DNA of 64,000 bases, taken from assembly GCA_964603585.1 (NCBI GenBank), contig CAZRVK010000001.1, forward strand, positions 207,856-271,855. The letters are read 5' to 3'. Below, one piece after another: positions 1 through 64,000 of the stretch. The translations under genes and the position numbers were made by a program. Numbering within the stretch: position 1 is the first letter of the stretch; each line of letters opens with the position of its first letter. The notes beneath the pieces were generated by a model that was given only the letters and a program-made list of their open reading frames with translations, did not search any database and was not told the origin of the DNA. The stretch comes from an uncultured Planctomycetales bacterium. GTDB taxonomy: Bacteria > Omnitrophota > Gorgyraeia > Gygaellales > Profunditerraquicolaceae.

Positions 1-919
1 GCGCTACCATATCCTTAAAATGCGCCAACTCCCTGTCTAAGACCAGGGATTCCAGCTCTTTATGTGCAATATGCAAAATAGTAGCCCCGGGAGCCTCATA
101 TATCTCCCTGGACTTGATCCCCACCAGGCGGTTTTCCACCATATCATACCGGCCTACGCCATAGGCACCGCCAACCTCGTTCAAATGATTGATCAGGGCT
201 TTCAATTTCATCGCCTTGCCGTCTATTTTCTTAGGCACGCCTTTTTCAAAATGTACCTCCAGGTATTTAGGATATGCGCTGGTGCCGTTTTGCGACCGGG
301 TGATCATATAAGCATCCTCCGGAGGCTCCTCATCCAGGTCCTCCAGCACCCCGGATTCGATACTGATCCCCCAGAGATTGCGGTCAATACTATAAGGTTT
401 CTTCTTAGTTACATCAATCGGGATATTATGCTTTAAGGCATATTCGATTTCCTCCTGGCGCGACTTAAACTCCCACTCTCTAACCGGGGCAATGATCTCT
501 AATTCAGGATCAAGGATAGAGGCGGCGACCTCAAGCCTGACCTGATCATTGCCTTTTCCGGTACAACCATGGCAAACAGCACCGGCATGCTCTTTATGCG
601 CGATCTCCACCAGGTATTTAGCAATCAATGGCCTGCCTAAGGCAGTAGCTAAAAGATATTTCCCCTCATATATCGCATTCGCCTTTAATGCAGGCAAGAC
701 AAAATCATTCACAAATTCATCCTGCAGGTCCTTGATATATACCTTAGATGCGCCTGCGGCATACGCCCTTTTTTCGATAGCCGAGATATCTTCTCCATGC
801 CCCAGGCCTTGCCCCAGGTCCGCCATAAAACAAACTACCTCATATCCGCGCAGATGAAGCCATTTTACGATACAAGAAGTATCCAGCCCTCCTGAATAAG
901 CCAAAACCACTTTTTTCAT
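1..919 (-). CDS. argG: argininosuccinate synthase, partial (C-terminus lies beyond the window start)
   Basis: The reverse complement of 841-919 reads ATG AAA AAA GTG GTT TTG GCT TAT TCA GGA GGG CTG GAT ACT TCT, giving MKKVVLAYSGGLDTSCIVKWLHLRGY. This is the ArgG N-terminal ATP-binding motif. The ORF runs off the window edge, so it is absent from the ORF track. The plus-strand ORFs at 62-436 and 549-857 are antisense to it. Confidence 0.85.
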   Translation of the reverse strand, partial: MKKVVLAYSGGLDTSCIVKWLHLRGYEVVCFMADLGQGLGHGEDISAIEKRAYAAGASKVYIKDLQDEFVNDFVLPALKANAIYEGKYLLATALGRPLIAKYLVEIAHKEHAGAVCHGCTGKGNDQVRLEVAASILDPELEIIAPVREWEFKSRQEEIEYALKHNIPIDVTKKKPYSIDRNLWGISIESGVLEDLDEEPPEDAYMITRSQNGTSAYPKYLEVHFEKGVPKKIDGKAMKLKALINHLNEVGGAYGVGRYDMVENRLVGIKSREIYEAPGATILHIAHKELESLVLDRELAHFKDMVA

Positions 920-985
920 CGCATTCTCCTTAAAGAAAACAATAAAATAAAGACACCATTAATAACCAGCCGGTTCTTTATTTTT

Positions 986-1921
986 CTACCGCTTTGAAGA
1001 CAACAATCTTATAAGAATAGCCTTCTGCACATGCATCCTGTTCTCCGCCTGGTCAAAAACCACAGAATTGGGACTGTCGATCACATCGGTTGTTATCTCC
1101 TCCCCTCTATGCGCCGGCAGGCAATGCATGACCAGAACATTTCTTTTCGCAAGTTTTAGCAAATTACGGTTTATTTGAAAATCAGAAAAAAGTTTTCTTC
1201 TTTCTACCGCCTCTTTCTCCTGCCCCATACTGGTCCAAACATCGGTATAAACCACGTCCGCTCCCTTAACCGCAGCATGAGGCACATTAAACAATTTTAT
1301 GGAAGATCTTTGAGAAACAGCGACTTCCAAGGCCCCGGCTACGACCTTTTTATCCGGTTCGAATCCGCAAGGTGTTGCAACATGCATATTCATCCCCACC
1401 TTAGAACAGGCAAATAACAATGAGTTGCATACATTATTACCGTCTCCTATATAAGCCAAGGTAGCACCTTTAAGGGTGGATAGCTTTTCCTTAATAGTAT
1501 ACAGATCCGCCAGGGCCTGACAGGGATGGGAAAAATCGGATAACCCGTTGATCACCGGGACTCCGGCAAATTTCGCCATATCTAAAACATTCTTGTGCGC
1601 GAAAGTCCTTAAGACTATCCCATCGATATACCGGGAGAGCGTTTTTGCAACATCATGAATAGACTCACGCACTCCAAGATTGATCTCGCCGGGGCTTAAG
1701 TAAATAGCGTTCCCTCCCAATTGATACATACCGACCTCAAAAGAAACCCTAGTACGATTAGAAGGCTTTTCAAAGACTAAAGCCAGGCTTTTACCTAAAA
1801 GCTCTTTACTGAACTTAGCCTTGTTCTTTTTAAGGCATGCCGTAAGCTCAAAGATATCTTCTATTTCATCCTTACTCAAATCTTTTACCGAAATAAAGTC
1901 TTTTTTCATCATATTGATCAC
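986..1921 (-). CDS. argF: ornithine carbamoyltransferase
   Basis: 311 aa. Carries the STRTR-type carbamoyl-phosphate motif (SNRTRVSFE) and the HPCQALAD ornithine-binding motif. Lies in an arg operon context. Confidence 0.9.
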   Translation of the reverse strand: MINMMKKDFISVKDLSKDEIEDIFELTACLKKNKAKFSKELLGKSLALVFEKPSNRTRVSFEVGMYQLGGNAIYLSPGEINLGVRESIHDVAKTLSRYIDGIVLRTFAHKNVLDMAKFAGVPVINGLSDFSHPCQALADLYTIKEKLSTLKGATLAYIGDGNNVCNSLLFACSKVGMNMHVATPCGFEPDKKVVAGALEVAVSQRSSIKLFNVPHAAVKGADVVYTDVWTSMGQEKEAVERRKLFSDFQINRNLLKLAKRNVLVMHCLPAHRGEEITTDVIDSPNSVVFDQAENRMHVQKAILIRLLSSKR

Positions 1922-3111
1922 CTGTCGATTTGACTACCCGTATGGCTTAAGACTTCATCCAATACCCTTACTGCCTGATCGATCTCTTTTTTATTGACAT
2001 TTAAAGCCGGCATCAGGCGTAAAACCTTATCATGCGTACAATTGATCAATAACCTGCGGTTAAAACATTCTTCTACGATCCGTTTTCCCTCGATACTCAA
2101 CTCTACCCCCGCCATCAAACCCAAACCCCTTACCTGCTTTATCAAAGGATGTTTGGCCTTAAGGGAATCCAGGCAGGAAAACAAATATCTGCTCATCTGC
2201 CGGGTATTTTCGAGCAATTTCTCCGTGCCGATGGCTTTTATCACTGCCAATGCCGCCATGGAAACTAATGGTGAGCCGCCAAATGTAGAGGCATGCATGC
2301 CGATAGATAAAGTATCGGAAAAATCTTTTTTTACCACCATCGCACCTATCGGCAACCCCCCGCCCAAAGCTTTAGCTAATGTCATAATATCGGGAGTAAA
2401 GGAAAAATGTTCATAGGCAAACATTTTCCCCGTCCGGCCAAAACCGGTCTGGACCTCATCAATGATCAAAAGCATCTTCCTTTGGTCGCAGATCTTCCGA
2501 AGAGCGGCAACGAAATCCTTATCCGCAAGATTAACCCCGCCTTCACCCTGGACCAATTCCAGCATGATCGCCACCGTTTTATCGGTAATAGCTGCTTCTA
2601 CCCCGTCCAAATCATTAAAATCCACATATTTGAACCCTAAAGGAAGAGGCTGGAAACCCCTATGATATTTTTCCTGCCCGGTCGCGGCCAATGCCCCTAA
2701 TGTCCGGCCATGAAAAGAATCCTTAAAAGTAATTATTTCATACCGGCCATTCCCGAATTTACGTGCCAGCTTAATCGCCGCTTCATTAGCTTCAGCTCCG
2801 CTGTTAGAGAAAAAAATCTTTGCATCAAAAGAAACCCGTACCAGTTCCTTCGCCAATTTTGCCTGCGGCAGGTTATAAAAATTATTGGGAACGAAAATCA
2901 ATTTTGCGACCTGTTCTCTTACCGCCTGCATTACCTTAGGATGACAATGACCTAAACTGCCCACTCCCCATCCTGGGAAGAAATCCAGGTATTTCCTGCC
3001 ATGAATATCCCAAAGGTAACTTCCTTTGCCCTTAACGAAAACCACGGGGATCTTACTATATGTCGGCAAAACACATTCCTGATATGTATTAAAAACATCT
3101 TGGATCTTCAT
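1918..3111 (-). CDS. argD: acetylornithine aminotransferase (class III PLP aminotransferase)
   Basis: 397 aa. Shows the class-III aminotransferase pattern (GNGRYEIITFKDSFHGRT, LLIIDEVQTGFGRTG, TFGGSPL). Sits between argB and argF. Confidence 0.85.
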   Translation of the reverse strand: MKIQDVFNTYQECVLPTYSKIPVVFVKGKGSYLWDIHGRKYLDFFPGWGVGSLGHCHPKVMQAVREQVAKLIFVPNNFYNLPQAKLAKELVRVSFDAKIFFSNSGAEANEAAIKLARKFGNGRYEIITFKDSFHGRTLGALAATGQEKYHRGFQPLPLGFKYVDFNDLDGVEAAITDKTVAIMLELVQGEGGVNLADKDFVAALRKICDQRKMLLIIDEVQTGFGRTGKMFAYEHFSFTPDIMTLAKALGGGLPIGAMVVKKDFSDTLSIGMHASTFGGSPLVSMAALAVIKAIGTEKLLENTRQMSRYLFSCLDSLKAKHPLIKQVRGLGLMAGVELSIEGKRIVEECFNRRLLINCTHDKVLRLMPALNVNKKEIDQAVRVLDEVLSHTGSQIDR

Positions 3112-3178
3112 TTCGCCCCTCGTTCTTCATCCCTCATCCTTGACTGCGGCGCAGGCAAGAAAAGTTTCATCATCCACT

Positions 3179-4033
3179 TTACTGTATAATCTCCGTCCCC
3201 ACGCCCTGATTGGTAAATATTTCCAGTAATAGACCGTGCGGAGTGCGCGCATCGATAATATGCGTTTTCTTTACCCCGATATTTAAAGCCTCAATACAGG
3301 CATTTACCTTGGGGATCATCCCCTGGCCAATGACATTGCTTTGGATCAACCCCTGGATCTCATCCATCCTCAAGGTAGAAAGAAAAGAGTTCGGATCATC
3401 CGGATTACGTAATATCCCTTTGACATTAGTCAAGAGAACCAGTTTTTCCGCATTTAAGGCCGTAGCAATATGGGAACTGGCTTCATCGGCATTAACATTA
3501 TATGTTTTTTTATCCTTCCCCAGGCCCATCGGCAAGATCACCACAACCTTATTTGACTGCAAGGCATCATGTATCGGCCTGGTATTTATCCCCGCGATAC
3601 ACCCGACAAGACCCAAATCCACCTTTGCCTGCTTCTTCTCTGCCTGGATTATCCCAAAATCCTTGCCATTCAAACCAACCGACTTGGCCCCGAGATCGTT
3701 AATCTCTCCAACAATCAGATCATTAAGCTTTTGCAGTTCTTCTTCAACCACCTTAAGTGTTTCTTCATCCGTTACCCGCATACCGTCCACAAACTCGGCC
3801 TTTTTCCCGGAATTACGCATCCGGTCACTGATATTAGGTCCACCCCCATGAACCAAAACCGGTTTAAGCCCCATAAAATTAAGGAACACGATATCTTCCA
3901 ATACCCCGCGGCGGATTTTCTCCTCGCCCAGGATACTGCCACCGTATTTTATCACTACCACCTTGTTATGGAAACGCTTAATATACGGTAGAGCTTCGAT
4001 CAAAACCTCTGCCTTCTTTATTGCCTCTTCCAT
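3179..4033 (-). CDS. argB: acetylglutamate kinase
   Basis: 284 aa. Has VVIKYGGS at the N-terminus and the LVHGGGP motif typical of amino-acid kinases. Confidence 0.9.
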   Translation of the reverse strand: MEEAIKKAEVLIEALPYIKRFHNKVVVIKYGGSILGEEKIRRGVLEDIVFLNFMGLKPVLVHGGGPNISDRMRNSGKKAEFVDGMRVTDEETLKVVEEELQKLNDLIVGEINDLGAKSVGLNGKDFGIIQAEKKQAKVDLGLVGCIAGINTRPIHDALQSNKVVVILPMGLGKDKKTYNVNADEASSHIATALNAEKLVLLTNVKGILRNPDDPNSFLSTLRMDEIQGLIQSNVIGQGMIPKVNACIEALNIGVKKTHIIDARTPHGLLLEIFTNQGVGTEIIQ

Positions 4034-4086
4034 ATTACACCTTTTCTATACTTGAAATTGTTCCACAAAAACTACCGAATACCCAT

Positions 4087-5229
4087 TTAGTTATACTGTG
4101 CATTTATCTTGACATATTCATAGCTCAAATCACTGGTATAAACTACCGCGCCAGAACCGCCGCAGCCAAGAAAAACGTTTATCTGGACCTGTTTCCTCTT
4201 TAAAGGAGTATATTTTATCCCTAACTTAGTTTCATTTACCCCGACTCCGCTTGCACCGACGCTGGCCACTATCCTGCCCCGGATATTATGGCTTGAAGCA
4301 AACATCGCGGTCTTAAAAAGGTCGGAATTAGCGATAAAATTCGCCGCCCTTTTGGCTTCCGCGGGGTTTCTGGCCCCAGAGACCCTTATGGTAATGAACT
4401 TTGTAGCTCCTTCAGCGTCTTTTACGACCATTTTTGCCAGTTCAAGACAAACAGTGTTCAGAGCCTTGGAAAAAACCGTTAATGAACTTCCGGAATGGAT
4501 CAACCGGTTATTTGCCTGGGCATTAGCTAAAATCATCAAACTATCATTCGTGCTCATACAGCCATCTATGGTAATACAGTTAAAAGAATTTTGCACCGCC
4601 TCTTTAAGGGATTTATCCAGAGCGGTCTGGGAAATATTCGCATCGGTAAAAATAAAACAAAGCAAAGTCGCCATGGCAGGAGAGATCATCCCGGCACCTT
4701 TTACAATCCCGGAAATGGAAACCGGTATGTTATCGATCCTGAACTTAACGCTGATTTCCTTACTGAAAGTATCAGTGGTCATGATTGCCAGTTTTGCCTT
4801 ATTCATATTCTTTCTTGAAAGGCCCTTGATCAAGAAAGGCATGGCTTTTTTGATCTTCTCAATCGGTAGTTTCCTTCCGATAATCCCGGTCGAAGCAACC
4901 AAAACCTGATTCTCTGAAAGATCAAGACATCCTGCGGCATAAGCTGCCATGGCCCGGGCGTCCTTTAACCCCTGTGATCCATTAAAACAATTTGCATTAC
5001 CGCTGTTTACCACGATCGCCCGGTATTGTTTAGAAGCACCCAAATACTGCTTTGAGAGCACTACCGGAGCAGCGATGATCTTATTGGTAGTAAAAAGAGC
5101 ACTGGCACGCGCCGAAACCGTGGAATAAAATAGCGCCAGGTCTGGTCTCTTCGACTTTTTTATTCCGGAATAAATACCATTGGCGGTGAAACCTTTGGGC
5201 AAGACCGCAAACTTACGGATACGCATCAA
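4087..5229 (-). CDS. argJ: bifunctional glutamate N-acetyltransferase / amino-acid acetyltransferase ArgJ
   Basis: 380 aa. ArgJ family pattern (GFTANGIYSGIKK, ATML... TTDT autoproteolytic region). Overlaps argC by 4 bp. Confidence 0.85.
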   Translation of the reverse strand: MMRIRKFAVLPKGFTANGIYSGIKKSKRPDLALFYSTVSARASALFTTNKIIAAPVVLSKQYLGASKQYRAIVVNSGNANCFNGSQGLKDARAMAAYAAGCLDLSENQVLVASTGIIGRKLPIEKIKKAMPFLIKGLSRKNMNKAKLAIMTTDTFSKEISVKFRIDNIPVSISGIVKGAGMISPAMATLLCFIFTDANISQTALDKSLKEAVQNSFNCITIDGCMSTNDSLMILANAQANNRLIHSGSSLTVFSKALNTVCLELAKMVVKDAEGATKFITIRVSGARNPAEAKRAANFIANSDLFKTAMFASSHNIRGRIVASVGASGVGVNETKLGIKYTPLKRKQVQINVFLGCGGSGAVVYTSDLSYEYVKINAQYN

Positions 5230-6308
5230 ACTAACCCCGCGCTTTCTACGAATTTATACATAATGTTCATGTTCTGTACTGCCTGGGATGCAGCACCCTT
5301 CATCAAATTATCGATAGCCGTAATGATAATCAACATATCCCTGGACTCTTTGATGCCAATATCGCAGAAATTCGTTCCAACCACATCCTTAAGCCTTGGA
5401 AAATCTCCTTCATCACGTATCCGCACGAACGGTTCATTTTTATAAAATCTTTTATAGAGATTAAGTAAATCTTGCGGCTTTTGAGCTTTCAAGCTTTGCA
5501 ACCTCCCGGTCTTGCCTCCTTCAGAAAGGATTGGCTTGCCTTGGCACTGGCCTGGAGACCTTCTCACATATATCGTCTCCAAGATCCCCCGCGTAACCGG
5601 CAATAAATGCGGGACAAAGGTCACATTTATTTTCTTTATCGCCAGCCGGCTCAACGCCTGGTTGATCTCCGGGATATGCTGATGGATATTAACCTTATAC
5701 GCCTTAAAATCTTCATTCACTTCAGAAAATAATGCCCCCTCGGAAAGTTTCTTACCCGCACCGCTGGAGCCGGATTTCGCATCAATAATAATGGACCCAA
5801 GGTCTGCCAGGTCACAGGCAACTAAAGGTGCTAACGCCAAAATTGCCGGGGTAGGATAACATCCCGGATTAGCCACTAAAGAAGCGTTCTTTATCTTATT
5901 CCGGTATAATTCCGGCAGGCCGTAAACCGCTTTCTTAAGGTTTACTTTATCTTTATGCCCGACATTATAAAAACGCTCATAGACTTTAATATTCTTCAAT
6001 CGATAATCCGCGCTTAGGTCAATGACACGCAATCCGGCGTTTAAAAGAAACGGGACCATCTCCATTGACGCAGTATGCGGTAACGCCAGAAAAACAAGGG
6101 AGCACTTCTTAATTATCTCCCGGACATTGGTAGCTCCACAGGCAAGATCGATCCGGTTCTTGAATTTAGGGAATATGTCGGAAATTATAAGAGATGAGGC
6201 GCTCTGGCGTGAAAGATAGGTAATCCTGACCTCCGGATGGCGCAAAAGGATTTCTAATAATGCCTCGCCGGTATAACCTGCAGCACCAACAATACCTACA
6301 TTTATCAT
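5226..6308 (-). CDS. argC: N-acetyl-gamma-glutamyl-phosphate reductase
   Basis: The track ORF runs to 6377. I prefer a start at ATG 6306-6308, giving MINVGIVGAAGYTGEALLEIL. An AAGGAGCC RBS lies 5 nt upstream. The longer N-terminal extension would overlap the -35/-10 hexamers at 6349-6377. Confidence 0.85.
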   Translation of the reverse strand: MINVGIVGAAGYTGEALLEILLRHPEVRITYLSRQSASSLIISDIFPKFKNRIDLACGATNVREIIKKCSLVFLALPHTASMEMVPFLLNAGLRVIDLSADYRLKNIKVYERFYNVGHKDKVNLKKAVYGLPELYRNKIKNASLVANPGCYPTPAILALAPLVACDLADLGSIIIDAKSGSSGAGKKLSEGALFSEVNEDFKAYKVNIHQHIPEINQALSRLAIKKINVTFVPHLLPVTRGILETIYVRRSPGQCQGKPILSEGGKTGRLQSLKAQKPQDLLNLYKRFYKNEPFVRIRDEGDFPRLKDVVGTNFCDIGIKESRDMLIIITAIDNLMKGAASQAVQNMNIMYKFVESAGLV

Positions 6309-6348
6309 TCCAGGCTCCTTTATATTTATACTTTCAGGAAGATGTTTT

Positions 6349-6377
6349 ATAATAAAATAAAAACCGCATCTCGTCAA
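6349..6377 (-). promoter_or_regulatory. candidate sigma70-type promoter of the arg operon (TTGACG-N17-TATTAT on the minus strand)
   Basis: Minus-strand reading: cTTGACGagatgcggtttttatttTATTATaaaac. The -35 is at 6372-6377 and the -10 at 6349-6354. It lies between the rpsI terminator and the argC start at 6308. Confidence 0.35.
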
Positions 6378-6399
6378 GTCTTTTTCTCGTCGGAAAGAA

Positions 6400-6432
6400 A
6401 AATAAAAAATCCCACCTTTCGAGTGGGATTCC
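6400..6432 (-). terminator. Rho-independent terminator downstream of rpsI
   Basis: Minus strand: gggAATCCCACtcgaaagGTGGGATTttttatttttc. An 8-bp GC-containing stem is followed by a T-run. Confidence 0.5.
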
Positions 6433-6435
6433 CTA

Positions 6436-6466
6436 TTCTTAATTCTTAATTCTTAATTCTTAGTTC
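6436..6466. repeat. tandem heptamer repeat (TTCTTAA x3-4, last copies degenerate) in the rpsI 3' UTR
   Basis: Plus strand reads attcttaattcttaattcttaattcttagttctg, immediately 3' of the rpsI stop. Confidence 0.5.
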
Positions 6467-6474
6467 TGCATTAC

Positions 6475-6873
6475 TTACCTCTTAGTCCACTGGAAACGTT
6501 TACGCGCGCCTTTAAGACCGTATTTCTTACGCTCTTTCATCCTTGGGTCACGGGTAAGATATGCGTTCTTGCGCAACAGATCCTTGAGTGCTGGTTCTGC
6601 CAATACCAATGCCCTGGAGATGCCGTGGCGCAAAGCACCGGCCTGACCGGTAAGCCCGCCGCCGTCGACTTTAGCCACTATATTATATTTCGCAAGATTG
6701 TTAGTCAGGATCAAAGGCTGTTGGATTATGATCCGGTCAGTTTCCCGGATAAAATATTTATCGAACGACCTCTTATTCACCATAATGCTTCCTTTACCGG
6801 GAATAAGCTGGACCCTGGCAATTGCTTCTTTGCGCCTTCCGACTGCTGTGAATTTCGTTGTTTCGTCCATCAA
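6475..6873 (-). CDS. rpsI: 30S ribosomal protein S9
   Basis: 132 aa. Contains GGGLTGQAGALRHGISRAL and a basic C-terminal tail (KKYGLKGARKRFQWTKR). Confidence 0.9.
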   Translation of the reverse strand: MMDETTKFTAVGRRKEAIARVQLIPGKGSIMVNKRSFDKYFIRETDRIIIQQPLILTNNLAKYNIVAKVDGGGLTGQAGALRHGISRALVLAEPALKDLLRKNAYLTRDPRMKERKKYGLKGARKRFQWTKR

Positions 6874-6874
6874 A

Positions 6875-7306
6875 TCAAACCTCCAAAGCTAAAGGCTGTT
6901 GGCTTTTGTGCGGATGCACGTCTGTCGCATAAACCTTTAGTTTTTTCATCATTAATGTGCCTAATGCCCCGCCAGGAACCATCCTTTGTACCGCAAGCCT
7001 TACCACTGTGGCCGGTTTCTTATCCAGCATGGTCTCCAGATTAACCTGGCGCAATCCGCCTGGATAGCCAGAATACCTCCGGTAAACCTTTTGTTTGAGT
7101 TTTCTGCCGGTAACCCGCACCAAAGACGCATTGATCACAATTACCCCGTCTCCGGTATTCAAATGCGCAGTATACCCCGGCTTATGCTTTCCCTTTAAAG
7201 TAAGAGCAACCTTGCTGGCAAGCCGTCCCAGGATCTTATCCTTGGCATCCACCAGATACCATTTAGGTTTTAAATCAGATTTTTTCGCAAAATAGGTTTT
7301 ATTCAT
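6875..7306 (-). CDS. rplM: 50S ribosomal protein L13
   Basis: 143 aa. N-terminus KKSDLKPKWYLVDAKDKILGRLASKVA. Adjacent to rpsI. Confidence 0.9.
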   Translation of the reverse strand: MNKTYFAKKSDLKPKWYLVDAKDKILGRLASKVALTLKGKHKPGYTAHLNTGDGVIVINASLVRVTGRKLKQKVYRRYSGYPGGLRQVNLETMLDKKPATVVRLAVQRMVPGGALGTLMMKKLKVYATDVHPHKSQQPLALEV

Positions 7307-7329
7307 AAGATGATAAATATACCATATTT

Positions 7330-8901
7330 CTACTTGATGTCAAATGTTTTTTTACTTTTTTTATGCTTCCGCCCTTTTTGGAGAAACACCCAGATTACAA
7401 TACAAGCCGCGGTCAATATTGCCCAAAAAGGGAAACTCGATCCTCTATGGCGCATCCTGCCGAAAGCCTGCGGGTTTTTATAGAATATAAACAACTCATT
7501 CTCGGCAAATCTTGCAAGCTTATAATACTCCTCTATTTTTGTGATCTCTTCCGGCGCAGTATTTTTTCCCAAAACAATTATCCCGGAAGCCAGAAAGGGA
7601 TCGTAACTACGGGCGGCGTTTATCTCCGGGAACAAACCATTTGCCGTTGCCCGCCCGGAAAAAACCCCAAGCCAGACTCCAAGCAGGTTTGTATTGCAAT
7701 AGATTATTTCATCGGCCCCGGAATTCTTCCGGACAATATCCGCCGACGATAAAAAATCATCTGTCCGGTATGCCAGCCAAAGGTAACTAAAAAAACCTTT
7801 TTTCTCATCCTCCGGGAATATCATCCCCCGCAATGCCGAATGCCCAATGACCAGGCGAAACCTCGTCTTGTCCTCTGTCTCCGGTTTACTGGTAATAATT
7901 GTCGGAGAGATGACAAAAACATACCCTGCAACCCCCAAAAGAAAAACCGTCTTTAAGTACCTGGTCTTTGAACGCAAGCCAATCCAGGCGGAATCCAGCG
8001 CTGCCGCCGATAAAAGAATAACCGGCAGATATCCTTCAGCCGAGAAGAAACGGTAAGGATATGCCAAGAAAATGATGCTGGCAAAAAATAAAGCCGGGAA
8101 CAGCCGGTATTTCTTTTCGGAGCTAAGGCAAACAAACACTCCAAAACCAGCGGCGATATACTCAAAAATCTTAAACTGGCAGGTAAACCTTTCGTTCAGA
8201 TTGATCCCGATACGCGCGATATGCCTGGATCCAAGCAGTTGAGTGATCAAGACCGGTAAAGATACCGCCAGTGCACATAAAAAAACCATCAGGCAAAACT
8301 TGCGGGAATCCTTATTAAATAGCGCATATAGGAATACGGCTATCGCAAACATCCAGGATATCCCGATATGCATATAAAAACATGCCGCCAAAAGCAGCAC
8401 AGCACGCAGGAATTTCCTTGAAAGTATCTGGCCAAAAGCCAATATCCCGAGGATTATAGCCAGGGTCGCGGGAAGATGATTCATCAGGCTCATGTAAAAC
8501 GAAAAAGAACTGACCCCGAACAGCATGGCAAAGAAAGCAAAACGCTCCCCGTAATGTTTTCGGGTGAAATACCATAAGACCGATAAAAAACCAACCGGAG
8601 CCAGGGTCTCCACTAATTTTGCCAAGATGAGCTTATTAGCCCCTAATTTAAACAATAGCGCCAGTATTATATGAAATAATGGCGGATAGATATGCACCCG
8701 ACCATAAGGCGCATACTCCCAAAAATCCCATCCGGAATATCCACCAGCCTGTAAAAATCCCCAGGCGGTATGCAAATGGTAATAGATATCCATAAACTGC
8801 GGAAGTATTCTCCATCGTGCGATCTGCAAAACAAAAAAAACAAGCCCCACAACCAAGGAAGCAAAACCCCATGAAACATTGGCAAATAACTTATTCCGCA
8901 T
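7330..8901 (-). CDS. polytopic membrane protein, putative GT-C fold glycosyltransferase (ArnT/PMT_2-like)
   Basis: 523 aa with about 11-13 predicted TM helices. The first extracytoplasmic loop reads DIYYHLHTAWGF...GRVHIYPPLFHIIL, resembling the DE..Y...PPL region of ArnT/PMT-family transferases. A large C-terminal soluble domain is followed by a final TM helix. Confidence 0.4.
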   Translation of the reverse strand: MRNKLFANVSWGFASLVVGLVFFVLQIARWRILPQFMDIYYHLHTAWGFLQAGGYSGWDFWEYAPYGRVHIYPPLFHIILALLFKLGANKLILAKLVETLAPVGFLSVLWYFTRKHYGERFAFFAMLFGVSSFSFYMSLMNHLPATLAIILGILAFGQILSRKFLRAVLLLAACFYMHIGISWMFAIAVFLYALFNKDSRKFCLMVFLCALAVSLPVLITQLLGSRHIARIGINLNERFTCQFKIFEYIAAGFGVFVCLSSEKKYRLFPALFFASIIFLAYPYRFFSAEGYLPVILLSAAALDSAWIGLRSKTRYLKTVFLLGVAGYVFVISPTIITSKPETEDKTRFRLVIGHSALRGMIFPEDEKKGFFSYLWLAYRTDDFLSSADIVRKNSGADEIIYCNTNLLGVWLGVFSGRATANGLFPEINAARSYDPFLASGIIVLGKNTAPEEITKIEEYYKLARFAENELFIFYKNPQAFGRMRHRGSSFPFWAILTAACIVIWVFLQKGRKHKKSKKTFDIK

Positions 8902-8903
8902 AT

Positions 8904-9665
8904 CTAATATTTCACCTCAATTAAACACAACCCACAAGCTTGGGCAGTAGGCCCGGCTAAACTCCGGCTCTTAGAACGCAATATTTTCTGCATGCTCCCC
9001 GGAGGAAACCTGCCCCGACCGATTTCAATCAACGTCCCAACTATATTTCTGGCCATATTGTAAAGAAAACCGTCGGCCTCGATCTCTATATGAACAATCT
9101 CCCCTTTTCGGCTGATTTTTACCATCTTAACAGTCCTAAATGGGTTTTTCTCTATTCCATCCGAAGCCTGAAACGCCTTGAAGTTATGGCGCCCCAGCAA
9201 ATATTTCGCCTCCCGGCGCATCAATCCTAAATCTAAAGGAAAAAAACAGAATTTGGCGTAATGCCTTAAAAGAGGTGAATTGAATTTACGATTAAAGATT
9301 GTATATCGGTAGATCTTGGACTTGGCATTAAAACGGCTGTGGAATTTCAGTGGTACTTCTTCTATACACTTAATCGCGATATCCCGAGGTAAAAGCGCAT
9401 TTACCCCCAGGTGCAGCCGCTCTAAGTCAATAGGGCTTGTGGTTTTAAAGTTGGCGACCTGGCCAAGCGCATGAACGCCGGCATCCGTTCTTCCGGAGGC
9501 AACCAGCCTGACTTTTTCTCGAAGTATTTCTTGTAGTGCTTTCTCTATTGTCGCCTGGATGGTTTTTCTCTGCAAACTATGAGCCGACAACTGTGAACTA
9601 TTCTGCGCCTGCCATCCACAATAATGCGTACCGTCATACTCTATATTTATCTTGAGATTACGCAT
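8904..9665 (-). CDS. truA: tRNA pseudouridine(38-40) synthase
   Basis: 253 aa. Has IEYDGTHYCGWQAQ and RTDAGVHALGQVANF (catalytic Asp motif). Confidence 0.9.
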   Translation of the reverse strand: MRNLKINIEYDGTHYCGWQAQNSSQLSAHSLQRKTIQATIEKALQEILREKVRLVASGRTDAGVHALGQVANFKTTSPIDLERLHLGVNALLPRDIAIKCIEEVPLKFHSRFNAKSKIYRYTIFNRKFNSPLLRHYAKFCFFPLDLGLMRREAKYLLGRHNFKAFQASDGIEKNPFRTVKMVKISRKGEIVHIEIEADGFLYNMARNIVGTLIEIGRGRFPPGSMQKILRSKSRSLAGPTAQACGLCLIEVKY

Positions 9666-10702
9666 TCAGCGATCTGTACGGCATTAGTCGCAGCACCCTT
9701 ACGCAGGTTATCCGCCACTACCCAGAGCCAAAGGCCGTTTTTTACAAAAGGATCCCTGCGGATACGCCCAACAAACGTCTCATCTTTACCCTCGACATCC
9801 TTAGGCATAGGATAAAGGCCTGAAACAGGATCGTCAACCACAATTACCCCGGGGGCCTTACTAAGGAGTTTTTTTACATCCCTTGGAGAAAGCGGGTTTT
9901 TAGTCTCGATATAAACGGATTCGGAATGCCCGGTCCTTACCGGAACCCGGACGGTAGTCGCCGAAACCTTGATCTTATTATCATGCATGATCTTATGGGT
10001 TTCCTTTACCAGCTTCCACTCCTCGCTGGTATAATCATCCTCGATAAACCCTCCGATCTGCGGAAATACATTATAAGCCAGCTGCTGCGGCATGGACCGG
10101 TTCTGAAGATCAACCTGCAGATTATTGAACCCTCCAGAGGCGATCAGAGAAACCTCTTCTTTTAACTGATCCACCGCGCCGCGACCTGCACCACTGGAAG
10201 CCTGCAGTGTAGTAACAATAATCCTCCTGATCCCGGCTTTTTTGTAAATCGGGTATAATGCCACCATCATCTGTATGGTAGAACAATTCGGATTAGCGAT
10301 AATTCCTTTATGTTTATTCACGTCTTTGCCGTTTACTTCCGGGACAACCAAGGGGACATCAGGATCCATCCGGAAATCTGCACCGTTGTCTATAACCACC
10401 GCTCCCCGTTTTACCGCCTCCTGGGCATAAGTTACCGCGGCCCCTTTTTCACCTTCCGTGCCGGCAAAAAGAGCAATATCCATACCGGAAAAACCTTCTG
10501 GAGAAATGGGCTCAACAGAATAATTGTCACCATCTACGTTAAGCTGGCGGGATGAACGGGCAAATACTTTTAATGTATCGAACGGGAAATTACGCTGTTT
10601 CAAAACACGCAACATCTCTATCCCCACAACCCCTGCACCTACAACTACGACATTATATTTTGATTTCCTCATCGGCCTCACCATTAAATTATAAGTTTGC
10701 AA
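9647..10702 (-). CDS. asd: aspartate-semialdehyde dehydrogenase
   Basis: 351 aa. NAD-binding VVVVGAGVVG is present. The NPNCSTIQMMVAL block holds the active-site Cys. Confidence 0.9.
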   Translation of the reverse strand: MQTYNLMVRPMRKSKYNVVVVGAGVVGIEMLRVLKQRNFPFDTLKVFARSSRQLNVDGDNYSVEPISPEGFSGMDIALFAGTEGEKGAAVTYAQEAVKRGAVVIDNGADFRMDPDVPLVVPEVNGKDVNKHKGIIANPNCSTIQMMVALYPIYKKAGIRRIIVTTLQASSGAGRGAVDQLKEEVSLIASGGFNNLQVDLQNRSMPQQLAYNVFPQIGGFIEDDYTSEEWKLVKETHKIMHDNKIKVSATTVRVPVRTGHSESVYIETKNPLSPRDVKKLLSKAPGVIVVDDPVSGLYPMPKDVEGKDETFVGRIRRDPFVKNGLWLWVVADNLRKGAATNAVQIAECVISR

Positions 10703-11747
10703 CTACCATATCACCGATTTCATCAGTAGAATAACCCATTTTCCCTGCCGCCAGGCTCTTTAACTTCTTGGACACAAGACTAACCACAGCCGCTTCGATA
10801 TTCATAGCGGCTTCGGTTTCTCCCAGGCTTTCCAGCATCATCCCTGCGGCACAAATCGCCGCCAGAGGATTAATGGTATTCTGTCCGGTATATTTCGGGG
10901 CGCTTCCGCCGATCGGCTCAAACATGGATACCCCCTGGGGGTTAATATTACCTCCGGCTGCAATCCCCATCCCGCCCTGGATCATCGCCCCTAAGTCGGT
11001 AATAATGTCACCGAACATATTATCAGTCACGATCACATCAAACCATTCCGGATTTTTTACAAACCACATCGTGGTAGCATCCACATGGGCATAATCCGTA
11101 GTTATATCCGGATAATCCCTGGCCACCTCATTGAAAGTCCTCTGCCAAAGGTCCCAGGCATAGGTAAGCACATTGGTTTTTCCGCAAAGGGTAAGTTTTT
11201 TCCTTTTATTCCGCTTACGGGTATATTCAAAGGCGTAACGGATACATCTCTCAACCCCATTCCGGGTATTATAAGACAACTGTATAGCCACCTCTTCTTT
11301 CGTGCCTTTTTTCTGAAATTCACCCATCCCTTTATAAAGCCCTTCGGAATTTTCTCTAACTACCACAAAATCAATATCCTCTGGCTTTTTATCCTTTAAA
11401 GGGCAAAAAGCAGCATTATACAGCTTTACCGGACGTAGATTGATATATTGGTCCAGAGAAAACCTTAATTTTAGAAGTATCCCTGTTTCCAGGATGCCGG
11501 GTTTTACATCCGGATGGCCTATTGCCCCAAGATAAATCGCAGAAAAACCCCGTAACTCCTGAATATCGGCTTCATCCAGGGTCTTGCCGCTGTTTAAATA
11601 ACGCTGCCCCCCAAAATCAAATTCCCTGGTCTCGTATTTAAAATTGAATTTTTTGGCAGCAGCACGCATAACCTTAAGTCCCTCCGCCACCACTTCCGGG
11701 CCAGTCCCATCTCCGGGTATTACTGCGATCTTATACATTTTCCTCAC
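10689..11747 (-). CDS. leuB: 3-isopropylmalate dehydrogenase (isocitrate/isopropylmalate dehydrogenase family)
   Basis: 352 aa. Family motifs present (IAVIPGDGTGPEV, NMFGDIITDL). Neighbours leuC and leuD, so leuB is favoured over icd or tartrate dehydrogenase. Confidence 0.8.
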   Translation of the reverse strand: MRKMYKIAVIPGDGTGPEVVAEGLKVMRAAAKKFNFKYETREFDFGGQRYLNSGKTLDEADIQELRGFSAIYLGAIGHPDVKPGILETGILLKLRFSLDQYINLRPVKLYNAAFCPLKDKKPEDIDFVVVRENSEGLYKGMGEFQKKGTKEEVAIQLSYNTRNGVERCIRYAFEYTRKRNKRKKLTLCGKTNVLTYAWDLWQRTFNEVARDYPDITTDYAHVDATTMWFVKNPEWFDVIVTDNMFGDIITDLGAMIQGGMGIAAGGNINPQGVSMFEPIGGSAPKYTGQNTINPLAAICAAGMMLESLGETEAAMNIEAAVVSLVSKKLKSLAAGKMGYSTDEIGDMVVANL

Positions 11748-11751
11748 CTTT

Positions 11752-12018
11752 TCATGATATTTCCTCGATCCATTTGATCGAGGATTTGTTTAAAATAATA
11801 AAATCTTTTCGTGCAATCACTCCAGTCGCCAGCTTAAATGACTGAATGTCTTCGGTATAAGAGAACTCCACCTTGGTTAAACCGATAAATGATTCCCGTG
11901 TATCATTGACAAAATCCAGCAACCTCTCACCTTCATTCAAGCAAACAAATCCTTTAACGGAAGTCCCATCCAGACAAATGATGCTAACCTTCTGCCTCTG
12001 TTTGCCCCCCTTATGCAC
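11752..12018 (-). CDS. hypothetical small protein (88 aa) inserted between leuD and leuB
   Basis: An ORF with coding-like composition that overlaps the leuD end by 8 bp. I recognise no motif in it. Confidence 0.35.
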   Translation of the reverse strand: MHKGGKQRQKVSIICLDGTSVKGFVCLNEGERLLDFVNDTRESFIGLTKVEFSYTEDIQSFKLATGVIARKDFIILNKSSIKWIEEIS

Positions 12019-12514
12019 GTGCCCTCCCTTTTTTATTCTGCCTGACCCAATTCATTAATCCTGATGCCGCAATAATCTCCCGAAGGAATTCAGGAAAGGC
12101 TGCCGTAGTATATGACTGTTTCTTCGTAAGATTACGGATAATACCGGTTGATAAATCTATCTCCAACAAATCCCCCTCGTCTATCATCTCCACGCCGGGC
12201 AACTCCAAAAACGGCAGGCCGATATTAATGGCGTTCCGAAAAAAGATCCCGGCAAAGCTTTCCGCGATAACCGCCCTTATCCCAGCGCCTTTTATCGCAA
12301 GCGGGGCATGCTCCCGGCTTGAACCACAACCGAAATTCTTGCCGGCGACTATAATATCCCCCTCTTTTACCTTGAGCGGAAATCCGGGAGCGATCGACTC
12401 CATGCAATGGCTCCCCAGTTCATTGGCATCGGTTGTGATCAAATACTTTGCCGCAATGATATCGTCCGTGTTGATATTCTGGCCAAACTTATGGACTTTG
12501 CCTTTAATGATCAT
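12011..12514 (-). CDS. leuD: 3-isopropylmalate dehydratase small subunit (short LeuD-type)
   Basis: 167 aa. Has GQNINTDDIIAAKYL and the LeuD/aconitase swivel-domain pattern. Confidence 0.85.
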   Translation of the reverse strand: MIIKGKVHKFGQNINTDDIIAAKYLITTDANELGSHCMESIAPGFPLKVKEGDIIVAGKNFGCGSSREHAPLAIKGAGIRAVIAESFAGIFFRNAINIGLPFLELPGVEMIDEGDLLEIDLSTGIIRNLTKKQSYTTAAFPEFLREIIAASGLMNWVRQNKKGRARA

Positions 12515-13116
12515 TTCGCCTTTTCCTCTGGCAGGACCTGGGCCGCTTCCGGGGACTTGATTATCTGCACACCGGCGGGCAATTCAAACAATTTGTCGTC
12601 AATAGGAGAATCTTTAATGAAATCCGTAAAATAAACCGCCATCCTTCCTTTGTCAGTATCCCCTTCGGATTTAAACGGGGAATTAGTGCTTTTATCAACC
12701 CAGAGGATAAAAGGAAGATTGTTCTGGGTATACTCATATACATCACAAACCTTGCCGTCAACGGTTTCCTCTCGAAGCGCTTTCAGCCCGGGGAGATTAT
12801 GATAATCCCTGAAGACCGATATCTGGTCATTTATATCTGACATAAGGATACTGACCGCATAATTAGGCTTAGGCATATACATATATGCCTCTACCCCATT
12901 GGAAAGAAAAATGGAGTTTTCCCCGGCCATGATCATCTCGATCCGGATCTTATTGCCTTTAATGAAGCATTTCGTCGCTCCGTCAGGATATCCTTGAGCA
13001 ACCGTCCGGGTCTGAAATTGCAAAGTAGAGGCATCCTGTGCCTGGGATACCGAAGAGAACAAAAAATTCACTGTTACCCAGGCGATGCAAATACCCAGTA
13101 AAACATTTTTTATCAT
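12511..13116 (-). CDS. exported hypothetical protein, possibly a LolA-like fold
   Basis: 201 aa. An N-terminal signal peptide (MIKNVLLGICIAWVTVNFLFSSVSQA) is present. The spacing of G, Y and D residues resembles LolA-like lipoprotein-carrier folds, but this is a weak call. Confidence 0.4.
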   Translation of the reverse strand: MIKNVLLGICIAWVTVNFLFSSVSQAQDASTLQFQTRTVAQGYPDGATKCFIKGNKIRIEMIMAGENSIFLSNGVEAYMYMPKPNYAVSILMSDINDQISVFRDYHNLPGLKALREETVDGKVCDVYEYTQNNLPFILWVDKSTNSPFKSEGDTDKGRMAVYFTDFIKDSPIDDKLFELPAGVQIIKSPEAAQVLPEEKAK

Positions 13117-13138
13117 TTTATTCCTTTTGTTAAACAGA

Positions 13139-14428
13139 TCAAAATAATTCTTCCGGATGCGTTATCCTGCCTGTGATACTGGATGCCGCAGCTACTGCAG
13201 GATTGGAAAGATACACCTCCGATTTAGGATGCCCCATTCTGCCGATAAAATTACGGTTAGTGGTCGCCAGACACCTTTCGAATTCAGTCAAAATACCGAT
13301 ATGTCCACCCAAGCAAGGGCCGCAAGTAGGAGTAGAAAAAATCCCTCCCGCACGGACAAAGATCTCCGCTAACCCTTCTTTAACCGCCTGAAGATATATC
13401 TTCTGTGTCGCCGGGATAACAATTAGGCGTACTCCAGGTTTTACTTTTTTTGACTTCAATATTCTTGCCGCGATCCTTAGGTCGGAAATCCTTCCATTGG
13501 TACATGAACCGATCACCACCTGGTCCAGGATAATCTCCTTTAAGGCACTCACCGGCTTTACATTGCTCGGCAGATGCGGACAAGCAACCAACGGCTCTAA
13601 TTGCGAAATATCCCATTCGTAGGTCTTTTCATACACAGCATCCTTATCACTTCGCAGTTTTCTAAAATCTATCTTCTTTGCGACCCTTTGATTTTGCGAG
13701 CGCGCAATTTCCCGGCAATATCCTTCAGTTATCGCATCCGGCGCAATCAACCCCGCCCGCGCACCTGCTTCAATCGCCATATTTGACATCGAGAATCTAT
13801 CGTCCATGGGAAGCTTATCGATAACCTCCCCTGAAAACTCCATCGCCCGGTATAATGCGCCATCCACCCCGATCTTACCGATAGTATATAAAATCAAGTC
13901 TTTGCCGCCAAACCATTTACTTAATTTACCGGTATAAATGAATTTGATATTTGCCGGAACCTTTAACCAGCATAGGCCGTCAATAAAGGCACGTGCCAGA
14001 TCCGTCGATCCAACCCCGGTCGCATACGCACCCAATGCCCCGTAAGTACAGGTATGCGAATCCGCGCCAATTACCAGGTCCCCCGGGCGGACCAGGCCTT
14101 TTTCCGGCAAGAGCGCATGTTCGATTCCCATACATCCAATCTCAAAATAATTTTTTATTTTCTGTTCTTTTGCAAAATCCTGCAGGATCTTGCACTGATT
14201 AGCGCTGCGCAGATCCTTGGCCGGGGCAAAATGATCCGGCACAAGAACTATCTTCTTATTATCAAAGACTTTAGCTGTCCCGGATTTCCTGAACTCCTCA
14301 ATAGCTAAAGGAGCGGTAATGTCATTGCCTAAGGCAATATCCACTTTGGCCTGGATAAACTCACCGGGCTTTATCTGTTTCCTGCCCGAATGATTCATTA
14401 GGATCTTCTCTGCTATTGTATAGCCCAT
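13139..14428 (-). CDS. leuC: 3-isopropylmalate dehydratase large subunit (aconitase family, short form)
   Basis: 429 aa. N-terminus MGYTIAEKILMNHSG. Fe-S cluster Cys motifs are present (SCTNGR, GPCLGG). Confidence 0.85.
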   Translation of the reverse strand: MGYTIAEKILMNHSGRKQIKPGEFIQAKVDIALGNDITAPLAIEEFRKSGTAKVFDNKKIVLVPDHFAPAKDLRSANQCKILQDFAKEQKIKNYFEIGCMGIEHALLPEKGLVRPGDLVIGADSHTCTYGALGAYATGVGSTDLARAFIDGLCWLKVPANIKFIYTGKLSKWFGGKDLILYTIGKIGVDGALYRAMEFSGEVIDKLPMDDRFSMSNMAIEAGARAGLIAPDAITEGYCREIARSQNQRVAKKIDFRKLRSDKDAVYEKTYEWDISQLEPLVACPHLPSNVKPVSALKEIILDQVVIGSCTNGRISDLRIAARILKSKKVKPGVRLIVIPATQKIYLQAVKEGLAEIFVRAGGIFSTPTCGPCLGGHIGILTEFERCLATTNRNFIGRMGHPKSEVYLSNPAVAAASSITGRITHPEELF

Positions 14429-14531
14429 TTTAAATACCAGATATCAAGTTAGAAGGCCGCACGTAAATTACTTTTGGCTTTGGAGCCTTAAAAATTACAG
14501 CTTGCAGCCATTGCTTTTTGCTTGATTTAGA

Positions 14532-15785
14532 TTATTGTTTAAACTTTTTGACTACCAGTGTAGCGTTGTGCCCTCCAAAACCAAGAGAGTTAGACATGCA
14601 AACATTTACTTCGGTTTTGCGGGCAGTATTTGGGACATAATCAAGATCACAATCTGGATCGGGATATTTATAATTTATCGTAGGCGGAACAACCCCGTCT
14701 TTAATAGCCAGGCAGCAAACAACAAACTCTACGCCACCGGCCGCACCAAGAAGATGCCCGGTCATCGATTTTGTGGAAGAAACCATTACCTTCTTGGCAT
14801 AATCCCCTAAGGCGCGCTTTATCGCCATTGTTTCCAATTTATCGTTCATTTTAGTCGATGTGCCGTGGGCATTTATATAATCGACATCATCCGGATTAAG
14901 ATTAGATTCCTTTAAGGCCAATAACATTGCCCGGGAAGCGCCATCCCCTTCGGGATCCGGAGCAGTAATATGATATGCATCACAAGTCATGCCATATCCG
15001 GTCATTTCAGCGTAAATATCAGCCTTGCGTTTTTGGGCATGATCGAGAGTTTCCAATACCACCAATCCGGCGCCTTCTGCCATTACAAAACCATCCCTTT
15101 CTCTATCGAATGGCCTTGATGAGGCTTGAGGATCATCATTCCGGCAGGAAAGTGCTTTTAAAGCACAAAAACCGCCCACGCCTGTGGGAACAATACAGCT
15201 TTCCGTGCCTCCGGCCAGCATTATATCGGCATCCCCGCGCTGTAAGATCCTGAACGCTTCTCCTATAGAATGGGACCCGGAAGCACAAGCAGTAGCTACA
15301 GATAAGTTCGGCCCTTTAAGGCCAAAGCTTATCCCTACCTGTCCTGCCGCTTCATTAACGATCAGCATCGGGATAAGAAAAGGGGAAAGCCGTGATGGGC
15401 CCCTTTCCAGATAAATACTATGCTCTTTTTCTATAGTATATAAACTGCCTATCCCCGAACCGATCACTACCCCGATCCGGTTGCAGTCTTCATCCGTAAG
15501 ACAAAGCCCGGCATCAGTTATGGCAAGCCGGGCGCTGGCAACCGCATATTGTACGAACTTATCCATGCGTTTGGTATCCTTAAAGGTCATACCATACCGC
15601 GCAGGATCAAAACCCTTAACCTCACCGGCGACCTGCGAATCAAAGGCCGCAGGGTCAAAAGAGGTAAGCTTAGATATACCGCTAATCCCGGATTTTAAAG
15701 ACTGCCAGAAACTTGGCACATCATTACCTACAGGGGAAACGACCCCTAATCCTGTAACCACTACTCTATTTTCTTTCATTGGCAA
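14532..15785 (-). CDS. fabF: 3-oxoacyl-ACP synthase II
   Basis: 417 aa. Carries the active-site block ATACASGSHSIGEA, the His motifs HGTSTKMND and GHLLGAAG, and the C-terminal NSLGFGGHN. Confidence 0.9.
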   Translation of the reverse strand: MPMKENRVVVTGLGVVSPVGNDVPSFWQSLKSGISGISKLTSFDPAAFDSQVAGEVKGFDPARYGMTFKDTKRMDKFVQYAVASARLAITDAGLCLTDEDCNRIGVVIGSGIGSLYTIEKEHSIYLERGPSRLSPFLIPMLIVNEAAGQVGISFGLKGPNLSVATACASGSHSIGEAFRILQRGDADIMLAGGTESCIVPTGVGGFCALKALSCRNDDPQASSRPFDRERDGFVMAEGAGLVVLETLDHAQKRKADIYAEMTGYGMTCDAYHITAPDPEGDGASRAMLLALKESNLNPDDVDYINAHGTSTKMNDKLETMAIKRALGDYAKKVMVSSTKSMTGHLLGAAGGVEFVVCCLAIKDGVVPPTINYKYPDPDCDLDYVPNTARKTEVNVCMSNSLGFGGHNATLVVKKFKQ

Positions 15786-15868
15786 ATTAATTAAGCACGG
15801 GTAAAATTTACCCCGCCAGCTTCAAAAAGGCGGGGTAAATGTAGGATTTAAATAAATTAACCACGAAT

Positions 15869-16108
15869 TTATTTGTTTCCTGCTTTTTCTTCAATATACT
15901 TTATGGCATCACCGACGGTAGTGATTTTTTCCGCATCCTCATCAGGTATTTCAATGCCAAACTCTTCCTCTAAAGCCATTACTAACTCCACGGTATCCAA
16001 AGAGTCCGCGCCAAGGTCATCAACAAATGAAGCCTCAGGAGTAACCTCTTCTGCTTTTACACCGAGCTGCTCTGCAATTATAGATTTAACTTTTTCCTGA
16101 ACTGCCAT
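15869..16108 (-). CDS. acpP: acyl carrier protein
   Basis: The phosphopantetheine-attachment motif [11 protein letters not shown] is present. I prefer a start at ATG 16106-16108 (MAVQEKV) with an AAGGAGGAG RBS upstream, rather than the longer track ORF. Confidence 0.9.
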
Positions 16109-16135
16109 TCTTACTCCTCCTTTGTCGAGTTTCAA

Positions 16136-16879
16136 CTATGCCATCACCATGCCACCATCAACTACTATTGTCTGGCCTGTAATATAGCTGGCTTCCTCCG
16201 AAGCCAGGAACAAGCAGGCGTTTGCCACATCCTTAGGTAAACCAAGCTTATTCATCGGGATCAGCGCAAGCATCTTCTGCTTGACTTCTTCAGGCAGTTT
16301 TGCTGTCATATCCGTCTGAATAAATCCAGGGGCTACCGCATTAACATTGATATTGCGGCTGGCAAATTCCTTGGCTGTTGTCTTGGTTAGAGCAATTATC
16401 CCGGCCTTTGATGCAGAATAATTAGCCTGCCCGGCGTTCCCGATTATCCCAATGATCGAAGCTATGTTAACGATCTTGCCATAACGTTGTTTTATCATCG
16501 GCTTAGAGATCGCCTTGGTGCAGTTAAAAGTCCCTTTTAGATTAACATTGATAACCGCATCCCAATCCGCATCACTCATTCTCAACATCAAATTATCCTT
16601 AGTGATGCCGGCATTGTTAACTAATATATCAACCTTTGTAAATTTGTCAAGAATTTTATTTACTCCCTGCTCCACAGAGGAATAATCCGTAACATTCAAT
16701 TCCAGCGCAAGCGATTTTCTGCCCATAGATTCAATCTGACGGCTGGTAACAGTTGACTTTTCCAGATTAATATCGCTTATTACCACGTCTGCGCCTTCAG
16801 CGGCAAAACCCAAGGCAATCTCCCTTCCGATCCCCTGGGCACTTCCCGTAACCAGAACCACCTTATCCTGAAATCTCAT
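16136..16879 (-). CDS. fabG: 3-oxoacyl-ACP reductase
   Basis: 247 aa SDR. Has VVLVTGSAQGIGREIA, NNAG, and the YSASKAG catalytic Tyr/Lys. Confidence 0.9.
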   Translation of the reverse strand: MRFQDKVVLVTGSAQGIGREIALGFAAEGADVVISDINLEKSTVTSRQIESMGRKSLALELNVTDYSSVEQGVNKILDKFTKVDILVNNAGITKDNLMLRMSDADWDAVINVNLKGTFNCTKAISKPMIKQRYGKIVNIASIIGIIGNAGQANYSASKAGIIALTKTTAKEFASRNINVNAVAPGFIQTDMTAKLPEEVKQKMLALIPMNKLGLPKDVANACLFLASEEASYITGQTIVVDGGMVMA

Positions 16880-16901
16880 CTTTTACCTCGCATAAAATTG
16901 A

Positions 16902-17816
16902 TTAACCTCCCAACGGCAACTTTAGGATATCGTCTTTTTTCTCAACCGTCATAACCTGCACCTTCGGCTCAATACGCCTCATCAACCCTTTTAATACCCT
17001 GCCCGGTCCGAATTCAAAACATTCAGTAACCCCATGGGAAATAAGGCAGCGCATTGATTCCTCCCAGCGCACCGGAGAATACATCTGCGAAACCAGGTTA
17101 TTCTTGATCTCTTCAACACTGCATTCAGAAACAGCCAGGAAATTGCTGACCACCGGGATTGCCGGGTCAACAAAAGAAGTCTCATCCAATGCCTTCTTTA
17201 ATTGAATTGCTGCTTCCTGCATCAAAGAAGAATGGAAACCTCCGCTGACCTCCAAGGGGATCACCCGTTTAGCCCCCGCCTGAATACATAAAGTCATCGC
17301 TTGTTCAACCGCGCCGGAATTACCGGAAATAACCACCTGACCCGGGGCATTAAGATTAGCGATCTCGGCTTTTGTCCTGGCGCAGATATCTTTTAAGTCT
17401 TCAATCTCCAGGTCAATAACTGCAGCCATCCTGCCGGGGAATTTCATTGCCGCCGCATCCATGATCTCCCCGCGTTTTCTTACTAATTCCAGGCCATCCT
17501 CAAATTTCAAACTGCCCGCAGCTATCAAGGCGGAATATTCCCCAAGGCTTAATCCAGCCATATATATCGCATTAACTCCGAATCTTGCCTTAAAAGCCTC
17601 AAAAGCGGCTATACTTACGGTCACGATCGCCGGTTGAGAAACACTGGTAAGTTTTAACATCTCAATCGGCCCTTCAAAACAACGCCGTTTAAGGTCAAAA
17701 CCTAATATCTCCTGCGACTTCTCAAAAATAACCCTGCTTTCAGGAAAGGTTTCATACAAATCCTTTCCCATACCTATATATTGGCTGCCTTGCCCCGCAA
17801 AGAGATAAGCTACCAT
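16902..17816 (-). CDS. fabD: malonyl CoA-ACP transacylase
   Basis: Contains AYLFAGQGSQYIGMG and the GLSLGEYSAL active-site Ser. I moved the start to MVAY (ATG 17814-17816) to avoid an overlap with fabH. Confidence 0.9.
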   Translation of the reverse strand: MVAYLFAGQGSQYIGMGKDLYETFPESRVIFEKSQEILGFDLKRRCFEGPIEMLKLTSVSQPAIVTVSIAAFEAFKARFGVNAIYMAGLSLGEYSALIAAGSLKFEDGLELVRKRGEIMDAAAMKFPGRMAAVIDLEIEDLKDICARTKAEIANLNAPGQVVISGNSGAVEQAMTLCIQAGAKRVIPLEVSGGFHSSLMQEAAIQLKKALDETSFVDPAIPVVSNFLAVSECSVEEIKNNLVSQMYSPVRWEESMRCLISHGVTECFEFGPGRVLKGLMRRIEPKVQVMTVEKKDDILKLPLGG

Positions 17817-18793
17817 TCTATAACACAAGCTCCCCAGACCAATCCAGCGCCAAAAGCATCCAATAAAACAATGTCCCCTTTTTTTATCCGGCCGGCCTTA
17901 ACGGCATCACACAAAGCAGTAACAGTTGAAGCTGAAGACATATTACCGTATTTTTCAATATTCAAATATATCTTCTCATTAGGCAATCCCAATTTCTTGG
18001 CCATCGCCATAATGATCCGGATATTAGCCTGATGCGGAATAACCAGGTCTATATCCTTGCAATCCAGATTAGCTTTTTTTAAAGCCACCTGTGCCGCCTC
18101 GGCCATAAGCGTAACTGCCAGTTTAAAGAGCTCATTGCCCTGCATTTTTATATAATGCATCCTGTTGTCTATACTCTCATGGCTTGCCGGGTATCTTGAG
18201 CCTCCTCCGGGGATATTCAACAGATCCTTTTTACTGCCATCGCTGCCCAAATAAGTTGAAAGAACACCCCCTGATTTTACCTCTGACAATACTACTGCCC
18301 CCGCACCATCCCCGAATAAAACACAGGTGTTGCGGTCCTGCCAATCGGTTACTGAAGAAAGTTTTTCTGTCCCAATGACCAAGGCATGCTTATATGCACC
18401 GCTAGAGATAAATTGATGCGCCACAGTCAAGGCATAAACAAAACCGGCACAGGCAGCAGAAACATCAAAGCAAGCCGCTTCTTTAGCGGAAATTGCCTGT
18501 TGCACCAGGCAAGCGACTGAAGGAAAAGGCATATCCGGAGTAATCGTGGCGACAATGATCAAATCGATATCCTGCGGCTTCAATTTCGCATCATCGATGG
18601 CTGCAATTGCCGCCCTCACCGCCAAATCAGAGCTTGCCTCATCATTAGAGGCAAGGCGCCGCTCTTTTATCCCTGTGCGTGAGGTGATCCACTCATCAGA
18701 GGTATCTACGATCTTCTCCAGATCAGGGTTGGTAAGGACACGTTTAGGCAGGTATGAACCTACACCGATTATCCCGGTTTTTTTCATTATCAA
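17810..18793 (-). CDS. fabH: 3-oxoacyl-ACP synthase III
   Basis: 327 aa. N-terminus GIIGVGSYLPKRVLTN. Active-site Cys in VSAACAGFVYAL. Has the C-terminal GFGAGLVWG. Confidence 0.9.
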   Translation of the reverse strand: MIMKKTGIIGVGSYLPKRVLTNPDLEKIVDTSDEWITSRTGIKERRLASNDEASSDLAVRAAIAAIDDAKLKPQDIDLIIVATITPDMPFPSVACLVQQAISAKEAACFDVSAACAGFVYALTVAHQFISSGAYKHALVIGTEKLSSVTDWQDRNTCVLFGDGAGAVVLSEVKSGGVLSTYLGSDGSKKDLLNIPGGGSRYPASHESIDNRMHYIKMQGNELFKLAVTLMAEAAQVALKKANLDCKDIDLVIPHQANIRIIMAMAKKLGLPNEKIYLNIEKYGNMSSASTVTALCDAVKAGRIKKGDIVLLDAFGAGLVWGACVIEW

Positions 18794-18823
18794 GAAACAC
18801 TCCGTTTGCCTGGACCTGGTTGT

Positions 18824-19825
18824 TTATGCGCCTTTCCCTAAATTAATTTCCTTCATGATCTTTTCATTCACCTGGCGTTCTACTTCTTCACCGGCTACAC
18901 GAATGGCATTTTTGATCGCTTTCACATTAGAACGCCCATGGCCAATGATCACTACTCCATTCACGCCTAAAAGAGGTGCACCGCCATACTCGGAGTAATC
19001 CATCTCTTTTTTGAACGTAGAAAGCGTATTTTTCAGAAGCATCAATCCCAGTTTTTCAATAAAATTGCTTTTTAATAAATGCCTTTTCAAAAAAGTCTGG
19101 ATCGCCTCGGCGGTACTTTCAATGACCTTTAAAGCCACATTGCCAACAAACCCATCACAAAGCACAATATCGCATTTACCGGAGAAAAGATCCTTACCCT
19201 CGACATTGCCAATAAAATTAAGGCTGCTTTTTGCGAGCAATTCATAGGTGTCTTTAATAAACTCCGTACCTTTACTTTCCTCTTCCCCCACATTCAAAAG
19301 GCCGATCACCGGATCGGGCTTATTAAGGATATTCTGGCAGTAGGCCACCCCCATGATCGCATACTGCAATAAATGGGTAGGTTTTGGGTCAATATTGGCG
19401 CCGGCATCGACAATTAAAGCATTTCCTTTAAGAGTAGGAGTCACTATCGCAATCCCGGGGCGCTCAACCCCGGGCAGTAGACCCAGCCCTAAAGTTGCCC
19501 CGCAAACTACCGCTCCAGTATTACCAGCGCTAAAGAAAGCATCCCCTTTGCCTTCCTTGACCAGATTCAACCCCACAACAATGGAAGAATTTCTTTTCCT
19601 GCGCACACTGGTAGCAGGCGATTCATGCATTCCGATCACTTCTTGAGAATGCTGTATGGAAACTTTACCTTGAGTATACTTGTGTTTTTTGAACAAAGCC
19701 TCGATTTTAGGCTGATCACCAACTAAAACTATATCATGGTTATATTCCTGCGCTGCAACAATCGCCCCTTCAATCACCACCTCCGGGGCATAATCCCCGC
19801 CCATAGCATCGACAATTATTCTCAT
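18824..19825 (-). CDS. plsX: phosphate acyltransferase
   Basis: Shows the PlsX family pattern (MRIIVDAMGGDYAPEVV... FVGNVEG). I prefer an internal start at ATG 19823-19825 (MRIIVDAMGGD). Confidence 0.9.
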   Translation of the reverse strand: MRIIVDAMGGDYAPEVVIEGAIVAAQEYNHDIVLVGDQPKIEALFKKHKYTQGKVSIQHSQEVIGMHESPATSVRRKRNSSIVVGLNLVKEGKGDAFFSAGNTGAVVCGATLGLGLLPGVERPGIAIVTPTLKGNALIVDAGANIDPKPTHLLQYAIMGVAYCQNILNKPDPVIGLLNVGEEESKGTEFIKDTYELLAKSSLNFIGNVEGKDLFSGKCDIVLCDGFVGNVALKVIESTAEAIQTFLKRHLLKSNFIEKLGLMLLKNTLSTFKKEMDYSEYGGAPLLGVNGVVIIGHGRSNVKAIKNAIRVAGEEVERQVNEKIMKEINLGKGA

Positions 19826-19897
19826 AGAAGTATTTTTTTTACCGAAAACAGGGAAGACCTGCCCGATTTCCGGCACCGATACAGGAGTCAGACTAAC

Positions 19898-20101
19898 TTA
19901 CTGTTTTCGGGGTTTCTTTTCTTTTAATTTAATATCCAATACCGGCCGACCGTGGTAATATCCGCAAACCCTGCAAACCACATGAGGCAGTTTAGGTTGC
20001 TTGCATTGAGGGCAAACCGCAAGGCTGGTTTTTTTTATTTTCCAATGCGTACGCCGGTTCCTCCCTCGCGTTTTGGAATGTCTTTGTTTAGGTAACGCCA
20101 C
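19898..20101 (-). CDS. rpmF: 50S ribosomal protein L32
   Basis: 67 aa. Begins MALPKQRHSKTRGRNRRTHWK. Contains a CxxC...CxxC zinc ribbon. Confidence 0.9.
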   Translation of the reverse strand: MALPKQRHSKTRGRNRRTHWKIKKTSLAVCPQCKQPKLPHVVCRVCGYYHGRPVLDIKLKEKKPRKQ

Positions 20102-20137
20102 TTTATCGCTCCTTCCGCTGCTTTAAAACCATTTTTT

Positions 20138-20545
20138 TTAGGCACAATCACATTTGTCTTGATTCAGATCTTTGCCGCATTTATGGCACAAACCTTTACA
20201 ATCTGGTTTGCACAAAGCCTGTATCGGATAATCCAGGATTATCTCCTGGCGGATATCACAAGACAGGTCAATAAACCGGGTATCCCTCTCCAGTTCATAC
20301 CCTAATTTAAAGTTCTTATTGTAAACCGAACCAAATTCATTCAGGCAGCGAGAACAAGTAAAAACCATCGGCGCAGTCAATGCTATCTCTACCGTAAGCG
20401 CATTGGTAATCCGATGAGCGTAAGCAACTACGCTTATCGGTTCTCTGAATTTAATCTGGTCGGTATCTAACTCCAAATCCTGCGGCAAGATCCGTTCTTT
20501 TAATTCTATACCTTCAGCCGGTATCTGATTAATATATATCTTCAT
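20138..20545 (-). CDS. yceD: YceD/DUF177 family protein
   Basis: 135 aa. Conserved position upstream of rpmF. Has the C-terminal Cys cluster CKPDCKGLCHKCGKDLNQDKCDC. Confidence 0.8.
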   Translation of the reverse strand: MKIYINQIPAEGIELKERILPQDLELDTDQIKFREPISVVAYAHRITNALTVEIALTAPMVFTCSRCLNEFGSVYNKNFKLGYELERDTRFIDLSCDIRQEIILDYPIQALCKPDCKGLCHKCGKDLNQDKCDCA

Positions 20546-20566
20546 GATCGGATGGTGCCCGGGATA

Positions 20567-21055
20567 TTAAGCGACCTTTTGCAACTTCTTCCTTAAGGAG
20601 TTCTCCACAAAATCCGGGACAAAACTCCCCAAATCAGCGCCTAAAGAAGCCACTTCCTTCAGCAGGCGGGAGGAAATATAACTATATGATTCATGCGGCA
20701 TTAAAAAAATCGTTTCGATATTATTGTTTATCTTGCGGTTTGTCAGCGCCATCTGGAATTCATACTCAAAATCCGAAAGCATGCGCAACCCGCGGATCAG
20801 GATCCTTGCCTTGAGCTTCTCGGCATAATCCACTACCAGGCCGTCAAAATCCACAACAGTAACATCCTTTATATCAGAAGTCGCGGCCTTAAGCATCTCA
20901 ACCCGCTCTTTTATGCTAAAAAGAGGTTTTTTATGCGGATTATGCGCTACCGCCACAATAAGCCCCGGGAACAGCTCGCTGGCTCTTTTGATGATATCGA
21001 TATGTCCGTAGGTAACGGGATCGAAGCTTCCGGGATAAATTGCCTGTTGGCACAT
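20567..21055 (-). CDS. coaD: phosphopantetheine adenylyltransferase
   Basis: 162 aa. Has the nucleotidyltransferase motif IYPGSFDPVTYGHIDII. Confidence 0.9.
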   Translation of the reverse strand: MCQQAIYPGSFDPVTYGHIDIIKRASELFPGLIVAVAHNPHKKPLFSIKERVEMLKAATSDIKDVTVVDFDGLVVDYAEKLKARILIRGLRMLSDFEYEFQMALTNRKINNNIETIFLMPHESYSYISSRLLKEVASLGADLGSFVPDFVENSLRKKLQKVA

Positions 21056-21058
21056 ATT

Positions 21059-21631
21059 TTATGTTTTCTTTCCATCTACAGGCTTTTCTTTGCGATAGAA
21101 CGAAAGCGTGGTACCGCCATATCTGGCCTGCTTACACAAAATTAAACCTCCCTCAATATCCGGGAGATCATCTTTCCTGAAATGCTGCACAACCACCAAA
21201 CCATTGCCGGCTACTATATCACATGCACCCAGACTTTGCAAGATTTTTTTTCCCAAATCACGATAATACGGAGGATCAAGGAATACCAAATCAAAATTTT
21301 TCTTATTAGTCTTAAGAAACGCAATCGCATTGTCTGCTTCCATTGCCATTAAATCGCAGTTATGGGATCTAAGAGCATCCAGGTTATTCCTGATCGCCAG
21401 CACGCATTCCCGTTTACTCTCTACCAGGGTAACATGACCCGCTCCCCGGCTCAATGCCTCCAGACCTACCGCCCCTGTACCGGCAAACAACTCCAAAACC
21501 GTCAATCCGGATATATCCGACAATATATCGAACAAGGCTTTGCGCACCTTGTTTTGCGTAGGCCTTATCCCCTTAGGCATCATAAGCTTCCTGCCTTTAT
21601 GCACCCCTGTCAATATTCTCATCTTATCCAA
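21059..21631 (-). CDS. rsmD: 16S rRNA (guanine966-N2)-methyltransferase
   Basis: 190 aa. SAM motifs present (VLELFAGTGAVGLEALSRGA, FLDPPY). Confidence 0.8.
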   Translation of the reverse strand: MDKMRILTGVHKGRKLMMPKGIRPTQNKVRKALFDILSDISGLTVLELFAGTGAVGLEALSRGAGHVTLVESKRECVLAIRNNLDALRSHNCDLMAMEADNAIAFLKTNKKNFDLVFLDPPYYRDLGKKILQSLGACDIVAGNGLVVVQHFRKDDLPDIEGGLILCKQARYGGTTLSFYRKEKPVDGKKT

Positions 21632-21639
21632 CTGATATT

Positions 21640-23751
21640 TTATCCTACGACCATTAACGACTCATATTCAGGAAAACTACGCAATAATTTCTGCCTTAAA
21701 AGCATATTACCGGATGCAGTCAAGTGCGGATCCTCCCCTACGATCCTGATTGCCTCCCGGCGGGCTTTTCGCAACAATTGGATCTGTCCCAATGGATCAG
21801 CGATCTTGAGTTCAGTCAATCCATGCTGCCGGCGCCCAAAGAACTCACCCGGGCCTCTAATCCTTAAGTCCTCTTCTGCGATACGAAAACCATCGGGATA
21901 TTTGACCATAGCCTCAAGCCTCAAACGCACATCTTCACTCTCAATATCCGCCACTAATAAACAAACCGATTCATCTTTACCACGTCCCACCCTGCCGCGA
22001 AGCTGGTGTAATTGGGCCAATCCAAAACGTTCGGCATGCTCAATCACCATGCAGGAGGCATTAGGAATATCTATCCCCACCTCTAAAACCGTGGTAGAGA
22101 TCAATACATCTAATTGCCGGTTCTTGAATTTAAGCATCACCTCATCCTGCTCTTTTTGTTTTAACCGTCCATGGACTAATCCAAGCCTGAACTCCTTGAA
22201 CTCATTTTCCTGTAACCGCTGGTACATCCGCTTTGCGCCAACAATATCCAAGGCATATGATTCTTCGATTACCGGATAAATTATAAAAACCTGCCGGCCG
22301 GCTTTCAAATGCTCTTTAGCGATACTATAAGCCTGCCATTCTTCTTTTTTCGCCGTAAAGACCGAGGTCTTTACCGGCAGCCGACCTGCCGGCATCTCAT
22401 CGATCACGGAAATATCCAGATCCCCATACAGGGTTATCGCCAAAGTACGCGGGATAGGGGTCGCAGTCATTATCAGCACATCCGGCGTCCTGCCCTTTTG
22501 AGGCAATAACGCTCTCTGGCCTACTCCAAACTTATGCTGTTCATCGATAACCACCAAACCCAAGGAATTAAATTCCACATCTGCAGACAATAAGGCATGC
22601 GTACCGAGCAGCAAGTTTATTTCTCCGCTTTTTACCGCCGCAAGGATCCTCGATCTTTCCCCGGATGGCATCCGGCCGGAAAGAAAACCTAAATTTATCT
22701 TTTGTTTATATCCGTTCGCAGATAAGGCAAGGATACAACTCTGGATCTGGGTATTTATCTTATCATAATGCTGCTTGGATAGGATTTCTGTCGGTGCCAT
22801 GAATGCGGCCTGGTATCCTCCCTGTATAGCTGATAGACAAGCAATAACAGCCACCACTGTTTTTCCAGAACCGACATCCCCTTGTAAGAGCCTTTGCATG
22901 GGGGCGCGTCCGGACATATCGGAATTGATTTCTCGGATCACATCTTCTTGCGCCCTGGTAAGAACAAAAGGAAGGGTTTTAATGAAAGTCTGGACAATAT
23001 TGCCTTCAACCTGGTGTGAGATCCCGATTAAATCCTTCTTTCTTAGTTTACGCAAAGCAAGCGGCAGCTGAAACAGCAGGAATTCATCAAAAGAAAGCCG
23101 TTCATAAGACTCTCTCTGATCATTGGTCTCATTTGGAAAATGGATATTGACGAGTGCTTGTGCTAAATTAAGCAGATCATTGCGCTTGCGGATATCAAAA
23201 GCAAGGTATTCCTTAATTAACGGGATGTACTCATCCAGGGCACGCCTTATCAACCGGCGGAAATAACGCTGGGTAATTCCCTGCGCAAGAGAATAAATCG
23301 GCACCAGGCGGTTTAAATCGGATAGATGCTCATCCTTTGGAATGATCTCGAATTCCGGGGAGTTCATCTGTAGTTTAGCGCCAAAATGCTCCAGCCGGCC
23401 AAATAGGATCACAGATTCTCCCACCTTAAAATAATGTTTCAAAAAAGGCTGATTAAACCAAACACAGGAGATCTTACCGGTTTCGTCACCAACCACTACC
23501 TCCAGGATAGTAAACCCCCGGTTATGAAAAGAACGGCGCTGGGCACTAACTAAAACCTTACCCTGAATCCCCTGAAACGAGCCTTCGGAAAGATTGGCAA
23601 TCGGAACAAGATTCCTGCGGTCCTGATAACGCCTGGGGAAATAATATAAAAGGTCTTCTATACTATAAATGCCCAGACTATTAAAACTCAACGCTTTTTT
23701 CGGACCAATGCCTTTCAAATATTGAATGGAGGTATCGAGGGATTTATTCAT
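21640..23751 (-). CDS. recG: ATP-dependent DNA helicase RecG
   Basis: 703 aa. Has an N-terminal wedge domain. Walker A is GDVGSGKT and the DEAH-type box is VIDEQH. The helicase C-terminal motifs are present. Confidence 0.9.
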   Translation of the reverse strand: MNKSLDTSIQYLKGIGPKKALSFNSLGIYSIEDLLYYFPRRYQDRRNLVPIANLSEGSFQGIQGKVLVSAQRRSFHNRGFTILEVVVGDETGKISCVWFNQPFLKHYFKVGESVILFGRLEHFGAKLQMNSPEFEIIPKDEHLSDLNRLVPIYSLAQGITQRYFRRLIRRALDEYIPLIKEYLAFDIRKRNDLLNLAQALVNIHFPNETNDQRESYERLSFDEFLLFQLPLALRKLRKKDLIGISHQVEGNIVQTFIKTLPFVLTRAQEDVIREINSDMSGRAPMQRLLQGDVGSGKTVVAVIACLSAIQGGYQAAFMAPTEILSKQHYDKINTQIQSCILALSANGYKQKINLGFLSGRMPSGERSRILAAVKSGEINLLLGTHALLSADVEFNSLGLVVIDEQHKFGVGQRALLPQKGRTPDVLIMTATPIPRTLAITLYGDLDISVIDEMPAGRLPVKTSVFTAKKEEWQAYSIAKEHLKAGRQVFIIYPVIEESYALDIVGAKRMYQRLQENEFKEFRLGLVHGRLKQKEQDEVMLKFKNRQLDVLISTTVLEVGIDIPNASCMVIEHAERFGLAQLHQLRGRVGRGKDESVCLLVADIESEDVRLRLEAMVKYPDGFRIAEEDLRIRGPGEFFGRRQHGLTELKIADPLGQIQLLRKARREAIRIVGEDPHLTASGNMLLRQKLLRSFPEYESLMVVG

Positions 23752-23763
23752 ATAGCTAAAAAG

Positions 23764-24228
23764 CTACAACGTAGTCTGCTCTGCCGGTAAAGAACCAGAT
23801 CCCGGGACAGCTGGCTTTTCCCGGCGAGGATTGATCTTGCCTTGACGCACTTCCACTGTAAAAGAATCCGTGGAATACTCCTTGCCATTGATCCTGGTTT
23901 TAGCCGGGCCGATCTGGAGTGTGCCGGGATTCACCGGTTTTAGAACAAAAACAAAAACAAAAGTATTTTTTACCCCGGAAGAAGTGGCATTCAGTGAAGA
24001 TGAGCGCACCTGCGAAAGAACCCGCAAACCCGTAAATTCAGGCAGTTCAACCTTAGGAGACTTCTGGGAATCCGAAATAACAGTAAGCTTATACTTGATA
24101 AACTCATCTGTAGTAACAACATTTTTATCTACTTCACCATGGATGGAAATTTCCGCAAGAAGTGTATTAAAAGCGCACAAAACAAAAGTAAACAATAAAC
24201 ATATTGTGACCGGTATTGTCTTATTCAT
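23764..24228 (-). CDS. small exported hypothetical protein (BatD N-terminal-like beta-sandwich?)
   Basis: 154 aa. A signal peptide is present. Alternating hydrophobic beta-strand pattern. The BatD-like resemblance is weak. Confidence 0.35.
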   Translation of the reverse strand: MNKTIPVTICLLFTFVLCAFNTLLAEISIHGEVDKNVVTTDEFIKYKLTVISDSQKSPKVELPEFTGLRVLSQVRSSSLNATSSGVKNTFVFVFVLKPVNPGTLQIGPAKTRINGKEYSTDSFTVEVRQGKINPRREKPAVPGSGSLPAEQTTL

Positions 24229-24348
24229 ATTTTAATTATACACCCCTGATTTTTTATCTGTCAACACATATGATCACCTGCCACATAAAGCCATATAATT
24301 CTTTCGCATAGTTAAGCCATAAAAACTATTTGCGGCAGATCAAAATTA

Positions 24349-25311
24349 CTATGCGGATTTGAGTTGATTGATCACTTGGCTCATTTCTTCCTCACTGCGG
24401 GCATGGCAGGCTTTTTCTCTCAAATACCGGACATTATGCATGCCTTTGGTATACCAACCGAAAAATTTACGAAAAATAACCACCCCATCCCTGCCTTTGT
24501 AAAACTTCACACAATCAGCAAAATGTTCAAGCATTATATCAATAACCGCATCCGGGCTCGGCCGGGGGATTACCTTATTTCCTGATAATAAGGCCTCGGT
24601 TTCCGGGAATATCCATGGGTTGCCTAAAGCACCGCGAGCGACGGCTAAACCGTCGCAACCGGTCTCATCCAGCATCTTTTTTGCTAACGCAGGTGAAAAA
24701 ACATCCCCGCTGCCAATAACCGGAATCTCCAGCGCTTTTTTAGCTAAGGCGATCGGACGATAATCCACCTGCCCTCTATACTCCTGCATTTTAGTCCGGC
24801 CATGAATAAATACCGCGCTTACCCCGGCATCCTGGGCATAAAGGGCGACTTCCCGGGCATTAACGGAATCATCATCCCAGCCGCTGCGGATCTTTACCGT
24901 TACCGGTGTCTTGGCACGTGCCACTACGACCTTTAGCAGTTTATTCAGTTTCTTAGGATCTTTTAATAAACTTGCCCCCTCTTGACGAATTACAACCTTC
25001 CTGGCCGGACAGGCAGAATTGAAATCCAAAAGATCAAAATCGTATTTTTGCAGTATATCCATGGCTCTTACAATAAACTTTTCTTCCGCGCCGAGCAGTT
25101 GAATTCCCAAAGGCTTGTCTTTTCTCCCGGTTGAAAGCATATGCGCAGTTTTTTTGCTTTTATAACTTAAAGACCGGACGTTGATCATCTCCACAAATGC
25201 CAGCTGGCAGCCAAATTTACGATTAAGCATACGAAACGGCAAATCAGTGATCCCAGCCATCGGTGATAGGACCAGCCTGGAAGATAATTTAAGATCGCCT
25301 ATTGTTAACAT
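24349..25311 (-). CDS. dus: tRNA-dihydrouridine synthase
   Basis: 320 aa. TIM-barrel Dus motifs present (LSPMAGITDLPFR, FDLLDFNSACP, active-site Cys). Confidence 0.85.
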   Translation of the reverse strand: MLTIGDLKLSSRLVLSPMAGITDLPFRMLNRKFGCQLAFVEMINVRSLSYKSKKTAHMLSTGRKDKPLGIQLLGAEEKFIVRAMDILQKYDFDLLDFNSACPARKVVIRQEGASLLKDPKKLNKLLKVVVARAKTPVTVKIRSGWDDDSVNAREVALYAQDAGVSAVFIHGRTKMQEYRGQVDYRPIALAKKALEIPVIGSGDVFSPALAKKMLDETGCDGLAVARGALGNPWIFPETEALLSGNKVIPRPSPDAVIDIMLEHFADCVKFYKGRDGVVIFRKFFGWYTKGMHNVRYLREKACHARSEEEMSQVINQLKSA

Positions 25312-25347
25312 TAGTAAATCGCACTTAGAAAAGGATTCGCTGCAGGA

Positions 25348-26001
25348 TTAGTATTTGTATGAAATACCGATAACACCAAGATAGGTATTGATCCCGCTGT
25401 TAGGATGGTCAATTCCGGCATTGGAAAGATGCCGTAAACGAAATTCACTCACCAAAGATAAATTCGGCTTAAAGAAATAATGCGCGCCAACAGCTCCTGT
25501 TTCAATGAAATTGAACTGTGTTGACTGCTCCTGGGTGTGCTGGGTCATATAAACCATTCCCACGCCAGCCTTTACAAAAGGCTGGAACTTCCAGTTCTCC
25601 GGGACAAGACCTAACTTCAGGAAAAAAGAATTTCCAACTTCCATATTCGAAGAAGGGTCCCAGACATAGGCTAAATACGGTTCTATCTGTAAATTTACCA
25701 AGGAAGACGGGTTAAATCCGATTCTTTTAGTCAGGTTCTTCAGGTTAAAATCGAGGTCTACGATAAAAGGAACAAAACGGTAATCCGGCTTTTTATCAAA
25801 AACACTTTTTGCCTTCAGTTTATTCCAAGCAAAGCCGCTAAGCAATTCAATGCCGGTAAACGGCATTAAAGGCTCTTTTTCCAATGATGCTCCGGTTTCG
25901 ACGGCTGCCTGTCCATCCACTTGAGCAGCCCAGGAAGGATAAAGAAAGGCAAAAATAAAACATATTGTGATGAGGAGCAATCTGCAGGGTAGCTTTATCA
26001 T
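25348..26001 (-). CDS. outer-membrane beta-barrel protein, lipid A 3-O-deacylase (PagL)-like
   Basis: 217 aa. Has a signal peptide and alternating beta-strand pattern, and ends in an aromatic residue (...GISYKY). A candidate His/Ser catalytic dyad lies in HLSNAGIDHPNSG near the C-terminus, as in PagL-type deacylases. Confidence 0.4.
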   Translation of the reverse strand: MIKLPCRLLLITICFIFAFLYPSWAAQVDGQAAVETGASLEKEPLMPFTGIELLSGFAWNKLKAKSVFDKKPDYRFVPFIVDLDFNLKNLTKRIGFNPSSLVNLQIEPYLAYVWDPSSNMEVGNSFFLKLGLVPENWKFQPFVKAGVGMVYMTQHTQEQSTQFNFIETGAVGAHYFFKPNLSLVSEFRLRHLSNAGIDHPNSGINTYLGVIGISYKY

Positions 26002-26121
26002 AATGATTTAATTATATTTACAGTTTTACTCTTGTCAATATTTTTTTATAAAATTACCTGCATGCATGTAAATTGCATAACCCCAAACATGCAACAGATA
26101 AGCTAATTACAAATGTTTTTT

Positions 26122-27348
26122 CTATATACGCCGGCACATCCTAACGGCTTTTTCCATTTCATTCTCCGAAATAAAAATACTCGTGGATAAAGTTATATGC
26201 CGCTTTGCCAAATAAGAAGCAGAAGGTAATTCTTTCTCCTGGATCACCCCTTTTAAATAATCATAGCCATTAACCGCAGAAGTATAAATTTGGGAAACCC
26301 CAAGCCCGGAGTTCTCAAACAGTTGCAGGGCCCTCTTGCGTTTTTGCTGGTCATCGAAAACCAAAGTTAAATACGGATATACGGCCTTTGCCCCTGCCGG
26401 TTCTTTTATCACCGTAACACCCGGAGTATCCTTAAGCCTATATATATAATACTCCGCTTTTTTACGCTGAGCGATAATCTGGCGGTCGATCTGATGAAAA
26501 CCAAGGTGGCCGATCATGTTCCTTAAAGCAGAAACCTTATGTGTAGGGAAGTGTTCACTAAAATACTCGATATTCGCCCTAAGCTTATTCCCCTGCATCT
26601 GCCAAAAGATCTGCGGCAGGCGGAAAACAAACCAGAAAAAAACAGGGTTATAGACAAAGGCATACCCGAACAACTCCGCGACCTTAAGGCCTTCGGAAAA
26701 AATGTCTTTTTTTACAAGCTCCGCGACCTTGCGGTTAACCACTTCTGTATATTCCTTTTTATTTACGGCGATCAAGCCTCCCTCATATATCGTCAATCCC
26801 TTGCCCCGGCACAGGCTGAAAAAAGAAAAATCCCCTAAAGTCCCCACCTTAGCCTGCCGATAGCAGGCCCCTAAACTCTGGGCACAATCTTCGATAATAA
26901 ATATCCCGTTCAACCGGCAGATATGAGAGATCTCCTCGAAGACCAGCGGCACTCCAGCCAGGTGGACTGCTACCACCGCCAAGATATCTTTATTCGAAGA
27001 ACATATCCTTTCAAGATCCCCGGGATCAAAATTAAAGTCCCGGGGGTTTATATCGCAAACCTGGACTTTAAGCCCTGCCCGCTTAATCGCCAAAGGCAGC
27101 AACGGGCAAACAAAAGCTGGAATGACCACGGTTTTTCTTGCGGATAGTTCTTTTAAGCTTTCAAGGATCAAATAAAATGCCGCGCTTCCGGAATAAACCA
27201 GCCATGCAGAATCAACACCAAGGTAGCCTCGAAAATCACCCTCTAAAGAGCCATTCCGGCAAGCTTTCTTTAACCCCGAAAAGATATCTTTCCAGTAAAC
27301 TGGCAGTCCGGCAGTTGGAGGGATTTCTCTAAACAGACTCATTTGCAT
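26122..27348 (-). CDS. DegT/DnrJ/EryC1/StrS-family PLP-dependent aminotransferase
   Basis: 408 aa. Family blocks present (IIEDCAQSLGA..KVGTLGDFSFFSLCRGKGLTIYEGG) with a PLP-lysine region. Confidence 0.75.
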   Translation of the reverse strand: MQMSLFREIPPTAGLPVYWKDIFSGLKKACRNGSLEGDFRGYLGVDSAWLVYSGSAAFYLILESLKELSARKTVVIPAFVCPLLPLAIKRAGLKVQVCDINPRDFNFDPGDLERICSSNKDILAVVAVHLAGVPLVFEEISHICRLNGIFIIEDCAQSLGACYRQAKVGTLGDFSFFSLCRGKGLTIYEGGLIAVNKKEYTEVVNRKVAELVKKDIFSEGLKVAELFGYAFVYNPVFFWFVFRLPQIFWQMQGNKLRANIEYFSEHFPTHKVSALRNMIGHLGFHQIDRQIIAQRKKAEYYIYRLKDTPGVTVIKEPAGAKAVYPYLTLVFDDQQKRKRALQLFENSGLGVSQIYTSAVNGYDYLKGVIQEKELPSASYLAKRHITLSTSIFISENEMEKAVRMCRRI

Positions 27349-27444
27349 TATCCTTACGAATATTTTCCTGTTTTATATTTTATTTTATGATAAAATGCCT
27401 TACGAATCAAGAGTTCACAGTATCTCCGGGACATCTTAAAACAA

Positions 27445-27861
27445 ATGAAAACAAAAAAAGTAACATTAAAAATTCTGTCATTCTTAATACTCACCGACCT
27501 TTTAGAAACCTTAACCCAGTTTTGTTTTAAGAAAAGCGCCGACCTGCAAAGCGCATTTTATATAAATACAATTACTGATACTTACCAATTCCTCAAAGTA
27601 ATCTTTTCTTCCGGCTACCTTTGGGTCGGTTTTATTTCCGTGTTCTTGACCTTCAGCATATGGTCAACGATACTTTCGAAAATCGATCTAAGTGTCGCCG
27701 TCCCTATCGCCAGTTTCAGCTACATATTAGTGCCCTTGGTCTCGATTGTCTTCCTGCATGAACAGGTTTCAATCCTTGACTGGACAGGGATATTCTTCAT
27801 CCTAACTGGAGTAATATTTGTTTCTCTTAGCAGTGAAAAAACCGGAGCTGTAAGTAAATGA
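27445..27861 (+). CDS. small 4-TM membrane protein, DMT/EamA half-transporter (ArnE/ArnF-like)
   Basis: 138 aa with 4 predicted TM helices. Overlaps the next gene by 4 bp (ATGA), which suggests a heterodimeric pair. Confidence 0.5.
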   Translation: MKTKKVTLKILSFLILTDLLETLTQFCFKKSADLQSAFYINTITDTYQFLKVIFSSGYLWVGFISVFLTFSIWSTILSKIDLSVAVPIASFSYILVPLVSIVFLHEQVSILDWTGIFFILTGVIFVSLSSEKTGAVSK

Positions 27862-28247
27862 AAAACAGCGCACTCTTTATAGTATCTCTTATCATCCTGG
27901 CTTCACTTTTTGATACCATCAATCAACTGTTCCTTAAAACCACCATAAACTCACTAGACTTAAATATAAACGGTTTTAAAAAAGCTGTCGGGTTCGTATT
28001 GAAACTGCTTACCAGGCCAAGGATCTGGGTCGGTTTCTTCTTCTGCTGTCTGTCCCTGGTAGTCTGGCTATTCGTGCTTTCAAAGGCCGACTTGAATTTC
28101 GCATTCTCGGTTGACAGTATGCATTATATTTTTATTGCTATCGCCTCAAAATTCATTTTAAAGGAAAAGGTTGGCTTTAAACGGTGGGTCGGAACCGCCT
28201 TTATTGTTTTAGGGATTATCTTACTAACTTTTAGCAACAGTAATTAA
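27858..28247 (+). CDS. small 4-TM membrane protein, DMT/EamA half-transporter (ArnE/ArnF-like partner)
   Basis: 129 aa with 4 predicted TM helices. Translationally coupled to the preceding gene. Confidence 0.5.
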   Translation: MKNSALFIVSLIILASLFDTINQLFLKTTINSLDLNINGFKKAVGFVLKLLTRPRIWVGFFFCCLSLVVWLFVLSKADLNFAFSVDSMHYIFIAIASKFILKEKVGFKRWVGTAFIVLGIILLTFSNSN

Positions 28248-28249
28248 TC

Positions 28250-29755
28250 CTATTTCAAATACCTAAGGACTAAATTAGCCGCATTGATCCCGGAAATAAA
28301 ACATCCGTGCACACCCCCTCCCGGAACAGTCCAGGCACCCGCTAAAAACAACCCGTTAACCGGAGTCTTCTGGGGCAGGCGGTTTATGCTTGACTCCGAG
28401 ACAGTTTGAGCGAACCCATAAATCGCCCCGTCATCAGACAAGGTGTATCTTTGCATGGTTTTTGGGGTCGCCGCATCCATTACCTCGATATTTTTAGATA
28501 ACCCAGGAAGATATTGTTCGGCACGCCGTATCAATTTATCGGCGACCTTAGCTTTTTTCTGCTGATACTCTTGGCGGCTTAAATTGCTCCAATGCGCGAA
28601 ACTATCGAAGGTAATGATCAGTAAACTGCCTTTTCCGTAAGGGACAATGCTGGGATCCACCTGGGCATGATCAGTTAAGATCAATGAACAACGGTCATAA
28701 TCGCCTAAAAGGCAATAATTAAAGTTTTCATCGTGGCTGTAAGAGGTACTGATCGATAACAACCCGTGGTCCATGCCTAAATCCTTTGCCGGTACCTTAA
28801 GCCCTAAATATACCTGAAATGCAGAAATTGACTTTTCCTTAACAGCCAAGCGATGGGCATACTTATCCTTGAGGTCCGCATGATCCAGTAACTGCGTCAT
28901 GGTCTGGATCGCAGAAGCGTTAGAAATTACGGCTTTGGCCTCAAATTCCTGGCCATCAACCGCCAGCACGGATAAGGAATATTTATTATGGGGGATTATT
29001 TTCTTGACCAAGGTGTTGAATCTTACCTGTGAGCCGTTTTCTTTTATTTTATCTGATATCGCACGAAAAAGCTGCAGAAATCCGCCCCGGACATAAGCGG
29101 TAGGATTATAAAAATAACCCCTAAAAACAATAAAGAAATAAAATGCCGAGAGTTTACTTGGCGCCAACCCCATAAACCTCCAGATATCACCAATGATGCC
29201 TTTGAGCCTTTGATCGCCGATATATTTATCCAGCACTCCAGATGCGGAGCCAGAGGACATACTGATAATAGCCGGATATAAAAAAGGGGCAAGAAGCAAA
29301 TTAATCAATTCCGGTAATTTCGAGTTATTGAACCGGTCAAATTGCTGATAAAACCCATCCAGATCAGAAAAAAGCTTCTCGATCCCGTTTTTTTCATGGG
29401 GGAAATTATTCTGTAAGAAAGCGATTAAATGCTCCCTGCTAAAATCCGCGGTAAAATCATGGTCCGGATAAATGATCCTGGCAAAATCTTTAAGCGGAAT
29501 GAATTCCACTTTTCTATCGACACCATATTCCTCAAGGAATTGCCGTATCTCTCCCTGGGGAGCAAGCGCATTCACACAATGTATGGCAGACTCGAAAATA
29601 AACCCTTTACGAAGAAAGGTTGTAGCATATCCTCCAGGAACAGGCTGTCTTTCCAAGACCAGGATTTTCTTGCCGGAAGCAGATAGTTTTAAAGCCGAAA
29701 CTAACCCCGCAACCCCGGCACCAATAATGATCGCATCATAACGCATGATCGTCAC
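28250..29755 (-). CDS. FAD-dependent oxidoreductase, phytoene desaturase (CrtI)-like / amine-oxidase fold
   Basis: 501 aa. The N-terminal dinucleotide-binding motif YDAIIIGAGVAGLVSALKL...LVLERQPVPGGY is present. Length and C-terminal GGGVHG fit CrtI-type enzymes. Confidence 0.7.
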   Translation of the reverse strand: MTIMRYDAIIIGAGVAGLVSALKLSASGKKILVLERQPVPGGYATTFLRKGFIFESAIHCVNALAPQGEIRQFLEEYGVDRKVEFIPLKDFARIIYPDHDFTADFSREHLIAFLQNNFPHEKNGIEKLFSDLDGFYQQFDRFNNSKLPELINLLLAPFLYPAIISMSSGSASGVLDKYIGDQRLKGIIGDIWRFMGLAPSKLSAFYFFIVFRGYFYNPTAYVRGGFLQLFRAISDKIKENGSQVRFNTLVKKIIPHNKYSLSVLAVDGQEFEAKAVISNASAIQTMTQLLDHADLKDKYAHRLAVKEKSISAFQVYLGLKVPAKDLGMDHGLLSISTSYSHDENFNYCLLGDYDRCSLILTDHAQVDPSIVPYGKGSLLIITFDSFAHWSNLSRQEYQQKKAKVADKLIRRAEQYLPGLSKNIEVMDAATPKTMQRYTLSDDGAIYGFAQTVSESSINRLPQKTPVNGLFLAGAWTVPGGGVHGCFISGINAANLVLRYLK

Positions 29756-29762
29756 CGTACAA

Positions 29763-30599
29763 TTATATGCTGTTTAGAAAAGCAATGAACTCCTGGGCAA
29801 CCCGGTCTTTTTCCTTATCAATAGTTATCATATGGTAACTATCTTCAATAACTATCAGGGATTTATTCATAGATCCAATATGATTAAGGACAAACTCGGC
29901 ATTTTTAAGACTGGTCATATCATCTTCTTTGGCGTGAATTATCAGGATAGGGGTTTGCACGCTCTTTAACTCTTTTTTTACGGTTTTAGTAAAAAGATGG
30001 TGCTGGTAAAGGCAGCTCATCGGGAAAAAAGGGCTTCCGAACAATAAAACCTTGTTGCTGAATTTCTTGGCACTGGCATCCTTATAAAACCTCTCAATGT
30101 TCCATCGCAACTCTTCATCTTTTAAACCATACGGCCAGCCTTCCCGGATATCCAGGCGGTTACGAATGAAAGGTATATGCCAGACCAGGTTCATTAAGGC
30201 CTTGCCTTTATGCAAAGCCCAGCCATCATAATATATAGTGGGCGCCAAAGCCACTATCCCGGATATCTGGTCCGGGAACTTATAGGCCAGGTGTATGCTC
30301 ATCAAAGCACCCAAAGACAACCCCCCGACATAAACCCGCAGATGATCTTTTTTTAAAAAATGCAGATCATCGGAGCAGGCCGAGGCAATCTCCTGCCAGG
30401 TAACCTTTTTCAACTCCCCTAAAGTCCCGCAGTGGCGCGGCAATGCATTGCAGAATACCGTATACCCTGCCTGATTCAGTTTCTTACCCAGATAACGCAT
30501 TTCCGAAGGAGTCCCGGTGATCCCGTGGATCAAAAGCACTGCCTTGCCATTATCGCCCTTAAGCAAGAAATTAAATTTCTTAGAATTATTAATAGTCAT
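29763..30599 (-). CDS. alpha/beta-fold hydrolase (esterase/thioesterase/acyltransferase type)
   Basis: The nucleophile elbow is GLSLG. An HG oxyanion region (LLIHGITG) is present. I moved the start to ATG 30597-30599 (MTINNSKK), because the longer track ORF would overlap the divergent gene and its promoter. Confidence 0.7.
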   Translation of the reverse strand: MTINNSKKFNFLLKGDNGKAVLLIHGITGTPSEMRYLGKKLNQAGYTVFCNALPRHCGTLGELKKVTWQEIASACSDDLHFLKKDHLRVYVGGLSLGALMSIHLAYKFPDQISGIVALAPTIYYDGWALHKGKALMNLVWHIPFIRNRLDIREGWPYGLKDEELRWNIERFYKDASAKKFSNKVLLFGSPFFPMSCLYQHHLFTKTVKKELKSVQTPILIIHAKEDDMTSLKNAEFVLNHIGSMNKSLIVIEDSYHMITIDKEKDRVAQEFIAFLNSI

Positions 30600-30655
30600 A
30601 ATGTGGGTTATTATATCATAAAATCCATTGATGTGAATTAATATTGCAGCCTTTC

Positions 30656-30683
30656 CTGACAGATAAAATACCGTATATATAAT
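30656..30683 (+). promoter_or_regulatory. candidate sigma70 promoter of the DUF482-like gene (cTGACA-N16-TATAAT)
   Basis: Plus strand: cctgacagataaaataccgtataTATAATtg. It lies 35 nt upstream of ATG 30719, in the divergent intergenic region. Confidence 0.3.
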
Positions 30684-30718
30684 TGCATTTATCCTGTTTT
30701 TTGCTATACTTCTAATCC

Positions 30719-31849
30719 ATGGCCGATAAAAACAGTTTAACATTTAAGATCAAGCACACCATTAACGACATCCCTGAATCTGCCTGGAGGGACCTTTTTG
30801 ATAAAGGCATAGTAGAAAATTACGGTTATCATAAGACCCTCGAGGAATCCGGGCTGAAAGAATTCTCATTCGCATACCTCACGGCAGAACGCGCAAATAA
30901 GCTTTGTGCGATCGTGCCATTTTTTATCATGGATTTCTCATTCGATACCCTGCTGCCAGATCACTTTAAAAAAATCGCCAAAAGGCTCAAACCATACATC
31001 AAAATGAAAGTGCTTTTTTTAGGCGCCCCGACAACCGAAGAATTTTATTTCGGGCTTTCTTCTGAAGAAAACATAGAGCCGTTCTTTAACCAGGCCATTC
31101 AGGAACTCCATTCGTTCTGCAAGGAAAAGAATGTCTGCGGACTGAATTTTTACAACATCTCCGATAAAAATGCCGCCTTACGCCGGTATTTACAAAAGAA
31201 CGGGTTCATTGAGATGGAAAGCCTGCCCACAACAATGATCGAGATAAAAGCCTCCTCCCTGGATGATTATATCCGCGGCCTAAGCAAAAATATGCAAAAA
31301 GACATCCGCCGGAAGATAAACCGATCACAAAGCCAAGTCCAGCTTACTACCGAAACACGTGATAATATAGACGATATCAGCCAGGAGATATACCGTTTAT
31401 ATTTAAACAATTTCTCTGATTCCGAAGTACGTTTTGAGGTTTTAACCGAGGATTTCTTTCGCAGGATTTGCCGCAATATGCCGAATGAGGCCAAATATTT
31501 TATAACTTACGCCGGAACAAAAATCGTGGCATTCAACTTGTTCATGGCAAAAGACGGCCTTTTTATAGACAAATTCATCGGTTTCGATGAAGAAACCCGT
31601 ATAAAATATCATTTATACTTCACCACCTTCTGCCACAATATCGATTGGTGTATAAAAAACGGCTGTAATTTTTACCAACCGGGAACCACTGACTACCACC
31701 CTAAGCTAAGGCTGGGGGCAAAACTGATCCCCCTTTATAACCAGGCAAAAGGATTCAACCCGCTCTTGCACAATTTTCTAAAATTAATCTCAAGATTTAT
31801 CCAACCGATCAATCTTGACCCATCATTGAAAGAACTTAGAAAACCTTAA
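30719..31849 (+). CDS. GNAT-fold acyltransferase, DUF482/FemAB-like (PEP-CTERM-associated type) family
   Basis: 376 aa. The N-terminal pattern INDIPESAWRDLFDKG...YHKTLEESGL...KLCAIVPFFIMD resembles the FemAB-like/BioF2-like N-acyltransferase family. Overall length and the twin-GNAT architecture fit. Confidence 0.5.
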   Translation: MADKNSLTFKIKHTINDIPESAWRDLFDKGIVENYGYHKTLEESGLKEFSFAYLTAERANKLCAIVPFFIMDFSFDTLLPDHFKKIAKRLKPYIKMKVLFLGAPTTEEFYFGLSSEENIEPFFNQAIQELHSFCKEKNVCGLNFYNISDKNAALRRYLQKNGFIEMESLPTTMIEIKASSLDDYIRGLSKNMQKDIRRKINRSQSQVQLTTETRDNIDDISQEIYRLYLNNFSDSEVRFEVLTEDFFRRICRNMPNEAKYFITYAGTKIVAFNLFMAKDGLFIDKFIGFDEETRIKYHLYFTTFCHNIDWCIKNGCNFYQPGTTDYHPKLRLGAKLIPLYNQAKGFNPLLHNFLKLISRFIQPINLDPSLKELRKP

Positions 31850-33063
31850 AGGAAAGAAGCCTTCTTCATTACCAAACTGGCATTATTACCGCCAAAGGCT
31901 GAAGCGTTATTGAGGGCAATATCGACCTTCATTTGCCTGGCAACATTAGGCACACAATCGATATCGCATTCCGGATCGGGAGTTTGGTAATTAATCGTAG
32001 GAGGGACAATATCGTTTTGGAGTGCCAAAGCGCAAGTGATCGCTTCGATCGCGGAAGCAGCACCCATCGTATGCCCAAGCATGGATTTAATAGAACTCAC
32101 TGCAACCTTACCTTGGATACCCGCAAAAACCGCCTTAATTGCGGCGGATTCGACTTTATCATTAACGGGAGTGCCGGTGCCATGGGCACTGACATAATCC
32201 ACATCTTCTGCCTTGACATTAGCCTGCTTTAACGCATTCCGCATGGACCGGGCAACACCATCAGCTTCTGGTGCAGTCATATGATACGCATCACAGCTTA
32301 AGCCGTACCCGAGGACTTCCGCATAGATCACCGCCTTGCGGTTTAAGGCATTCTCCATACTCTCTAAAACCACAATACCTGCGCCTTCTCCTACCATCAT
32401 CCCTTTGCGGTTCTTATCAAAAGGCTGGCATTTAACCGGCGCTACCGCCAAAAGCCGGTTAAATCCGGTAAAAGCAAGGCGGGAAAAAGCATCCACCCCT
32501 CCGGCAAGCATCATCTCTGCCTGCCCCATGCGGATCAAGTCACAGGCGTATCCGATCGCATAATTCCCCGCAGCACAGGCAGTAGGGATCACCAAATTCG
32601 GACCACTTATCCCTAACTCATTGGCGACATTAAAAGCCAGGACATTTGCCGGATACTGGAAAATAAGCTCCGGGTTTATCGCATTCACTCCCCCTTTTAT
32701 CCAGGAAGAATTAATCACTTCTAAAACTTGAGACTCCCCCATTGTCGTTCCTAAAATCACTCCGGTTTCCCGGTGATCCATGGAAACTGCCTTTAATCCG
32801 GCATCCTTTAACGCCAATTTGGCAGAAGCAATCGCCAGGCATGAAGTCCGGCCCAGATTAGCTATTTTATTCTTTGCAATAAATAATGCCGGATCAAAAT
32901 CCTTAACCTCACCGCCGTTATGCGTTGGATAATTTGAAGTATCAAAAGAGGTGATCTCCGAGATCCCGGAAACACCTTTTAAGAGGGCCGGCCAAAAAGC
33001 ATCCCTGCCAATACCAATCGAAGATATGACTCCTATACCCGTGATTACGATACGCTTATTCAT
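31846..33063 (-). CDS. 3-oxoacyl-ACP synthase (FabF/KS type, catalytically complete)
   Basis: 405 aa. Has the Cys block PTACAAGNYAIG and the His motifs AHGTGTPVND and GHTMGAAS. This is a second KS, distinct from the housekeeping fabF. Confidence 0.85.
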   Translation of the reverse strand: MNKRIVITGIGVISSIGIGRDAFWPALLKGVSGISEITSFDTSNYPTHNGGEVKDFDPALFIAKNKIANLGRTSCLAIASAKLALKDAGLKAVSMDHRETGVILGTTMGESQVLEVINSSWIKGGVNAINPELIFQYPANVLAFNVANELGISGPNLVIPTACAAGNYAIGYACDLIRMGQAEMMLAGGVDAFSRLAFTGFNRLLAVAPVKCQPFDKNRKGMMVGEGAGIVVLESMENALNRKAVIYAEVLGYGLSCDAYHMTAPEADGVARSMRNALKQANVKAEDVDYVSAHGTGTPVNDKVESAAIKAVFAGIQGKVAVSSIKSMLGHTMGAASAIEAITCALALQNDIVPPTINYQTPDPECDIDCVPNVARQMKVDIALNNASAFGGNNASLVMKKASFL

Positions 33064-33068
33064 AAATT

Positions 33069-33527
33069 TTACAATCCCTGGCCATCCATTACATCCTCTT
33101 TAGCACTTAAGGATATCTCTGCCTTGGCGACATCACGGTCTGCAACCTGGGCAAGCGCCTCAACTATCGCCACACCAGACAACATCTTCACCGGAGTTAC
33201 CGTAATTTTAAGCTGATCACCGGGTAAAACCGGGCTCAAATACCTGACCTTAGCTGCACCCAAATAATAAGACATCTTCTTTTGCCCTAAAGCAACGGAT
33301 TTTGCGGAATAAAAAAGCACGATCGCCGCTTGTGCCATTGCCTCCAGGATCAAAACCCCCGGCATCACCGGCTTATCCGGGAAATGTCCGGCAAAGAACT
33401 GCTCGTTCATACTGACATTTTTCACCGCCACGACTTTTTTGGCGGGATCTATCTCCACCACCCGATCGATCATCAAAAAAGGGAACCGTTGAGGCAGGAT
33501 CCTTTGGATTTCCTCGATATTAAGCAT
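33069..33527 (-). CDS. fabZ: 3-hydroxyacyl-ACP dehydratase
   Basis: 152 aa. Has the FabZ hot-dog motifs FFAGHFPDKPVMPGVLILEAMAQ. Confidence 0.85.
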   Translation of the reverse strand: MLNIEEIQRILPQRFPFLMIDRVVEIDPAKKVVAVKNVSMNEQFFAGHFPDKPVMPGVLILEAMAQAAIVLFYSAKSVALGQKKMSYYLGAAKVRYLSPVLPGDQLKITVTPVKMLSGVAIVEALAQVADRDVAKAEISLSAKEDVMDGQGL

Positions 33528-33777
33528 TACTTGCTCCTTTACTATCTAAAAACTGCCTGGCTACCGCCACAGTCTCTTTTAATGTAGTAAGCTGCGCAAG
33601 TTTATCCTCGGGGATCGCGATCTTATATTTTTTCTCTATCGCCGCCATGATCTCTAAGGCCATCATCGAATCAACCCCCAGATCCTCAAAGAACCTGGCA
33701 TCAGGCGTAACCTCTGCCGGAGTTTTTTCAATGATCTCTGCGATGATCCCTCTTATCTCTTCCTCGATATTTTGCAT
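33520..33777 (-). CDS. acyl carrier protein (second copy)
   Basis: 85 aa. The phosphopantetheine motif DLGVDSMMALEI is present. Confidence 0.85.
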   Translation of the reverse strand: MQNIEEEIRGIIAEIIEKTPAEVTPDARFFEDLGVDSMMALEIMAAIEKKYKIAIPEDKLAQLTTLKETVAVARQFLDSKGASNA

Positions 33778-33787
33778 ACATACCCTC

Positions 33788-34534
33788 CTATTTTATTCCA
33801 AGCCCGCCGTCTATGATAATTGTCTGTCCCGTAATATACCCGGAAGCGTCATCAAGCAGGAATTTTACCGCAAAAGCAACATCCTCGGCCTGGCCAAACC
33901 TGCCAAAAGGAATATTTTCTTTAATCACTGTTTTATATTTATCATTCAAAGCAGCCACCATGTCAGTTTCAATAAAACCCGGCGCGACCGCATTCACCCG
34001 GATATTATAAGGCCCCACTTCCTTTGCCAATGATTTGGTAAAACCGATCATTCCGGATTTAGAAGCAGCATAATTGCTTTGGCGCGACATCCCCACCACC
34101 CCGCTCACAGAAGAAATATTTACGATACTTCCTTTTTTCTGTTTGAGAAAAGTCACAATGGCATTACGGGTGACATTGAACATCCCTCCAAGATTAGTAT
34201 CGATCACCTCCTGCCAATCATCTTTGGTCATCATCATTAGCGCTTTATCCCTGGTAATACCAGCGTTATTGACTAAAATATCCAGCCTCCCAAAATTCTC
34301 CAGGGTCTTGCCTACCAACTCCTTCGATTTCTCAAAATCACGGGCATCCATCTGTAATGCCAGATATTTACCCCCTAAAGCCTTGATCTCATCTCCAAGG
34401 TCATTCGCCTGGCTTGTACTCTTTAAATAAGTAAAAACGATATTAGCGCCCTCTCTGGCTAACATTAAGATGATCGCTTTGCCAATACCTCTGGTGCCGC
34501 CGGTAACTATCGCTGTCTTCTGCTCAAATAACAT
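33788..34534 (-). CDS. 3-oxoacyl-ACP reductase (SDR, FabG-like; second copy)
   Basis: 248 aa. Has TAIVTGGTRGIGKAI, NNAGI, and the YAASKSG catalytic motif. Confidence 0.85.
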   Translation of the reverse strand: MLFEQKTAIVTGGTRGIGKAIILMLAREGANIVFTYLKSTSQANDLGDEIKALGGKYLALQMDARDFEKSKELVGKTLENFGRLDILVNNAGITRDKALMMMTKDDWQEVIDTNLGGMFNVTRNAIVTFLKQKKGSIVNISSVSGVVGMSRQSNYAASKSGMIGFTKSLAKEVGPYNIRVNAVAPGFIETDMVAALNDKYKTVIKENIPFGRFGQAEDVAFAVKFLLDDASGYITGQTIIIDGGLGIK

Positions 34535-34536
34535 AT

Positions 34537-35772
34537 TTATCCCCGGAATTTAGAAAATACAGCACTGGCAGTGCGCGCCTGTGATGCACAGCTGTTAACC
34601 AGGACATTGTTCACCTCGCATTCAAGCGTTTTACCCGTAACAAAATTAAGCCCGCATTCTGGATCCGCCTCTGCATAATTAGCCATCGCCGGCACACCCT
34701 GGCGGGTTAAAGCCAACACAGCCTCGATACTCTGCAAAACCCCCCCGGCACTATAAGATTCGCCCACAATGGATTTAAGCGCCGTTACCGGTGGTAGTTC
34801 TCCAACAGAAGAAAAAACGTTTTTTATGGAAATGGCTTCGATCTTATCGGCGTAAACTGTAGAATTGGCGGCAGCAGAGATATAACCGATCTGATCCAGG
34901 CCGATTGCGGATTCTCGGGATGCCATCTGCATTGACTGGGTCAAACCTGCTTGGCCAAAACCCCAGCCAAAACCAGAAACTTCCGCATAGATATTTGCCC
35001 CGCGGTCAACCGCAGATCCCAGTTCTTCCAATACCAATATCCCGGCACCTTCAGATAAAACAATACCATTCCTTCTTTTATCGAATGGACAGCTCAACTC
35101 CACACTCCCCAAGGACGTGCCAGCTAAAAATCCGGTTTTATAAAAACCCAAATAGATCTGCTCGCACAACTCCTCCACTGCCCCAGCCAGGATAAATTTC
35201 GCCCGGCCTAAACGCAAAAAATCATAAGCATATTTTAATGCATCCAGGGAAGCAGAGAATCCGGTCGAGATCGTGGTATTTAGCCCTTTAATGTTGAATC
35301 TAAGTGAAACCTGGCTCGCCGGGGAGTTGATCACCGTGTTAGGAAAAAGAGCGGGATTAACATACTGCGGGCCATCTATCACGGCATCCCGGTCAAAATT
35401 ACTGATACTGCTGACACTGCCCAGGGTATTACCCACAACTACCCCAGCCTCACAGGTATTACTGTCATCCATTATGACCTTTGCGTCATCCAAGGCCAAT
35501 TTGGTCGCGCATAAAAGCAGCTTTGTGCTTCGGTCAAGCGTCCTAAGCCCTTTTGCGCCTAAGATCGCTTCCGGAGCAAAACCCCCTATCTCTCCTGCTG
35601 TTTTTGCGCTAAATCCAGCGGTATCAAACAAAGAAACCGGTTTTATCCCGGAAATAGAATTAAAAACAGCCTGCATAAAGGCATCTTTTCCGACAGCATT
35701 AGAGGCAACTACCCCCAAACCGGTAACAACCACTCTTTTTCTCATGAATTTCCCCTTAGAACTGACATTCAA
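34537..35772 (-). CDS. ketosynthase-like protein lacking the Cys-His-His catalytic triad (chain-length-factor-like partner)
   Basis: It has the KS fold throughout. At the position of the active-site Cys it reads ISTGFSAS, against ATACASG in FabF. At the first His it reads AAANSTV, against AHGTST. At the second His it reads GESYSAGG, against GHLLGAAG. The likely true start is ATG 35743-35745 (MRKRVVVTGLG), with an AAGGGG RBS upstream. Confidence 0.7.
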   Translation of the reverse strand: MNVSSKGKFMRKRVVVTGLGVVASNAVGKDAFMQAVFNSISGIKPVSLFDTAGFSAKTAGEIGGFAPEAILGAKGLRTLDRSTKLLLCATKLALDDAKVIMDDSNTCEAGVVVGNTLGSVSSISNFDRDAVIDGPQYVNPALFPNTVINSPASQVSLRFNIKGLNTTISTGFSASLDALKYAYDFLRLGRAKFILAGAVEELCEQIYLGFYKTGFLAGTSLGSVELSCPFDKRRNGIVLSEGAGILVLEELGSAVDRGANIYAEVSGFGWGFGQAGLTQSMQMASRESAIGLDQIGYISAAANSTVYADKIEAISIKNVFSSVGELPPVTALKSIVGESYSAGGVLQSIEAVLALTRQGVPAMANYAEADPECGLNFVTGKTLECEVNNVLVNSCASQARTASAVFSKFRG

Positions 35773-35787
35773 TCAGGCAATTTGAAT
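35767..35787. promoter_or_regulatory. palindromic candidate operator ATTCAA-N9-TTGAAT at the upstream end of the KS operon
   Basis: A perfect 6-bp inverted repeat lies immediately downstream of the predicted -10 and around the predicted transcription start. Confidence 0.3.
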
Positions 35788-35791
35788 TTAT

Positions 35792-35820
35792 ATTATATCT
35801 CTCTTAAAACTTTATCTCAA
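35792..35820 (-). promoter_or_regulatory. candidate sigma70 promoter (TTGAGA-N17-TATAAT) for the CLF-KR-ACP-DH-KS operon
   Basis: Minus-strand reading: cTTGAGAtaaagttttaagagagaTATAATat. It lies in the 121-bp gap upstream of the CLF-like gene. Confidence 0.4.
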
Positions 35821-35893
35821 GGATTCTTTTTATATGACGCAACCGTTATTTACAATACCAGAACTATCATCCCGGAAGAAAACATATTCAATA

Positions 35894-36832
35894 TCACATG
35901 AGCGCCTCGGCTATCCGGATATTCGTCTGTCCGTTCGTTGCATCAATCTGCCTGTCATCAACATCTTTTGCGCTATACTCTTTCGGATGATCAAGGGTTG
36001 AACAAATCGATTTAAACCTGCCGTGTATCTTTATCCGGGAATACTCCCCGGTAACATCTAATCCAACGATATCCGTATTCTCCTTGAAAAATTTCAGGAT
36101 AAAAAGCAGCTCATCCAGGGAAAAACGGCCTTCCTCCCAGTTGGTCAAGGCATACTTACGGGTCAGACAATCCTTATCAATACTGATATATACCTTATCG
36201 GTGGCAAAGCGCCCTATCATAGAAGACAGGAATTTTCCCATCTCCCTGCCTTTAAGTTCCTGCCAGGATATTTCATTATAATACCAGCTTTTTTTTAATC
36301 CAATAGACAGATTTTGCGGCACATCCCTGAATATTACCCTGGCAGGTTTATGCGAATATGGATAAATCTCCAGCCGGTTATTCCTCATAGCAGCCAAATT
36401 CCCGCTTTCCAAATGCAAAGTCGAAATATCATCAGAGGCTACACCGAATAAAACCACTTTCTCAATGTTTTGTGAGCGTAACGCCCGGCTAACCCAGGAA
36501 CCACATCCGGTTTTCGGAGGCAAGGTATCCCAATCAGGGTGATTATCAAAAACAATCAGGTTTAGAGGCTGACTGAACTGCTCTAAGAGGATGCTGGAGA
36601 TATGATGGAAGTCACCGGACCCAAAGAAAGTTATCCGGTTCTTATCGGAAAAGGCCAGCGCCTGCTTTATCTGGATCTCGGCGTTTTTATCCAGCCAGAA
36701 CCGGCAATCAAGCCCTATTTTCAGCAAATCAACTACTTCGGGATTGAAACGCCTGATAAAATCATCCTGCCTTAAAAGGCTGTTATCAAAATTGAGTATG
36801 CGGATTTGACCGGGAAGTAATCGATTCATCAA
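35894..36832 (-). CDS. arginase/agmatinase/formiminoglutamase-fold (ureohydrolase superfamily) protein, substrate unknown
   Basis: 312 aa. Counterparts of the arginase metal-binding motifs appear in the canonical order. GSGDFHHIS stands for GGDHS, FDNHPD for DAHAD, SIDKDCL for SxDxDxLDP, and GLDVTGEYS for DVVE. Confidence 0.45.
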   Translation of the reverse strand: MMNRLLPGQIRILNFDNSLLRQDDFIRRFNPEVVDLLKIGLDCRFWLDKNAEIQIKQALAFSDKNRITFFGSGDFHHISSILLEQFSQPLNLIVFDNHPDWDTLPPKTGCGSWVSRALRSQNIEKVVLFGVASDDISTLHLESGNLAAMRNNRLEIYPYSHKPARVIFRDVPQNLSIGLKKSWYYNEISWQELKGREMGKFLSSMIGRFATDKVYISIDKDCLTRKYALTNWEEGRFSLDELLFILKFFKENTDIVGLDVTGEYSRIKIHGRFKSICSTLDHPKEYSAKDVDDRQIDATNGQTNIRIAEALM

Positions 36833-37491
36833 ACCATTCTTCTTAAACCAGCATAGACGCTTTTTAAATCCCTGAACGGGATACAGCCGCGCCTTATCTT
36901 TTTAAAATATTCCAACAGATCATCCTTGGCAAAAACAATATCTGCCTGCTGGGCAGGGCAAATATCAGAACGGCCGTCTCCGATATAAATGATCCTCTCC
37001 TTAAACCTGTTTCTTAATAAATTGTTCCTCTTGCAATGAGCACAATAAGAACAAGCGCGGTTATGATGCGGAAAATAAAGCAATAATCTGTTTTTGGAGA
37101 ATTTCAGCCGGTTAGAACAAACCTTTATGCCGCAAATATCATTTTGGCGTAGGATGACATTGATAATAAAAGAAAAATTATCGCTTAATATCTTGACCGG
37201 GATATTCTTTGATTTAAGTAAAACAAGTATTTTCTTGAAATAAGGGTCGATCTTTATGCCGGACAAATAGCGCAATAAATCTGTCTTGGATAAACGCACG
37301 CCTGCTAATTGCCCTCTAAGGCAGGCCCGGGAGCCAATAACCCCCTTTTTCCACTGTCTTTCAAGTTCAACCCATTTCTTATCTATCGAGAAACGTTTAA
37401 TGATATCATCCAAAACATCAACCTTTGTGATCGTATTGTCAAAATCAAAGAAAACTGCATGTCCAGATAAGAAATTCATATATTCCGCCAT
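36829..37491 (-). CDS. HAD-superfamily phosphatase (MtnX/phosphoserine-phosphatase-like subfamily) with an inserted Cys cluster
   Basis: 220 aa. Motif I is FFDFDNTIT (DxDxT). A C-terminal GDGRSD motif is present. There is an unusual CSYCAHC segment. Confidence 0.55.
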   Translation of the reverse strand: MAEYMNFLSGHAVFFDFDNTITKVDVLDDIIKRFSIDKKWVELERQWKKGVIGSRACLRGQLAGVRLSKTDLLRYLSGIKIDPYFKKILVLLKSKNIPVKILSDNFSFIINVILRQNDICGIKVCSNRLKFSKNRLLLYFPHHNRACSYCAHCKRNNLLRNRFKERIIYIGDGRSDICPAQQADIVFAKDDLLEYFKKIRRGCIPFRDLKSVYAGLRRMV

Positions 37492-38384
37492 GGCTCGAAT
37501 TCTTTCGGCATTAATGAGGAAAACTCCATGAACTTTCCTGTCCGAGGATGAACGAACCCCAGATATTTCGCATGCAAAGCAAGTCTTGTGAATTTATTGT
37601 TCCGGCCGTATTTAGGGTCCCCCATGATCGGGTGCTTTAAATAAGCCAGATGCACCCTCAACTGATGCGTCCTTCCGGTAAAAGGTTCAAGCTCCACGAG
37701 AGTCATGCCATTTTTACGCATTAGCACCCGGTAAAAGGTCTTGGCATATTTGGTATTGGCGCCAAAACCTACCGCCATATCCTTGCGTTTATACGGATGA
37801 CGCCCGATAGGAAGCTCAATTATATTCTCGTTGAATTCCATTTCTCCGTTTACCAGCGCAACATATTTACGTTTAATGCTGTGCCGGGCAAACTGCTCCG
37901 CTAATGCAAGATGCGCAGGATTATTCTTTGCAATAACCAGTAATCCGGAAGTATCTTTATCCAGCCGGTGGACAATCCCCGGCCTTAAAGGATTGATGTC
38001 CGACAGATCCTTAAAATGGAAAAGGATAGCATTAACCAGGGTATGCGTGTCATTGCCTGGAGCAGGATGCACAACCAAACCAACGGGCTTATCGATAACC
38101 GCAAGATCCTGATCCTCGTAAACTATGACTAAGGGAATATCCTCCGCTTTTAACGATACCGGTTCTTTTTTTTTCACCTGCACCGAGACCTCATCGGAAG
38201 GTTTCACCTTATAATGGGCCTTGACCTTAACACAGTTTTTCACCGTAATCTGGCCCGTTAAGATCATTTTTTGTATAAACTCCCTTGAAAATCCCAGGCA
38301 GTTTAATTTGGCAAACTCCACGACAACCTGGTCAAGCCTTTTACCGGCATCATCCGAGGCGATTATAAAGTGATAATTTTCCAT
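37476..38384 (-). CDS. rluD: RluA-family 23S rRNA pseudouridine synthase (RluD-like)
   Basis: 302 aa. Has an S4 domain N-terminus and the catalytic HRLDKDTSGLLV motif. Confidence 0.8.
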   Translation of the reverse strand: MENYHFIIASDDAGKRLDQVVVEFAKLNCLGFSREFIQKMILTGQITVKNCVKVKAHYKVKPSDEVSVQVKKKEPVSLKAEDIPLVIVYEDQDLAVIDKPVGLVVHPAPGNDTHTLVNAILFHFKDLSDINPLRPGIVHRLDKDTSGLLVIAKNNPAHLALAEQFARHSIKRKYVALVNGEMEFNENIIELPIGRHPYKRKDMAVGFGANTKYAKTFYRVLMRKNGMTLVELEPFTGRTHQLRVHLAYLKHPIMGDPKYGRNNKFTRLALHAKYLGFVHPRTGKFMEFSSLMPKEFEPWRNI

Positions 38385-39082
38385 CAGGGATTATTTTTCC
38401 TTAAAAGCAAGATTTTTACCGATGCAACCGCAAAAACAAGGATACTGATTATCTGGAACAAGCTTAGATCCCAAAGGATATTTGGATTATCCTGGCGCCA
38501 GAATTCCATGAAAAACCTTTTCGTTGAGTATAGCATAAGGTAAGAATAGAAAATCGCACCAGCCCTATGGGGGTGCGACTGTAAGATCCTTAGAACAATA
38601 AAAATCAATATCAGGAAAAATGAGGAATAGATCTGGACGGGAATAAGGAACAACCCGTTTCCGAAACAACAACCATTCAAAAAACAGCCAAGCCGGCCAA
38701 AGGCCTGGGATAAAGCCAAAAACGGTGTGATCAAATCGAATATTTTATATACAGGAACTCCCTGGATCCTTAAATATGCAATACTGGAAATTATTCCCAA
38801 AAAAAGCCCTCCAAACCAGGATAAACCTCCATGATTAAACATAATGATCTCAAGCGGATTTTGGGAATAAAAACCAAAGTGTTCTACAACATAGAAGATC
38901 CTGGCGCCAAATACTCCGCTGACCAGGGCAACAAATGCAAAATTGAATACCAGGTCCCGGCTAAGTTTTTCCTTAACCGCCTCATTTCCCGCTAAATAAA
39001 TGCTGACCATAAAACCCAAAGCAAGCATCACACCATAAGAATATATCGTAAAAGGCCCGATTTTGCAGATTTCTGGATACAT
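38384..39082 (-). CDS. lgt: prolipoprotein diacylglyceryl transferase
   Basis: 232 aa. N-terminus FTIYSYGVMLALGF. Has the Lgt signature region around GARIFYV. Confidence 0.85.
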   Translation of the reverse strand: MYPEICKIGPFTIYSYGVMLALGFMVSIYLAGNEAVKEKLSRDLVFNFAFVALVSGVFGARIFYVVEHFGFYSQNPLEIIMFNHGGLSWFGGLFLGIISSIAYLRIQGVPVYKIFDLITPFLALSQAFGRLGCFLNGCCFGNGLFLIPVQIYSSFFLILIFIVLRILQSHPHRAGAIFYSYLMLYSTKRFFMEFWRQDNPNILWDLSLFQIISILVFAVASVKILLLRKNNP

Positions 39083-39092
39083 AATAAAACCT

Positions 39093-39551
39093 CTATCCTT
39101 TCTTTTGTTTAGCCTGCATAGACTCGGCAGTCATGATCGTCCACCCCAAAAGCAGCGCCCCTGCAGTAATAGCGCTATCTGCCACATTAAATACCGGCCA
39201 AAAACCAAAATCAATGAAATCTATCACATACCCCAGCCAGATGCGGTCAATAAGGTTGCCTAATCCTCCCGCCAGTATCAGGCTTAAGGAAATATTATAA
39301 ACAGCCGGTTCATCGCGCTGGCTTTTATTAAGATTGACACAAATTAATACCGTGGCAACAAGCGCAGCAAAAATAAAAAAAGGCACCTGATTCTTCAGTA
39401 TGCCGAATGCTGCTCCCCGGTTATGCACAAGCGTCAAAGACAAAACCCCCTTAACTACCGGTACCGGTTGCGCTAAAGTCAAATTCTGGCTGGCAAGAAA
39501 TTTAGTAGCTTGATCCAGGAAAATTATGAAAAGCGTAATAATAACTATCAT
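39093..39551 (-). CDS. lspA: lipoprotein signal peptidase II
   Basis: C-terminal block NLIDRIWLGYVIDFIDFGFWPVFNVADSAI. The start is trimmed to the internal Met (MIVIITLF) to remove a 37-bp overlap with the upstream gene. Confidence 0.85.
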   Translation of the reverse strand: MIVIITLFIIFLDQATKFLASQNLTLAQPVPVVKGVLSLTLVHNRGAAFGILKNQVPFFIFAALVATVLICVNLNKSQRDEPAVYNISLSLILAGGLGNLIDRIWLGYVIDFIDFGFWPVFNVADSAITAGALLLGWTIMTAESMQAKQKKG

Positions 39552-39568
39552 AAAAAGAAGGCTTTGGG

Positions 39569-40060
39569 TTAAGCCTTCTCCTTTTTTTCCTGACACTGGA
39601 CGCAAAGCCGGGCATAAGGAACGGCCTTCAGGCGGATTTTAGAGATGGATGCCTTACAATCCTCACACATACCATAACTGCCATCATCTATTTTCTTAAG
39701 CGCATCTTCAAGTTCATAGACAAATTGCCTGTCATTAGAAGCAAGCCCCAAAGAAAACTCCCGGTCGTAAGTATCGGTAGCAACATCAGCCATATGATAG
39801 GTATATCCGGAAATATCTCCCGAGGCTTCTTTTTGGGATTTTTTCAAAGTATCATCTGAAATATGTTTTATGTCATCCAGGATCGTATCCTTGATCTTTA
39901 TCAGCAGATTCTTAAATATCTCCAGGTCTTTTTTATTCAGTTTCTTGGCCAAACGAAAGGCCTTTTTTGCTGATTTCCTTGCTGCCGGTTTTTTCCCGGA
40001 GTTTTTCCTGGACCCGACGATCTTTGCTCTGGATTTATTCGGTTTCATTTTTGTTTTCAC
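39569..40060 (-). CDS. DksA/TraR-family C4 zinc-finger protein with a Lys-rich N-terminal extension
   Basis: 163 aa. C-terminal CEDCKASIS...CVQCQ zinc finger. The N-terminal 40 aa are highly basic. Confidence 0.7.
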   Translation of the reverse strand: MKTKMKPNKSRAKIVGSRKNSGKKPAARKSAKKAFRLAKKLNKKDLEIFKNLLIKIKDTILDDIKHISDDTLKKSQKEASGDISGYTYHMADVATDTYDREFSLGLASNDRQFVYELEDALKKIDDGSYGMCEDCKASISKIRLKAVPYARLCVQCQEKKEKA

Positions 40061-40061
40061 T

Positions 40062-42884
40062 TTATTTCCCCCCTATGGCTTTTAAACAGCTGTCACAGAT
40101 TAAAGGATGAGCAGGAGAACTTCCCAGGACCCGGTGATAATTCCAACAGCGCACACATTTTTCCCCTTCTGCCTTATTCGCCTCTAACGCAATATCACTG
40201 AAAACTGCGGACTTAGAAAGATTTGGGGGGAAATTATCTTCTTTTTTGATTTCCACCTGCGAGACTTTAAAAATCTCGCAAAGCTGATCCTCTAAGCCCG
40301 TTAAATATTTATACCGGATTTGATCATTTGTCAACAATTTTATTCTGGCATCGAACGAACTGCCGATCAAGGAAGACGTACGCTTATCTTCCAGGACCCG
40401 GGCCACATCAGGCACAAGTTTTATGATCTCATCTATGCCTTGGTCGGCGAACTCAAAATCGCCGGATTCCGGCCAATCGGCAAGATGCACACTGCCCGGT
40501 CTTACGTCCTGGTGGGCGCCAGGCAAATTACTCCATACCTCCTCTGCACTGAAAACTAATATCGGAGCCATGATACGGGTCAAGGCACTTAGCAGCCTAT
40601 AGAGCGCGGTCTGTGCCGAACGCCTTTCAAGTGATGAGGCCCCGCCGGTATAAAGCCGGCCTTTGATCATATCCAGATAATACATGGATAATTTCTCATT
40701 ACAAAAATCATAGATCGCCTTATACGCCTTATGGAAACAAAATGCCTCGTATGCCGAGCCAACATCCAGGATCAGCCTTTGCATCTTATGCAATATCCAT
40801 TTATCCAGTTTCTTCAAGTCTTCGGAAGCGACCATATCGGTTAAAGGATCAAAATCGTAAAGATTGCTTAAAATAAACCTACAGGTATTCCGGATCTTAC
40901 GATATGCCTCTGACAGACGCGTAAGTATCTCTTTCGATATACGAATATCCTCATTATAATCGCTGGAAGCGACCCACATCCTTAGAATATCCGCGCCGTA
41001 ATCCTTTGTAATGTCAAAAGGCGAGATCACATTGCCTACGGACTTTGACATTTTCCTGCCCTGGCCATCAACCACAAAACCATGTGTAAGAACATTTAAA
41101 AAAGGCGGATGATGATCAATGCACACAGAAGGAATAAGCGAAGACTGGAACCATCCGCGATGCTGATCAGAACCTTCCAGATATAGTTGTGCGGGGCTCC
41201 CCCCCAACTCTTTTCTTTTCTTTAACACCGCTTGGCTACTTACGCCGGAATCAAACCAAACGTCAAGGATATCCGAGCCTTTCGAGAATGTCCTGCCTTT
41301 ATTGCAAACAGGACAAACTAAATCCGCAGGCAGAAAATCTTTAATCCCCCTTAAAAACCAGCAATCCGAGCCTTCCTTTGCGATAAAGGCGGCAAATTTA
41401 CCGGTTACCCGTTCATCGAAGAATTCCTCTTTGCAGTTTTCACAAACAAGCGCCGGTACAGGAACGCCCCAATACCTCTGACGGGAAAGACACCAATCAG
41501 GCCGCGATTCCACCATTGCCGAGATCCTCTCCCGGCCTGTTTGCGGGATCCAGTTAACCTCATCTGCTATTGCCTTAAGTAACCTCTGGCGCAATTTATA
41601 TTTTTCTGAAGGCTTGCATCCTTCATCATTCTCGTCATGGTCCAGCATCAAGAACCACTGTTTAGTTGCCCTAAATATGATCGGATTCTTACATCGCCAG
41701 CAATGAGGATACGAATGGGATATCTTGGATTCTAAAAGTAAAGCACCAACGCCTTGCAGCTTATCGATGATCAGCCGATTCGCCTCATAAACATTTATAC
41801 CGGCAAATTCACCGGCAGTCTGGTCGAATTTGCCTCTTGAATCAACCGGCATAACAATATCTAAATTATATTTCAGTCCAGTCTGATAATCTTCCGCGCC
41901 ATGACCGGGTGCGGTATGCACTAGGCCCGAGCCATCATCACGAGAAACATAATCGGCTAAAACCACACGGCCTTTTCTTAAACCAAAAGGATGATGATAA
42001 ACCAGCCCCTGAAGGAGATTCCCGGGGACCTCTTTTAGAAGATCGAATCTTTCGATCCCCGAACTGGATAAAACACTGTTCAATAAATCATTGGCAATGA
42101 TCAAATTCCCTCTATCCGTTTTAACACAGGAATAGGCCATATCCGGATGTACCGCCACCGCAACATTAGCGATCAATGTCCATGGGGTAGTCGTCCAGAT
42201 CAATAAATATGTGTCATCCGGATAATCCTTATGCTGATCAAGCTTGAACTTTACGAATACCGATGGGGAGGTATGATCCTCATATTCTACCTCCGCTTCC
42301 GCCAGCGCAGTTTCACATTTAAAACACCAGTTAACGGGTTTGAGCCCGCGCTTAATGTAACCCTTTTTGAATAATTCATTAAAAGAAGAAACGATCGCCT
42401 CTTCATAATCCCGGTTTAATGTCAAATACGGGTTATCCCAGTCCGCAAACACCCCTAACCGCTTAAATTGCTCTTTTTGGCTGGCGACATAATTGACTGC
42501 GTAATCATAGGCTTTTTTCCTGAAATCCACCTGTGAGATCTGGTACTTGCTGATCTTAAGCTCCTTGAACAACTGATGCTCGATAGGCAGCCCATGGCAA
42601 TCCCACCCCGGCACATAAGGAGAATCAAAACCCCGCATAAACCTGAATTTTACAATTATATCCTTGAGGATTTTATTCAAAGCATGCCCAATATGAATAT
42701 CCCCGTTAGCATAAGGCGGGCCATCATGCAACACATACTTGGGCCTGCCCAAAGATTTCTTTCTGATCAGTTGATATATCCCCTGTTCATCCCAACCTTT
42801 CAAAAACAACGGTTCACGCCTGGGCAAATCCGCCTTCATCGGAAAATCGGTTTTAGGCAAATTCAAGGTATCTTTATATTCCAT
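40062..42884 (-). CDS. ileS: isoleucine--tRNA ligase
   Basis: 940 aa. Has HIGHAL and KMSKS motifs and a C-terminal zinc-binding CxxC...CxxC. Confidence 0.95.
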
Positions 42885-42922
42885 AGTTATATTTGATCTG
42901 TTTAAACAACTTCGATAGGATA

Positions 42923-43783
42923 TTATGTAATGTATTTACCGATAATTACCTTTAAATCTTTTTTAATCTTCTTTGAGATCAGTTTTCTATCCGTAACAAT
43001 AGCATACTTAAGCGTATCCTTGCATGAACAGACGCGGTGATCAGGGAGATTCTTTACGATCGCCATGATCATTCTCTTGGAATTCTCAACGTTTTTATGC
43101 AAATTGCTCATGACCATTTCAAGCGTCACACTCTCATGCTGGGGATGCCAGCAATCATAATCAGTCACTGCCGCCAGAGTGGAATAACAAATCTCTGCTT
43201 CCCGGGCAAGCTTAGCCTCCGACATATTGGTCATCCCGATCACATCCATCCCCCAGGAGCGGTAAAGATTAGACTCTGCTAAAGTAGAAAACGCCGGGCC
43301 CTCCATATTCAAATAAGTCCCTTTATTATGTATGCTTAAGCCCAGGGATTTACCCGAAGAATAAATAACCTTAGCCAGGTCATTACAAACAGGATGCGCA
43401 AAAACAATATGTGCGACAATGCCGTTATCAAAAAATGTCATCTCCCTGGCATTATTCGTCCGATCCACAAATTGGTCAACTACCACAAAATCCAGAGGTT
43501 TGATATCTTCTCTAAGGCTGCCGCAGGCAGTAACCGAGATTATCCTTTCAACCCCCAGGGCCTTCATCCCGAAAATATTAGCGCGATAATTTATCTTACT
43601 GGGACAAATTCTGTGGCCAAGGTCATGGCGCGGTAAAAATACCACTTCCTTGCCCTCTAAGACCCCGGAAACAAATTTTCCCGAAGGCTTGCCAAACGGC
43701 GTGCCCATCGAGATCTTTTTGATCTTTTTTAAGCCGTCAATCCGGTATAAGCCGCTGCCGCCGATTATCCCAATACGTCCCAT
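42923..43783 (-). CDS. mtnP: S-methyl-5'-thioadenosine phosphorylase / purine nucleoside phosphorylase family
   Basis: PNP/MTAP family. The start is trimmed to [12 protein letters not shown]. Confidence 0.8.
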
Positions 43784-43787
43784 AAAC

Positions 43788-44648
43788 TTACTCCTTTTTG
43801 GAAAGTTCTTCCGCACGCTTTTTAGCCGCTTTTATCGCCTCGCTCAAAGAACCGGTCTCTCGCAATGCCGTTAACCCGGCATCTGTCGTTCCACCTTTGG
43901 AAGTAACCTGCTTCTCTATTTCTTCGGAAGACGAATTCCCTAAACGCGCAAAACTAAAGCAAGTATCGGTTGTCGTCTCCGATAAATACTCTGCGTCGCT
44001 TAAACTAAATCCGGCTTCCAGAGCGCCTTTCTTAAGTGCAGGGGCAAAATATGCGCGGGCAAATTCATTTACGGCAGCAGTATTTTTTATATCTATCCCC
44101 CGGACTTGAAGCAAATAAAAGAAATATCCCGGGCCGCTGCCGGAAACCGCGGTTGCCGCATCCATCATACCCTCGTCTATTTGTTTTACTTCTCCGATAT
44201 ATTCAAATAAATCAAGTGTAAAATCCATATCCTCATCAGTCGCAGATGCGCCCTGTGATATACAGGTAACACTACTGCCGATCCGGGCGCCTATATTAGG
44301 CATGACCCGAACCACCCGCACTACTCCTAAACGTTTCCGGATATATTCTGTAGTTATTCCTGCGGCGATGGAGATGAACAATTTATCCAATAGATGTTTA
44401 TAGCCTTTTATCTCATCTAAAACAGCATCAAAATCCTGGGGCTTGACCGCGATAACCACCGCCTGAACTTGATCACATAAAGCAATGATACTATCCGCCG
44501 TTTTTACGCCTGTTGCTCCGGCAAGGCGGCATTTTTCTTTATCAAAAACAATAACCTCATAATAGGACTTTAACTGATTTGCGATTGCCGAGCCCATATT
44601 GCCAAAACCGATTATCCCGATTATTTTTTCCATAATTATATCCTGCAT
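43788..44648 (-). CDS. proC: pyrroline-5-carboxylate reductase
   Basis: 286 aa. Has the NADP-binding IGIIGFGNMGSAI and the ProC C-terminal dimerisation region. Confidence 0.85.
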   Translation of the reverse strand: MQDIIMEKIIGIIGFGNMGSAIANQLKSYYEVIVFDKEKCRLAGATGVKTADSIIALCDQVQAVVIAVKPQDFDAVLDEIKGYKHLLDKLFISIAAGITTEYIRKRLGVVRVVRVMPNIGARIGSSVTCISQGASATDEDMDFTLDLFEYIGEVKQIDEGMMDAATAVSGSGPGYFFYLLQVRGIDIKNTAAVNEFARAYFAPALKKGALEAGFSLSDAEYLSETTTDTCFSFARLGNSSSEEIEKQVTSKGGTTDAGLTALRETGSLSEAIKAAKKRAEELSKKE

Positions 44649-44653
44649 AAAGG

Positions 44654-45352
44654 CTATTCAAACAAAGCCCTGCCGAGCCGGACCATTTGCGAACCTTCTT
44701 CTATCGCCACTTCAAAATCACCAGTCATTCCCATCGATAAAATTAGCCCCCCACCGCCAGTCTCCGACACAGAAAAACTAACCATCTGCCTGCGATAAAG
44801 CTCATCCCGTAATTTACGCAGCTGGCGGAAATAAGGCCGGGCATTCTCCGGTTCATCTACTAAAGGAGCGATCGTCATCAGCCCCCGGAGGCGAATATTC
44901 TTTAATCCGAGTATTTGCTTAAAGTTAATTAAAAGATCCTCCGCCGATAAACCATGTTTTGTCGGTTCCGGGGAAGTCTTCACCTCCAGGAGAATTTCCT
45001 GGACCTTATCAACCTTTTCGGCTTCCTTATTGATTGCCTGGGCTAAACGCAAACTATCCACAGACTGGATCAAATCAAATATTCTGACCGCATCTTTAAC
45101 CTTATTGGTTTGTAAATGGCCGATCAAATGCCAGGATACTCTTTCGGAACCTAACTCCGCATATTTAGCTGCCGCCTCCTGGACCCTGTTCTCGCCGATT
45201 TGAGTGATCCCTCCAGCAAGTAGTTCCTTCACTTCAATGACCTGGCGGTTTTTAGTCACTCCAACCAGCATTATCTCCTGCGCCTGACGATTAGCCCTCG
45301 AACATGCACTGGCAATACGTTCTTTTACCTGGACAATATTATCTTTAATCAT
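44654..45352 (-). CDS. yggS: YggS-family PLP homeostasis protein
   Basis: 232 aa. Alanine-racemase N-terminal-like fold. The PLP Lys lies in VGVTKN. Confidence 0.85.
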   Translation of the reverse strand: MIKDNIVQVKERIASACSRANRQAQEIMLVGVTKNRQVIEVKELLAGGITQIGENRVQEAAAKYAELGSERVSWHLIGHLQTNKVKDAVRIFDLIQSVDSLRLAQAINKEAEKVDKVQEILLEVKTSPEPTKHGLSAEDLLINFKQILGLKNIRLRGLMTIAPLVDEPENARPYFRQLRKLRDELYRRQMVSFSVSETGGGGLILSMGMTGDFEVAIEEGSQMVRLGRALFE

Positions 45353-45420
45353 GGTCTTGGATTAGTATATTATACACAAGAAAAATACAGGGTCAATCTA
45401 AAAGAAACGAGGGGTACGGG

Positions 45421-46701
45421 TTAGAAATATTCATGATATAGTGACTTCAATTTATCCATGACCTTAAAGACAGGATTATGCGAAGAATTAGGATTAACTG
45501 TAAACCTCGGCTGTTCTAAAGACATCGCCTTACAAAATATCCCGCAGGCGGTAAGATACGCAAGTGATTTCCCGGAAGAAATTATCTCATGATTATGTAC
45601 CAATGCCGCGATCCGGGGATTAGTTATGCGCCCAAGGATGACCGGCACTCCAAGATGTGCCTCGATCACCTCCAGGAAACCTTCTAAAAGGACAGACCTT
45701 CCACAAACGAGGAAATTGCTTATCTGCCGTATCGAGACAACCTCTGCTACTTTATCTTTGATCCTTTGAGCGATTAATTTGGCTTCTTTTGTAACTACAT
45801 TTATGACCACGCTCTCTTTTATCGGCTTATAAATACTGTCTTTTTTAATCAATATCTCCTTATCCCCTTCCGGGTCCACAATGTCCTGGATCCGGCCATA
45901 CGATTTCTTCACCTCTTCGGCCATTTCAAAAGTGATTTTTAGTTCCTTTGACAATGCTTCTGTCAGATTGTCTCCACCTAATGGCAGGATCAATGCCTCC
46001 TTAAAAATATCTGCCTCAAAAACCAGGATCTCCGTAGAATCTTTTCCGATATCACAAAGCACACTGACCCCTTGTTTCGGGCGCTCTAAAGAAACAGCTT
46101 CATAGGTGGCAAAAGGGGAAAAAAACACCTCTTTAGCCTCAAAACCTGCCTGATTAATCGTGCGTATAAGCGTTTGCAGCAACGAAAGCTTCGCGCACAC
46201 AAGATACAGGTCCACCTCAATACGATGGCTATATAACCCCAAAGGATTGGCAATCCCGGTTTGAGAATCAATCGTATAATTTAAAGGCACCTGGGTAATT
46301 ATCTCCTCTTCAAGGCTTGAGCCCAATATCCGCGCCTGCCGGTTCACCTCTTCTATATCAGAGGCTGTAATGACTTTGTTGCCTCTTTCGGCTAAAGGTA
46401 TAATTGCCCGGCTATGCCGAGTGATAATGTCCTGCCCGGAAAGGTTGGTATAAACATATTTGATATTCAAGCCTGATTTAGACTTTAATTTCTTTAACAC
46501 CTTCTCAATGGAAGCAGATAATTCAATAGCATCAATTATCACCCCACGTTTCATTCCAGAAGAAGGAGCATCTTCAAAGAACATCTCGACAATATTGTTT
46601 TTATTCACCTTGGCCGCCACAGCAGATATCTTGCTTGCGCTGATATCTACAGCGCAAATACACTCTTTCTGAAATATTCCCAAATTAAGCCTCCATTTCA
46701 T
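45421..46701 (-). CDS. ftsA: cell division protein FtsA
   Basis: 426 aa. Actin-like ATPase fold. Has a C-terminal amphipathic helix. Lies in the dcw position after ftsQ. Confidence 0.85.
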   Translation of the reverse strand: MKWRLNLGIFQKECICAVDISASKISAVAAKVNKNNIVEMFFEDAPSSGMKRGVIIDAIELSASIEKVLKKLKSKSGLNIKYVYTNLSGQDIITRHSRAIIPLAERGNKVITASDIEEVNRQARILGSSLEEEIITQVPLNYTIDSQTGIANPLGLYSHRIEVDLYLVCAKLSLLQTLIRTINQAGFEAKEVFFSPFATYEAVSLERPKQGVSVLCDIGKDSTEILVFEADIFKEALILPLGGDNLTEALSKELKITFEMAEEVKKSYGRIQDIVDPEGDKEILIKKDSIYKPIKESVVINVVTKEAKLIAQRIKDKVAEVVSIRQISNFLVCGRSVLLEGFLEVIEAHLGVPVILGRITNPRIAALVHNHEIISSGKSLAYLTACGIFCKAMSLEQPRFTVNPNSSHNPVFKVMDKLKSLYHEYF

Positions 46702-46716
46702 ATAAAGGATTGTTCT

Positions 46717-47487
46717 TTAATTTTTCCTGGCCTTTGTCCTATCAGGATCAGCGAACTTAATCACCGGTTCTTTGAAACGCAGATCGATATATTTGATATT
46801 AAGGCTGTCGGCTTTAGCCTGCCATAATACACTGCCCAGGATATTTATCTTGTCCTTAATACTGTCCTGGCCGAGCCGTACCTCCAAAAGCAGGGATGGA
46901 TCCTGTAACGAAAGATAAAGGATCAAGTTCCTGTTATGTGCCAGGTCGATCCTGTTTATCCTGTACTCTTGTAAACTTTTGTTTAAGGAAAATTCCTTAA
47001 TAATGTTTAACGCCTCTTCAAGCGGCTTTAAGGGGTATTTCTTTCCGGCTTTCGGGCCAAAGATTATTGAATCAAAACCGGTCAGTCTCGGCACTTCACG
47101 GACATCCTCTACGGAGCCGATGTTGAACAAAACGGCATCCTTATCGACATAAAATTCACGATACAACTTCACACGGGCCACCGGAACGCGCCGGCTGAAA
47201 TAAATAAATAATTTATCCGGCAGGATCCTGATCAATCTGATCTGGCGGTAATCAGGGTATTTTGCCAAAAGATACCCAGAAACCTTGGACAGGTTAACCG
47301 AGAATATGTTACATCCCCTCAAAGAGGAAAGCTCCTGGAGATGCTCGTTAACGACAATATTCTTTACGGTAAAATAACCGGAATGCTTAAGGCTTTTCCC
47401 TAAAGACATGCAAACCAAAACAACCACACAGACCAACATTATAATAACTACCGGCTTAATCTGCGATATCAGTTTTTGCTTTTTCAT
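46717..47487 (-). CDS. ftsQ: cell division protein FtsQ (POTRA domain)
   Basis: 256 aa. Single N-terminal TM helix. Sits between ddl and ftsA. Confidence 0.7.
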   Translation of the reverse strand: MKKQKLISQIKPVVIIMLVCVVVLVCMSLGKSLKHSGYFTVKNIVVNEHLQELSSLRGCNIFSVNLSKVSGYLLAKYPDYRQIRLIRILPDKLFIYFSRRVPVARVKLYREFYVDKDAVLFNIGSVEDVREVPRLTGFDSIIFGPKAGKKYPLKPLEEALNIIKEFSLNKSLQEYRINRIDLAHNRNLILYLSLQDPSLLLEVRLGQDSIKDKINILGSVLWQAKADSLNIKYIDLRFKEPVIKFADPDRTKARKN

Positions 47488-48424
47488 ATGCCAGTTCGAT
47501 TAGTTTTATACAAAGTTCATGGAATTCAATACCGGCTACCTTCGCTGCCTTGGGCAAAAGGCTGGTTGGCGTAAAACCCGGTATAGAGTTCAATTCAAGA
47601 ACATAGGCGGTATTGTTATGGCCTAAAATAAAATCGACACGAGAACACCCAAAACAGCCTAAGAGTTTATGCACTAAAACCGCCGTTGACTTAACACTAT
47701 TTGAGACCCCTTTTTCCAGGTCAGCCGGAACTATATACTGCGTCTTGCCTGCATGGTATTTCGCGTCATAATCGAAAAACCTGTTCTTTGTAACTATTTC
47801 CACAACCGGCAGAGCCAAGTTATCCAAAATGCCTACAGTAAGCTCACGCCCGGGAATATATTGCTCGATAATAATACGGGAATCGAACTTAAAAGCTGAC
47901 TCGATCGCGCCTTTCAACTGCGTGATCCTATCTACTATCGACAATCCTATACTTGACCCATGCGCCGCCGGTTTGACCACCAAGGGCAACTTGGCTGATG
48001 ACACGAATTTCTTGTTAAAAATAAAGGTGCCCCTTTCAAGCACCTTATATTCCGGTACCGGCAAACCATAAACTTCCAGGATCCTGCGTGAAGCCACCTT
48101 ATCCATTGCCAGCTTGCTGGATAAAGCTCCCGAACCGGTATAAGGGATCCCCAGGGAATCCAATATCTGTTGAACCATGCCATCTTCACCAAAATGGCCG
48201 TGCAACGCCAAAAAGGCACAATCGATCTTATGGAAACGGATCAATTTCATGTTTTCTGCTTCATCCTCGGTAGTAATGTCTATCGGCACAACATCCAGAT
48301 GAAGAAGCTTCAAACTGTCATATACGGCCTTACCGGACTTTAAAGAAACATCCCTTTCCGTGGAAGGCCCTCCCATCAAAACCCCGATCCTGCCAAACCT
48401 GGTTTTATCCTGCGTTACTGCCAT
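47456..48424 (-). CDS. ddl: D-alanine--D-alanine ligase
   Basis: 322 aa. ATP-grasp fold. N-terminus GRIGVLMGGPSTEREVSLKSG. Confidence 0.9.
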   Translation of the reverse strand: MAVTQDKTRFGRIGVLMGGPSTERDVSLKSGKAVYDSLKLLHLDVVPIDITTEDEAENMKLIRFHKIDCAFLALHGHFGEDGMVQQILDSLGIPYTGSGALSSKLAMDKVASRRILEVYGLPVPEYKVLERGTFIFNKKFVSSAKLPLVVKPAAHGSSIGLSIVDRITQLKGAIESAFKFDSRIIIEQYIPGRELTVGILDNLALPVVEIVTKNRFFDYDAKYHAGKTQYIVPADLEKGVSNSVKSTAVLVHKLLGCFGCSRVDFILGHNNTAYVLELNSIPGFTPTSLLPKAAKVAGIEFHELCIKLIELAYEKAKTDIAD

Positions 48425-48466
48425 TCTTACAACCCTCTTTTAATTTTCTTCTATTCCGGGTAAAAA

Positions 48467-49351
48467 TTACTGCCAAAACTTAATTTCTGTTTTCAGATCA
48501 ACCTTGAATTTTTTCCGGACCATTCTTTGAACTAATTTTATCAATTCAAGCACATCCCGGGAAGTTGCGTTTCCAAGATTCACGATAAAATTGGCATGTT
48601 TCGAAGATACGGCGGCATCATGCACCTTAAACCCCTTAAGCCCGCAAAGATCGATCAACCTACCGGCGGAATCACTCTGGGGATTCTTAAAAATACAGCC
48701 TGCCGAAGGCATACTCCAATCCTGGCCAATACGCCTGCGGGTCAAATAGCCTTTTATCTTCTCCCGGCTGGCTTTTACATCAACCTTAAACAATTTCAAC
48801 CGTGCGCTTAAGATTATATACCGGGAAAGATTTGACACCCGATACCCGAACTTAAGATCCTTACGGCCTAAACACTTGATATTTCCCGAGCGGTCAATTA
48901 CCTTAATATCCTCTACTAAACTCCCAATACCTGTGCCGCTTTGTCCGGCGTTCATTAAAAGCGCCCCGCCGACTGTACCGGGAATGCCAGTAAGGAATTC
49001 CGTCCCTCCTAAACCAAGGCTTAACGCAAAATTAATGAGCCGTACAAGCAGGCATCCTGCGCCCGCTTCAACAAAACCATCCCTAAATTTTATACTGCGA
49101 AAATAAAAAGAATCCAGCCGTATTACCGCATGGCGTAATCCGGCATCACTTACCAAAAGATTGCTTCCCGCCCCAAGGATTAAGAAAGGTATTTTATCCC
49201 TTTTTAAGGCATTAAGCAATATTTTTAGTTGCGCGGTATCCTTCGGCTGAAAAAAATAACGGCATGGCCCTCCGATCCTGAAAGTGGTATGCCTTTTCAG
49301 CGGCTCATTGAACCTTACTTTTATTTTTAAGTTCTTCCACAAGCTCATCAC
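48467..49351 (-). CDS. murB: UDP-N-acetylenolpyruvoylglucosamine reductase
   Basis: 294 aa. Has the FAD-binding TTFRIGGP and the GAGSNLL motif. Confidence 0.85.
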   Translation of the reverse strand: MMSLWKNLKIKVRFNEPLKRHTTFRIGGPCRYFFQPKDTAQLKILLNALKRDKIPFLILGAGSNLLVSDAGLRHAVIRLDSFYFRSIKFRDGFVEAGAGCLLVRLINFALSLGLGGTEFLTGIPGTVGGALLMNAGQSGTGIGSLVEDIKVIDRSGNIKCLGRKDLKFGYRVSNLSRYIILSARLKLFKVDVKASREKIKGYLTRRRIGQDWSMPSAGCIFKNPQSDSAGRLIDLCGLKGFKVHDAAVSSKHANFIVNLGNATSRDVLELIKLVQRMVRKKFKVDLKTEIKFWQ

Positions 49352-50681
49352 AAATCCTTATAATATCCCCTGCCCCAAGGGTTATGATCAAATCGCCAGG
49401 ACGCATAATACCGTTTAGATGACTAATGATCTCATCCTTGGGCACAAAAAACACATCTTTATCCTTGTCCAATTCCTTGATCCTGCGCACTAACAGCTGG
49501 GAATTGATACCCTCTATAGGAAGCTCACTGGCTGGATAAATATCGCTGATCAAAAGATAATCCGCCTGACTGAAACACTTGGCGAAATCCTCAAGTAAGA
49601 TCTGGGTACGACTATAGCGATGCGGCTGGAATACTGCCACAACCCTCTGCCTTTTTAAATGGCTTACGGCAGAAAGCGTTGCCCTTATTTCCGTAGGATG
49701 ATGCGCGTAATCATCAATTACCAAATAATCCGCATCACGGAATTTAACTTCGATCCTGCGTCCAGCCCCCTTGTAACTCGATAAGGTCTTATTAATAGCT
49801 TCAAAACCTAACCCCAATTCCAGGCCGATAGCTACAACAGAAAGAGCATTAGAAACATTATGCATCCCACCCAAAGCAAGACAAAACCTGCCGATATGAT
49901 CCTTCCTGTAAAAACAATCGAACTGTGTAGTCAATCCCGAAATCCGGCAATCCTTGGCATAGATATCGGCATTATCATGCAAACCAAACAAAACATGCCT
50001 GCCTTTATAGCCTTTCAGGATACTAATCAGGTTCTCATCATCGGCACAGCAAAAAACACAACCCGAAGGTAAAGTCTTATTCAAAAAATCACGATAAGCA
50101 GCAACAAGGTTATCGAAATCCTTATAATAATCAAGGTGTTCATGATCAATATTAGTGATAATGGAATATTTCGGAGTATAGTATAAGAACGATCCATCAG
50201 ACTCATCTGCTTCTGCGATAAAGAATTCACCCTTGCCCATGCAGGCATTGTTCTTAATGTTGCCTAAAATCCCCCCGATTACCGCGGTAGGGTAAAATCC
50301 GGCATCCATAAGCAGACAGGAAACCAAAGAAGTAGTAGTGGTCTTACCATGGCTGCCACTGACCGTGATCACAGACTTATCCTGCATTAACCAGGCCAAA
50401 GCTTCCGCGCGCTTTAACAAGACAAGCCCAAGCCTTTTTGCCTCTAAAAGTTCCGGGTTATCTTGTTTGATCGCGCTCGAATAAACAACTGAAGGAGCCC
50501 CCTGGATATTTGAAGGAGCGTGGCCAATAACGATTTGCGCGCCCTGTTTCACCAGTTCATCTGTAGTAAGGCCGGCTTTTAGATCAGACCCGCTTACTTT
50601 TATCCCCCTGGATAAAAAAAGCTGGGCTATACCGCTCATTCCGATCCCGCCAATACCGATAAAATGTATATGTTTATTCAT
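49305..50681 (-). CDS. murC: UDP-N-acetylmuramate--L-alanine ligase
   Basis: 458 aa. N-terminus IHFIGIGGIGMSGIA. P-loop GSHGKTTTT. Confidence 0.9.
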   Translation of the reverse strand: MNKHIHFIGIGGIGMSGIAQLFLSRGIKVSGSDLKAGLTTDELVKQGAQIVIGHAPSNIQGAPSVVYSSAIKQDNPELLEAKRLGLVLLKRAEALAWLMQDKSVITVSGSHGKTTTTSLVSCLLMDAGFYPTAVIGGILGNIKNNACMGKGEFFIAEADESDGSFLYYTPKYSIITNIDHEHLDYYKDFDNLVAAYRDFLNKTLPSGCVFCCADDENLISILKGYKGRHVLFGLHDNADIYAKDCRISGLTTQFDCFYRKDHIGRFCLALGGMHNVSNALSVVAIGLELGLGFEAINKTLSSYKGAGRRIEVKFRDADYLVIDDYAHHPTEIRATLSAVSHLKRQRVVAVFQPHRYSRTQILLEDFAKCFSQADYLLISDIYPASELPIEGINSQLLVRRIKELDKDKDVFFVPKDEIISHLNGIMRPGDLIITLGAGDIIRICDELVEELKNKSKVQ

Positions 50682-51462
50682 TTATACCCAAACATCTTTG
50701 CCAGGCCCGGTCCAATTCCTGAATATCCGTAAAATTATATATCATGGCCATTGCCCGGGCAATATCCTGCTTATCCCTTAGATACTGGCAAAAAGCAACA
50801 AATTTCTCTTTCCCAAAATCCTTGATCAAATATCCCACAATGCTTACCGCTTGCGCATATAATAAATTTATTTCGGAGTTATTGGATGTACGCCATTTAC
50901 TTTGATCATTCATTTCTGCCAAAGGAATGATCCTGCCTTGCATAACCGCATCCCTTAAAATATTCTCTGTGCCACCGCCACTTGAAACCTGCTGATAACC
51001 GGCCACCCCCTCCTCAAGCCAAACCGGGATTGCCGGATTATTAAAACCAACCAGCTCCCGGAAAATTATATGCCCCATTTCATGCGGCAGGACCGCATCA
51101 AAAAAGCCTTCCGCCTGCACATAAGTCATGATCATCTTCTCACTAACACGGGCGCATCCTGCCGACCAGGAGATCTGTCCGGTAGCCTCCTGATAGGAAA
51201 CAGCATTATCATAAATATAAATCCGAGCGCGCTTGTCCCACAGCCAAAAATCAAACCTGCGCAGGCCTAAATTGTCCGCGATACGGTCATAATAATTTTC
51301 CGCATGGTCAATGACCTTGTTTATAAAAGCTTCTTCTGCCCCCTGATAACTAATGACAAAATGCGTGCTTTTTGACTCTTTCCACTTTTGTGTTTCAGCT
51401 AAAAGACTTCCCTGACAAACCAGTGATAACCCGGCAACAGCTAAAATGACCCCTTTAGTCAT
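50674..51462 (-). CDS. secreted zinc metallopeptidase-like protein (HEMGH motif, MA-clan-like) inserted between murG and murC
   Basis: 262 aa. A signal peptide is present. HEMGH is followed about 20 aa later by EEG, a gluzincin-type third ligand candidate. Confidence 0.5.
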   Translation of the reverse strand: MTKGVILAVAGLSLVCQGSLLAETQKWKESKSTHFVISYQGAEEAFINKVIDHAENYYDRIADNLGLRRFDFWLWDKRARIYIYDNAVSYQEATGQISWSAGCARVSEKMIMTYVQAEGFFDAVLPHEMGHIIFRELVGFNNPAIPVWLEEGVAGYQQVSSGGGTENILRDAVMQGRIIPLAEMNDQSKWRTSNNSEINLLYAQAVSIVGYLIKDFGKEKFVAFCQYLRDKQDIARAMAMIYNFTDIQELDRAWQRCLGINE

Positions 51463-52553
51463 GATAGATCCTTCACTAACGATACAACCGCATCCGCCAG
51501 AAGCCCGGGGGAATCGAGTAAAAATCCTCCGGAATAAGAATCCCGCATTTTCCTTAGATTTTCCGGATGATCCACTAAAGGTTCTATAACCTTCTCTAAG
51601 ATCAACGGATTTAGATCCTTGTCATTAATTACCGTAGCACATCCTTTTCTTTGTAAAACTCTGGCATTAGCCGATTGATGCTGATAAGCATATGGATACG
51701 GCACCAATACTGCAGGAATCTTAAAATTAATCACTTCAGTGATCGTAGCCGCCCCGGCGCGGCTAACAATTAGATCACAAGCGCTATAAGCATACTGCAT
51801 AGGATCCAAAAAAGCAAATAACTTAACCGCCACCCCGGAATTCTTATAAACGGAATTTAAGAACTCATAATCCTTCTTTCCGCTCAAATGGATCACCTGA
51901 ATATTTGATTTTCCCCGGAACCTGGATAAAAAACCTGCAAACTCCATATTGATACTATGACTCCCTTGGCTTCCTCCGGCCACCAGAATAGTGAATTTAT
52001 CCTGTGCCAGCCCAAAATAATCCAGAGCCTGGGGTTTACCCACAAAAGATAATTCCCGGCGTATAGGATTACCGGTAAGAATGATCTTGCGGCGATCAAC
52101 ATGAAAATACGCACTGCTTTCCTGAAAACTGACCGCCACCTTGTCGGTAATCTTTGAAAGCAGCTTGTTAGCCCGCCCTGGGATGACATTTTGCTCATGG
52201 ATCAAGGTCTTGATCCGTAAAAGCCAGGCAAAGAAAATGACCGGGAGAGAAGAAAAGCTACCGAAACCAACTACGGCGTCGGGCTTGAATTTCAGTAAAA
52301 GCAAAAAGGCTTGGCACGACCCGGTAATGGAGTCTAACATGGCTTTTAAATTCTTCGAATCGAGTTTCAAGGAAAAAGAAAGGATCGTCAGGTATTTTAC
52401 CGGACAACTTACTGCCACCACCCCCTTTATGGCATTGGCTGGCAGAATAAGTAACACCTCGGTCCCATAACATTTTTGTTTTAAGGATTCGATAAAACTC
52501 AAGGCAGGGAAAATATGCCCTCCGCTGGATCCGGAAACCACCACAATTCTCAC
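51459..52553 (-). CDS. murG: undecaprenyldiphospho-muramoylpentapeptide beta-N-acetylglucosaminyltransferase
   Basis: 364 aa. N-terminus MRIVVVSGSSGGHIFPAL. GT28 family. Confidence 0.9.
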   Translation of the reverse strand: MRIVVVSGSSGGHIFPALSFIESLKQKCYGTEVLLILPANAIKGVVAVSCPVKYLTILSFSLKLDSKNLKAMLDSITGSCQAFLLLLKFKPDAVVGFGSFSSLPVIFFAWLLRIKTLIHEQNVIPGRANKLLSKITDKVAVSFQESSAYFHVDRRKIILTGNPIRRELSFVGKPQALDYFGLAQDKFTILVAGGSQGSHSINMEFAGFLSRFRGKSNIQVIHLSGKKDYEFLNSVYKNSGVAVKLFAFLDPMQYAYSACDLIVSRAGAATITEVINFKIPAVLVPYPYAYQHQSANARVLQRKGCATVINDKDLNPLILEKVIEPLVDHPENLRKMRDSYSGGFLLDSPGLLADAVVSLVKDLS

Positions 52554-53644
52554 GGGTATTCTCCTGTCCTGGCAATGTTAAGGATTATCCCTACGCTTAC
52601 CATATCAAAAATAAAAGATGACCCCCCATAACTTATAAAGGGCAAAGGCAGCCCTTTTGTAGGGAACAATCCACAGGAAACACCTATATTCACCATCGCC
52701 TTAAAACAGATCATAAAAACCAGCCCGCTTGCAAGAAAATATCCGAACTTATCCTGAATGTTCTTGATTATTTTTACGGTCTGTTGAATAAAAGCCACAA
52801 ACAAAATGATCACGCAAACCGTCCCGATAAGCCCCAGCTCCTCACCGATTATGGAAAAAATGAAATCTGTATGTGCTGCCGGCAAATAAAATAACTTCTG
52901 TTTCGAATGTCCCAGGCCTAAACCAAAAATCCCCCCGGAACCAAGTGAAATTTGAGATTGTATGATCTGAAAACCGCTCCCGCGGGGATCCACCCAAGGG
53001 TCCAGAAACGCCATAATCCTGGCTCGGCGATAAGGGACTTGGAACACCAGGATCCATAAGAAAGGCACGCTGGAAAGTATGGTATAGCACAAATACTGCC
53101 ACTTTATACCGGCGATAAAAAGCATCATAAACACTACCACCCCCAAAGACACGGTTGTCCCTAAGTCCGGCTGCAGCATGATCAATAACGCAGTCAAGCC
53201 TAAAACACACATCGGAGGTAAAAACCCCCGCCAAAACGACTTCAATAAATTCTCCTTACGGGCAATGAAATCCGCAATATAAATGATCACCGCCAGATTT
53301 GCCAGTTCGGAAGGCTGAAAACTGATAAATTTAAACCTGAACCATCTTCTGGCACCGCTCACCTCCCTGCCTAAGCCGGGGATCAAGACCAAAACCAGGA
53401 GCACCAAAGAAACGATTAAAAGAGGCTTCGCGAATTTGGAGAATTTGCGGTAATCCATAAGCATTATTCCAAGAGTAAGCAAAGCCCCGATCAAAATAAA
53501 AACCAGATGCCGTTTCAAAAAGAAAAAACTATCCTGGTACCTTTCCCAGGCATAAATACTGGAAGCACTGTAAAGCATGACAATTCCTATACATATCAGC
53601 ATGAAGGTAATAACTAATAAATTTATCCTGATTTTACGGATCAT
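52550..53644 (-). CDS. ftsW: SEDS-family peptidoglycan glycosyltransferase FtsW
   Basis: 364 aa polytopic membrane protein. Lies in the dcw position between murD and murG. Confidence 0.85.
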   Translation of the reverse strand: MIRKIRINLLVITFMLICIGIVMLYSASSIYAWERYQDSFFFLKRHLVFILIGALLTLGIMLMDYRKFSKFAKPLLIVSLVLLVLVLIPGLGREVSGARRWFRFKFISFQPSELANLAVIIYIADFIARKENLLKSFWRGFLPPMCVLGLTALLIMLQPDLGTTVSLGVVVFMMLFIAGIKWQYLCYTILSSVPFLWILVFQVPYRRARIMAFLDPWVDPRGSGFQIIQSQISLGSGGIFGLGLGHSKQKLFYLPAAHTDFIFSIIGEELGLIGTVCVIILFVAFIQQTVKIIKNIQDKFGYFLASGLVFMICFKAMVNIGVSCGLFPTKGLPLPFISYGGSSFIFDMVSVGIILNIARTGEYP

Positions 53645-53720
53645 AGCTTAAATAATTGAACTGCCCAGAAATAATATCTGATTCACATGCAAAACAAACA
53701 CTATCGGAAGATAATTTTGT

Positions 53721-55001
53721 TTAATCAAATTTACCGGTATTTTTACTGATCAGGCGGTTAACCTCATCCTTAAACACTCTCCCCCGGTGTTCATAATCAG
53801 TAAACATATCGTAACTTGAACACATGGGAGAAAGTAATACGCAATCACCGGGTTTTGCCGCATAAAAAGCCTTGGCGACTGCCTCCTCCATGGTTAGAGC
53901 TTCTTCAAAAGGCAGGTTACCGGAAAACACCGCTTTAATATCTTTCCTGGCCTCCCCGATCAATATCGCCAATTTCACTTTCCGGCGTGCCAGATCAAGC
54001 ATTATATTATAATCGACGCCTTTATGCCGGCCTCCGGCGATCAAAATCACCGGGTTAGGAATAGTTTCTAAAGCCAGCATGCATGACTCCACTGTAGTTG
54101 CTTTAGAATCATTGATAAATTTGACCTGATTGACTTGGCCAACATATTCAAGACGGTGTTCGATACCCTTAAAGTCGCGAAAAACTTTACGGCAGATATC
54201 CTGGGATATGCCTAAAATCTCTCCAACCTGCAGGACTGCGGACTGATTGGGATTCATTCCGTTGCCTTTCGAGAATAAAATAACTTTGGCCTTTGCCAAA
54301 GAAACCAGTTCTTTTAAGACCTTGTCATCATCGTTTAAAAGCAGATAATCAGAGCCATCCTGATTGATAAATACCTTTTTTTTTGCCTCCAAATACTCCT
54401 GCATATTCTTATAGCGGTCAAGATGGTTACGGCTGAAATTCAGGATCAAGGAAATCTTAGGCTTAAAAAAAGAAATGTTCTCCAATTGAAAGGAACTAAC
54501 CTCTAAAGCCACAAAATCATCATCTTTCATATTAGCAACTTCGGCAGTAAAGGGATCGCCGATATTACCGCAAACAAATACCCTTTTACCAGAAGCTTCA
54601 AGTATCTTGCCAATCAAGGTTGTCACGGTAGTCTTTCCATTGGAACCAGTAACCGCAATCACCGTGGCCGGGCATAATCTCCAGGCCACTTCTATTTCAC
54701 TGACTACCGGAATCTTATACCTACGCGCCCAAATGACTGCTTGTGAATCCTCTCCTACCCCGGGAGAAATCACCACCATATCCCGGCCATTAATAAACTC
54801 TTGGCTATGCCTGCCTAACTCACATTCAATATCCGTTGATACGAGTTGTGCCCTATTCTTTTGTGTTTTCTCATTATCACAAACATCCGTCACACTGACC
54901 ATGGCCCCCAGTCTGTTTAACAAATTAGCACAAGCGACCCCGCTGCGCGCCAGACCTATTATCGTAACCTTTTTGCCTTTGAAATACTCGATGTTCCTCA
55001 T
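53721..55001 (-). CDS. murD: UDP-N-acetylmuramoylalanine--D-glutamate ligase
   Basis: 426 aa. N-terminus KKVTIIGLARSGVA. P-loop GSNGKTT. Confidence 0.9.
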   Translation of the reverse strand: MRNIEYFKGKKVTIIGLARSGVACANLLNRLGAMVSVTDVCDNEKTQKNRAQLVSTDIECELGRHSQEFINGRDMVVISPGVGEDSQAVIWARRYKIPVVSEIEVAWRLCPATVIAVTGSNGKTTVTTLIGKILEASGKRVFVCGNIGDPFTAEVANMKDDDFVALEVSSFQLENISFFKPKISLILNFSRNHLDRYKNMQEYLEAKKKVFINQDGSDYLLLNDDDKVLKELVSLAKAKVILFSKGNGMNPNQSAVLQVGEILGISQDICRKVFRDFKGIEHRLEYVGQVNQVKFINDSKATTVESCMLALETIPNPVILIAGGRHKGVDYNIMLDLARRKVKLAILIGEARKDIKAVFSGNLPFEEALTMEEAVAKAFYAAKPGDCVLLSPMCSSYDMFTDYEHRGRVFKDEVNRLISKNTGKFD

Positions 55002-55044
55002 CCTTGGCCCCTCGTCTATTGCCTCTCATCGCCTGGTTCCAGAT

Positions 55045-56133
55045 CTATCGGATCTTTAAAGTAACCAGCGTAAATAAAGCCAGTAAACTGGCGATGATCC
55101 AGAACCTTACAATTACCTTGCTTTCTTCCCAGCCTAAAAACTGAAAATGATGATGCAAAGGCGCGATCTTGAAAATACGCTTCTTGAAGAATTTAAAAGA
55201 AAAAACCTGCATGATCACCGATAAAGCCTCGATCACAAATATACCCCCAACAATTACCAGAAGAAGCTCTTTTTTTATCAACACCGCCACTGTCCCCAGG
55301 GCCCCGCCCAAGGCAAGCGAACCGACATCGCCCATAAAGATCGAAGCCGGATAACAATTAAACCATAAAAAACCTAATCCGGCTCCAATGATACTGGCAC
55401 AGAATACCGTAAGTTCCCCGGCACCTTTTATATAGGGAATGATCAGATATTCACTGAATCTGATATTCCCGGATAAATAACTCAACCCGCTGAAAGCAAC
55501 CGCCACCATGATCACAGACCCGATAGCCAAACCATCCAAGCCGTCAGTAAGATTAACAGCATTGCTTGTCCCGGTAATTATCAACACTACAAAGATGATA
55601 TAAAACACACCTAAATCAAAGAAAATATCCTTAAGAAAAGGCACATCCACCCGGCTGTTATACTGGGGGTCCAGGAAAAGAAACACTCCCAGGATCAAAC
55701 CTAAAATTATCTGACTCGTGATCTTAGCTGAAGCCTTAAGACCCTTAGCCCGCTTTTTTACCTGTTTAAGATAATCATCGATAAAACCGGTAAAACCCAG
55801 CCATATCGTGGCAAATAACGCCAACCACACAAATTTATTGGATAAATCCATCCATAATAAGGTAGAAATGATAACCGCGGTCAGGATCAAGAATCCGCCC
55901 ATAGTAGGCGTATTATGTTTATCTTTAAACAACTCGTCAAGACGAGCACTATCGGCCTTGGTTATCTTTTCTCCGATCTTAAGCTCCCTTAGCTTGCGGA
56001 TAAATACCGGTCCCAGGATCAGGCTTAGGACAAAAGCGGTTATCGCCGCCATAGCCGCCCGGAAGGTTATATAATGGACGATATTAAAAGCAAAAAAACG
56101 GTCATGCAAGGAATACAATAAATAGTACAGCAT
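55045..56133 (-). CDS. mraY: phospho-N-acetylmuramoyl-pentapeptide-transferase
   Basis: 362 aa. Has the MraY family blocks NAVNLTDGLDGLA and FMGDVGSL. Confidence 0.9.
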   Translation of the reverse strand: MLYYLLYSLHDRFFAFNIVHYITFRAAMAAITAFVLSLILGPVFIRKLRELKIGEKITKADSARLDELFKDKHNTPTMGGFLILTAVIISTLLWMDLSNKFVWLALFATIWLGFTGFIDDYLKQVKKRAKGLKASAKITSQIILGLILGVFLFLDPQYNSRVDVPFLKDIFFDLGVFYIIFVVLIITGTSNAVNLTDGLDGLAIGSVIMVAVAFSGLSYLSGNIRFSEYLIIPYIKGAGELTVFCASIIGAGLGFLWFNCYPASIFMGDVGSLALGGALGTVAVLIKKELLLVIVGGIFVIEALSVIMQVFSFKFFKKRIFKIAPLHHHFQFLGWEESKVIVRFWIIASLLALFTLVTLKIR

Positions 56134-56136
56134 CTT

Positions 56137-57540
56137 TTACTCAAACACCCTTTCCATTTTCATCCCCCGGGAACCTTTAACCAGAACCACATCATCTTTC
56201 CTTAAAGAAATCTTATTCAATAAACACTCCCTTGCCTGGAGGGAAGAATCGCAAATAAATATCTTTTTAGAAATACCGGATTTAATAAGCCGGCCGGCCG
56301 AATTGGAGAATTCTCCCACCGTAATAAGGATATCGGAAATATTCCAGGCTTTCTTTACTGCCTTGCGGTGTAAAAAAATGCTGCCCTGCCCCAATTCCAG
56401 CATATCCCCCATAACCACGATCTTACGCCCTCCGGAATGAAAATTCTCCATTACATCCAAAGCCGAATTAAGGGAAAGCGGATTGGAATTGTATGTGTCA
56501 TCTATAAATGTCGCACCCAGGAATTTCATCAGTTTGAGGCGTCCGGCCGGAAAATCAAAAATGGAAAGCCGATATTCTATATCATTATAATCCATACCGA
56601 AAATACGCGCCAGACAAATCGAGGCCAAAGCATTATAAATATTATGCCGGCCCAAAGTATTCAAATAGATTTTGTGCCTAGAGTTAACCATGAACTCCAG
56701 CCCTTTAGGAGTAAAAACTATATTGCTAACGGAAAAATCGCTTCGCCTTTCGATCCCAAACCCCATCACTGCAGTCTGCGGAGCCTTGCGGCGGAGAAAA
56801 TTATATAAAAATTGGTCATCGGCATTCAATATGGCGATTGCCGGTTTATCCAAGGCATCGACCAAGCTGTATTTTTCCTTTAATACCCCGGATAAATCAC
56901 CGAAATGCTCAAGATGCGAAGGACCGATATTCGTAATCACTCCGATGTTGGGACGGCTGATCCCCGAAAGATACCTTATTTCTCCCGGATGATTCGTTCC
57001 CAATTCTACCACTGCCAGCTCATGATTTTCATTAAGATTCAGCAGGGTTTGCGGCAGCCCGATATGATTATTCTTGGTCCCCTCATTTTTAAGAACCTGA
57101 TACTGCATTGATAATACCCAGGAGATCATCTCTTTTGCGGTAGTTTTACCGTTGCTGCCGGTAACTGCAACTACCGGTAGAGAAAATTTGCTTCGATAGA
57201 AGCATGCAATATCACCCAAAGCCCTGGTTGTATCCTTAACCTTTACCCAGCAAATCTTATTCTGAAACCCCGATGATTTTGTATAACAAGCGCATCCATG
57301 ACCGGGGAAAATATCCTTTAATTTTGCCGGGATGAACTCGCTAATAATACAGGCGGCACCTTTTTCTATCGCTTGAGCAATAAAATCATGACCATCAAAA
57401 TTTCCTCCCTGGAGGGCTATAAAAATATCTCCTTTATTTAAGGAACGAGAATCGATGGAAAAACCAGCGAACCGCTGATGCGTTTTTCCGGCAAGTAAAG
57501 TCCCTCCAGAAGCAGCCAATATCTCCTTCAGGTCAAACAT
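56137..57540 (-). CDS. murF: UDP-N-acetylmuramoyl-tripeptide--D-alanyl-D-alanine ligase
   Basis: 467 aa. Mur ligase P-loop GSNGKTT. Sits between murE and mraY. Confidence 0.85.
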   Translation of the reverse strand: MFDLKEILAASGGTLLAGKTHQRFAGFSIDSRSLNKGDIFIALQGGNFDGHDFIAQAIEKGAACIISEFIPAKLKDIFPGHGCACYTKSSGFQNKICWVKVKDTTRALGDIACFYRSKFSLPVVAVTGSNGKTTAKEMISWVLSMQYQVLKNEGTKNNHIGLPQTLLNLNENHELAVVELGTNHPGEIRYLSGISRPNIGVITNIGPSHLEHFGDLSGVLKEKYSLVDALDKPAIAILNADDQFLYNFLRRKAPQTAVMGFGIERRSDFSVSNIVFTPKGLEFMVNSRHKIYLNTLGRHNIYNALASICLARIFGMDYNDIEYRLSIFDFPAGRLKLMKFLGATFIDDTYNSNPLSLNSALDVMENFHSGGRKIVVMGDMLELGQGSIFLHRKAVKKAWNISDILITVGEFSNSAGRLIKSGISKKIFICDSSLQARECLLNKISLRKDDVVLVKGSRGMKMERVFE

Positions 57541-58982
57541 TCCCTAACCACCTCGCTATCATTAAAATGGATCTTTCCATTAGAAAATATCTGGTAATCC
57601 TCATGGCCTTTACCGGCAACCAGAACAATGTCTCCGGGGATCGCCCAGGCCAATGATTCCCTGATCGCTTCGCGGCGGTCAAGAATAACGCGATAATTAT
57701 TCTTAACCATCCCCCGTTTTATATCCTCAATGATTGCCAGCGGATCCTCATTCCTTGGATTATCAGCAGTAATGATTACATGGTCGGCCAATTGGGAAAC
57801 GACCCTGCCCATATTCGGCCTCTTGCTTTTATCCCGGTTGCCTCCACAGCCAAAAACCACAGCCAGCCTTTTTTTTGTTAACTCTCGCAAAGTTGTGATT
57901 ACATTATAAAGGGCATCTTCTGTGTGCGCGTAATCCACAAAAACATTGATCCCCCTTTTGTTTTCTACCGGTTCCAGCCTGCCGGGAACAAAGTTGAATC
58001 TTTCCAGCGCCCGTTTTATCAACTGCAGATCAAACCCGGCATTTACTCCCCAGGCAACCACTGCCAATAGATTATAGACATTATGCCTTCCAATAAGCTT
58101 GACCTTGAACGGTATTTCCTGGCGCATAGATCTTAGCACAAACTCCGTATGGCCGGCATCAAACAATATGTCTTTGGCCAGGAAATCCACATTATATTTT
58201 ATTCCATAAGTAATCGTCTTGGCCGGGCAACTCCTGAACAACCTTTTGCCATACTCGTCATCGGCATTCACAACCGCAAAGGCACCTCGATCCAAAGTGG
58301 AAAATAATTTCGCTTTTGCCGCAAAATAGCTTTCCATATCATGGTGATAATCCAAATGGTCCTGGGTCAGGTTTGTAAAAATTGCGGAGTGATACTTTAC
58401 CCCGGATACCCTTTCTTGTTCCAAGGCATGCGACGAAACCTCCATCACTGCATATTCCGATCCATGGTCCAATATCTCCTTTAAAAGCATCTGTAAGGAA
58501 TCCGGCCCGGGAGTGGTATTGACGGAAGAAATGACCTTGTCTTTAAAACGATAATTGATCGTTCCAATAACACCATTAATAACCCCTGCCTCTTGCAGTA
58601 AAGCTTCGATCAAATAGGTTATCGTGGTCTTACCGTTGGTACCAGTTATTCCCACCACCTTTAAGGATTGCGAAGGATTGCCATAAAAACCTGCTGAAAG
58701 CACTCCCAAAGCCTTGTGCGTATTATCTACCGCAATAACCGGGACATCGCAGGTAAATCTTAAATCATTATCAAGCCTCTCAACCAGCACGGCCCTGGCC
58801 CCGGATTTCAATGCCTTATCGATAAAATCATGGCCATCATGATCCGCCCCCTTTAGCGCGACAAAAACAAACCCATCTTTGATCCTTCGGGAATCACAGC
58901 TTACCCCTGTTACCTCAAAATCAGGCAAAACACCCCAATTCCGGTTACTATCCAGTAATCTAAGCAGACCCAATAAATTCAT
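57528..58982 (-). CDS. murE: UDP-N-acetylmuramoyl-L-alanyl-D-glutamate--2,6-diaminopimelate ligase
   Basis: 484 aa. P-loop GTNGKTT. A DNPR motif (ADNPRNE) favours meso-DAP specificity. Confidence 0.9.
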   Translation of the reverse strand: MNLLGLLRLLDSNRNWGVLPDFEVTGVSCDSRRIKDGFVFVALKGADHDGHDFIDKALKSGARAVLVERLDNDLRFTCDVPVIAVDNTHKALGVLSAGFYGNPSQSLKVVGITGTNGKTTITYLIEALLQEAGVINGVIGTINYRFKDKVISSVNTTPGPDSLQMLLKEILDHGSEYAVMEVSSHALEQERVSGVKYHSAIFTNLTQDHLDYHHDMESYFAAKAKLFSTLDRGAFAVVNADDEYGKRLFRSCPAKTITYGIKYNVDFLAKDILFDAGHTEFVLRSMRQEIPFKVKLIGRHNVYNLLAVVAWGVNAGFDLQLIKRALERFNFVPGRLEPVENKRGINVFVDYAHTEDALYNVITTLRELTKKRLAVVFGCGGNRDKSKRPNMGRVVSQLADHVIITADNPRNEDPLAIIEDIKRGMVKNNYRVILDRREAIRESLAWAIPGDIVLVAGKGHEDYQIFSNGKIHFNDSEVVRECLT

Positions 58983-60682
58983 TATTGCCCCATTGGTAAA
59001 ACTTTTTCCTTTGATTTAAGATACCGCAAAGAATCAATAGCAACATTCTTAAAAACCGGAGCCGATACGACCCCGCCGAAATAAAATGGGCGTGGCTCGT
59101 CAATTATGACACAAATCGCAAGTACCGGGTCTTCTGCCGGGACAAACCCGATAAAAGAAGCCAGGAATTTTGAATGAGAATAAGCTCCATTAGGCTCTAT
59201 TTTCTGGGCAGTACCAGTCTTGCCGGCAACACTAATACCGTTTATCTTAGCCAGTTTACCTGTACCTACCTCGACAACACCGATCAATATTTTGCGTACA
59301 CGCGCCGCAATATCCGCAGGCATTACCTGGCGTTCGATATTAACCTGGGCCTTACCGATCAGGCGACCATCCTTACTTCTTATCTCATCGACAATATAGG
59401 GCTTCAGTAATTGCCCTCCGTTAGCGATCGCTGATACAGCCCTGGCTAACTGTAACGCTGTGACACCTACCTCATGCCCCATAGGGATTGCAGTAATTGA
59501 AGTTTTCGACCAGGACCTTGGGCTTTTGATCGAACCAGAAATCTCCCCCGGAAGATCAATACCTGTTTTTTCGCCAAACCCGAAAAGTTTGACATAATGA
59601 TAAAGCAGATTAGCCCCCAGGACCTGTGCTGCCTTACAGGTACCGATATTGCTGGATTGTTCAATCACCTCCCTAAAAGTGAGAGTCCCGTGAGGCTGAT
59701 GGTCATGAAGCACCCTGCCAGCGAACTTATAAGAACCATTCTCGCAAAAGATCTTATCTTCTTCCGACATTTTCGCTTCTGCTAAAACCCCGGATGCCGT
59801 AACGATCTTAAACACTGACCCCGGTTCAAACATATCGGCAATTGCACGGTTTCGCATACTTTCTTTAGATGCGGATTTATACTCATTCAGATCAAATGTC
59901 GGTCGGTTTGCAAGAGCCAAAACCGCCCCTGTTCTTGGGTCCATCACCACAATACTTGCCCCTTTAGCCCGGGTGGCCTTAAAAGCCTTATCCAGTTCAC
60001 GCTCGGCAAAATACTGGATCACTTCATCGATAGTCAACACTACATCATAACCGTCTTTAGGTGCAACCATTTTCCTCCAGATATCAAGTTTTTTCTGGCG
60101 TGCATCGCGTAAAAATATCGCCCAACCGGATTCCCCCTGTAAATACTTATTATACTGCGCCTCTATCCCCTCCAGTCCTACATTATCAAGCCCTGCAAAC
60201 CCAAGAACATGGCTAAAAAGATAACCGTTTGGATAACAGCGTTTGCTCTCTTTGATAAAACCGATCCCTTTTAAATGCAAATTCCGGATCTTCTCGCTTT
60301 GTGATGTAGAGATTTTACGCGCCAGCCAGACAAATGACTTTTTACGAGACAATCTTTCCTTAAGATACTCTGGAGAAAGATCTAAAATTGCCGCAAGCGA
60401 CCTGATCATTGCGGGTTTATTTTTATCCGGGATTATATTCGCCGAGGCATAGACCGAATCAACCTGCATGTTGATCGCTTGCGGATGAAAATTAGAGTCG
60501 AATATAGTCCCTCTACGGGGTTCTAACTCCACAAAAGAATTTTGTTGCTTATACGCGAGTGAGGCAAGATAACTGGAGCGGAAAAATTGTATATAGAGAA
60601 GGCGTAAAAGACAAAGAAAAAAGAAAATTAAGAAAAATATAAATACCGCATTGAACCTGCGGTGATAATTACGAATATACAC
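58982..60682 (-). CDS. ftsI: penicillin-binding protein 3-type transpeptidase FtsI
   Basis: 566 aa. N-terminal TM helix. Transpeptidase motifs SVFK (EPGSVFK), SSN and KTGTA. Confidence 0.9.
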   Translation of the reverse strand: MYIRNYHRRFNAVFIFFLIFFFLCLLRLLYIQFFRSSYLASLAYKQQNSFVELEPRRGTIFDSNFHPQAINMQVDSVYASANIIPDKNKPAMIRSLAAILDLSPEYLKERLSRKKSFVWLARKISTSQSEKIRNLHLKGIGFIKESKRCYPNGYLFSHVLGFAGLDNVGLEGIEAQYNKYLQGESGWAIFLRDARQKKLDIWRKMVAPKDGYDVVLTIDEVIQYFAERELDKAFKATRAKGASIVVMDPRTGAVLALANRPTFDLNEYKSASKESMRNRAIADMFEPGSVFKIVTASGVLAEAKMSEEDKIFCENGSYKFAGRVLHDHQPHGTLTFREVIEQSSNIGTCKAAQVLGANLLYHYVKLFGFGEKTGIDLPGEISGSIKSPRSWSKTSITAIPMGHEVGVTALQLARAVSAIANGGQLLKPYIVDEIRSKDGRLIGKAQVNIERQVMPADIAARVRKILIGVVEVGTGKLAKINGISVAGKTGTAQKIEPNGAYSHSKFLASFIGFVPAEDPVLAICVIIDEPRPFYFGGVVSAPVFKNVAIDSLRYLKSKEKVLPMGQ

Positions 60683-60707
60683 AAGTATAGAAAATTAGAG
60701 AGAAAAA

Positions 60708-61082
60708 TTAGGGTTTGATGGCACTTGCTTCAGCCTGCCGCTTAATCGTAAAAAGACGGGCAAGCGAATTTTCTTTTTTGTTATATGCACGCTGGCTAAG
60801 CTCTATATTATCCAATGGCTTTGCTAATTTAACCAACCTGTAGGTCTCCGGCATCTCATAATCCTTACCTTCCGAAAGCTTATTTCCAATGCGCACCAAA
60901 GAAGTTCTTTCTTCTATATTATACCTAAGAGCAGTATTTTTATCAAGCAAATCCTGGAAACAGGACATCTTCTTCTGACCTATATATGCCATACGGAATA
61001 TCTCCGTCTGCTGATAGACATAAAGCAAGGAGACTATAGTGATCATGGAAACAAACAACAGGAACTTGGACAATTTCATCAA
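60708..61082 (-). CDS. ftsL: FtsL-like septum-formation protein
   Basis: 124 aa. Single N-terminal TM helix followed by a coiled-coil. Sits between rsmH and ftsI. Confidence 0.5.
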   Translation of the reverse strand: MMKLSKFLLFVSMITIVSLLYVYQQTEIFRMAYIGQKKMSCFQDLLDKNTALRYNIEERTSLVRIGNKLSEGKDYEMPETYRLVKLAKPLDNIELSQRAYNKKENSLARLFTIKRQAEASAIKP

Positions 61083-61976
61083 TTACTCCTTTTGTGCAGC
61101 CCGAAACTTAGCGCTGCGGCTTAAAGGATTATCCCTTACTTCTAAAGGTTGCGGCGTCAAGGGTTTGGGAGTAAGTATCTTTATATTCTTTGCCTCTGCG
61201 TTACGCCGCAGGCACCATTTCACGATCCGGTCTTCAAGAGAATGGAAAGAAATGACGCATATCCTGGCGTCTTTAGCAAGTAAATCCAGTGCCTTGATCA
61301 AAGCAGTCTCCAATATTTCTAATTCCCGGTTAACCGCGATCCGCACTGCCTGGAAGGTACGTGTAGCCGGATGTATCCGATATGACCGGTACTTATAAGG
61401 CACAGCTTTTGCCACGATATCGGACAATTCAAGGGTAGTGGTTATTAAATGCCTTTCTCTTTCATGGACCAACGACCGCGCAATACGGTTATGCCATCTT
61501 TCCTGGCCAAAATCCCGCAATAATCCGGAAAGCTCTTCCTCATTGAGGTTATTGACCAGATCATATGCAGAAATCTGGCCTTGACGGTCCATACGCATAT
61601 CCAGCGGACCCTCGCTTTGAAAACTAAACCCTCTCTCGGGAGTCTGCAACTGGTATGATGACAGACCAAGATCAAACACTATCCCATCGACCTGCGTAAT
61701 ATTCAAACCATGCAAGGCCTCATCGATATCCGCGAAGTTTGCATGCACAAATTCGCAGGAAGAAGAAAAACTGCTCAATCTCTCTTTTGCGATAGAAAGT
61801 GATTCCTTATCACAATCAATACCGATAAGACGCCCGCCGGGAAGAATATGCTTTAAAATCTCCAAACTATGCCCTCCGGTACCCAGCGTTGCATCTACTA
61901 TTGTTTTTCCCGGAGCTAAATTTAAATATTCTACTATCTCGTTAGGCATCACTGGGATATGGTATTTTACTTGCAC
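61083..61976 (-). CDS. rsmH: 16S rRNA (cytosine1402-N4)-methyltransferase
   Basis: 297 aa. Has DATLGTGGHS and GIDCD motifs. Confidence 0.9.
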   Translation of the reverse strand: MQVKYHIPVMPNEIVEYLNLAPGKTIVDATLGTGGHSLEILKHILPGGRLIGIDCDKESLSIAKERLSSFSSSCEFVHANFADIDEALHGLNITQVDGIVFDLGLSSYQLQTPERGFSFQSEGPLDMRMDRQGQISAYDLVNNLNEEELSGLLRDFGQERWHNRIARSLVHERERHLITTTLELSDIVAKAVPYKYRSYRIHPATRTFQAVRIAVNRELEILETALIKALDLLAKDARICVISFHSLEDRIVKWCLRRNAEAKNIKILTPKPLTPQPLEVRDNPLSRSAKFRAAQKE

Positions 61977-62005
61977 GTTAAATGTTTATTATAGAATTAC
62001 CCGAT

Positions 62006-62443
62006 TTAAATGTCCATTAATTTCTCTGCAATCTGTTCAAAAGTTTTTTGGGTGTTCCCGTAAAATTCCTGCCATAAATCCTTCGCCCATATTTCAAGGC
62101 GATTAGAAACACCAACAATCACTACATCCTTTTTAATATCCGCGAAATCCTTAAGATATTGCGGGATAAGTATCCTGCCCTGCTTATCGGGAATAATCTC
62201 GGTTGCTCCTGAAAAAAATAACCGGTTAAAAGAACGGGCATCAGGTTTGGTAAAAGACATTGCCTTGAACTTATTCTCTTGCGAACGCCATTCCTCCTCG
62301 GAAAGCATAAAAAGGCATTTATCTAACCCGCGCGTTAAAAAGAATTTCTCGATAAAATTACTTTTTGACGCTTCACGGAATTTAGACGGCAATATCAAGC
62401 GCCCTTTACGGTCGATTGAATGCGAATACTCCCCGTAGAACAT
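62006..62443 (-). CDS. mraZ: transcriptional regulator MraZ
   Basis: 145 aa. Duplicated SpoVT/AbrB-like halves. N-terminus YSHSIDRKGRLILP. Confidence 0.9.
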   Translation of the reverse strand: MFYGEYSHSIDRKGRLILPSKFREASKSNFIEKFFLTRGLDKCLFMLSEEEWRSQENKFKAMSFTKPDARSFNRLFFSGATEIIPDKQGRILIPQYLKDFADIKKDVVIVGVSNRLEIWAKDLWQEFYGNTQKTFEQIAEKLMDI

Positions 62444-62458
62444 TGCTTTTTATCCTTT

Positions 62459-62485
62459 CCACTTCACTCCACTTTCAACCACTTT
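62459..62485 (-). promoter_or_regulatory. three direct AAGTGG repeats at 10-bp spacing (MraZ-box-like) in the mraZ leader
   Basis: Minus strand: aaaGTGGttgaaaGTGGagtgaaGTGGaaagg. It lies between the predicted promoter and the mraZ start. Confidence 0.45.
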
Positions 62486-62493
62486 GTAGATTG

Positions 62494-62521
62494 AGTATAT
62501 CAAAATATCTTTTTTTGTCAA
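62494..62521 (-). promoter_or_regulatory. near-consensus sigma70 promoter of the dcw cluster (TTGACA-N16-TATACT)
   Basis: Minus strand: cTTGACAaaaaaagatattttgaTATACTcaatc. The -35 is at 62516-62521 and the -10 at 62494-62499. Confidence 0.5.
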
Positions 62522-62650
62522 GATAAAAATCTTTATAAATTCATTAACCACAACAGATTGTATATATATTTATATAGATATTGATATATTGTGCCGTAAA
62601 AGTGGGGGAAAAATTATAAATTTTAAAAAGATGGCGGAATTACGCGGATT

Positions 62651-63610
62651 TTAAACTTTGGCGGGTACAGCTAACTGTTTTTTCGCCCAAATTACGTCTT
62701 TTCTAATTTGAGCGGCTAATGCATCTACAGAGGCAAATCTTCTTTCTTTACGTATCCGCTTAATGAATTGTATATCGAGATCTTTTCCGTAAATATTCTT
62801 ATGGAAATCAAAAATATGGACTTCGACATGTTTAGGATGATATTCTGCGGAGTCCCCGTAGGCGATACTGCCACGGCCAGCCTTATCTTTAGCTAATGTG
62901 GGACGGCTGCCGATATAACAAACACCCTTAAATTCATTCCCATCCAGAATAATCCTTACCAGATATATGCCACGGGAAGGAAGCACTTCATGATGCGGAT
63001 TAATATTAGCGGTAGGAAATCCCAGTTTTTTAGCCAAGGAATTGCCTTTAATCACCGTACCATATACGCTTACCGCACGAGAAAGCAATTTTTCTGCCCG
63101 GGCAATATCCCCTCTGGAGACCAGTCTGCGGATATAAGTGCTGCTCACAGCGGTTTTACCAGCCCTTATAACAGGAAAAACCTTAAGCTTAAAATCATAA
63201 ACACGGCTTAAAAAACGCATCAACCTTATATCTCCAGAAGCATTCCTGCCAAACCGGAAATTCCGTCCGATATAAACATAGCGTGCGGATATTTTGTTCA
63301 CAAGGATCCTGCGCACAAAATCTTCCGCACTCATTTTAGAAAAAGACTTATTGAACCTTACCACCACCGTCACATCAATGCCTGTCTTCTCCAAATAACT
63401 AAGCCGGTGCGATAACGAATGCAGGCTTTTCTTTTTCTGGGGATGAGGGAAAAAAGTTACTGCAATACTCGTACCATTTATTTCTATGGCCTTTTTAACC
63501 GCGCCCTCCAGGACTATGCGGTGTGCACGATGCACCCCATCAAATACACCAAGGGTAACAACCGGGGTTTTAAATTTCTTTATCTTGCATAACTGACGGA
63601 TTACTTTCAT
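62651..63610 (-). CDS. ribF: bifunctional riboflavin kinase / FMN adenylyltransferase
   Basis: 319 aa. Has GVFDGVHRAHR (nucleotidyltransferase HxGH-type) and the C-terminal riboflavin kinase domain. Confidence 0.9.
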   Translation of the reverse strand: MKVIRQLCKIKKFKTPVVTLGVFDGVHRAHRIVLEGAVKKAIEINGTSIAVTFFPHPQKKKSLHSLSHRLSYLEKTGIDVTVVVRFNKSFSKMSAEDFVRRILVNKISARYVYIGRNFRFGRNASGDIRLMRFLSRVYDFKLKVFPVIRAGKTAVSSTYIRRLVSRGDIARAEKLLSRAVSVYGTVIKGNSLAKKLGFPTANINPHHEVLPSRGIYLVRIILDGNEFKGVCYIGSRPTLAKDKAGRGSIAYGDSAEYHPKHVEVHIFDFHKNIYGKDLDIQFIKRIRKERRFASVDALAAQIRKDVIWAKKQLAVPAKV

Positions 63611-64000
63611 CCAAAACCTCTCTTACTTTATCCAAAACCATTTTCTCAACCTGTTTGATACTGCCAGAAACCGTACAACCGCTTGCCGCCTTATGCCCCC
63701 CGCCTCCGAAAAAAGCCGCAATCTTATTGACATCAACTATCCCCTGCGATCTCAAATTAACCCGCACAGAACGAGGCTCCCCCAGATTTTCCTTAAAGAT
63801 AAGCGCTACCTCCACTCCCCGGATCGCACGTGCAAAACCCAACAGCCGTTCCGCCAGATCAAAAGAAATATCTTTCTTCTTCAATAACGGTTTTTTCAGT
63901 TCAAACCAGCAAACCCGGCCGGAATAACTCCGTTTCAGCATATTCAAAGTCTTAATGAGCAATTTCATATCTTCAAAAGGATTCGATTCATACAACCGTT
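63570..64000 (-). CDS. DHH-family phosphoesterase (NrnA-like), C-terminal DHHA1 domain only; the N-terminus lies beyond the window end
   Basis: The GGGGHKAASG DHHA1 motif is present. The ORF continues to the window edge. Confidence 0.65.
   Translation of the reverse strand, partial: RLYESNPFEDMKLLIKTLNMLKRSYSGRVCWFELKKPLLKKKDISFDLAERLLGFARAIRGVEVALIFKENLGEPRSVRVNLRSQGIVDVNKIAAFFGGGGHKAASGCTVSGSIKQVEKMVLDKVREVLDESNPSVMQDKEI

Follow-up and report, generated by a model that had tools for sequence, protein, structure and literature searches.

The aminotransferase gene and the two small EamA transporter genes at 26122–28247 of the window (the whole 64,000-nucleotide stretch of DNA analyzed) are the core of a conserved, previously undescribed module of about eight genes in Omnitrophota. 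Shown below are the identities and homologies of its genes, their conserved synteny, the topology bias, the catalytic motifs and the relationships between folds. A literature search on PF04339, COG3146, Omnitrophota lipid A and flippases, and ArnE/F homologs together with aminotransferases returned no description of it. We give even credence to the reading that the module is a cytoplasmic build-and-flip system for an amine-bearing amphiphile, working in the manner of Arn or MprF and belonging to neither.

Organization of the Aminotransferase–Transporter Trio

The three open reading frames that an earlier note on this DNA had reported were found as claimed:

26122..27348, minus strand: deep-branching DegT-family PLP aminotransferase (408-aa ORF)
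27349..27444: divergent spacer of 96 bp between the DegT gene and the EamA pair
27445..27861, plus strand: EamA half-transporter 1, 138 aa, four transmembrane segments (TM), predicted N-terminus inside
27858..28247, plus strand: EamA half-transporter 2, 129 aa, four TM, predicted opposite topology

The aminotransferase is matched exactly by a public protein whose start lies two codons downstream (406 aa). The translational coupling proposed for the two EamA genes is real, with the ATGA overlap seen in the sequence at 27858–27861; a 4-nt overlap is the commonest type of junction between these genes, occurring in 22 of 43 loci. The divergent layout is kept in 43 loci with a spacer of ~70–80 bp. 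Homologs of the trio at 44–60% identity are present in dozens of genomes, and the DegT/EamA/EamA adjacency is maintained in 49 of 61 related loci despite different flanks, showing that these are not chance ORFs.

The spacer holds one promoter-like match, on the minus strand at 27410–27382. Because a transporter pair resembling small multidrug resistance (SMR) proteins occurs together with a ureohydrolase, we considered an RNA element, such as a guanidine riboswitch, in the spacer, but Rfam gave no support: there was no match at gathering score in the window and nothing meaningful at E ≤ 1 between 25900 and 28300.

A Conserved Module of About Eight Genes

That the aminotransferase and the transporter pair act together, as the earlier note supposed, is strongly supported by conserved synteny. 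Across the 61 related loci, the DegT gene was counted in 57, the EamA pair in 49, a HAD phosphatase in 47, a class-III aminotransferase in 44, an arginase-like protein in 41, an esterase in 37, a GNAT in 32 and a PagL-like protein, adjoining the DegT gene, in 16. The genes flanking the module vary from locus to locus, and the EamA pair is retained even where its two genes sit at opposite ends of the operon. The hosts are Omnitrophota, Nitrospirota/Thermodesulfovibrionales, one MAG labelled Thermodesulfobacteriota and one Obscuribacterales genome, in which the module is a single operon. A search for a cultured host with a Nitrospirota homolog yielded MAG or metagenome proteins only. Two-component systems adjoin the module at four loci (L036, L063, L087 and L088), and the outer-membrane barrels found in it are of PagL-like and DUF2860 type. 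Around the more distant DegT relatives (24–32% identity, L065–L085) the module is absent, and the genes lie in ordinary polysaccharide-type contexts with several DegT paralogs; L063 is the exception among such relatives.

The partners had been overlooked in the earlier note, including a FemX/MprF-like GNAT, an esterase, a HAD phosphatase and an arginase-fold protein, all of which lie in the window:

25348..26001, minus strand: PagL-like outer-membrane beta-barrel, accessory member (Pfam PagL, 61 bits)
29763..30743, minus strand: alpha/beta hydrolase related to monoacylglycerol lipases and carboxylesterases, core member (Pfam Hydrolase_4, 75 bits)
30719..31849, plus strand: FemAB-like tandem-GNAT transferase (COG3146), core member (Pfam FemAB_like 67.5 bits, Acetyltransf_6 50 bits)
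35894..36832, minus strand: divergent arginase-fold (ureohydrolase-like) protein, core member (Pfam Arginase 36 bits, cut-off 22)
36829..37491, minus strand: HAD-IB phosphatase, MtnX/phosphoserine-phosphatase-like, core member (NCBIfam TIGR01489 116.5 bits, cut-off 81.6)

The PagL-like protein has a signal-peptide-like N-terminus, and a 12/12 match to the sigma-70 consensus lies just upstream of its gene, at 26038–26011. The esterase carries a GLSLG nucleophile elbow, and the nearest solved relatives of a member of its family are bacterial monoacylglycerol lipases, LipS and Est30. Its true start is probably ~48 codons downstream, since family members have ~287 aa. The phosphatase has a DFDNT motif I, with phosphoserine phosphatases as its closest structures. 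In the arginase-fold protein, the metal-ligand motifs G73-D74-x-H76, D96-x-H98-x-D100 and S217-x-D219-x-D221 are invariant in 17 sequences. It fell into none of the defined subfamilies compared (agmatinase, arginase, formiminoglutamase): agmatinase models gave 16–27 bits against cut-offs of 174–302, and profile matches in the PDB were at E ≥ 2e-4. The class-III aminotransferase of the module (471 aa), which resembles GABA and omega-amino-acid transaminases, is not in this window. The class-III enzyme at 1918–3111 was rejected as a candidate, being ArgD within an arg operon and 30% identical to the module paralog.

The Aminotransferase

Assignment to the DegT family is secure, with 144 bits to Pfam DegT_DnrJ_EryC1 (PF01041; cut-off 19.8) and a fold matching dozens of DegT structures. 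The more specific ArnB-like label did not hold up: the protein scored 55.6 bits with the ArnB model, against an equivalog cut-off of 631, and scored higher with the models for PseC (110 bits), LegC (96 bits) and dTDP-4-amino-4,6-dideoxygalactose transaminase (74 bits). No NCBIfam equivalog cut-off was reached, and these three scores were also far below their own cut-offs. ArnB was near the bottom among the PDB matches. Judged by scores against curated equivalog models and by PDB and fold rankings, on which our classification is based, the enzyme appears to be related to ArnB no more closely than to other DegT enzymes.

The catalytic features are those of an aminotransferase. The PLP lysine, K183, is invariant among 18 family members, aligns with the lysine region of ArnB, and is the aminotransferase-type residue rather than the His of the dehydratases. 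The motif E153-D154-C-A-Q157 is likewise invariant in the 18 members, D154 being the Asp that pairs with the pyridine nitrogen. Peculiar to the family is an aromatic-rich insertion at about residues 206–265; about 30 of its residues have no equivalent in E. coli ArnB. The AF2 model (pLDDT 82) places helices at 216–259 with low confidence, a segment with 28% F/W/Y compared with 12% in the whole protein. The best structural match was Fic25, a DegT enzyme with a non-nucleotide substrate, and deoxy-scyllo-inosose aminotransferases were also among the best. We know of no DegT-family enzyme that aminates an acyl chain, which is a point against the acyl-derived substrate proposed below.

The EamA Pair

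The description of the two transporters as ArnE/F-like small DMT halves was borne out. Each has four hydrophobic segments and matches Pfam EamA (34.6 bits for half 1, 31.7 for half 2; cut-off 28.2), and ArnE and ArnF are the closest curated families to both. The ArnE model gave 35.8 and 45.2 bits for halves 1 and 2, below its equivalog cut-off of 92, and the ArnF model 33.4 and 39.6 bits, below its cut-off of 99. By hhalign, the halves aligned with E. coli ArnE at 96.6% and 96.4% probability, respectively, over ~100 columns of the 4-TM core with 28–31% identity, with ArnF at 62–68% probability, and with each other at 99.5% probability and 31% identity. These alignments indicate that the halves are paralogs and true, if distant, ArnE homologs. 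The hhalign comparison gave no one-to-one orthology with ArnE and ArnF; as both halves are nearer to ArnE and to each other than to ArnF, the pair arose by a separate duplication. A sequence-profile search of the PDB with the halves gave nothing useful.

The K/R bias is 0 to +4 in half 1 (14 sequences) and −4 to −8 in half 2 (15 sequences), which predicts an antiparallel heterodimer; opposite Arg/Lys bias in the products of adjacent genes is the pattern of paired antiparallel SMR-type transporters (PMC9574504). The module pair shares with MdtJI and EbrAB adjacent overlapping genes, opposite K/R bias and membrane-embedded carboxylates (PMC9574504), but its halves belong to Pfam EamA rather than Multi_Drug_Res and have a longer TM1–TM2 loop. 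The sole SMR-type model matched was MdtI, by half 1 alone, at 19 of 103 bits and far below the cut-off. In TM1, D18 and E21 of half 1 and D19 of half 2 are invariant, at places where ArnE has Ser.

These carboxylates bear on an alternative in which the module makes a soluble nitrogen-rich metabolite (an amino-sugar, amino-polyol, aminocyclitol or polyamine-like compound, possibly aminoacylated) through the two aminotransferases, the phosphatase, the ureohydrolase and a tRNA-dependent GNAT, with the EamA pair exporting it in the manner of MdtJI or other paired SMR cation exporters. EamA/DMT proteins are mostly small-molecule transporters, and the TM1 carboxylates, typical of cation-exporting SMRs (PMC9574504), would suit a soluble cation equally well; both points count against a lipid-flipping role. 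On the other hand, the closest curated relatives of the pair are the lipid-flipping ArnE/F and not Gdx, Qac or MdtJI.

Relationship to the Arn Pathway

The earlier note likened the trio to the aminoarabinose lipid-modification toolkit, and there are real likenesses to Arn (PmrHFIJKLM): a DegT-family aminotransferase gene stands next to a pair of ~110–140-residue 4-TM proteins that are true ArnE homologs, and the likely logic is that an amine-bearing amphiphile is made inside and then flipped out. The toolkit reading is nevertheless not supported, given an ArnB score far below the cut-off and a near-complete lack of the other components. ArnA, ArnC and ArnD are missing from the window by tblastn and Pfam scans, as the earlier note had observed, and tblastn with E. 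coli ArnA and ArnD gave no matches in the window or in any of the 61 related loci. By tblastn, the only ArnC-like match in a locus of the family was a weak one (L038). ArnT-like genes stand beside the module in 2 of the 61 loci (L048 and L008), about the chance level for a common family. For the protein at 7330–8901, which had been called an ArnT/PMT-like GT-C, the only family match was a weak one to DUF6541 (31 bits); PMT and PMT_2 were not matched at E ≤ 1, a sequence search of the PDB came up empty, and the protein does not resemble E. coli ArnT or the ArnT-like proteins encoded in L008 and L048. Its gene is never syntenic with the module, and we rejected it as the ArnT of the system.

An Arn-like pathway could still be assembled from scattered parts. 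The DegT enzyme would make an NDP-amino-sugar, an unlinked glycosyltransferase would load the sugar on polyprenyl phosphate, the EamA pair would flip the polyprenyl-phosphate-amino-sugar, and a GT-C elsewhere in the genome would transfer the sugar to lipid A; the GNAT and esterase would provide transient N-protection and deprotection, like the ArnA formyltransferase domain and ArnD. NDP-keto-sugars are the substrates of most characterized DegT enzymes, the halves are nearest to ArnE and ArnF among curated families, and a lipid-A-type enzyme, the PagL-like protein, adjoins the module in 16 loci. In L048, the HAD gene is immediately preceded, on its own strand, by an inserted ArnT-like PMT/PMT_2 GT-C and a polysaccharide deacetylase of the Pfam family that includes ArnD, and in L008 an ArnT-like GT-C abuts the module. 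However, besides the missing Arn components listed above, the module has no enzyme to make a keto-sugar, its aminotransferase is not an ArnB orthologue, its EamA pair stems from its own duplication and carries Asp/Glu in place of Ser in TM1, and five different conserved partner genes have no Arn counterpart. We therefore consider such a pathway unlikely. A DegT gene beside ArnE/F-like genes does not indicate an aminoarabinose pathway, and an annotation error that is easily made is corrected here.

The GNAT and Its Relatives

The AF2 model of the GNAT (pLDDT 88.7) gave as top Foldseek matches FemX and the tRNA-dependent peptide synthases Sbb17/Sba18, together with L-PGS, A-PGS and the MprF synthase domains, with E of about 1e-10 to 1e-11 and TM-scores of 0.5–0.59; a sequence-profile search of the PDB with the GNAT gave nothing useful. 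The CoA-pyrophosphate motif [QR]xxGx[GA] is present in 1 of 20 family members and absent in the other 19. The same fold list includes acyl-CoA-dependent tandem GNATs (VipF and the clavulanate-pathway enzyme), and the family carries the JGI name 'predicted N-acyltransferase'. The modelled fold is closest to aminoacyl-tRNA-dependent transferases, but at TM-scores of only about 0.57–0.59, a similarity that does not by itself identify the donor.

The best structural matches, FemX and the Sbb17/Sba18 enzymes of streptothricin-type pathways, also match the proposed logic of the module, in which an amine made by an aminotransferase would then be aminoacylated by a tRNA-dependent enzyme. Sequence identity to them is ~10%, tRNA use by the module GNAT is putative, and the targets in the known Fem-type examples are peptidoglycan precursors or soluble antibiotics. 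Aminoacyl-PG hydrolases are known to be encoded adjoining mprF. As in MprF systems, the module encodes together a Fem/MprF-type tandem-GNAT fold, a dedicated translocator and a lipid esterase, alongside a two-component system in some lineages. It differs in that its GNAT belongs to Pfam FemAB_like rather than DUF2156/LPG_synthase_C, its translocator is an EamA heterodimer rather than the MprF N-terminal domain, and its two aminotransferases, phosphatase and ureohydrolase have no MprF counterpart.

A GNAT and an alpha/beta-fold enzyme could also build an aminolipid, as in the pathways to ornithine lipids and other acyloxyacyl aminolipids (OlsBA, OlsF, and in planctomycetes a GH3-like enzyme with the alpha/beta-fold OlsI), where OlsI is a precedent for an alpha/beta-fold O-acyltransferase (PMC12493201). 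None of the Ols models was matched, OlsI giving E = 0.0024 and 17 bits against a cut-off of 385, and unlike the module these pathways have no aminotransferase, phosphatase, ureohydrolase or dedicated flippase.

Several of these relationships would also fit a soluble product. Sbb17/Sba18 aminoacylate a soluble amino-sugar amine, COG3146-type GNATs are present in the argolaphos natural-product cluster (PMC8976061), and the best DegT matches include Fic25 and deoxy-scyllo-inosose aminotransferases. The pairing of a DegT enzyme with a HAD phosphatase recalls kanosamine synthesis by NtdA and NtdB; the class-III aminotransferase is like GABA and omega-amino-acid transaminases, and the arginase-fold protein is agmatinase-like. 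Against this stand the lipase-like esterase, the aromatic, hydrophobic insertion of the DegT enzyme, the recurrent outer-membrane barrels, and the ACP and KS genes embedded in the operon in several lineages. Retention throughout the phylum Omnitrophota would also be expected of a core envelope function more than of a secondary metabolite. Taken together, we regard export of a soluble metabolite as a real contender, if on the whole rather unlikely.

The Ketosynthase Block and an Acyl Link

In this window, the module is interspersed with genes for acyl-chain synthesis and a flavoprotein:

28250..29755, minus strand: CrtI/amine-oxidase-family flavoprotein, lineage-specific (Pfam Amino_oxidase 105 bits; NCBIfam crtI_fam 196 bits of 238)
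31846..33063, minus strand: FabF-type ketosynthase (KS), lineage-specific block (NCBIfam fabF 441 bits, cut-off 494)
33069..33527, minus strand: FabZ-type dehydratase (NCBIfam fabZ 163 bits, cut-off 155)
33520..33777, minus strand: acyl carrier protein (ACP), 85 aa with a DSM motif
33788..34534, minus strand: FabG-type ketoreductase (NCBIfam 3oxo_ACP_reduc 309 bits, cut-off 298)
34537..35772, minus strand: chain-length-factor (CLF)-like KS paralog, 32% identical to the KS

By alignment, the KS has an intact Cys-His-His active site, whereas the CLF-like paralog has Phe in place of the Cys, and Ala and Glu at the positions of the two His. The suggestion in the earlier note that the trio acts on a lipid from this cluster stands only in part. 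The KS/CLF/FabG/FabZ/CrtI block as such is confined to few loci, with the CrtI-family flavoprotein in 3 of the 61 (L006, L015 and L050), but in other lineages, too, the module contains dedicated ACP and KS genes. ACP homologs occur within the module in L008, L015, L031, L043, L060 and L088. These six loci and this window have ACP together with KS inside the module, and in L088 the two precede the esterase and DegT genes immediately within the operon. As ACP/KS genes are embedded in about 8 of the 61 loci, an acyl link would elsewhere need housekeeping fatty-acid synthesis. The narrower idea, that the trio does no more than modify what the neighboring KS/CLF-ACP-FabG-FabZ-CrtI cluster of this genome makes, is consistent with the block lying within the module here and in L006, L015 and L050. 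Yet the trio and its five partners are kept in about 50 loci that have no such block, so the block is an add-on and not the module's reason for existing, and we consider this explanation highly improbable.

Proposed Function of the Module

We return to the build-and-flip system for an amine-bearing amphiphile. The module enzymes, all without signal peptides, would work inside the cell, either in the cytoplasm or on the inner side of the membrane. The DegT enzyme, held at the membrane via its aromatic insertion, would transaminate an amphiphilic precursor, replacing a keto group with a primary amine. An acyl-derived precursor (a beta-keto-acyl or ACP-borne chain) seems likeliest because dedicated ACP and KS genes are embedded in several lineages. 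The tandem GNAT would next acylate or aminoacylate an amine or hydroxyl, most likely from aminoacyl-tRNA, and the esterase would release or trim an ester or thioester, while the phosphatase, class-III aminotransferase and ureohydrolase may supply or tailor the polar, nitrogen-rich part. The EamA halves would form an antiparallel ArnE-like heterodimer, binding the cationic head group through their TM1 carboxylates and carrying the product across to the periplasmic leaflet, where the envelope charge could be altered by the product or by enzymes of the outer membrane that act with it. What is inferred in this scheme is the kind of substrate, the sequence of steps, the GNAT donor, and the direction and cargo of transport.

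In a more specific version, which we hold to be improbable, the product of the module would be a cationic membrane lipid of a new class. The membrane-docked DegT enzyme would transaminate a beta-keto-acyl (or other keto) lipid, and the Fem/MprF-like GNAT would aminoacylate the new amine from aminoacyl-tRNA, for example with arginine. To our knowledge, no tRNA exists for ornithine, and for this reason we propose that the arginase-fold enzyme would convert arginyl to ornithyl on the lipid. The ArnE-like antiparallel heterodimer would then flip the lipid to the cell surface. Were this so, the enzyme would be the first of the DegT family to act on a lipid chain, and the module would provide a third route to a positive envelope besides Arn and MprF, independent of both and characteristic of Omnitrophota.

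Significance

The Omnitrophota are an abundant group of mostly uncultured bacteria that often depend on a host, and almost nothing is known about the chemistry of their envelope. Retention of some eight genes across most of the phylum, together with their presence in some Nitrospirota and a Melainabacterium, marks the module out as a strong candidate core trait of the envelope, and the gene set is compact enough for expression in E. coli combined with lipidomics. If an amine-bearing lipid is made and flipped, the module would represent a new route to surface-charge control and resistance to cationic peptides, and three families, the DegT aminotransferases, the Fem/MprF-type transferases and the ArnE-like flippases, would prove to have a wider chemistry than is now known.

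Layout of the aminotransferase and EamA genes

The earlier note had placed a DegT-family aminotransferase divergent from two small transporter genes coupled through an ATGA overlap, and this layout was borne out by the open reading frames (ORFs) and the sequence:

26122–27348, minus strand: DegT aminotransferase, 408 aa (Pfam DegT_DnrJ_EryC1, 144 bits)
27445–27861, plus strand: EamA half 1 (EamA1), 138 aa (Pfam EamA, 34.6 bits)
27858–28247, plus strand: EamA half 2 (EamA2), 129 aa (Pfam EamA, 31.7 bits)

Both halves scored just above the Pfam EamA gathering score of 28.2 bits. The stop codon of half 1 contains the start of half 2 (…AAATGAAAA…, ATGA at 27858–27861), and a 4-nt overlap is also the modal EamA1/EamA2 junction among related loci. 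The DegT and EamA1 starts diverge across a 96-bp spacer. In 43 loci DegT diverges from a GNAT–EamA or EamA operon across ≈70–80 bp.

A conserved gene set around DegT

We collected 80 loci from species-representative genomes via a family alignment, and more by exact-protein look-ups, checked the recurrence of the window proteins beside DegT, and clustered all ORFs up to 9 kb from it. The resulting counts, from tblastn thresholds and crude ORF calling with several loci cut by contig ends, are lower bounds.

Table. Recurrence of module genes among 61 family loci
DegT aminotransferase: at least 57
EamA pair: at least 49
HAD-IB phosphatase: at least 47
Class-III aminotransferase (≈471 aa): at least 44
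Arginase-fold protein: at least 41
Alpha/beta hydrolase: at least 37
FemAB-like GNAT: at least 32
PagL-like barrel: at least 16

The true partners of the trio had been overlooked in the first reading. Its proposal that the aminotransferase is functionally coupled with the transporter pair is supported by the conserved synteny. The commonest layout is (EamA2<EamA1<GNAT) <> (DegT>hydrolase) (arginase-like<aminotransferase<HAD), with variable flanking genes. Nitrospirota/Thermodesulfovibrionales MAGs have the module as a single operon with an EamA gene at either end, and an Obscuribacterales genome also carries it as one operon. All carriers are uncultured; the closest relatives of the window's DegT and GNAT are nearly all labelled Candidatus Omnitrophota, and an Omnitrophota MAG is the most likely source of the window. 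A literature search returned no description of the module. Next after the HAD gene, 22–24 of the 61 loci encode two further proteins, one of the radical-SAM type (≈337 aa) and one ThiI/NFACT-R_2 (≈331 aa), for example at 14253–16258 of family locus L001. They may belong to the module or merely reflect common descent of the neighbouring genes; neither was detected in the window.

The window holds all tabulated genes but the class-III aminotransferase, within 25348–37491. Its sole class-III enzyme, ArgD, was considered for this role and rejected: it sits in the arg operon and is 30% identical to the module version. The remaining genes are housekeeping (arg, leu, fatty-acid synthesis, lgt/lspA/ileS, dcw cluster). 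Among them are an aconitase-family large subunit (13139–14428) and small subunit (12011–12514), probably leuC and leuD, and between these a 201-aa minus-strand ORF (12511–13116) with faint LolA-like/DUF4412 matches.

The minus strand carries almost all window genes, and every 2-kb bin has negative GC skew; on the plus strand, EamA1, EamA2 and the GNAT are the only clear genes. Since these three form one operon in relatives, the hydrolase and CrtI genes were apparently inserted between them in the window's lineage.

The EamA pair

The family calls of the earlier note, a DegT aminotransferase and ArnE/F-like small proteins, proved right by Pfam and hhalign. The EamA halves are paralogous to each other (hhalign 99.5%, 31% identity). 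Each is also a homologue of ArnE from E. coli (hhalign 96%; 28–31% identity over ≈100 columns), with a weak match to ArnF (62–68%). Their best curated matches were ArnE and ArnF, at less than half the cut-offs, which sets them closest to these proteins; a grouping with generic EamA transporters would have weakened the earlier reading.

The K/R bias, computed from four TM segments delimited by hand, was 0 to +4 for half 1 and −4 to −8 for half 2 in every sequence examined. In the SMR family, in which a review places ArnE/F, antiparallel heterodimers are recognised by opposite bias between the products of neighbouring genes (PMC9574504). Acidic residues in TM1 are invariant (D18 and E21 in half 1, D19 in half 2), whereas the corresponding residues of ArnE are serines.

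The DegT aminotransferase

K183, the PLP lysine, is invariant in 18 relatives, as is the EDCAQ motif. None of the curated subfamily models was satisfied: DegT scored 110 bits against a cut-off of 424 for PseC, 96/420 for LegC, 74/375 for dTDP-4-amino-4,6-dideoxygalactose transaminase and 56/631 for ArnB. In sequence comparison with the PDB it aligned over residues ≈34–206 only, with ArnB near the foot of the list (34 bits, versus 73 for the top match). Judged by model scores and by PDB and fold rankings, DegT is outside any defined sugar-aminotransferase clade, membership of which would have weakened the earlier reading.

In the AlphaFold model (pLDDT 82), helices of low confidence at 216–259 add to an otherwise standard fold. 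This segment is 28% Phe/Trp/Tyr, versus 12% for the whole protein, as is true across the family, and an hhalign alignment to E. coli ArnB (21% identity) leaves ≈30 of its residues unmatched. The top structural match, ahead of ordinary sugar aminotransferases, was Fic25, a member of the DegT family whose crystals contained a non-nucleotide substrate derived from an amino acid.

Comparison with the aminoarabinose pathway

When the E. coli Arn proteins were searched by tblastn against all loci and the window, neither ArnA nor ArnD was found; the loci gave a single weak ArnC-like match (L038) and ArnT-like genes in two family loci only:

L048, 5045–7438, minus strand: ArnT-like PMT/PMT_2 GT-C and Polysacc_deac_1 deacetylase, directly upstream of the HAD gene
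L008, 18462–20102: ArnT-like GT-C, abutting the module's ACP gene

The L048 insert lies between the HAD gene and the radical-SAM/ThiI-like pair, on the same strand and with overlapping ends; its GT-C is apparently split into ORFs of 362 and 188 aa. Two occurrences are about the chance level for so common a family, yet they leave an Arn-like reading alive. A version in which the pair moves a polyprenyl-phosphate-sugar is improbable in our estimate, and an acyl-anchored version likelier. The supposed ArnT/PMT-like GT-C protein of the earlier note (7330–8901, minus strand) turned out to be irrelevant: this 523-aa polytopic membrane protein, encoded between rplM-rpsI and truA, has a weak DUF6541 match and no similarity to ArnT or to PDB entries. 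The observation behind the first reading was confirmed and its interpretation partly supported. The aminoarabinose analogy holds only at the level of "works like", and no positive evidence for an Arn pathway emerged.

Acyl-chain genes

A type-II KS/CLF-like set (KS, CLF-like, FabG, ACP, FabZ) with a CrtI-family flavoprotein occupies 28250–35772, including:

31846–33063: KS
33520–33777, minus strand: ACP, 85 aa
34537–35772: CLF-like second KS, without the Cys-His-His triad

The ACP is easily missed in a length-filtered ORF list because a spurious longer plus-strand ORF (33647–34033) overlaps it. The set contains no enoyl reductase, and its product may be an unusual unsaturated or hydroxylated chain. 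By NCBIfam, its proteins resemble cispentacin AmcF and AmcE, below threshold.

This block, lying between module genes, recurs in three loci only. In the Nitrospirota operon a separate ACP and KS pair immediately precedes the hydrolase and DegT genes, and ACP genes occur together with KS in L008, L015, L031, L043, L060 and L088. The presence of ACP and KS within the module in separate lineages indicates that a dedicated acyl-chain supply joined it more than once.

Partner enzymes

The GNAT (COG3146, labelled "predicted N-acyltransferase" in JGI; predicted-structure pLDDT 88.7) lacks the CoA-pyrophosphate motif. Its nearest structures were FemX, the aminoacyl-tRNA-dependent peptide synthases Sbb17/Sba18, and the synthase domains of MprF, L-PGS and A-PGS. 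The argolaphos paper proposes, untested there, that COG3146/PF13480 proteins make peptide bonds from aminoacyl-tRNA (PMC8976061).

The hydrolase carries a GxSxG elbow and, among proteins of solved structure, is nearest to bacterial monoacylglycerol lipases, LipS and Est30. Its ORF as listed (29763–30743, minus strand) runs 25 nt into the divergent GNAT start (30719–31849, plus strand) and exceeds its relatives (≈287 aa) by ≈40 residues; the true start is probably an internal Met ≈48 codons downstream.

Despite strong divergence, the arginase-fold protein retains every metal-ligand motif, and the HAD protein is of the MtnX/phosphoserine-phosphatase type with motif I intact. The class-III aminotransferase is nearest to GABA-aminotransferase-like enzymes. 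Its Omnitrophota and Obscuribacterales (L063, 4317–5840) versions share 64% identity, whereas DegT (35%) and GNAT (28%) of the same operon are far more diverged; this points to a small-molecule substrate under strong constraint or to a transfer history of its own. No curated models were found for the GNAT, arginase-like or aminotransferase members. The module enzymes lack signal peptides; the PagL-like protein shows one. Directly upstream of the PagL-like gene is a 12/12 sigma-70 consensus (TTGACA-16-TATAAT; 26038–26011, minus strand), a consensus match only.

A model for the module

In the conserved set, enzymes that form amines, transfer acyl or aminoacyl groups and cleave esters stand beside an ArnE-like antiparallel heterodimer. 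In function it would resemble Arn and MprF; by membership it belongs to neither. Our general reading, an amine-bearing amphiphile assembled in the cytoplasm and moved outward by the EamA pair, stands at about even chances, with substrate, product and transport direction deduced from homology, fold and gene order. A soluble product, with the EamA pair as a plain exporter, is a serious rival, although we consider it rather unlikely. Cytoplasmic enzymes would build the amphiphile: the aromatic insertion may dock DegT on the membrane, where it would aminate the keto group of a precursor that is most plausibly acyl-derived; the Fem/MprF-like GNAT would attach an acyl or aminoacyl group; the lipase-like hydrolase would trim or release; and the phosphatase, class-III aminotransferase and ureohydrolase would make the polar part or modify it. 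Through its TM1 carboxylates the EamA heterodimer would carry the cationic product to the periplasmic leaflet, where the product, or outer-membrane barrels or GT-C enzymes acting with it, would alter the cell envelope.

Outer-membrane barrel genes recur, as PagL-like genes in Omnitrophota. In L036 (Thermodesulfovibrionales), a DUF2860 protein (9038–9979, plus strand; 188 bits), which we take to be an outer-membrane barrel, is encoded between the hydrolase and DegT genes and may stand in for the PagL-like barrel. Two-component regulators lie beside the module at:

L063 (Obscuribacterales), 2051–4134
L036 (Thermodesulfovibrionales), 3992–5350
L087, 12692–15215
L088 (Nitrospirota), 1236–3774

Those of Obscuribacterales form an OmpR-type pair whose sensor is of the 2CSK_N kind; in Nitrospirota a HisKA kinase accompanies a sigma-54 activator. 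That such systems adjoin the non-Omnitrophota modules hints at stress-regulated expression.

Follow-up and report, generated by a model that had tools for sequence, protein, structure and literature searches.

We analysed a stretch of 64,000 nucleotides of DNA from an uncultured member of the Omnitrophota (hereafter the window), in which positions 30719–31849 are a real gene encoding a double-GNAT transferase of Pfam family PF04339. The genes and promoter elements around it are given below, where type A denotes the window's own clade of loci and type B its sister clade.

25348–26001, minus strand: PagL-like outer-membrane beta-barrel, an occasional accessory
26122–27348, minus strand: DegT/PseC-like aminotransferase
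27445–28247, plus strand: two half-size EamA/DMT membrane proteins (EamA1 and EamA2; 138 and 129 aa)
28250–29755, minus strand: CrtI-family FAD oxidoreductase, confined to type-A Omnitrophota loci
29763–30599, minus strand: alpha/beta-hydrolase (Hydrolase_4); has Ser95/Asp/His256, and its HX4D motif is invariant
30610–30637, minus strand: TTCACA-16-(TG)TATAAT, a divergent promoter-like element for the hydrolase and oxidoreductase genes
30656–30683, plus strand: distal promoter-like element CTGACA-16-TATAAT, 11/12 matches, 35 nt before the transferase ATG
30683–30710, plus strand: conserved proximal promoter, with −35-like TTGCAT (30683–30688), a 16-nt spacer and extended −10 TGCTATACT (30702–30710)
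30719–31849, plus strand: FemAB_like/Acetyltransf_6 double-GNAT transferase, soluble, 376 aa, ATG start
31846–35772, minus strand: block of KS1, FabZ, ACP (33520–33777), FabG and KS2
35894–36829, minus strand: ureohydrolase-fold ("arginase family") protein in which metal-ligand-like motifs are conserved
36829–37491, minus strand: HAD-IB (MtnX-like/Put_Phosphatase) phosphatase, a partner gene

The gene arrangement described in the first-pass annotation was confirmed: the transferase is divergent from the hydrolase and the CrtI-like oxidoreductase and convergent with KS1, the transferase and KS1 ORFs overlapping tail to tail by 4 bp at 31846–31849. Its count of only three plus-strand genes was also about right, and the other two, EamA1 and EamA2 (27445–28247), turn out, by synteny and fusion, to be functional partners of the transferase. 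The best NCBIfam matches of EamA1/EamA2 were ArnE/ArnF (33–45 bits against cut-offs of 92 and 99), and those of the DegT protein were sugar aminotransferases including ArnB (55.6 against a cut-off of 631). In the hydrolase, HX4D sits at the catalytic His, and the true start is probably ATG 30599, not 30743. KS2 is without Cys/His/His and therefore chain-length-factor-like (CLF), and the KS block (31846–35772) contains no enoyl reductase. The argCJBD pathway, in which free ornithine is an intermediate, is encoded within the window. Scans of the window for tRNA genes and Rfam families returned nothing, and no aminoacyl-tRNA synthetase or tRNA gene was associated with the module described below. 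Among the scanned neighbours of the window transferase we found no Aminotran_1_2 gene that could represent the Spt-type alpha-oxoamine synthase expected beside a bacterial ceramide synthase such as bCerS (CCNA_01212); this domain is borne by P0192, a distant FemAB_like fusion.

The suggestion that the transferase has a promoter of its own holds. The TGACA-N16-TATAAT element 35 nt upstream on which that claim was based is indeed present, but the conserved promoter is the proximal extended −10 instead. The pattern TGnTAnnnT, ending 6–11 nt before the ATG, was found in 29 of 30 type-A loci including the window (shuffle mean, 0.35). The window copy, TGCTATACT, stops 8 nt ahead of the ATG, and a leaderless mRNA is thus predicted, with transcription expected to begin at the ATG or no more than about 2 nt from it. 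When the 119-bp intergenic region was shuffled at matched composition, a site as good as the distal CTGACA-16-TATAAT arose in only 0.8% of cases, and the whole window holds 12 sites of this quality against 1.3 expected. The TATAAT of the distal element shares one base with the −35 region of the conserved promoter. Although statistically unusual, the distal element was found in 0 of 29 non-redundant orthologous loci and is window-only, and as a functional promoter it was therefore demoted below the conserved extended −10. The −10 of the divergent element ends 10 nt before the hydrolase ATG 30599.

Family, fold and conserved residues of the transferase

The 376-aa plus-strand ORF was recovered at 30719–31849 with the N-terminal strings quoted for it, its translation including INDIPESAWRDL, KTLEESGLKEF and CAIVPFFIMDF, and an alignment with 22 homologues backed ATG 30719 as the start codon. 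Both HMMs named in support of a FemAB-like assignment matched above their Pfam cut-offs, so the family call holds: PF04339 (FemAB_like) scored 67.5 bits over residues 15–327 (cut-off 27) and PF13480 (Acetyltransf_6) 50 bits over residues 191–327 (cut-off 22). Among 93 relatives, with 20–51% identity to the window protein, PF04339 was matched by 92 and PF13480 by 83. Weak secondary Pfam matches among these relatives were to ATE_C (6), Acetyltransf_1 (6), FemAB (PF02388; 5/93) and LPG_synthase_C (PF09924; 3/93), and the window protein itself matched neither PF02388 nor PF09924 at E ≤ 1.

The GNAT fold that had been proposed was likewise supported by the AF2 model (pLDDT 86.7, pTM 0.84), which has two alpha/beta GNAT-like halves and whose top Foldseek matches were all tandem-GNAT proteins. 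The best PDB folds were FemX, Sbb17/Sba18, the synthase domains of MprF/aaPGS, and FemA (E 2e-11 to 6e-10, TMq 0.47–0.60), a ranking biased toward Fem and MprF enzymes because these make up most of the solved double-GNAT structures. The acetyl-CoA tandem GNATs ranked below Fem/MprF: VipF had a TMq of 0.33–0.39, and CBG, whose TMq of 0.54–0.56 is similar to those of the Fem/MprF folds, had a weaker E-value. Sequence searches of the PDB returned no relative, profile A1 giving nothing and the deeper profile A2 only spurious matches to aIF2-alpha.

K329 was the sole invariant column in the 93 relatives, and lies within a [D/N]325-Y326-x-x-K329 motif. This motif recalls catalytic Lys305 of FemX and N325/K329 of DhpH-C (PMC12945691). 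Using hhalign, with the FemX sequence checked against 3GKR_A, we aligned the whole second GNAT domain of family profile A2 to residues 156–292 of FemX_Wv (E 5.9e-4, probability 29%, below significance); the alignment ends at G322/G292, before K329 of the transferase and K305 of FemX_Wv, and that of the shallower profile A1 was not significant. A conserved basic helix, R193-K194-x-x-R197-R198-K199, opens GNAT domain 2 and aligns to SKTKSKIKR of FemX (probability 29%); position 193 is Q in the window protein versus R in at least 90% of relatives. In Fem-type enzymes, a positively charged helix at the start of this domain is the proposed binder of the tRNA acceptor stem, and the basic helix of the transferase could equally dock ACP.

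Acyl-CoA-dependent GNATs have a Q/RxxGxG/A pyrophosphate loop between beta-4 and alpha-3. By inspection, neither GNAT half of the transferase contains one after beta-4 (the segments read G102-A-P-T-T-E and G288-F-D-E-E-T); the evidence is weak, and acyl-ACP enzymes may do without this CoA loop. PF13444 (Acetyltransf_5), which we take to be the family holding OlsB, OlsF-C and GlsB, was unmatched by the window protein and did not figure in the list of 25 families obtained at E ≤ 1 with the 93 relatives; a missing PF13444 match is compatible with the same reaction as that of OlsB/GlsB.

Gene composition of the module across phyla

We counted synteny over type-B loci with at least 6 kb on each side (n = 10) and well-flanked type-A loci (n = 12). 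In type-B loci, DegT, both EamA genes, the hydrolase and the HAD phosphatase were each present in 9/10, and a ureohydrolase-like gene in 7/10. The KS block adjoins the transferase in 7/12 type-A loci versus 0/10 type-B loci; within 8 kb, the KS block and the CrtI-like gene were found in 0/10 type-B loci, and minimal modules occur without either. The EamA pair shares one operon with the transferase in type-B loci and is fused to it elsewhere, and the alpha/beta-hydrolase accompanies the transferase in both clades and is fused to it in P0171. The fusions observed were FemAB_like+EamA, Hydrolase_4+FemAB_like and FemAB_like+arginase-like (P0216); one locus (L054) consists of just a transferase–ureohydrolase fusion and two EamA genes.

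The module genes form one operon in L056, in L057, in a Pseudomonas protegens locus and in a Phenylobacterium locus. The cross-phylum operons bear FA_desaturase, patatin, KS, ACP and MipA genes, which point to an envelope-lipid pathway, with PhoQ-like or sigma54 two-component regulators alongside. The accessory role of the CrtI-like oxidoreductase is filled in other lineages by FA_desaturase genes, and MipA occupies the place of the PagL-like barrel in proteobacterial operons. L060 carries ACP and KS inside the module operon, and L057 carries KS; the KS genes of such operons resemble KS1 no more than they resemble housekeeping FabF, which argues for independent recruitment, and at least three lineages have brought KS/ACP genes into the module independently. 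The view that the KS block is irrelevant to the transferase was overturned by the 7/12 type-A adjacency together with the KS/ACP genes of L057 and L060. Several complete module copies are without DegT, and several of the copies without it carry a class-III aminotransferase.

The 35894–36829 protein belongs to the ureohydrolase superfamily by both fold and His/Asp binuclear-metal ligand motifs of the GDHS, DxHxD and DxD types. It matched Pfam Arginase at 36 bits (cut-off 22), its motifs G72-D73-x-H75-H76, D95-x-H97-x-D99 and D218-x-D220 were invariant in 28 sequences, and its model (pLDDT 88.5) had agmatinase, arginase and guanidinase as nearest folds.

Judged by gene content, these comparisons show an irreducible module core of the transferase, the ureohydrolase-fold enzyme and the half-size EamA pair. 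The usual further members are the alpha/beta-hydrolase, the HAD phosphatase and a class-III or DegT aminotransferase, and the frequent accessories KS/ACP, a fatty-acid desaturase (in Omnitrophota, a CrtI-like oxidoreductase) and an outer-membrane barrel. The first-pass annotation had missed the ureohydrolase-like protein, the EamA pair, the HAD phosphatase and the aminotransferase as conserved partners, and likewise the closeness of the fold to aminoacyl-tRNA-dependent transferases. We found no published description of this gene set. PF04339 (DUF482, COG3146) comprises 3,418 representative clusters at 50% identity, and a literature search on DUF482, PF04339, COG3146, PF13480 and FemAB-like found no functional study; the sole returns for PF04339-type names were a proposal for AlpO/AlpF of argolaphos and an invalidated pterin hypothesis.

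Proposed substrates and product of the module

The most likely function of the module, from Omnitrophota to Pseudomonas, is to make a membrane lipid that bears an amino acid and to flip it. Tentatively, we propose that the transferase joins an amino-acid group to a lipid with an aminoacyl-tRNA as donor, and that the EamA pair moves the product. The transferase would bond an amino-acid-derived group to the lipid where the inner membrane faces the cytoplasm, and the EamA pair would then carry the lipid product across the membrane, a synthase-and-flippase scheme like that of MprF but assembled from other components. In the simplest version, arginyl-tRNA would be the arginine source, the ureohydrolase would cut the transferred arginyl group to ornithyl and urea, and the alpha/beta-hydrolase would take off or recycle the modification; in the type-A clade, the lipid part would come from, or be tailored by, the KS/CLF–FabZ–ACP–FabG block and the CrtI-like enzyme. 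We lean toward an aminoacyl-tRNA, the donor of FemX and MprF, because the fold, the profile similarity and invariant Lys329 incline that way, and narrowly favour this donor over acyl-ACP, giving the rival chemistry about equal weight.

A more specific form of this proposal, which we consider rather improbable, would make the transferase, the ureohydrolase and the two half-size EamA subunits a cross-phylum "split MprF-like" system, in which a membrane lipid arginylated from arginyl-tRNA is trimmed to the ornithyl form by the arginase-fold enzyme and flipped outward by a DMT heterodimer. The lipid in some lineages would then be a purpose-built amine lipid from the KS/ACP enzymes and the aminotransferase. 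If true, a non-proteinogenic cationic head group would be installed through the tRNA pool, and the lipid class, this use of the arginase fold and the family of lipid flippases would all be new.

Some observations weigh against an aminoacyl-tRNA donor. The similarity on which the donor reading is built is remote, no aminoacyl-tRNA synthetase or tRNA gene accompanies the module, the window protein has Q193 in place of the common R, and the aminoacyl-tRNA model does not explain what the aminotransferase and the HAD phosphatase do. The independent recruitment of KS/ACP genes and the OlsF-like fusion of hydrolase and transferase fit an acyl-ACP donor better.

The possible alternative, which extends the chemistry suggested in the first-pass annotation, is that the transferase is an acyl-ACP (or acyl-CoA) N-acyltransferase which initiates the synthesis of an ornithine-lipid-like acyloxyacyl amino-lipid. 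It would take a (3-hydroxy)acyl group from an ACP, either dedicated or housekeeping, and place it on the alpha-amine of arginine or ornithine, with the EamA pair flipping the lipid. The KS/CLF–FabZ–ACP–FabG genes adjoining the transferase in 7 of the 12 well-flanked type-A loci are consistent with this, since KS and FabG without an enoyl reductase would give 3-hydroxyacyl-ACP, and the independently recruited ACP and KS of the L060 operon and KS of L057 agree with it, as do the desaturases and patatin inside module operons. Against these stand the 0/10 type-B loci with the KS block and CrtI-like gene within 8 kb, the minimal modules that have neither, and the window itself, where transferase and KS block are convergent and not co-transcribed. 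The Hydrolase_4+FemAB_like fusion parallels OlsF, in which O- and N-acyltransferase domains are joined (PMC12971839); the alpha/beta-hydrolase OlsI is the O-acyltransferase of planctomycete ornithine-lipid synthesis (PMC12493201), and the hydrolase partner has an invariant HX4D at its catalytic His. Furthermore, some aminolipid N-acyltransferases are still without a gene (PMC11631085). However, the nearest folds and the weak profile matches of the transferase are to aminoacyl-tRNA enzymes, no member matched PF13444 at E ≤ 1 among the families listed, and inspection revealed no Q/RxxGxG/A CoA-phosphate loop. A dedicated, even fused, arginase would also be hard to justify for this chemistry because ornithine already arises in the argCJBD pathway encoded in the window.

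That the module instead makes and exports a soluble small molecule appears unlikely. Here the ureohydrolase, for example, would cleave agmatine to putrescine, the transferase would acylate or aminoacylate the putrescine, and the EamA pair would act as a cation exporter of the product; the ureohydrolase partner is indeed nearest to agmatinases and guanidinases, JGI annotates one fusion as "N-acyltransferase/EmrE-like cation transporter", and a class-III aminotransferase and HAD phosphatase suit small-molecule metabolism. Sbb17/Sba18, the best target-normalised folds, act on a soluble amino-sugar intermediate (PMC12945691). The recurrence of desaturases, patatin, KS/ACP, PagL-like/MipA barrels and a lysophospholipase-type hydrolase nevertheless argues for lipid substrates, and the EamA proteins, besides matching Pfam EamA, have weak matches to the ArnE/ArnF models of lipid-linked-sugar flippases.

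Those matches to ArnE/ArnF, the inclusion of ArnB among the DegT matches, the adjoining PagL-like lipid A deacylase and the precedent of amino-sugar acylation by an aminoacyl-tRNA enzyme (Orf11/Sba18; PMC12945691) would also suit an Arn-like lipid A/LPS route, in which DegT would make an amino sugar linked to a polyprenyl-phosphate or nucleotide carrier, the transferase would (amino)acylate it and the EamA pair would flip it. We judge this very unlikely, given that the ArnB, ArnE and ArnF scores are far under the family cut-offs, that no ArnA-, ArnC-, ArnD- or ArnT-type enzyme, formyltransferase or glycosyltransferase was present in the examined module copies or scanned parts of the window, and that several complete copies do without DegT.

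A cell-wall Fem-type ligase acting on a peptidoglycan precursor, or a FemAB protein of exosortase/PEP-CTERM loci, is extremely improbable despite the Pfam description ("peptidoglycan biosynthesis/recognition") and FemX as top fold match, as the window protein has no PF02388 match, no mur or exosortase genes lie in any examined locus, and the conserved partners are all lipid or transport genes. The exosortase/PEP-CTERM link drawn in the first-pass annotation was rejected: the protein gave no NCBIfam match at E ≤ 1 beyond noise, TIGR03019 included, and no exosortase was found among the scanned neighbours.

One PF04339 branch is now tied to fixed partner genes by synteny and gene fusion, across phyla. 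Since the module occurs in cultivable and genetically tractable bacteria, among them Pseudomonas protegens and Phenylobacterium, the function of the uncultured Omnitrophota gene is directly testable. If aminoacyl-tRNA is the donor, as we tentatively propose, the module would perform tRNA-dependent lipid aminoacylation with a membrane part unrelated to MprF; if an acyl donor proves correct, it would add a fourth amino-lipid route and provide the first candidate for an aminolipid flippase. From the proximity of PhoQ-like/sigma54 two-component regulators, the module may act in remodelling envelope charge, which bears on tolerance of cationic peptides and polymyxin.

Comparison with known systems

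MprF-type systems combine a double-GNAT synthase with a flippase and operonic hydrolases (PMC6103681). The module likewise pairs a double-GNAT enzyme and a membrane translocator, sometimes fused, with a hydrolase alongside, as in MprF/aaPGS with AhyD, VirJ or PesT; envelope-stress-type two-component regulators lie near its proteobacterial copies, and the best fold matches of its transferase include the synthase domains of MprF. [quoted passage not shown] MprF systems have no ureohydrolase, phosphatase or aminotransferase; the module has an obligatory ureohydrolase and, in addition, a phosphatase and an aminotransferase.

FemX/FemA/FemB, DhpH-C, DhpK, PacB, VlmA and Orf11/Sba18/Sbb17 share with the transferase two GNAT domains and possibly a basic helix that opens domain 2 and a single conserved Lys near the C-terminus. 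The sequence similarity is below significance, however, and the acceptor would be neither peptidoglycan nor an antibiotic precursor, the module context being lipid and transport.

With the ornithine-lipid synthases (OlsB/OlsA, OlsF, OlsH/OlsI, GlsB), the module possibly shares a two-step logic, an N-acyl bond followed by O-acylation. The alpha/beta-hydrolase partner in OlsH/OlsI is an O-acyltransferase, and the module too has an alpha/beta-hydrolase, together with a candidate ornithine-producing partner and nearby ACP/KS genes. In contrast, its transferase, a double GNAT, belongs to a different family, and known ornithine-lipid pathways are without the arginase, the EamA pair, the HAD phosphatase and the aminotransferase. 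A review of aminolipids mentions no aminolipid flippase (PMC11631085). The idea that OlsF carries a DUF2156/MprF-like domain found no support in the literature and was dropped.

The Arn pathway resembles the module in its DegT-type aminotransferase and in a heterodimer-like DMT pair of ~130 aa, whose best named matches are ArnE/ArnF. It differs in that scores are far under the cut-offs, ArnA, ArnC, ArnD and ArnT are absent from the module, and DegT is dispensable in many module copies.

We found no literature linking an arginase-type enzyme to aminolipids. The peptide arginase OspR and the amidinohydrolase DstH trim an incorporated arginine or guanidino group to ornithine or an amine, since ornithine itself is not accepted by the assembly machinery. 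The guanidino trimming by an arginase fold that we propose for the module would be of the same kind, with a lipid conjugate as substrate in place of the peptides and polyketides of OspR and DstH.

The transferase gene, its family and its promoters

We recovered the ORF claimed by the first-pass annotation together with its quoted N-terminal strings, and its start codon is backed by alignment with 22 homologues. The features of this region are as follows.

30719..31849, + strand: FemAB-like transferase ORF, ATG start, 376 aa
30656-30683, + strand: distal CTGACA-16-TATAAT element, 11/12 matches, 35 nt from the transferase ATG
30683-30688 and 30702-30710, + strand: conserved proximal promoter, TTGCAT, 16-nt spacer and TGCTATACT, ending 8 nt before the transferase ATG
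30637-30610, - strand: mirror-image promoter-like element for the hydrolase gene

The FemAB-like family call was right; the two HMMs proposed as its test both scored above cut-off, PF04339 (FemAB_like) at 67.5 bits (cut-off 27; residues 15-327) and PF13480 at 50 bits (cut-off 22; residues 191-327), and by sequence the transferase is a member of PF04339/PF13480. The exosortase link drawn at the same time was wrong. An NCBIfam search with the transferase gave no match. The transferase could not be shown to belong to FemAB, LPG_synthase_C, the OlsB-type family or TIGR03019. Its mode of action may resemble that of the FemAB or OlsB-type families. Close homologues show 49-59% full-length identity and, where an organism name is given, all are from Candidatus Omnitrophota; a reference-genome scan yielded 48 loci, mostly from titled Omnitrophota MAGs, with a few deposited as "uncultured Planctomycetales" or plain "bacterium".

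The proposed arrangement was also borne out, with the transferase gene divergent from genes for an alpha/beta-hydrolase and a CrtI-family FAD oxidoreductase, and convergent with KS1, whose ORF it overlaps tail-to-tail by 4 bp (31846-31849), leaving no space for a terminator between them. The mechanical hydrolase ORF (29763-30743) runs a further 48 codons upstream, over the transferase start; its Pfam match from residue 67 and the promoter geometry indicate ATG 30599 as the probable true start.

Near-consensus sigma70 sites (at least 11/12 matches) numbered 12 in the window against 1.3 expected, an approximately nine-fold enrichment, and promoter-like matches are meaningful in this genome; the gene-rich minus strand holds 11 of the 12. 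The TGACA-N16-TATAAT element first taken as the transferase promoter is present and rare by chance (shuffling the 119-bp intergenic region produced a site as good in 0.8% of cases), but it is confined to the window, and the conserved promoter is a proximal extended -10. This motif (TGnTAnnnT, ending 6-11 nt 5' of the ATG) occurs in 29/30 non-redundant loci, the window among them, of type A, the window's own Omnitrophota clade (shuffles: mean 0.35, maximum 2), and a TTGTGn/TTGTAA box lies ~17 nt upstream of it. The TATAAT of the distal element overlaps the -35 region of the proximal promoter. The transferase transcript is predicted to be leaderless. Five further strong promoters in the window have a -10 ending 6-11 nt before starts 61976, 30599, 26001, 24228 and 7306, and this Omnitrophota genome seems to make frequent use of leaderless or very-short-leader mRNAs.

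Module genes within and beyond Omnitrophota

Comparison of each window neighbour with all loci by tblastn resulted in two clades. Type A shows strong rearrangement near RecG and Dus. Twelve of its loci were well flanked; 8 of these had the hydrolase and CrtI-like genes, 7 the KS block (KS1, FabZ, ACP, FabG, KS2), 4 DegT with the EamA pair, and 4 the arginase-like and HAD genes. The combined set of blocks is held by the window, L021 and L022 (PagL-like, DegT, EamA1, EamA2, CrtI-like, hydrolase, transferase, KS block, arginase-like, HAD). Type B proteins have 27-39% identity to the window transferase, and their genes are followed on their own strand by two half-size EamA genes and are divergent from DegT and the alpha/beta-hydrolase, which the arginase-like and HAD genes adjoin. 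Ten type B loci had 6 kb or more of flank on each side; in these, DegT, both EamA genes, hydrolase and HAD each occurred in 9 and the arginase-like gene in 7, while the KS block and CrtI-like gene occurred in none; Pfam annotation of one type B locus, L046, agrees with this layout and adds a PagL-like barrel. In one Omnitrophota genome (L003/L006, 1-9716) a lone FemAB-like gene adjoins AbiEii, a gene for a 2416-aa protein that matches transglutaminase-core and ART-PolyVal, and a DEAD/ResIII helicase gene that also matches AEP-TOTE; the region has the look of a defence or conflict island.

In distant genomes, module genes homologous to those of the window at 25-36% identity (tblastn) stand in single operons.

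Module copies in distant genomes
L056: HAD, class-III aminotransferase, arginase-like, EamA, FA_desaturase, hydrolase, transferase, EamA; alongside, DegT, patatin and an ADC-family gene
L057 (70% GC): KS, HAD, aminotransferase, arginase-like, EamA, hydrolase, EamA, transferase, then two FA_desaturase
L059 (encodes P0456, NCBI name Pseudomonas protegens): common module set, MipA, FA_desaturase, sigma54 two-component regulators
L060 (encodes P0409, named Phenylobacterium soli): PhoQ-like two-component system, HAD, aminotransferase, arginase-like, EamA, hydrolase, transferase, EamA, MipA, ACP, KS, FA_desaturase

Names among the distant-clade homologues are Pseudomonas protegens, P. frederiksbergensis, P. 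gingeri, Phenylobacterium, Asticcacaulis, Gemmatimonas and Rhodanobacteraceae. Its membrane desaturases and outer-membrane barrels, along with patatin and KS/ACP, mark the module as a membrane-lipid pathway. Neither the L057 nor the L060 KS gene is nearer to window KS1 than to the window's housekeeping FabF, so KS/ACP genes entered the module more than once. The flanks of L059 and L060 carry two-component systems (PhoQ-like HAMP kinase with OmpR-type regulator; sigma54-dependent regulators), which together with MipA suggests regulated envelope remodelling for the proteobacterial copies.

At E<=1e-3, an exhaustive profile search of the transferase family returned 3,418 representative clusters, several of them long, and Pfam revealed the following fusions.

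P0129, P0131, P0186, P0255: FemAB_like + EamA
P0171: Hydrolase_4 + FemAB_like
P0216: FemAB_like + arginase-like
P0192: PilZ + Aminotran_1_2 + FemAB_like
P0174: FemAB_like + DUF4118 (membrane domain)

P0079 fuses the FemAB_like domain with Fe/Mn superoxide dismutase domains. At L052, where DegT is absent, a transferase-EamA fusion and a second EamA lie beside genes for an arginase-like protein, a class-III aminotransferase, HAD and a hydrolase; at L054, the sole module genes are a transferase-arginase fusion and then two EamA genes. These two contexts reduce the irreducible core to transferase, ureohydrolase and DMT pair. Several toxin-antitoxin pairs (ParE, RelE, HigB with HTH partners; L052 3133-6616) lie directly 5' of the L052 fusion gene.

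Fold of the transferase and its partners

The confident AF2 model of the transferase (pLDDT 86.7, pTM 0.84) has two GNAT-like halves; the protein has a pI of 8.6, no hydrophobic segment of membrane-helix length and, by inspection, no CoA-phosphate loop in either half. The top PDB folds were aminoacyl-tRNA-dependent transferases (FemX_Wv, FemX_Sa, Sbb17/Sba18, synthase domains of MprF and other aaPGS, FemA; E 2e-11 to 6e-10, TMq 0.47-0.60, TMt <=0.76), the matched Sbb17/Sba18 structures holding the amino-sugar intermediate streptothrisamine. Acetyl-CoA tandem GNATs ranked lower (VipF, TMq 0.33-0.39; CBG, TMq 0.54-0.56 with a weaker E-value). PDB sequence searches with the family found no relative, and a shallow family profile gave no alignment to FemX_Wv (sequence checked against 3GKR_A); a 93-sequence profile placed residues 178-323 on FemX 156-292 (E 5.9e-4, probability 29%), setting the basic helix R193-K194-x-x-R197-R198-K199 on FemX SKTKSKIKR. 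Within this conserved helix, residue 193 is Gln in the window protein versus Arg in at least 90% of the 93 representatives.

K329 is the sole invariant residue across the 93 sequences (20-51% identity to the window protein), and its motif [D/N]325-Y326-x-x-K329-x-x-x-G333 is kept in both Omnitrophota clades. Fem-type enzymes have a single essential Lys near the C-terminus (FemX_Wv K305; DhpH-C K329 with N325; PMC12945691); the FemX profile alignment ends before K329, short of proving equivalence. Weak secondary Pfam matches among the 93 were ATE_C (6), FemAB (5) and LPG_synthase_C (3), as against Acetyltransf_1 (6).

A search with the arginase-like protein found 1,226 homologues (E<=0.001). 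The protein has invariant metal-ligand-like motifs (GD-HH, DxHxD, DxD) and a confident model (pLDDT 88.5) nearest in fold to agmatinase, arginase, guanidinase and proclavaminate amidinohydrolase; judged from sequence and model, it most likely takes urea off a guanidino group, exposing an amine. An argD-argB-argJ-argC cluster at the left of the window (1918-6377), where a 523-aa DUF6541 protein is also encoded (7330-8901), implies that ornithine is made by the normal route. The hydrolase retains an intact Ser/Asp/His triad, with HX4D at the catalytic His invariant. The EamA proteins are 4-helix-sized, with best named matches to ArnE/ArnF well below cut-off. KS2 has lost the catalytic Cys together with both His (TGFSAS, SAAANST, GESYSAG) and so resembles a chain-length factor, making KS1/KS2 look like a KS and chain-length-factor pair. 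No enoyl reductase is encoded in the KS block (31846-35772), which with the nearby CrtI-family oxidoreductase (28250-29755) forms a PKS-like module of type II whose product would be an unsaturated or polyene lipid; the housekeeping fab operon is a separate unit at 14.5-19.9 kb.

Donor and proposed role

These comparisons show the double-GNAT transferase in firm genetic linkage, within a lipid context, with the ureohydrolase, the DMT pair, the alpha/beta-hydrolase, the phosphatase and the aminotransferase. We propose that, on the cytoplasmic side of the membrane, the transferase would join an amino-acid-derived group to a lipid, and that the EamA pair would translocate its product.

We tentatively favour aminoacyl-tRNA as the donor, in a near tie with acyl-ACP, on the basis of the fold, the profile similarity and the invariant Lys. 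The aminoacyl-tRNA model is the sole rationale we found for the universal, sometimes fused, arginase. To our knowledge, tRNA-dependent enzymes use proteinogenic amino acids only, so an ornithyl group would need trimming of arginyl after transfer.

The other live option, an acyl-ACP N-acyltransferase as first annotated, is possible at slightly lower probability: KS/ACP genes were recruited repeatedly, KS and FabG would supply 3-hydroxyacyl-ACP, and the hydrolase-transferase fusion parallels OlsF. Planctomycetes are relatives of Omnitrophota. Their ornithine-lipid synthesis employs an alpha/beta-hydrolase, OlsI, as O-acyltransferase (PMC12493201), which also fits an acyl-ACP donor. The aminotransferase and the phosphatase find no explanation in either model. 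Literature on the family names yielded only the proposal that COG3146/PF13480 proteins of the argolaphos cluster act as aminoacyl-tRNA peptide ligases (PMC8976061) and a pterin hypothesis that was invalidated (PMC3223725).

The larger result is the module itself, which is conserved across phyla and apparently uncharacterised (a literature search on the family names and module found no paper on it), and whose Pseudomonas copy makes its function testable. The known kind to which it would belong is amino-lipid or aminoacyl-lipid synthesis with flipping. The proposal has its synthase-plus-flippase-plus-hydrolase logic in common with MprF systems (PMC6103681), whereas the membrane parts of the two are non-homologous.

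Follow-up and report, generated by a model that had tools for sequence, protein, structure and literature searches.

A ketosynthase and a catalytically dead paralogue encoded together, probably in an Omnitrophota genome, resemble the anammox amxFabF2/amxFabFmut pair

In anammox bacteria of the Brocadiales, an active FabF-like ketosynthase (KS), amxFabF2, works together with a dead paralogue, amxFabFmut, as the complex amxFabFhet (KustE3605/3606 in Kuenenia; 9s5h and 9s5i in Brocadia fulgida, 9s5h being the amxFabF2/amxFabFmut heterodimer), encoded in the ladderane Cluster I. According to a May 2026 preprint (bioRxiv 10.64898/2026.05.19.726425), the two proteins co-purify and are active only together, the dead subunit influences chain-length preference, electrostatic asymmetry is said to drive heterodimerisation, and the crystal of Scalindua amxFabFmut is a homodimer. 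The Brocadia and Kuenenia complexes carried out only malonyl-ACP decarboxylation and acetoacetyl-ACP formation in vitro, further elongation not being observed (same preprint), so that even the physiological reaction of this reference system is unproven. Kuenenia has a further dead KS, Kuste2805, encoded in the pair kuste2804/kuste2805, a FabF and a 'non-canonical FabB' found with the radical-SAM gene kuste2803 and the AcpS gene kuste2802, in a cluster without the ACP-FabZ-PDH context and whose proteins are uncharacterised. The pairing of an active KS, as a heterodimer, with a tunnel-shaping inactive homologue is likewise the logic of the actinorhodin type II polyketide synthase (PKS) KS-alpha/KS-beta pair (1tqy), and the ishigamide Iga11/Iga12 (6kxd) and aryl-polyene ApeO/ApeC systems combine a KS and a chain-length factor (CLF) with a ketoreductase, a dehydratase and an ACP, lacking an enoyl reductase.

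Here we analysed a pair of genes in a window of 64,000 nucleotides (the whole stretch of DNA studied), which probably belongs to a member of the Omnitrophota. The first gene, at 31846-33063 on the reverse strand, encodes an amxFabF2-like active ketosynthase of 405 aa in which, as the initial annotation had proposed, the catalytic motifs PTACAAG, SAHGTGT and LGHTMGAAS are all present in the translation, and the gate Phe is also intact. Its best match in the PDB was 9s5h_B (E 1.6e-155; runner-up E 6.4e-110), to which it is 58.7% identical in a MAFFT alignment comprising the window pair, Bacillus subtilis FabF (4ls5), the housekeeping FabF of the window and both 9s5h chains; the active-site columns of this alignment read Cys/His/Lys/His in the window KS.

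The second gene, also on the reverse strand, encodes an amxFabFmut-like, chain-length-factor-like protein with the KS fold throughout, since both KS Pfam domains (the N- and C-terminal ketoacyl-synt) cover residues 12-366, residues 9-410 align to FabF structures, and the AlphaFold2 model (pLDDT 80, pTM 0.87) reaches a TM score of 0.87 when superposed on FabF of B. subtilis. The suggested loss of all three catalytic residues was borne out by the translation, which contains STGFSAS, SAAANSTV and GESYSAGG at the respective positions, and by the MAFFT alignment, where the active-site columns hold Phe/Ala/Lys/Glu: the Cys and both His residues are gone and only the Lys is kept. Identical columns were obtained from a HMMER alignment of this protein to 4ls5. 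The gene had been drawn at 34537-35772; this open reading frame, of 411 aa from a TTG, exists, but translation almost certainly begins at the ATG at 35745, giving a gene at 34537-35745 and a protein of 402 aa, because an AAGGGG ribosome-binding site lies 7 nt upstream of this ATG and the identical database protein P0001 has 402 aa.

Among 120 homologues of the dead KS (52-60% identity) the Cys column never holds a Cys (Phe in 113) and the first His column never holds a His, while Glu at the second His position and Lys at the Lys position are invariant (120 of 120 each); the dead site is likewise kept across 80 genome loci. Because of this conservation throughout the homologues, the sequences argue for a dead site maintained over the long term rather than one due to chance or decay. 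Such constancy could also mean that the protein has a second functional site, with the invariant set equivalent to Lys328, Glu333 and Asn300 replacing the His residues in malonyl-ACP decarboxylase priming or in the binding or transfer of an unusual acyl group. The invariance of Lys and Glu, the recurrence of x-[AGSNC]-N-x-K-E as a signature in dozens of clusters defined at 50% identity, a degree of conservation exceeding what a purely structural remnant needs, the fact that decarboxylation and priming are the sole robust in-vitro activity of the Brocadia heterodimer, and the non-canonical catalytic role proposed by Rattray et al. all speak for it. We nevertheless consider this unlikely, as the substitutions are argued to abolish KS chemistry, neither subunit is active alone and crosslinking targets the Cys of the active subunit (bioRxiv 10.64898/2026.05.19.726425), whereas the residue in the Cys column differs widely between superfamily members (F, Y, E, M, I, L, Q, V), in a manner unlike that of a catalytic residue, and the window protein has no Gln of the kind used for decarboxylation by type II PKS CLFs.

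The dead protein had been read as a chain-length-factor-like partner, and this reading gained support from the structural matches, both window proteins having chains of one KS/dead-KS pair as their best hits (9s5h_C for the dead subunit, E 1e-99; runner-up E 3.8e-58). Like the window protein, amxFabFmut has lost Cys-His-His, has kept the Lys and carries Glu at the second His position, and its chain-length residues in the tunnel, Phe135 and Val139 in Brocadia, are matched by the Phe and Val of the segment LFPNTVIN. The two systems differ in sequence (43% identity for the dead subunit and 59% for the KS), in the Cys column of the dead subunit (Phe in the window, Val/Thr/Glu in anammox) and in its first His column (Ala versus Asn/Cys). 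In a comparison based on the residues of Table 2 of Rattray et al. alone, the dead KS also matches Kuste2805 at Phe163, Asn300, Lys328, Glu333 and Gln342.

In a neighbor-joining tree every dead KS, whether from anammox bacteria or from Omnitrophota, fell into one clade in 100 of 100 bootstraps; the partner KS proteins formed one in 71 of 100, with a branching parallel to that of the dead KS. The gene order deadKS-FabG-ACP-FabZ-KS(-hydrolase-PDH) recurs on Omnitrophota contigs, and 43 Brocadiales loci show the order ACP-FabZ-KS-deadKS-PDH-rSAM, with the KS present in 40 of them. Moreover, there are naturally occurring proteins of about 800 aa in which an active KS is fused with a dead one. Two of them, P0177 and P0190, were each seen beside an ACP on two independent contigs; P0177, whose KS half shares 50-51% identity with both the window KS and amxFabF2, also has a PDH-like flavoprotein encoded nearby. 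From orthology, synteny and these fusions we infer that the KS and the dead KS would heterodimerise in the window organism. A one-dimensional net-charge proxy for electrostatic asymmetry gave no signal in the window pair, nor in that of B. fulgida, which does heterodimerise, and so does not count against the window pair.

In at least 12 loci of Omnitrophota, deadKS-FabG-(ACP)-FabZ stands without an active KS for 5 kb or more in both directions, so that in some lineages the dead KS may have a distant partner, pair with the housekeeping FabF or act alone. These loci, together with the Scalindua homodimer crystal, would suit a scenario in which the dead KS of the window is a homodimer or a partner of the housekeeping FabF (14532-15785) with an ACP-binding or regulatory role, the cluster KS being an ordinary homodimeric FabF paralogue. 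This seems distinctly improbable given that the window KS lies with the dead KS in one tightly packed unit, that the phylogenies of both run in parallel, and that the natural fusions link exactly these two domain types.

The initial annotation had placed FabZ, ACP and a FabG-like reductase between the two genes, and the Pfam and NCBIfam names agree with it; from 33063 to 34537 the genes are separated by gaps or overlaps of about 8 nt or less. The FabG-type 3-oxoacyl-ACP reductase (33788-34534, reverse strand; TIGR01830, 309 bits, above cut-off; adh_short_C2, E 5e-67), the ketoreductase of the module, is conserved at the matching position in the Omnitrophota loci. The acyl carrier protein (33520-33777, reverse strand; PP-binding domain) is of the anammox type: its best PDB matches (7qv0_D, 7auf and 9s5i_E) are all anammox ACPs and its motif DSMMALEI..EKKYK resembles the amxACP motif DSLLALEI..EKKFK, although amxACP has a 2-residue insertion that the window ACP lacks. 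The canonical housekeeping AcpP, encoded at about 15.8-16.1 kb, is a different protein: its recognition region has a net charge of -10, that of the cluster ACP one of -1. The FabZ-type dehydratase (33069-33527, reverse strand; TIGR01750, 163 bits, above cut-off) had amxFabZ (7qv0_A) as its best PDB match. At the hallmark positions of amxFabZ (taken from PMC10139942) it has Ile in the tunnel where canonical FabZ has Gly, and both 'positive patch' positions are Leu, the basic ACP-docking residues being missing.

This gene content of KS, dead KS, ketoreductase, dehydratase and ACP with no enoyl reductase is also that of a highly reducing type II PKS, and among solved structures Iga11 (6kxd_A) ranked second as a relative of the window KS; in addition, homologues of the FabZ gave weak ApeI/ApeP-like Pfam matches. 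The pair could consequently be viewed as the KS-alpha/KS-beta of a polyketide pathway, either aromatic or leading to a pigment-like polyene of the aryl-polyene or ishigamide type. Yet the dead subunit shows no specific kinship to PKS CLFs (126 bits to the actinorhodin CLF 1tqy_B, 130 bits to the KS 1tqy_A), Iga12 is absent from its best 60 PDB matches (E down to 2.3e-31) of the 90 chains with E<=1e-10, and its Cys column holds Phe where type II PKS CLFs have a decarboxylating Gln. No cyclase, aromatase, aryl-starter gene or other Iga- or Ape-type accessory gene was recognised in the operon and the immediate neighbours scanned, and the FabZ and FabG are of the housekeeping type, scoring above the cut-offs of the corresponding NCBIfam models. 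We therefore regard a polyketide pathway as very improbable, and the window subunit most likely arose from a FabF-like ancestor independently of the PKS CLFs.

The cluster had further been described as a self-contained module separate from the plsX-fabHDG-acpP-fabF genes. The housekeeping plsX-fabH-fabD-fabG-acpP-fabF cluster was indeed found at 14532-19876, and the separation holds in that the module has its own ACP of other charge; 'self-contained' is too strong because no enoyl reductase, malonyl transferase or phosphopantetheinyl transferase was recognised among the cluster genes, so that the module would either borrow these or make an unsaturated product.

Taking these results together, we favour, with a probability of about 0.72, the reading that the window pair, the orthologue of the amxFabF2/amxFabFmut complex, acts as a KS with a dead partner in a side branch that its own ACP insulates from the rest of fatty-acid synthesis. 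The active KS would perform malonyl-ACP decarboxylation and Claisen condensation, while its dead paralogue would complete the dimer and form some of the acyl tunnel. The pair would act on the dedicated, weakly acidic ACP, with FabG carrying out ketoreduction and the narrow-tunnel FabZ dehydration, and this side branch would probably handle short chains (about C6-C10). As the cluster lacks an enoyl reductase gene, its intermediate may be unsaturated or be reduced by a housekeeping enzyme; a CrtI-like flavoprotein and an alpha/beta hydrolase, along with a FemAB-like acyltransferase, may then modify it and release it into a lipid.

Together with FabG, this hydrolase is what the window cluster adds to the anammox Cluster I, whose special ACP, FabZ with tunnel Ile and CrtI-like flavoprotein it shares, and the gene order also differs (deadKS-FabG-ACP-FabZ-KS as opposed to ACP-FabZ-KS-deadKS). 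The operon continues with the hydrolase and the flavoprotein, an order that is conserved, and contains no B12 radical-SAM gene, the gene that follows the PDH in anammox loci; because of this absence the product of the window cluster is probably not a ladderane. Omnitrophota are listed among the phyla with antiSMASH 'ladderane' gene clusters of unknown function in the Cariaco Basin (PMC9902471), and those in Omnitrophota metagenome-assembled genomes are probably loci like that of the window; that study, which works with the automatic cluster class, does not go into the KS pair, its dead active site, the hallmarks of FabZ and ACP or the lack of a radical-SAM gene. The interest of the window cluster is comparative, in that Omnitrophota share the greater part of the 'ladderane-specific' Cluster I.

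The flavoprotein (28250-29755, reverse strand; Amino_oxidase domain) belongs to the CrtI/carotenoid-isomerase family (crtI_fam, 196 bits, below cut-off) and closes the conserved operon in L002, L003, L004, L064 and L072. It would correspond to the phytoene-dehydrogenase homologue (PDH) encoded in Cluster I, being 29.7% identical to the Brocadia PDH over 492 aa (216 bits, versus 94 bits to Pantoea CrtI, 4dgk), although at an identity of only about 30% the orthology is weak. Between the KS and the hydrolase, on the forward strand, lies the gene of a FemAB_like/GNAT acyltransferase-fold protein (30719-31849; PF04339, PF13480), which occurs at the matching place in L003 and L048, is absent from L002 and L004, and can be regarded as an optional accessory gene. 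Upstream of the dead-KS gene, an arginase-fold protein (35894-36832) and a HAD-IB (MtnX-like) phosphatase (36829-37491), both encoded on the reverse strand, possibly belong to the module, although this is uncertain: in L003, L004, L049 and L072 the phosphatase gene is the immediate upstream neighbour of the dead-KS gene, while the arginase-fold gene is also found in L049 and is replaced by a class-III aminotransferase in L004.

In the gap of about 150 bp upstream of the dead-KS gene, the promoter-like site TTGAGA-17-TATAAT (35792-35820, reverse strand; 11/12 matches) is suggestive of the start of a five-gene transcription unit. The total number of promoter-like matches in the region equals that expected by chance, one with 10/12 matches lying inside the KS gene at 32728; the three intergenic 11/12 matches all fall in this gap or in that at 30600-30720. 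The alpha/beta hydrolase (29763-30599, reverse strand; Hydrolase_4 domain, GLSLG nucleophile motif), which resembles monoacylglycerol lipases and carboxylesterases (PDB matches to a thermostable MGL and Est30), is a candidate release or transfer enzyme. Its start is probably Met49 of an open reading frame that extends to 30743; its homologues have 277-285 aa, and a promoter-like site at 30637-30610 agrees with this shorter start.

The genes analyzed here are encoded on the minus strand of the window, starting with that of a ketosynthase (KS) fold protein without the catalytic Cys-His-His residues (hereafter the dead KS; 34537-35745), recognised by its KS Pfam domains and by alignment. It is followed by fabG (33788-34534), an ACP gene (33520-33777), fabZ (33069-33527) and the gene of a catalytically intact KS (31846-33063), these five genes being tightly packed, with gaps or overlaps of no more than 8 nt. 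The FabZ, ACP and FabG-like genes that the initial annotation had placed between the two KS-fold genes were borne out, as was the separation of this module from the housekeeping plsX-fabH-fabD-fabG-acpP-fabF cluster, which we located at 14532-19876. Beyond the KS gene lie a FemAB-like/GNAT gene (30719-31849) on the strand opposite to the cluster, an alpha/beta hydrolase gene on the minus strand (29763-30599, the ORF extending to 30743) and, as the last gene of the operon and also on the minus strand, that of a CrtI-family flavoprotein (28250-29755; called the window PDH below, after the phytoene-dehydrogenase homologue, PDH, of anammox bacteria). Among the cluster genes we recognised none for an enoyl reductase, a malonyl transferase or a phosphopantetheinyl transferase, and Rfam gave no RNA families in the window. 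The dead-KS gene had been drawn as 34537-35772; the gene itself stood and the sole correction concerns its start, almost certainly the ATG at 35745, which is preceded by an AAGGGG ribosome-binding site and a promoter-like site (TTGAGA-17-TATAAT) and agrees with the 402 amino acids of P0001, a database protein identical to the dead KS. Promoter and terminator scanning produced no more sites overall than expected by chance, and it is only where the best intergenic ones lie that is suggestive.

All six motifs quoted in the initial annotation for the KS and the dead KS were found in the translations, and we examined the catalytic columns in a MAFFT alignment of the KS, the dead KS, Bacillus subtilis FabF (4ls5), the housekeeping FabF of the window and the two chains of 9s5h, the PDB structure of the amxFabF2/amxFabFmut pair of the anammox bacterium Brocadia fulgida. 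The KS has an intact site in the Cys/His/Lys/His columns (PTA[C]AAG, SA[H]GTG, I[K]S and G[H]TMG), including the gate Phe (A[F]GGN). The dead KS has Phe/Ala/Lys/Glu in these columns, the Lys being the only catalytic residue kept, and Ser in place of the gate Phe; the HMMER alignment to 4ls5 gave the same columns, with neither Cys nor His at these positions of the dead KS. This protein covers both KS Pfam domains, and its AlphaFold2 model (pLDDT 80, pTM 0.87) superimposes on B. subtilis FabF with a TM score of 0.87; the Foldseek PDB library, older than the release of 9s5h, confirmed the FabF fold only. Since motifs, alignment columns, Pfam domains and the AlphaFold2 model agree, we regard the observation as confirmed. 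In the monomer model, residues 109-138, a helix-loop-helix, had pLDDT values below 50; in the crystallised homodimer of Scalindua amxFabFmut this segment shows disorder, and it becomes ordered in the heterodimer alone (bioRxiv 10.64898/2026.05.19.726425).

An inactive site could also reflect decay of the gene, and conservation speaks against it. Among the best 120 homologues listed, all close Omnitrophota proteins with 52-60% identity, the Cys column holds Cys in none and Phe in 113, and the first His column holds Ala, Gly, Ser, Asn, Cys or Gln, with His in none, while Glu in the second His column and Lys in the Lys column are found in all 120. In an alignment of 31 dead-KS sequences (approximately 55% identity), the dead site and 58 further columns are invariant, and we rejected a pseudogene on this ground. 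With its invariant set of Lys, Glu and Asn, the "dead" site may retain some function.

Comparison with solved structures pointed to the anammox proteins. The best PDB match of the KS was 9s5h_B, the amxFabF2 chain (E = 1.6e-155), followed by the ishigamide KS 6kxd_A (E = 6.4e-110), and that of the dead KS was 9s5h_C, the amxFabFmut chain (E = 1e-99), followed by B. subtilis FabF (E = 3.8e-58). The cluster ACP and FabZ likewise had anammox proteins as their best PDB matches (7qv0, 7auf, 9s5i_E and 8ayb). The structures 9s5h and 9s5i come from a May 2026 preprint, according to which amxFabF2 and amxFabFmut, the active KS and the dead partner of Cluster I (the putative ladderane cluster of anammox bacteria), form a heterodimer as judged by co-purification, are each inactive alone, together decarboxylate malonyl-ACP and form acetoacetyl-ACP, and prefer C6 and C8 probes in crosslinking (bioRxiv 10.64898/2026.05.19.726425). 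In the B. fulgida mutational data of that work, the chain-length preference was altered through residues Phe135 and Val139 of the dead subunit (bioRxiv 10.64898/2026.05.19.726425). Equivalents of both are retained by the window dead KS in the MAFFT alignment (ALFPNTVI), and LFPNTVIN, which we used as a search pattern, is among the most conserved stretches of the dead-KS family alignment. In the neighbour-joining tree all dead KS proteins fell into one clade (100/100 bootstraps) and their partner KS proteins into another (71/100), the anammox and Omnitrophota-side groups splitting in parallel in the two. When 1.8 billion proteins are clustered at 50% identity, the window dead KS and the anammox proteins also have their nearest representatives in common. 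The inference of an inactive partner made in the initial annotation was right and has a precedent in the solved structure 9s5h. Kuenenia has a second dead KS, Kuste2805, that shares Phe163/Asn300/Gln342 with the window protein (Rattray's table); the ACP-FabZ-KS-PDH synteny favours Cluster I, not the Kuste2805 type, as the probable counterpart.

The dead KS could alternatively be the KS-beta of an aromatic type II polyketide synthase (PKS), since a dead KS-fold subunit beside an active one is what such a system would have. We rejected this reading: the Cys column of the dead KS carries Phe, not Gln, Gln appears there in none of the best 120 homologues listed, and no cyclase or aromatase genes were recognised in the operon or the scanned neighbours. 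The gene content, with no ER recognised, fits a highly reducing type II PKS (Iga/Ape); Iga12 was not among the best 60 of the 90 PDB matches of the dead subunit. The dead subunit scored 126 bits against the Act chain-length factor and 130 bits against the Act KS, scores that show no particular kinship with PKS chain-length factors. Most likely the dead partner arose independently from a FabF-like ancestor.

The two window proteins are orthologues of a proven heterodimer, and what goes beyond orthology we infer. Their location in one operon, the parallel phylogeny and natural KS::dead-KS fusions lead us to predict that they form a heterodimer as well. Fusions of this type are a classic sign that two kinds of domain act as a physical pair. 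Approximately 32 of the best 150 cluster representatives are proteins of about 800 amino acids in which an active KS (CHTTKH) forms the N-terminal half and a dead KS the C-terminal half. One of these database proteins, P0177 (825 amino acids), whose KS half shares 50% identity with the window KS and 51% with amxFabF2, was found on two independent contigs (L087, 3393-10516, and L088) in the order ACP, fusion, HMG-CoA-reductase-like protein, PDH-like flavoprotein, PlsC-like acyltransferase and MMPL transporter, the flavoprotein (amine-oxidase) being 31% identical to Brocadia PDH; this locus looks like another, undescribed lipid pathway on the same core. Another fusion, P0190 (744 amino acids; KS half 52% identical to the window KS, dead half 46% over a partial alignment), also occurs on two independent contigs (L085, 7699-10235, and L086), after an ACP 42% identical to that of the window. 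Heterodimerisation is said to be driven by electrostatic asymmetry, for which we took net charge, computed over the helix-loop-helix and the partner helix, as a one-dimensional proxy; it showed no asymmetry even in the B. fulgida pair and was uninformative.

In the mechanism that we propose, the KS and the dead KS would form an obligate heterodimer in which the former performs the chemistry and the latter contributes one half of the dimer along with a portion of the tunnel. The dedicated ACP, FabG and a narrow-tunnel FabZ would complete the cycle of condensation, reduction and dehydration, probably on short chains. Candidate enzymes for modifying, releasing and transferring the product are the flavoprotein, the hydrolase and the FemAB-like acyltransferase.

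The companion proteins carry further marks of the anammox type. Anammox FabZ (amxFabZ) is distinguished by a bulky Ile in place of the canonical tunnel Gly and by the loss of basic residues at positions 96 and 115, and that of Scalindua ignores substrates on the canonical ACP (PMC10139942, JBC 2023). The window FabZ has Ile at the tunnel position (AQAAI) and Leu at both 96 and 115. The cluster ACP reads DSMMALEI...EKKYK where amxACP reads DSLLALEI...EKKFK, and its recognition region has a net charge of -1, compared with -2 in amxACP and -10 in the canonical AcpP of the window; it differs from amxACP in being without a 2-residue insertion. From the FabZ hallmarks taken together with the weakly charged, amx-type ACP, we predict an ACP-insulated branch. 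The window PDH shares 29.7% identity with Brocadia PDH (216 bits, as against 94 bits to Pantoea CrtI 4dgk), and a relationship with the anammox PDH is plausible but weak. A cobalamin-dependent radical-SAM gene directly follows PDH in 40 of the 43 Brocadiales loci (70-100% identity); tblastn with the Brocadia protein as query (E ≤ 1e-3) found none in the 64-kb window, and its only matches in some Omnitrophota loci were distant (21-24% identity), to generic radical-SAM genes located elsewhere in those loci. The kinship with Cluster I might suggest that the window cluster makes ladderanes, which the missing radical-SAM gene renders unlikely.

Scanning one genome for each GTDB species, we obtained 254 loci that encode a relative. 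Ranked by their match to B. fulgida amxFabFmut, 43 Brocadiales loci came first (62-94% identity), followed by a gap down to 51% or less; records below the gap are mostly titled Omnitrophota, the rest being labelled "uncultured Planctomycetales", "Planctomycetia" or "bacterium". The nearest named dead-KS homologues belong to Candidatus Omnitrophica/Omnitrophota MAGs, and so do the most similar loci (for example L049, L064 and L072); on this basis Omnitrophota is the most probable source of the window. The Brocadiales order is ACP-FabZ-KS-deadKS-PDH followed by the B12 radical-SAM gene, and that of the window's relatives is deadKS-FabG-ACP-FabZ-KS-hydrolase-PDH, with a FemAB-like gene on the opposite strand as an optional member, a HAD-IB phosphatase upstream, and PagL and paired EamA half-transporters often nearby. 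Among the Omnitrophota-side loci at least 12, or roughly one in three, carry deadKS-FabG-(ACP)-FabZ and show no active KS for 5 kb or more to either side (L050, L051, L052, L055, L058, L059, L061, L065, L075, L077, L078 and L081; the dead-KS gene lies at approximately 10001-11230 in most of the 12). In L051, examined gene by gene, DUF4870, ligA and xerC are the next genes. These orphan proteins have Phe-Asn-Lys-Glu and form their own subclade in the neighbour-joining tree; with no KS nearby, the dead protein there must find its partner elsewhere or act differently.

Some of the more distant Omnitrophota clusters differ in composition. An NAD_binding_4 ("male sterility", fatty acyl reductase) gene stands between the dead KS and FabG in L060 (11226-12338), with a same-size gene in that position in L084 (4959-6077), and after the KS in L054 (14798-15892) and L076 (region 13921-16887); a nitroreductase is added in L060 and L076, and a GMC oxidoreductase in L076. 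No alpha/beta hydrolase resembling that of the window was detected in these four clusters. Release seems to differ between clusters, with aldehydes or alcohols as the suggested products here. In L070, from an "uncultured Planctomycetia" MAG, a third, divergent and catalytically intact KS (15446-16744; 27% identical to the window KS) is encoded between the PDH gene and one for an FMN reductase.

How ladderanes are made is still an open question, and the literature calls Cluster I "unique to" ladderane producers or "encountered exclusively in" them. Of the six gene types in Cluster I, four (special ACP, narrow-tunnel FabZ, KS and dead KS) have specific counterparts in the Omnitrophota operon, the fifth, the CrtI-like flavoprotein, has a weaker one, and the sixth, the B12 radical-SAM enzyme, is missing. 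The pairing of a KS with a dead KS was already known and what is new here is its occurrence in another phylum; we found no paper linking Omnitrophota to the amxFabF pair, and some Omnitrophota clusters are labelled "ladderane" by antiSMASH with function unknown (PMC9902471). Setting the conserved Omnitrophota operon against the anammox cluster leaves the radical-SAM gene as the sole difference that sets the latter apart, narrows what can be ladderane-specific and offers a second, possibly more tractable lineage for testing what the KS/dead-KS module makes. With dozens of sequence clusters and natural fusions, "chain length factors" are widespread in fatty-acid-type systems. We tentatively propose, giving it a probability of about 0.3, that the module of ACP, narrow-tunnel FabZ, KS with dead KS and CrtI-like flavoprotein is not ladderane-specific and belongs to an older lipid pathway common to Omnitrophota and anammox Planctomycetes, through PVC inheritance or a single block transfer, which would supply a short and probably unsaturated acyl-ACP unit to a membrane or outer-membrane lipid that has yet to be described. 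If this were true, the anammox ladderane pathway would be the module with mainly a B12 radical-SAM enzyme added, subtractive genomics would single out this enzyme as the candidate for the cyclobutane-forming step, and the Omnitrophota operon, with its extra FabG and release enzyme, would be a simpler system in which to seek the native intermediate of the module.

Farther upstream, the window holds a long dcw (cell-division/cell-wall) cluster (43788-62443) from mraZ to ftsA, most names being read from translations; after ftsA (45421-46701) come YggS, proC and MTA phosphorylase in place of ftsZ, and the FtsZ tubulin signature GGGTG[ST]G is absent from all frames of the 64-kb window. On its other side, the cluster is neighboured by genes for a PagL lipid A 3-O-deacylase (25348-26001), a DegT/ArnB-like aminotransferase (26122-27348) and two half-size EamA proteins (27445-28247), the latter two resembling the flippase pair ArnE/ArnF. 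In L003 the cluster again has PagL and the two EamA genes beside it, and in L004 it has PagL, a neighbourhood that hints at a link to outer-membrane lipid remodelling. Upstream of the dead KS lies a HAD-IB (MtnX-like) phosphatase (36829-37491), conserved in the window, L003, L004, L049 and L072, and between the two genes there is a weakly scoring arginase-fold protein (window, 35894-36832, and L049) or a class-III aminotransferase (L004), which may point to an amine-containing head group or substrate.
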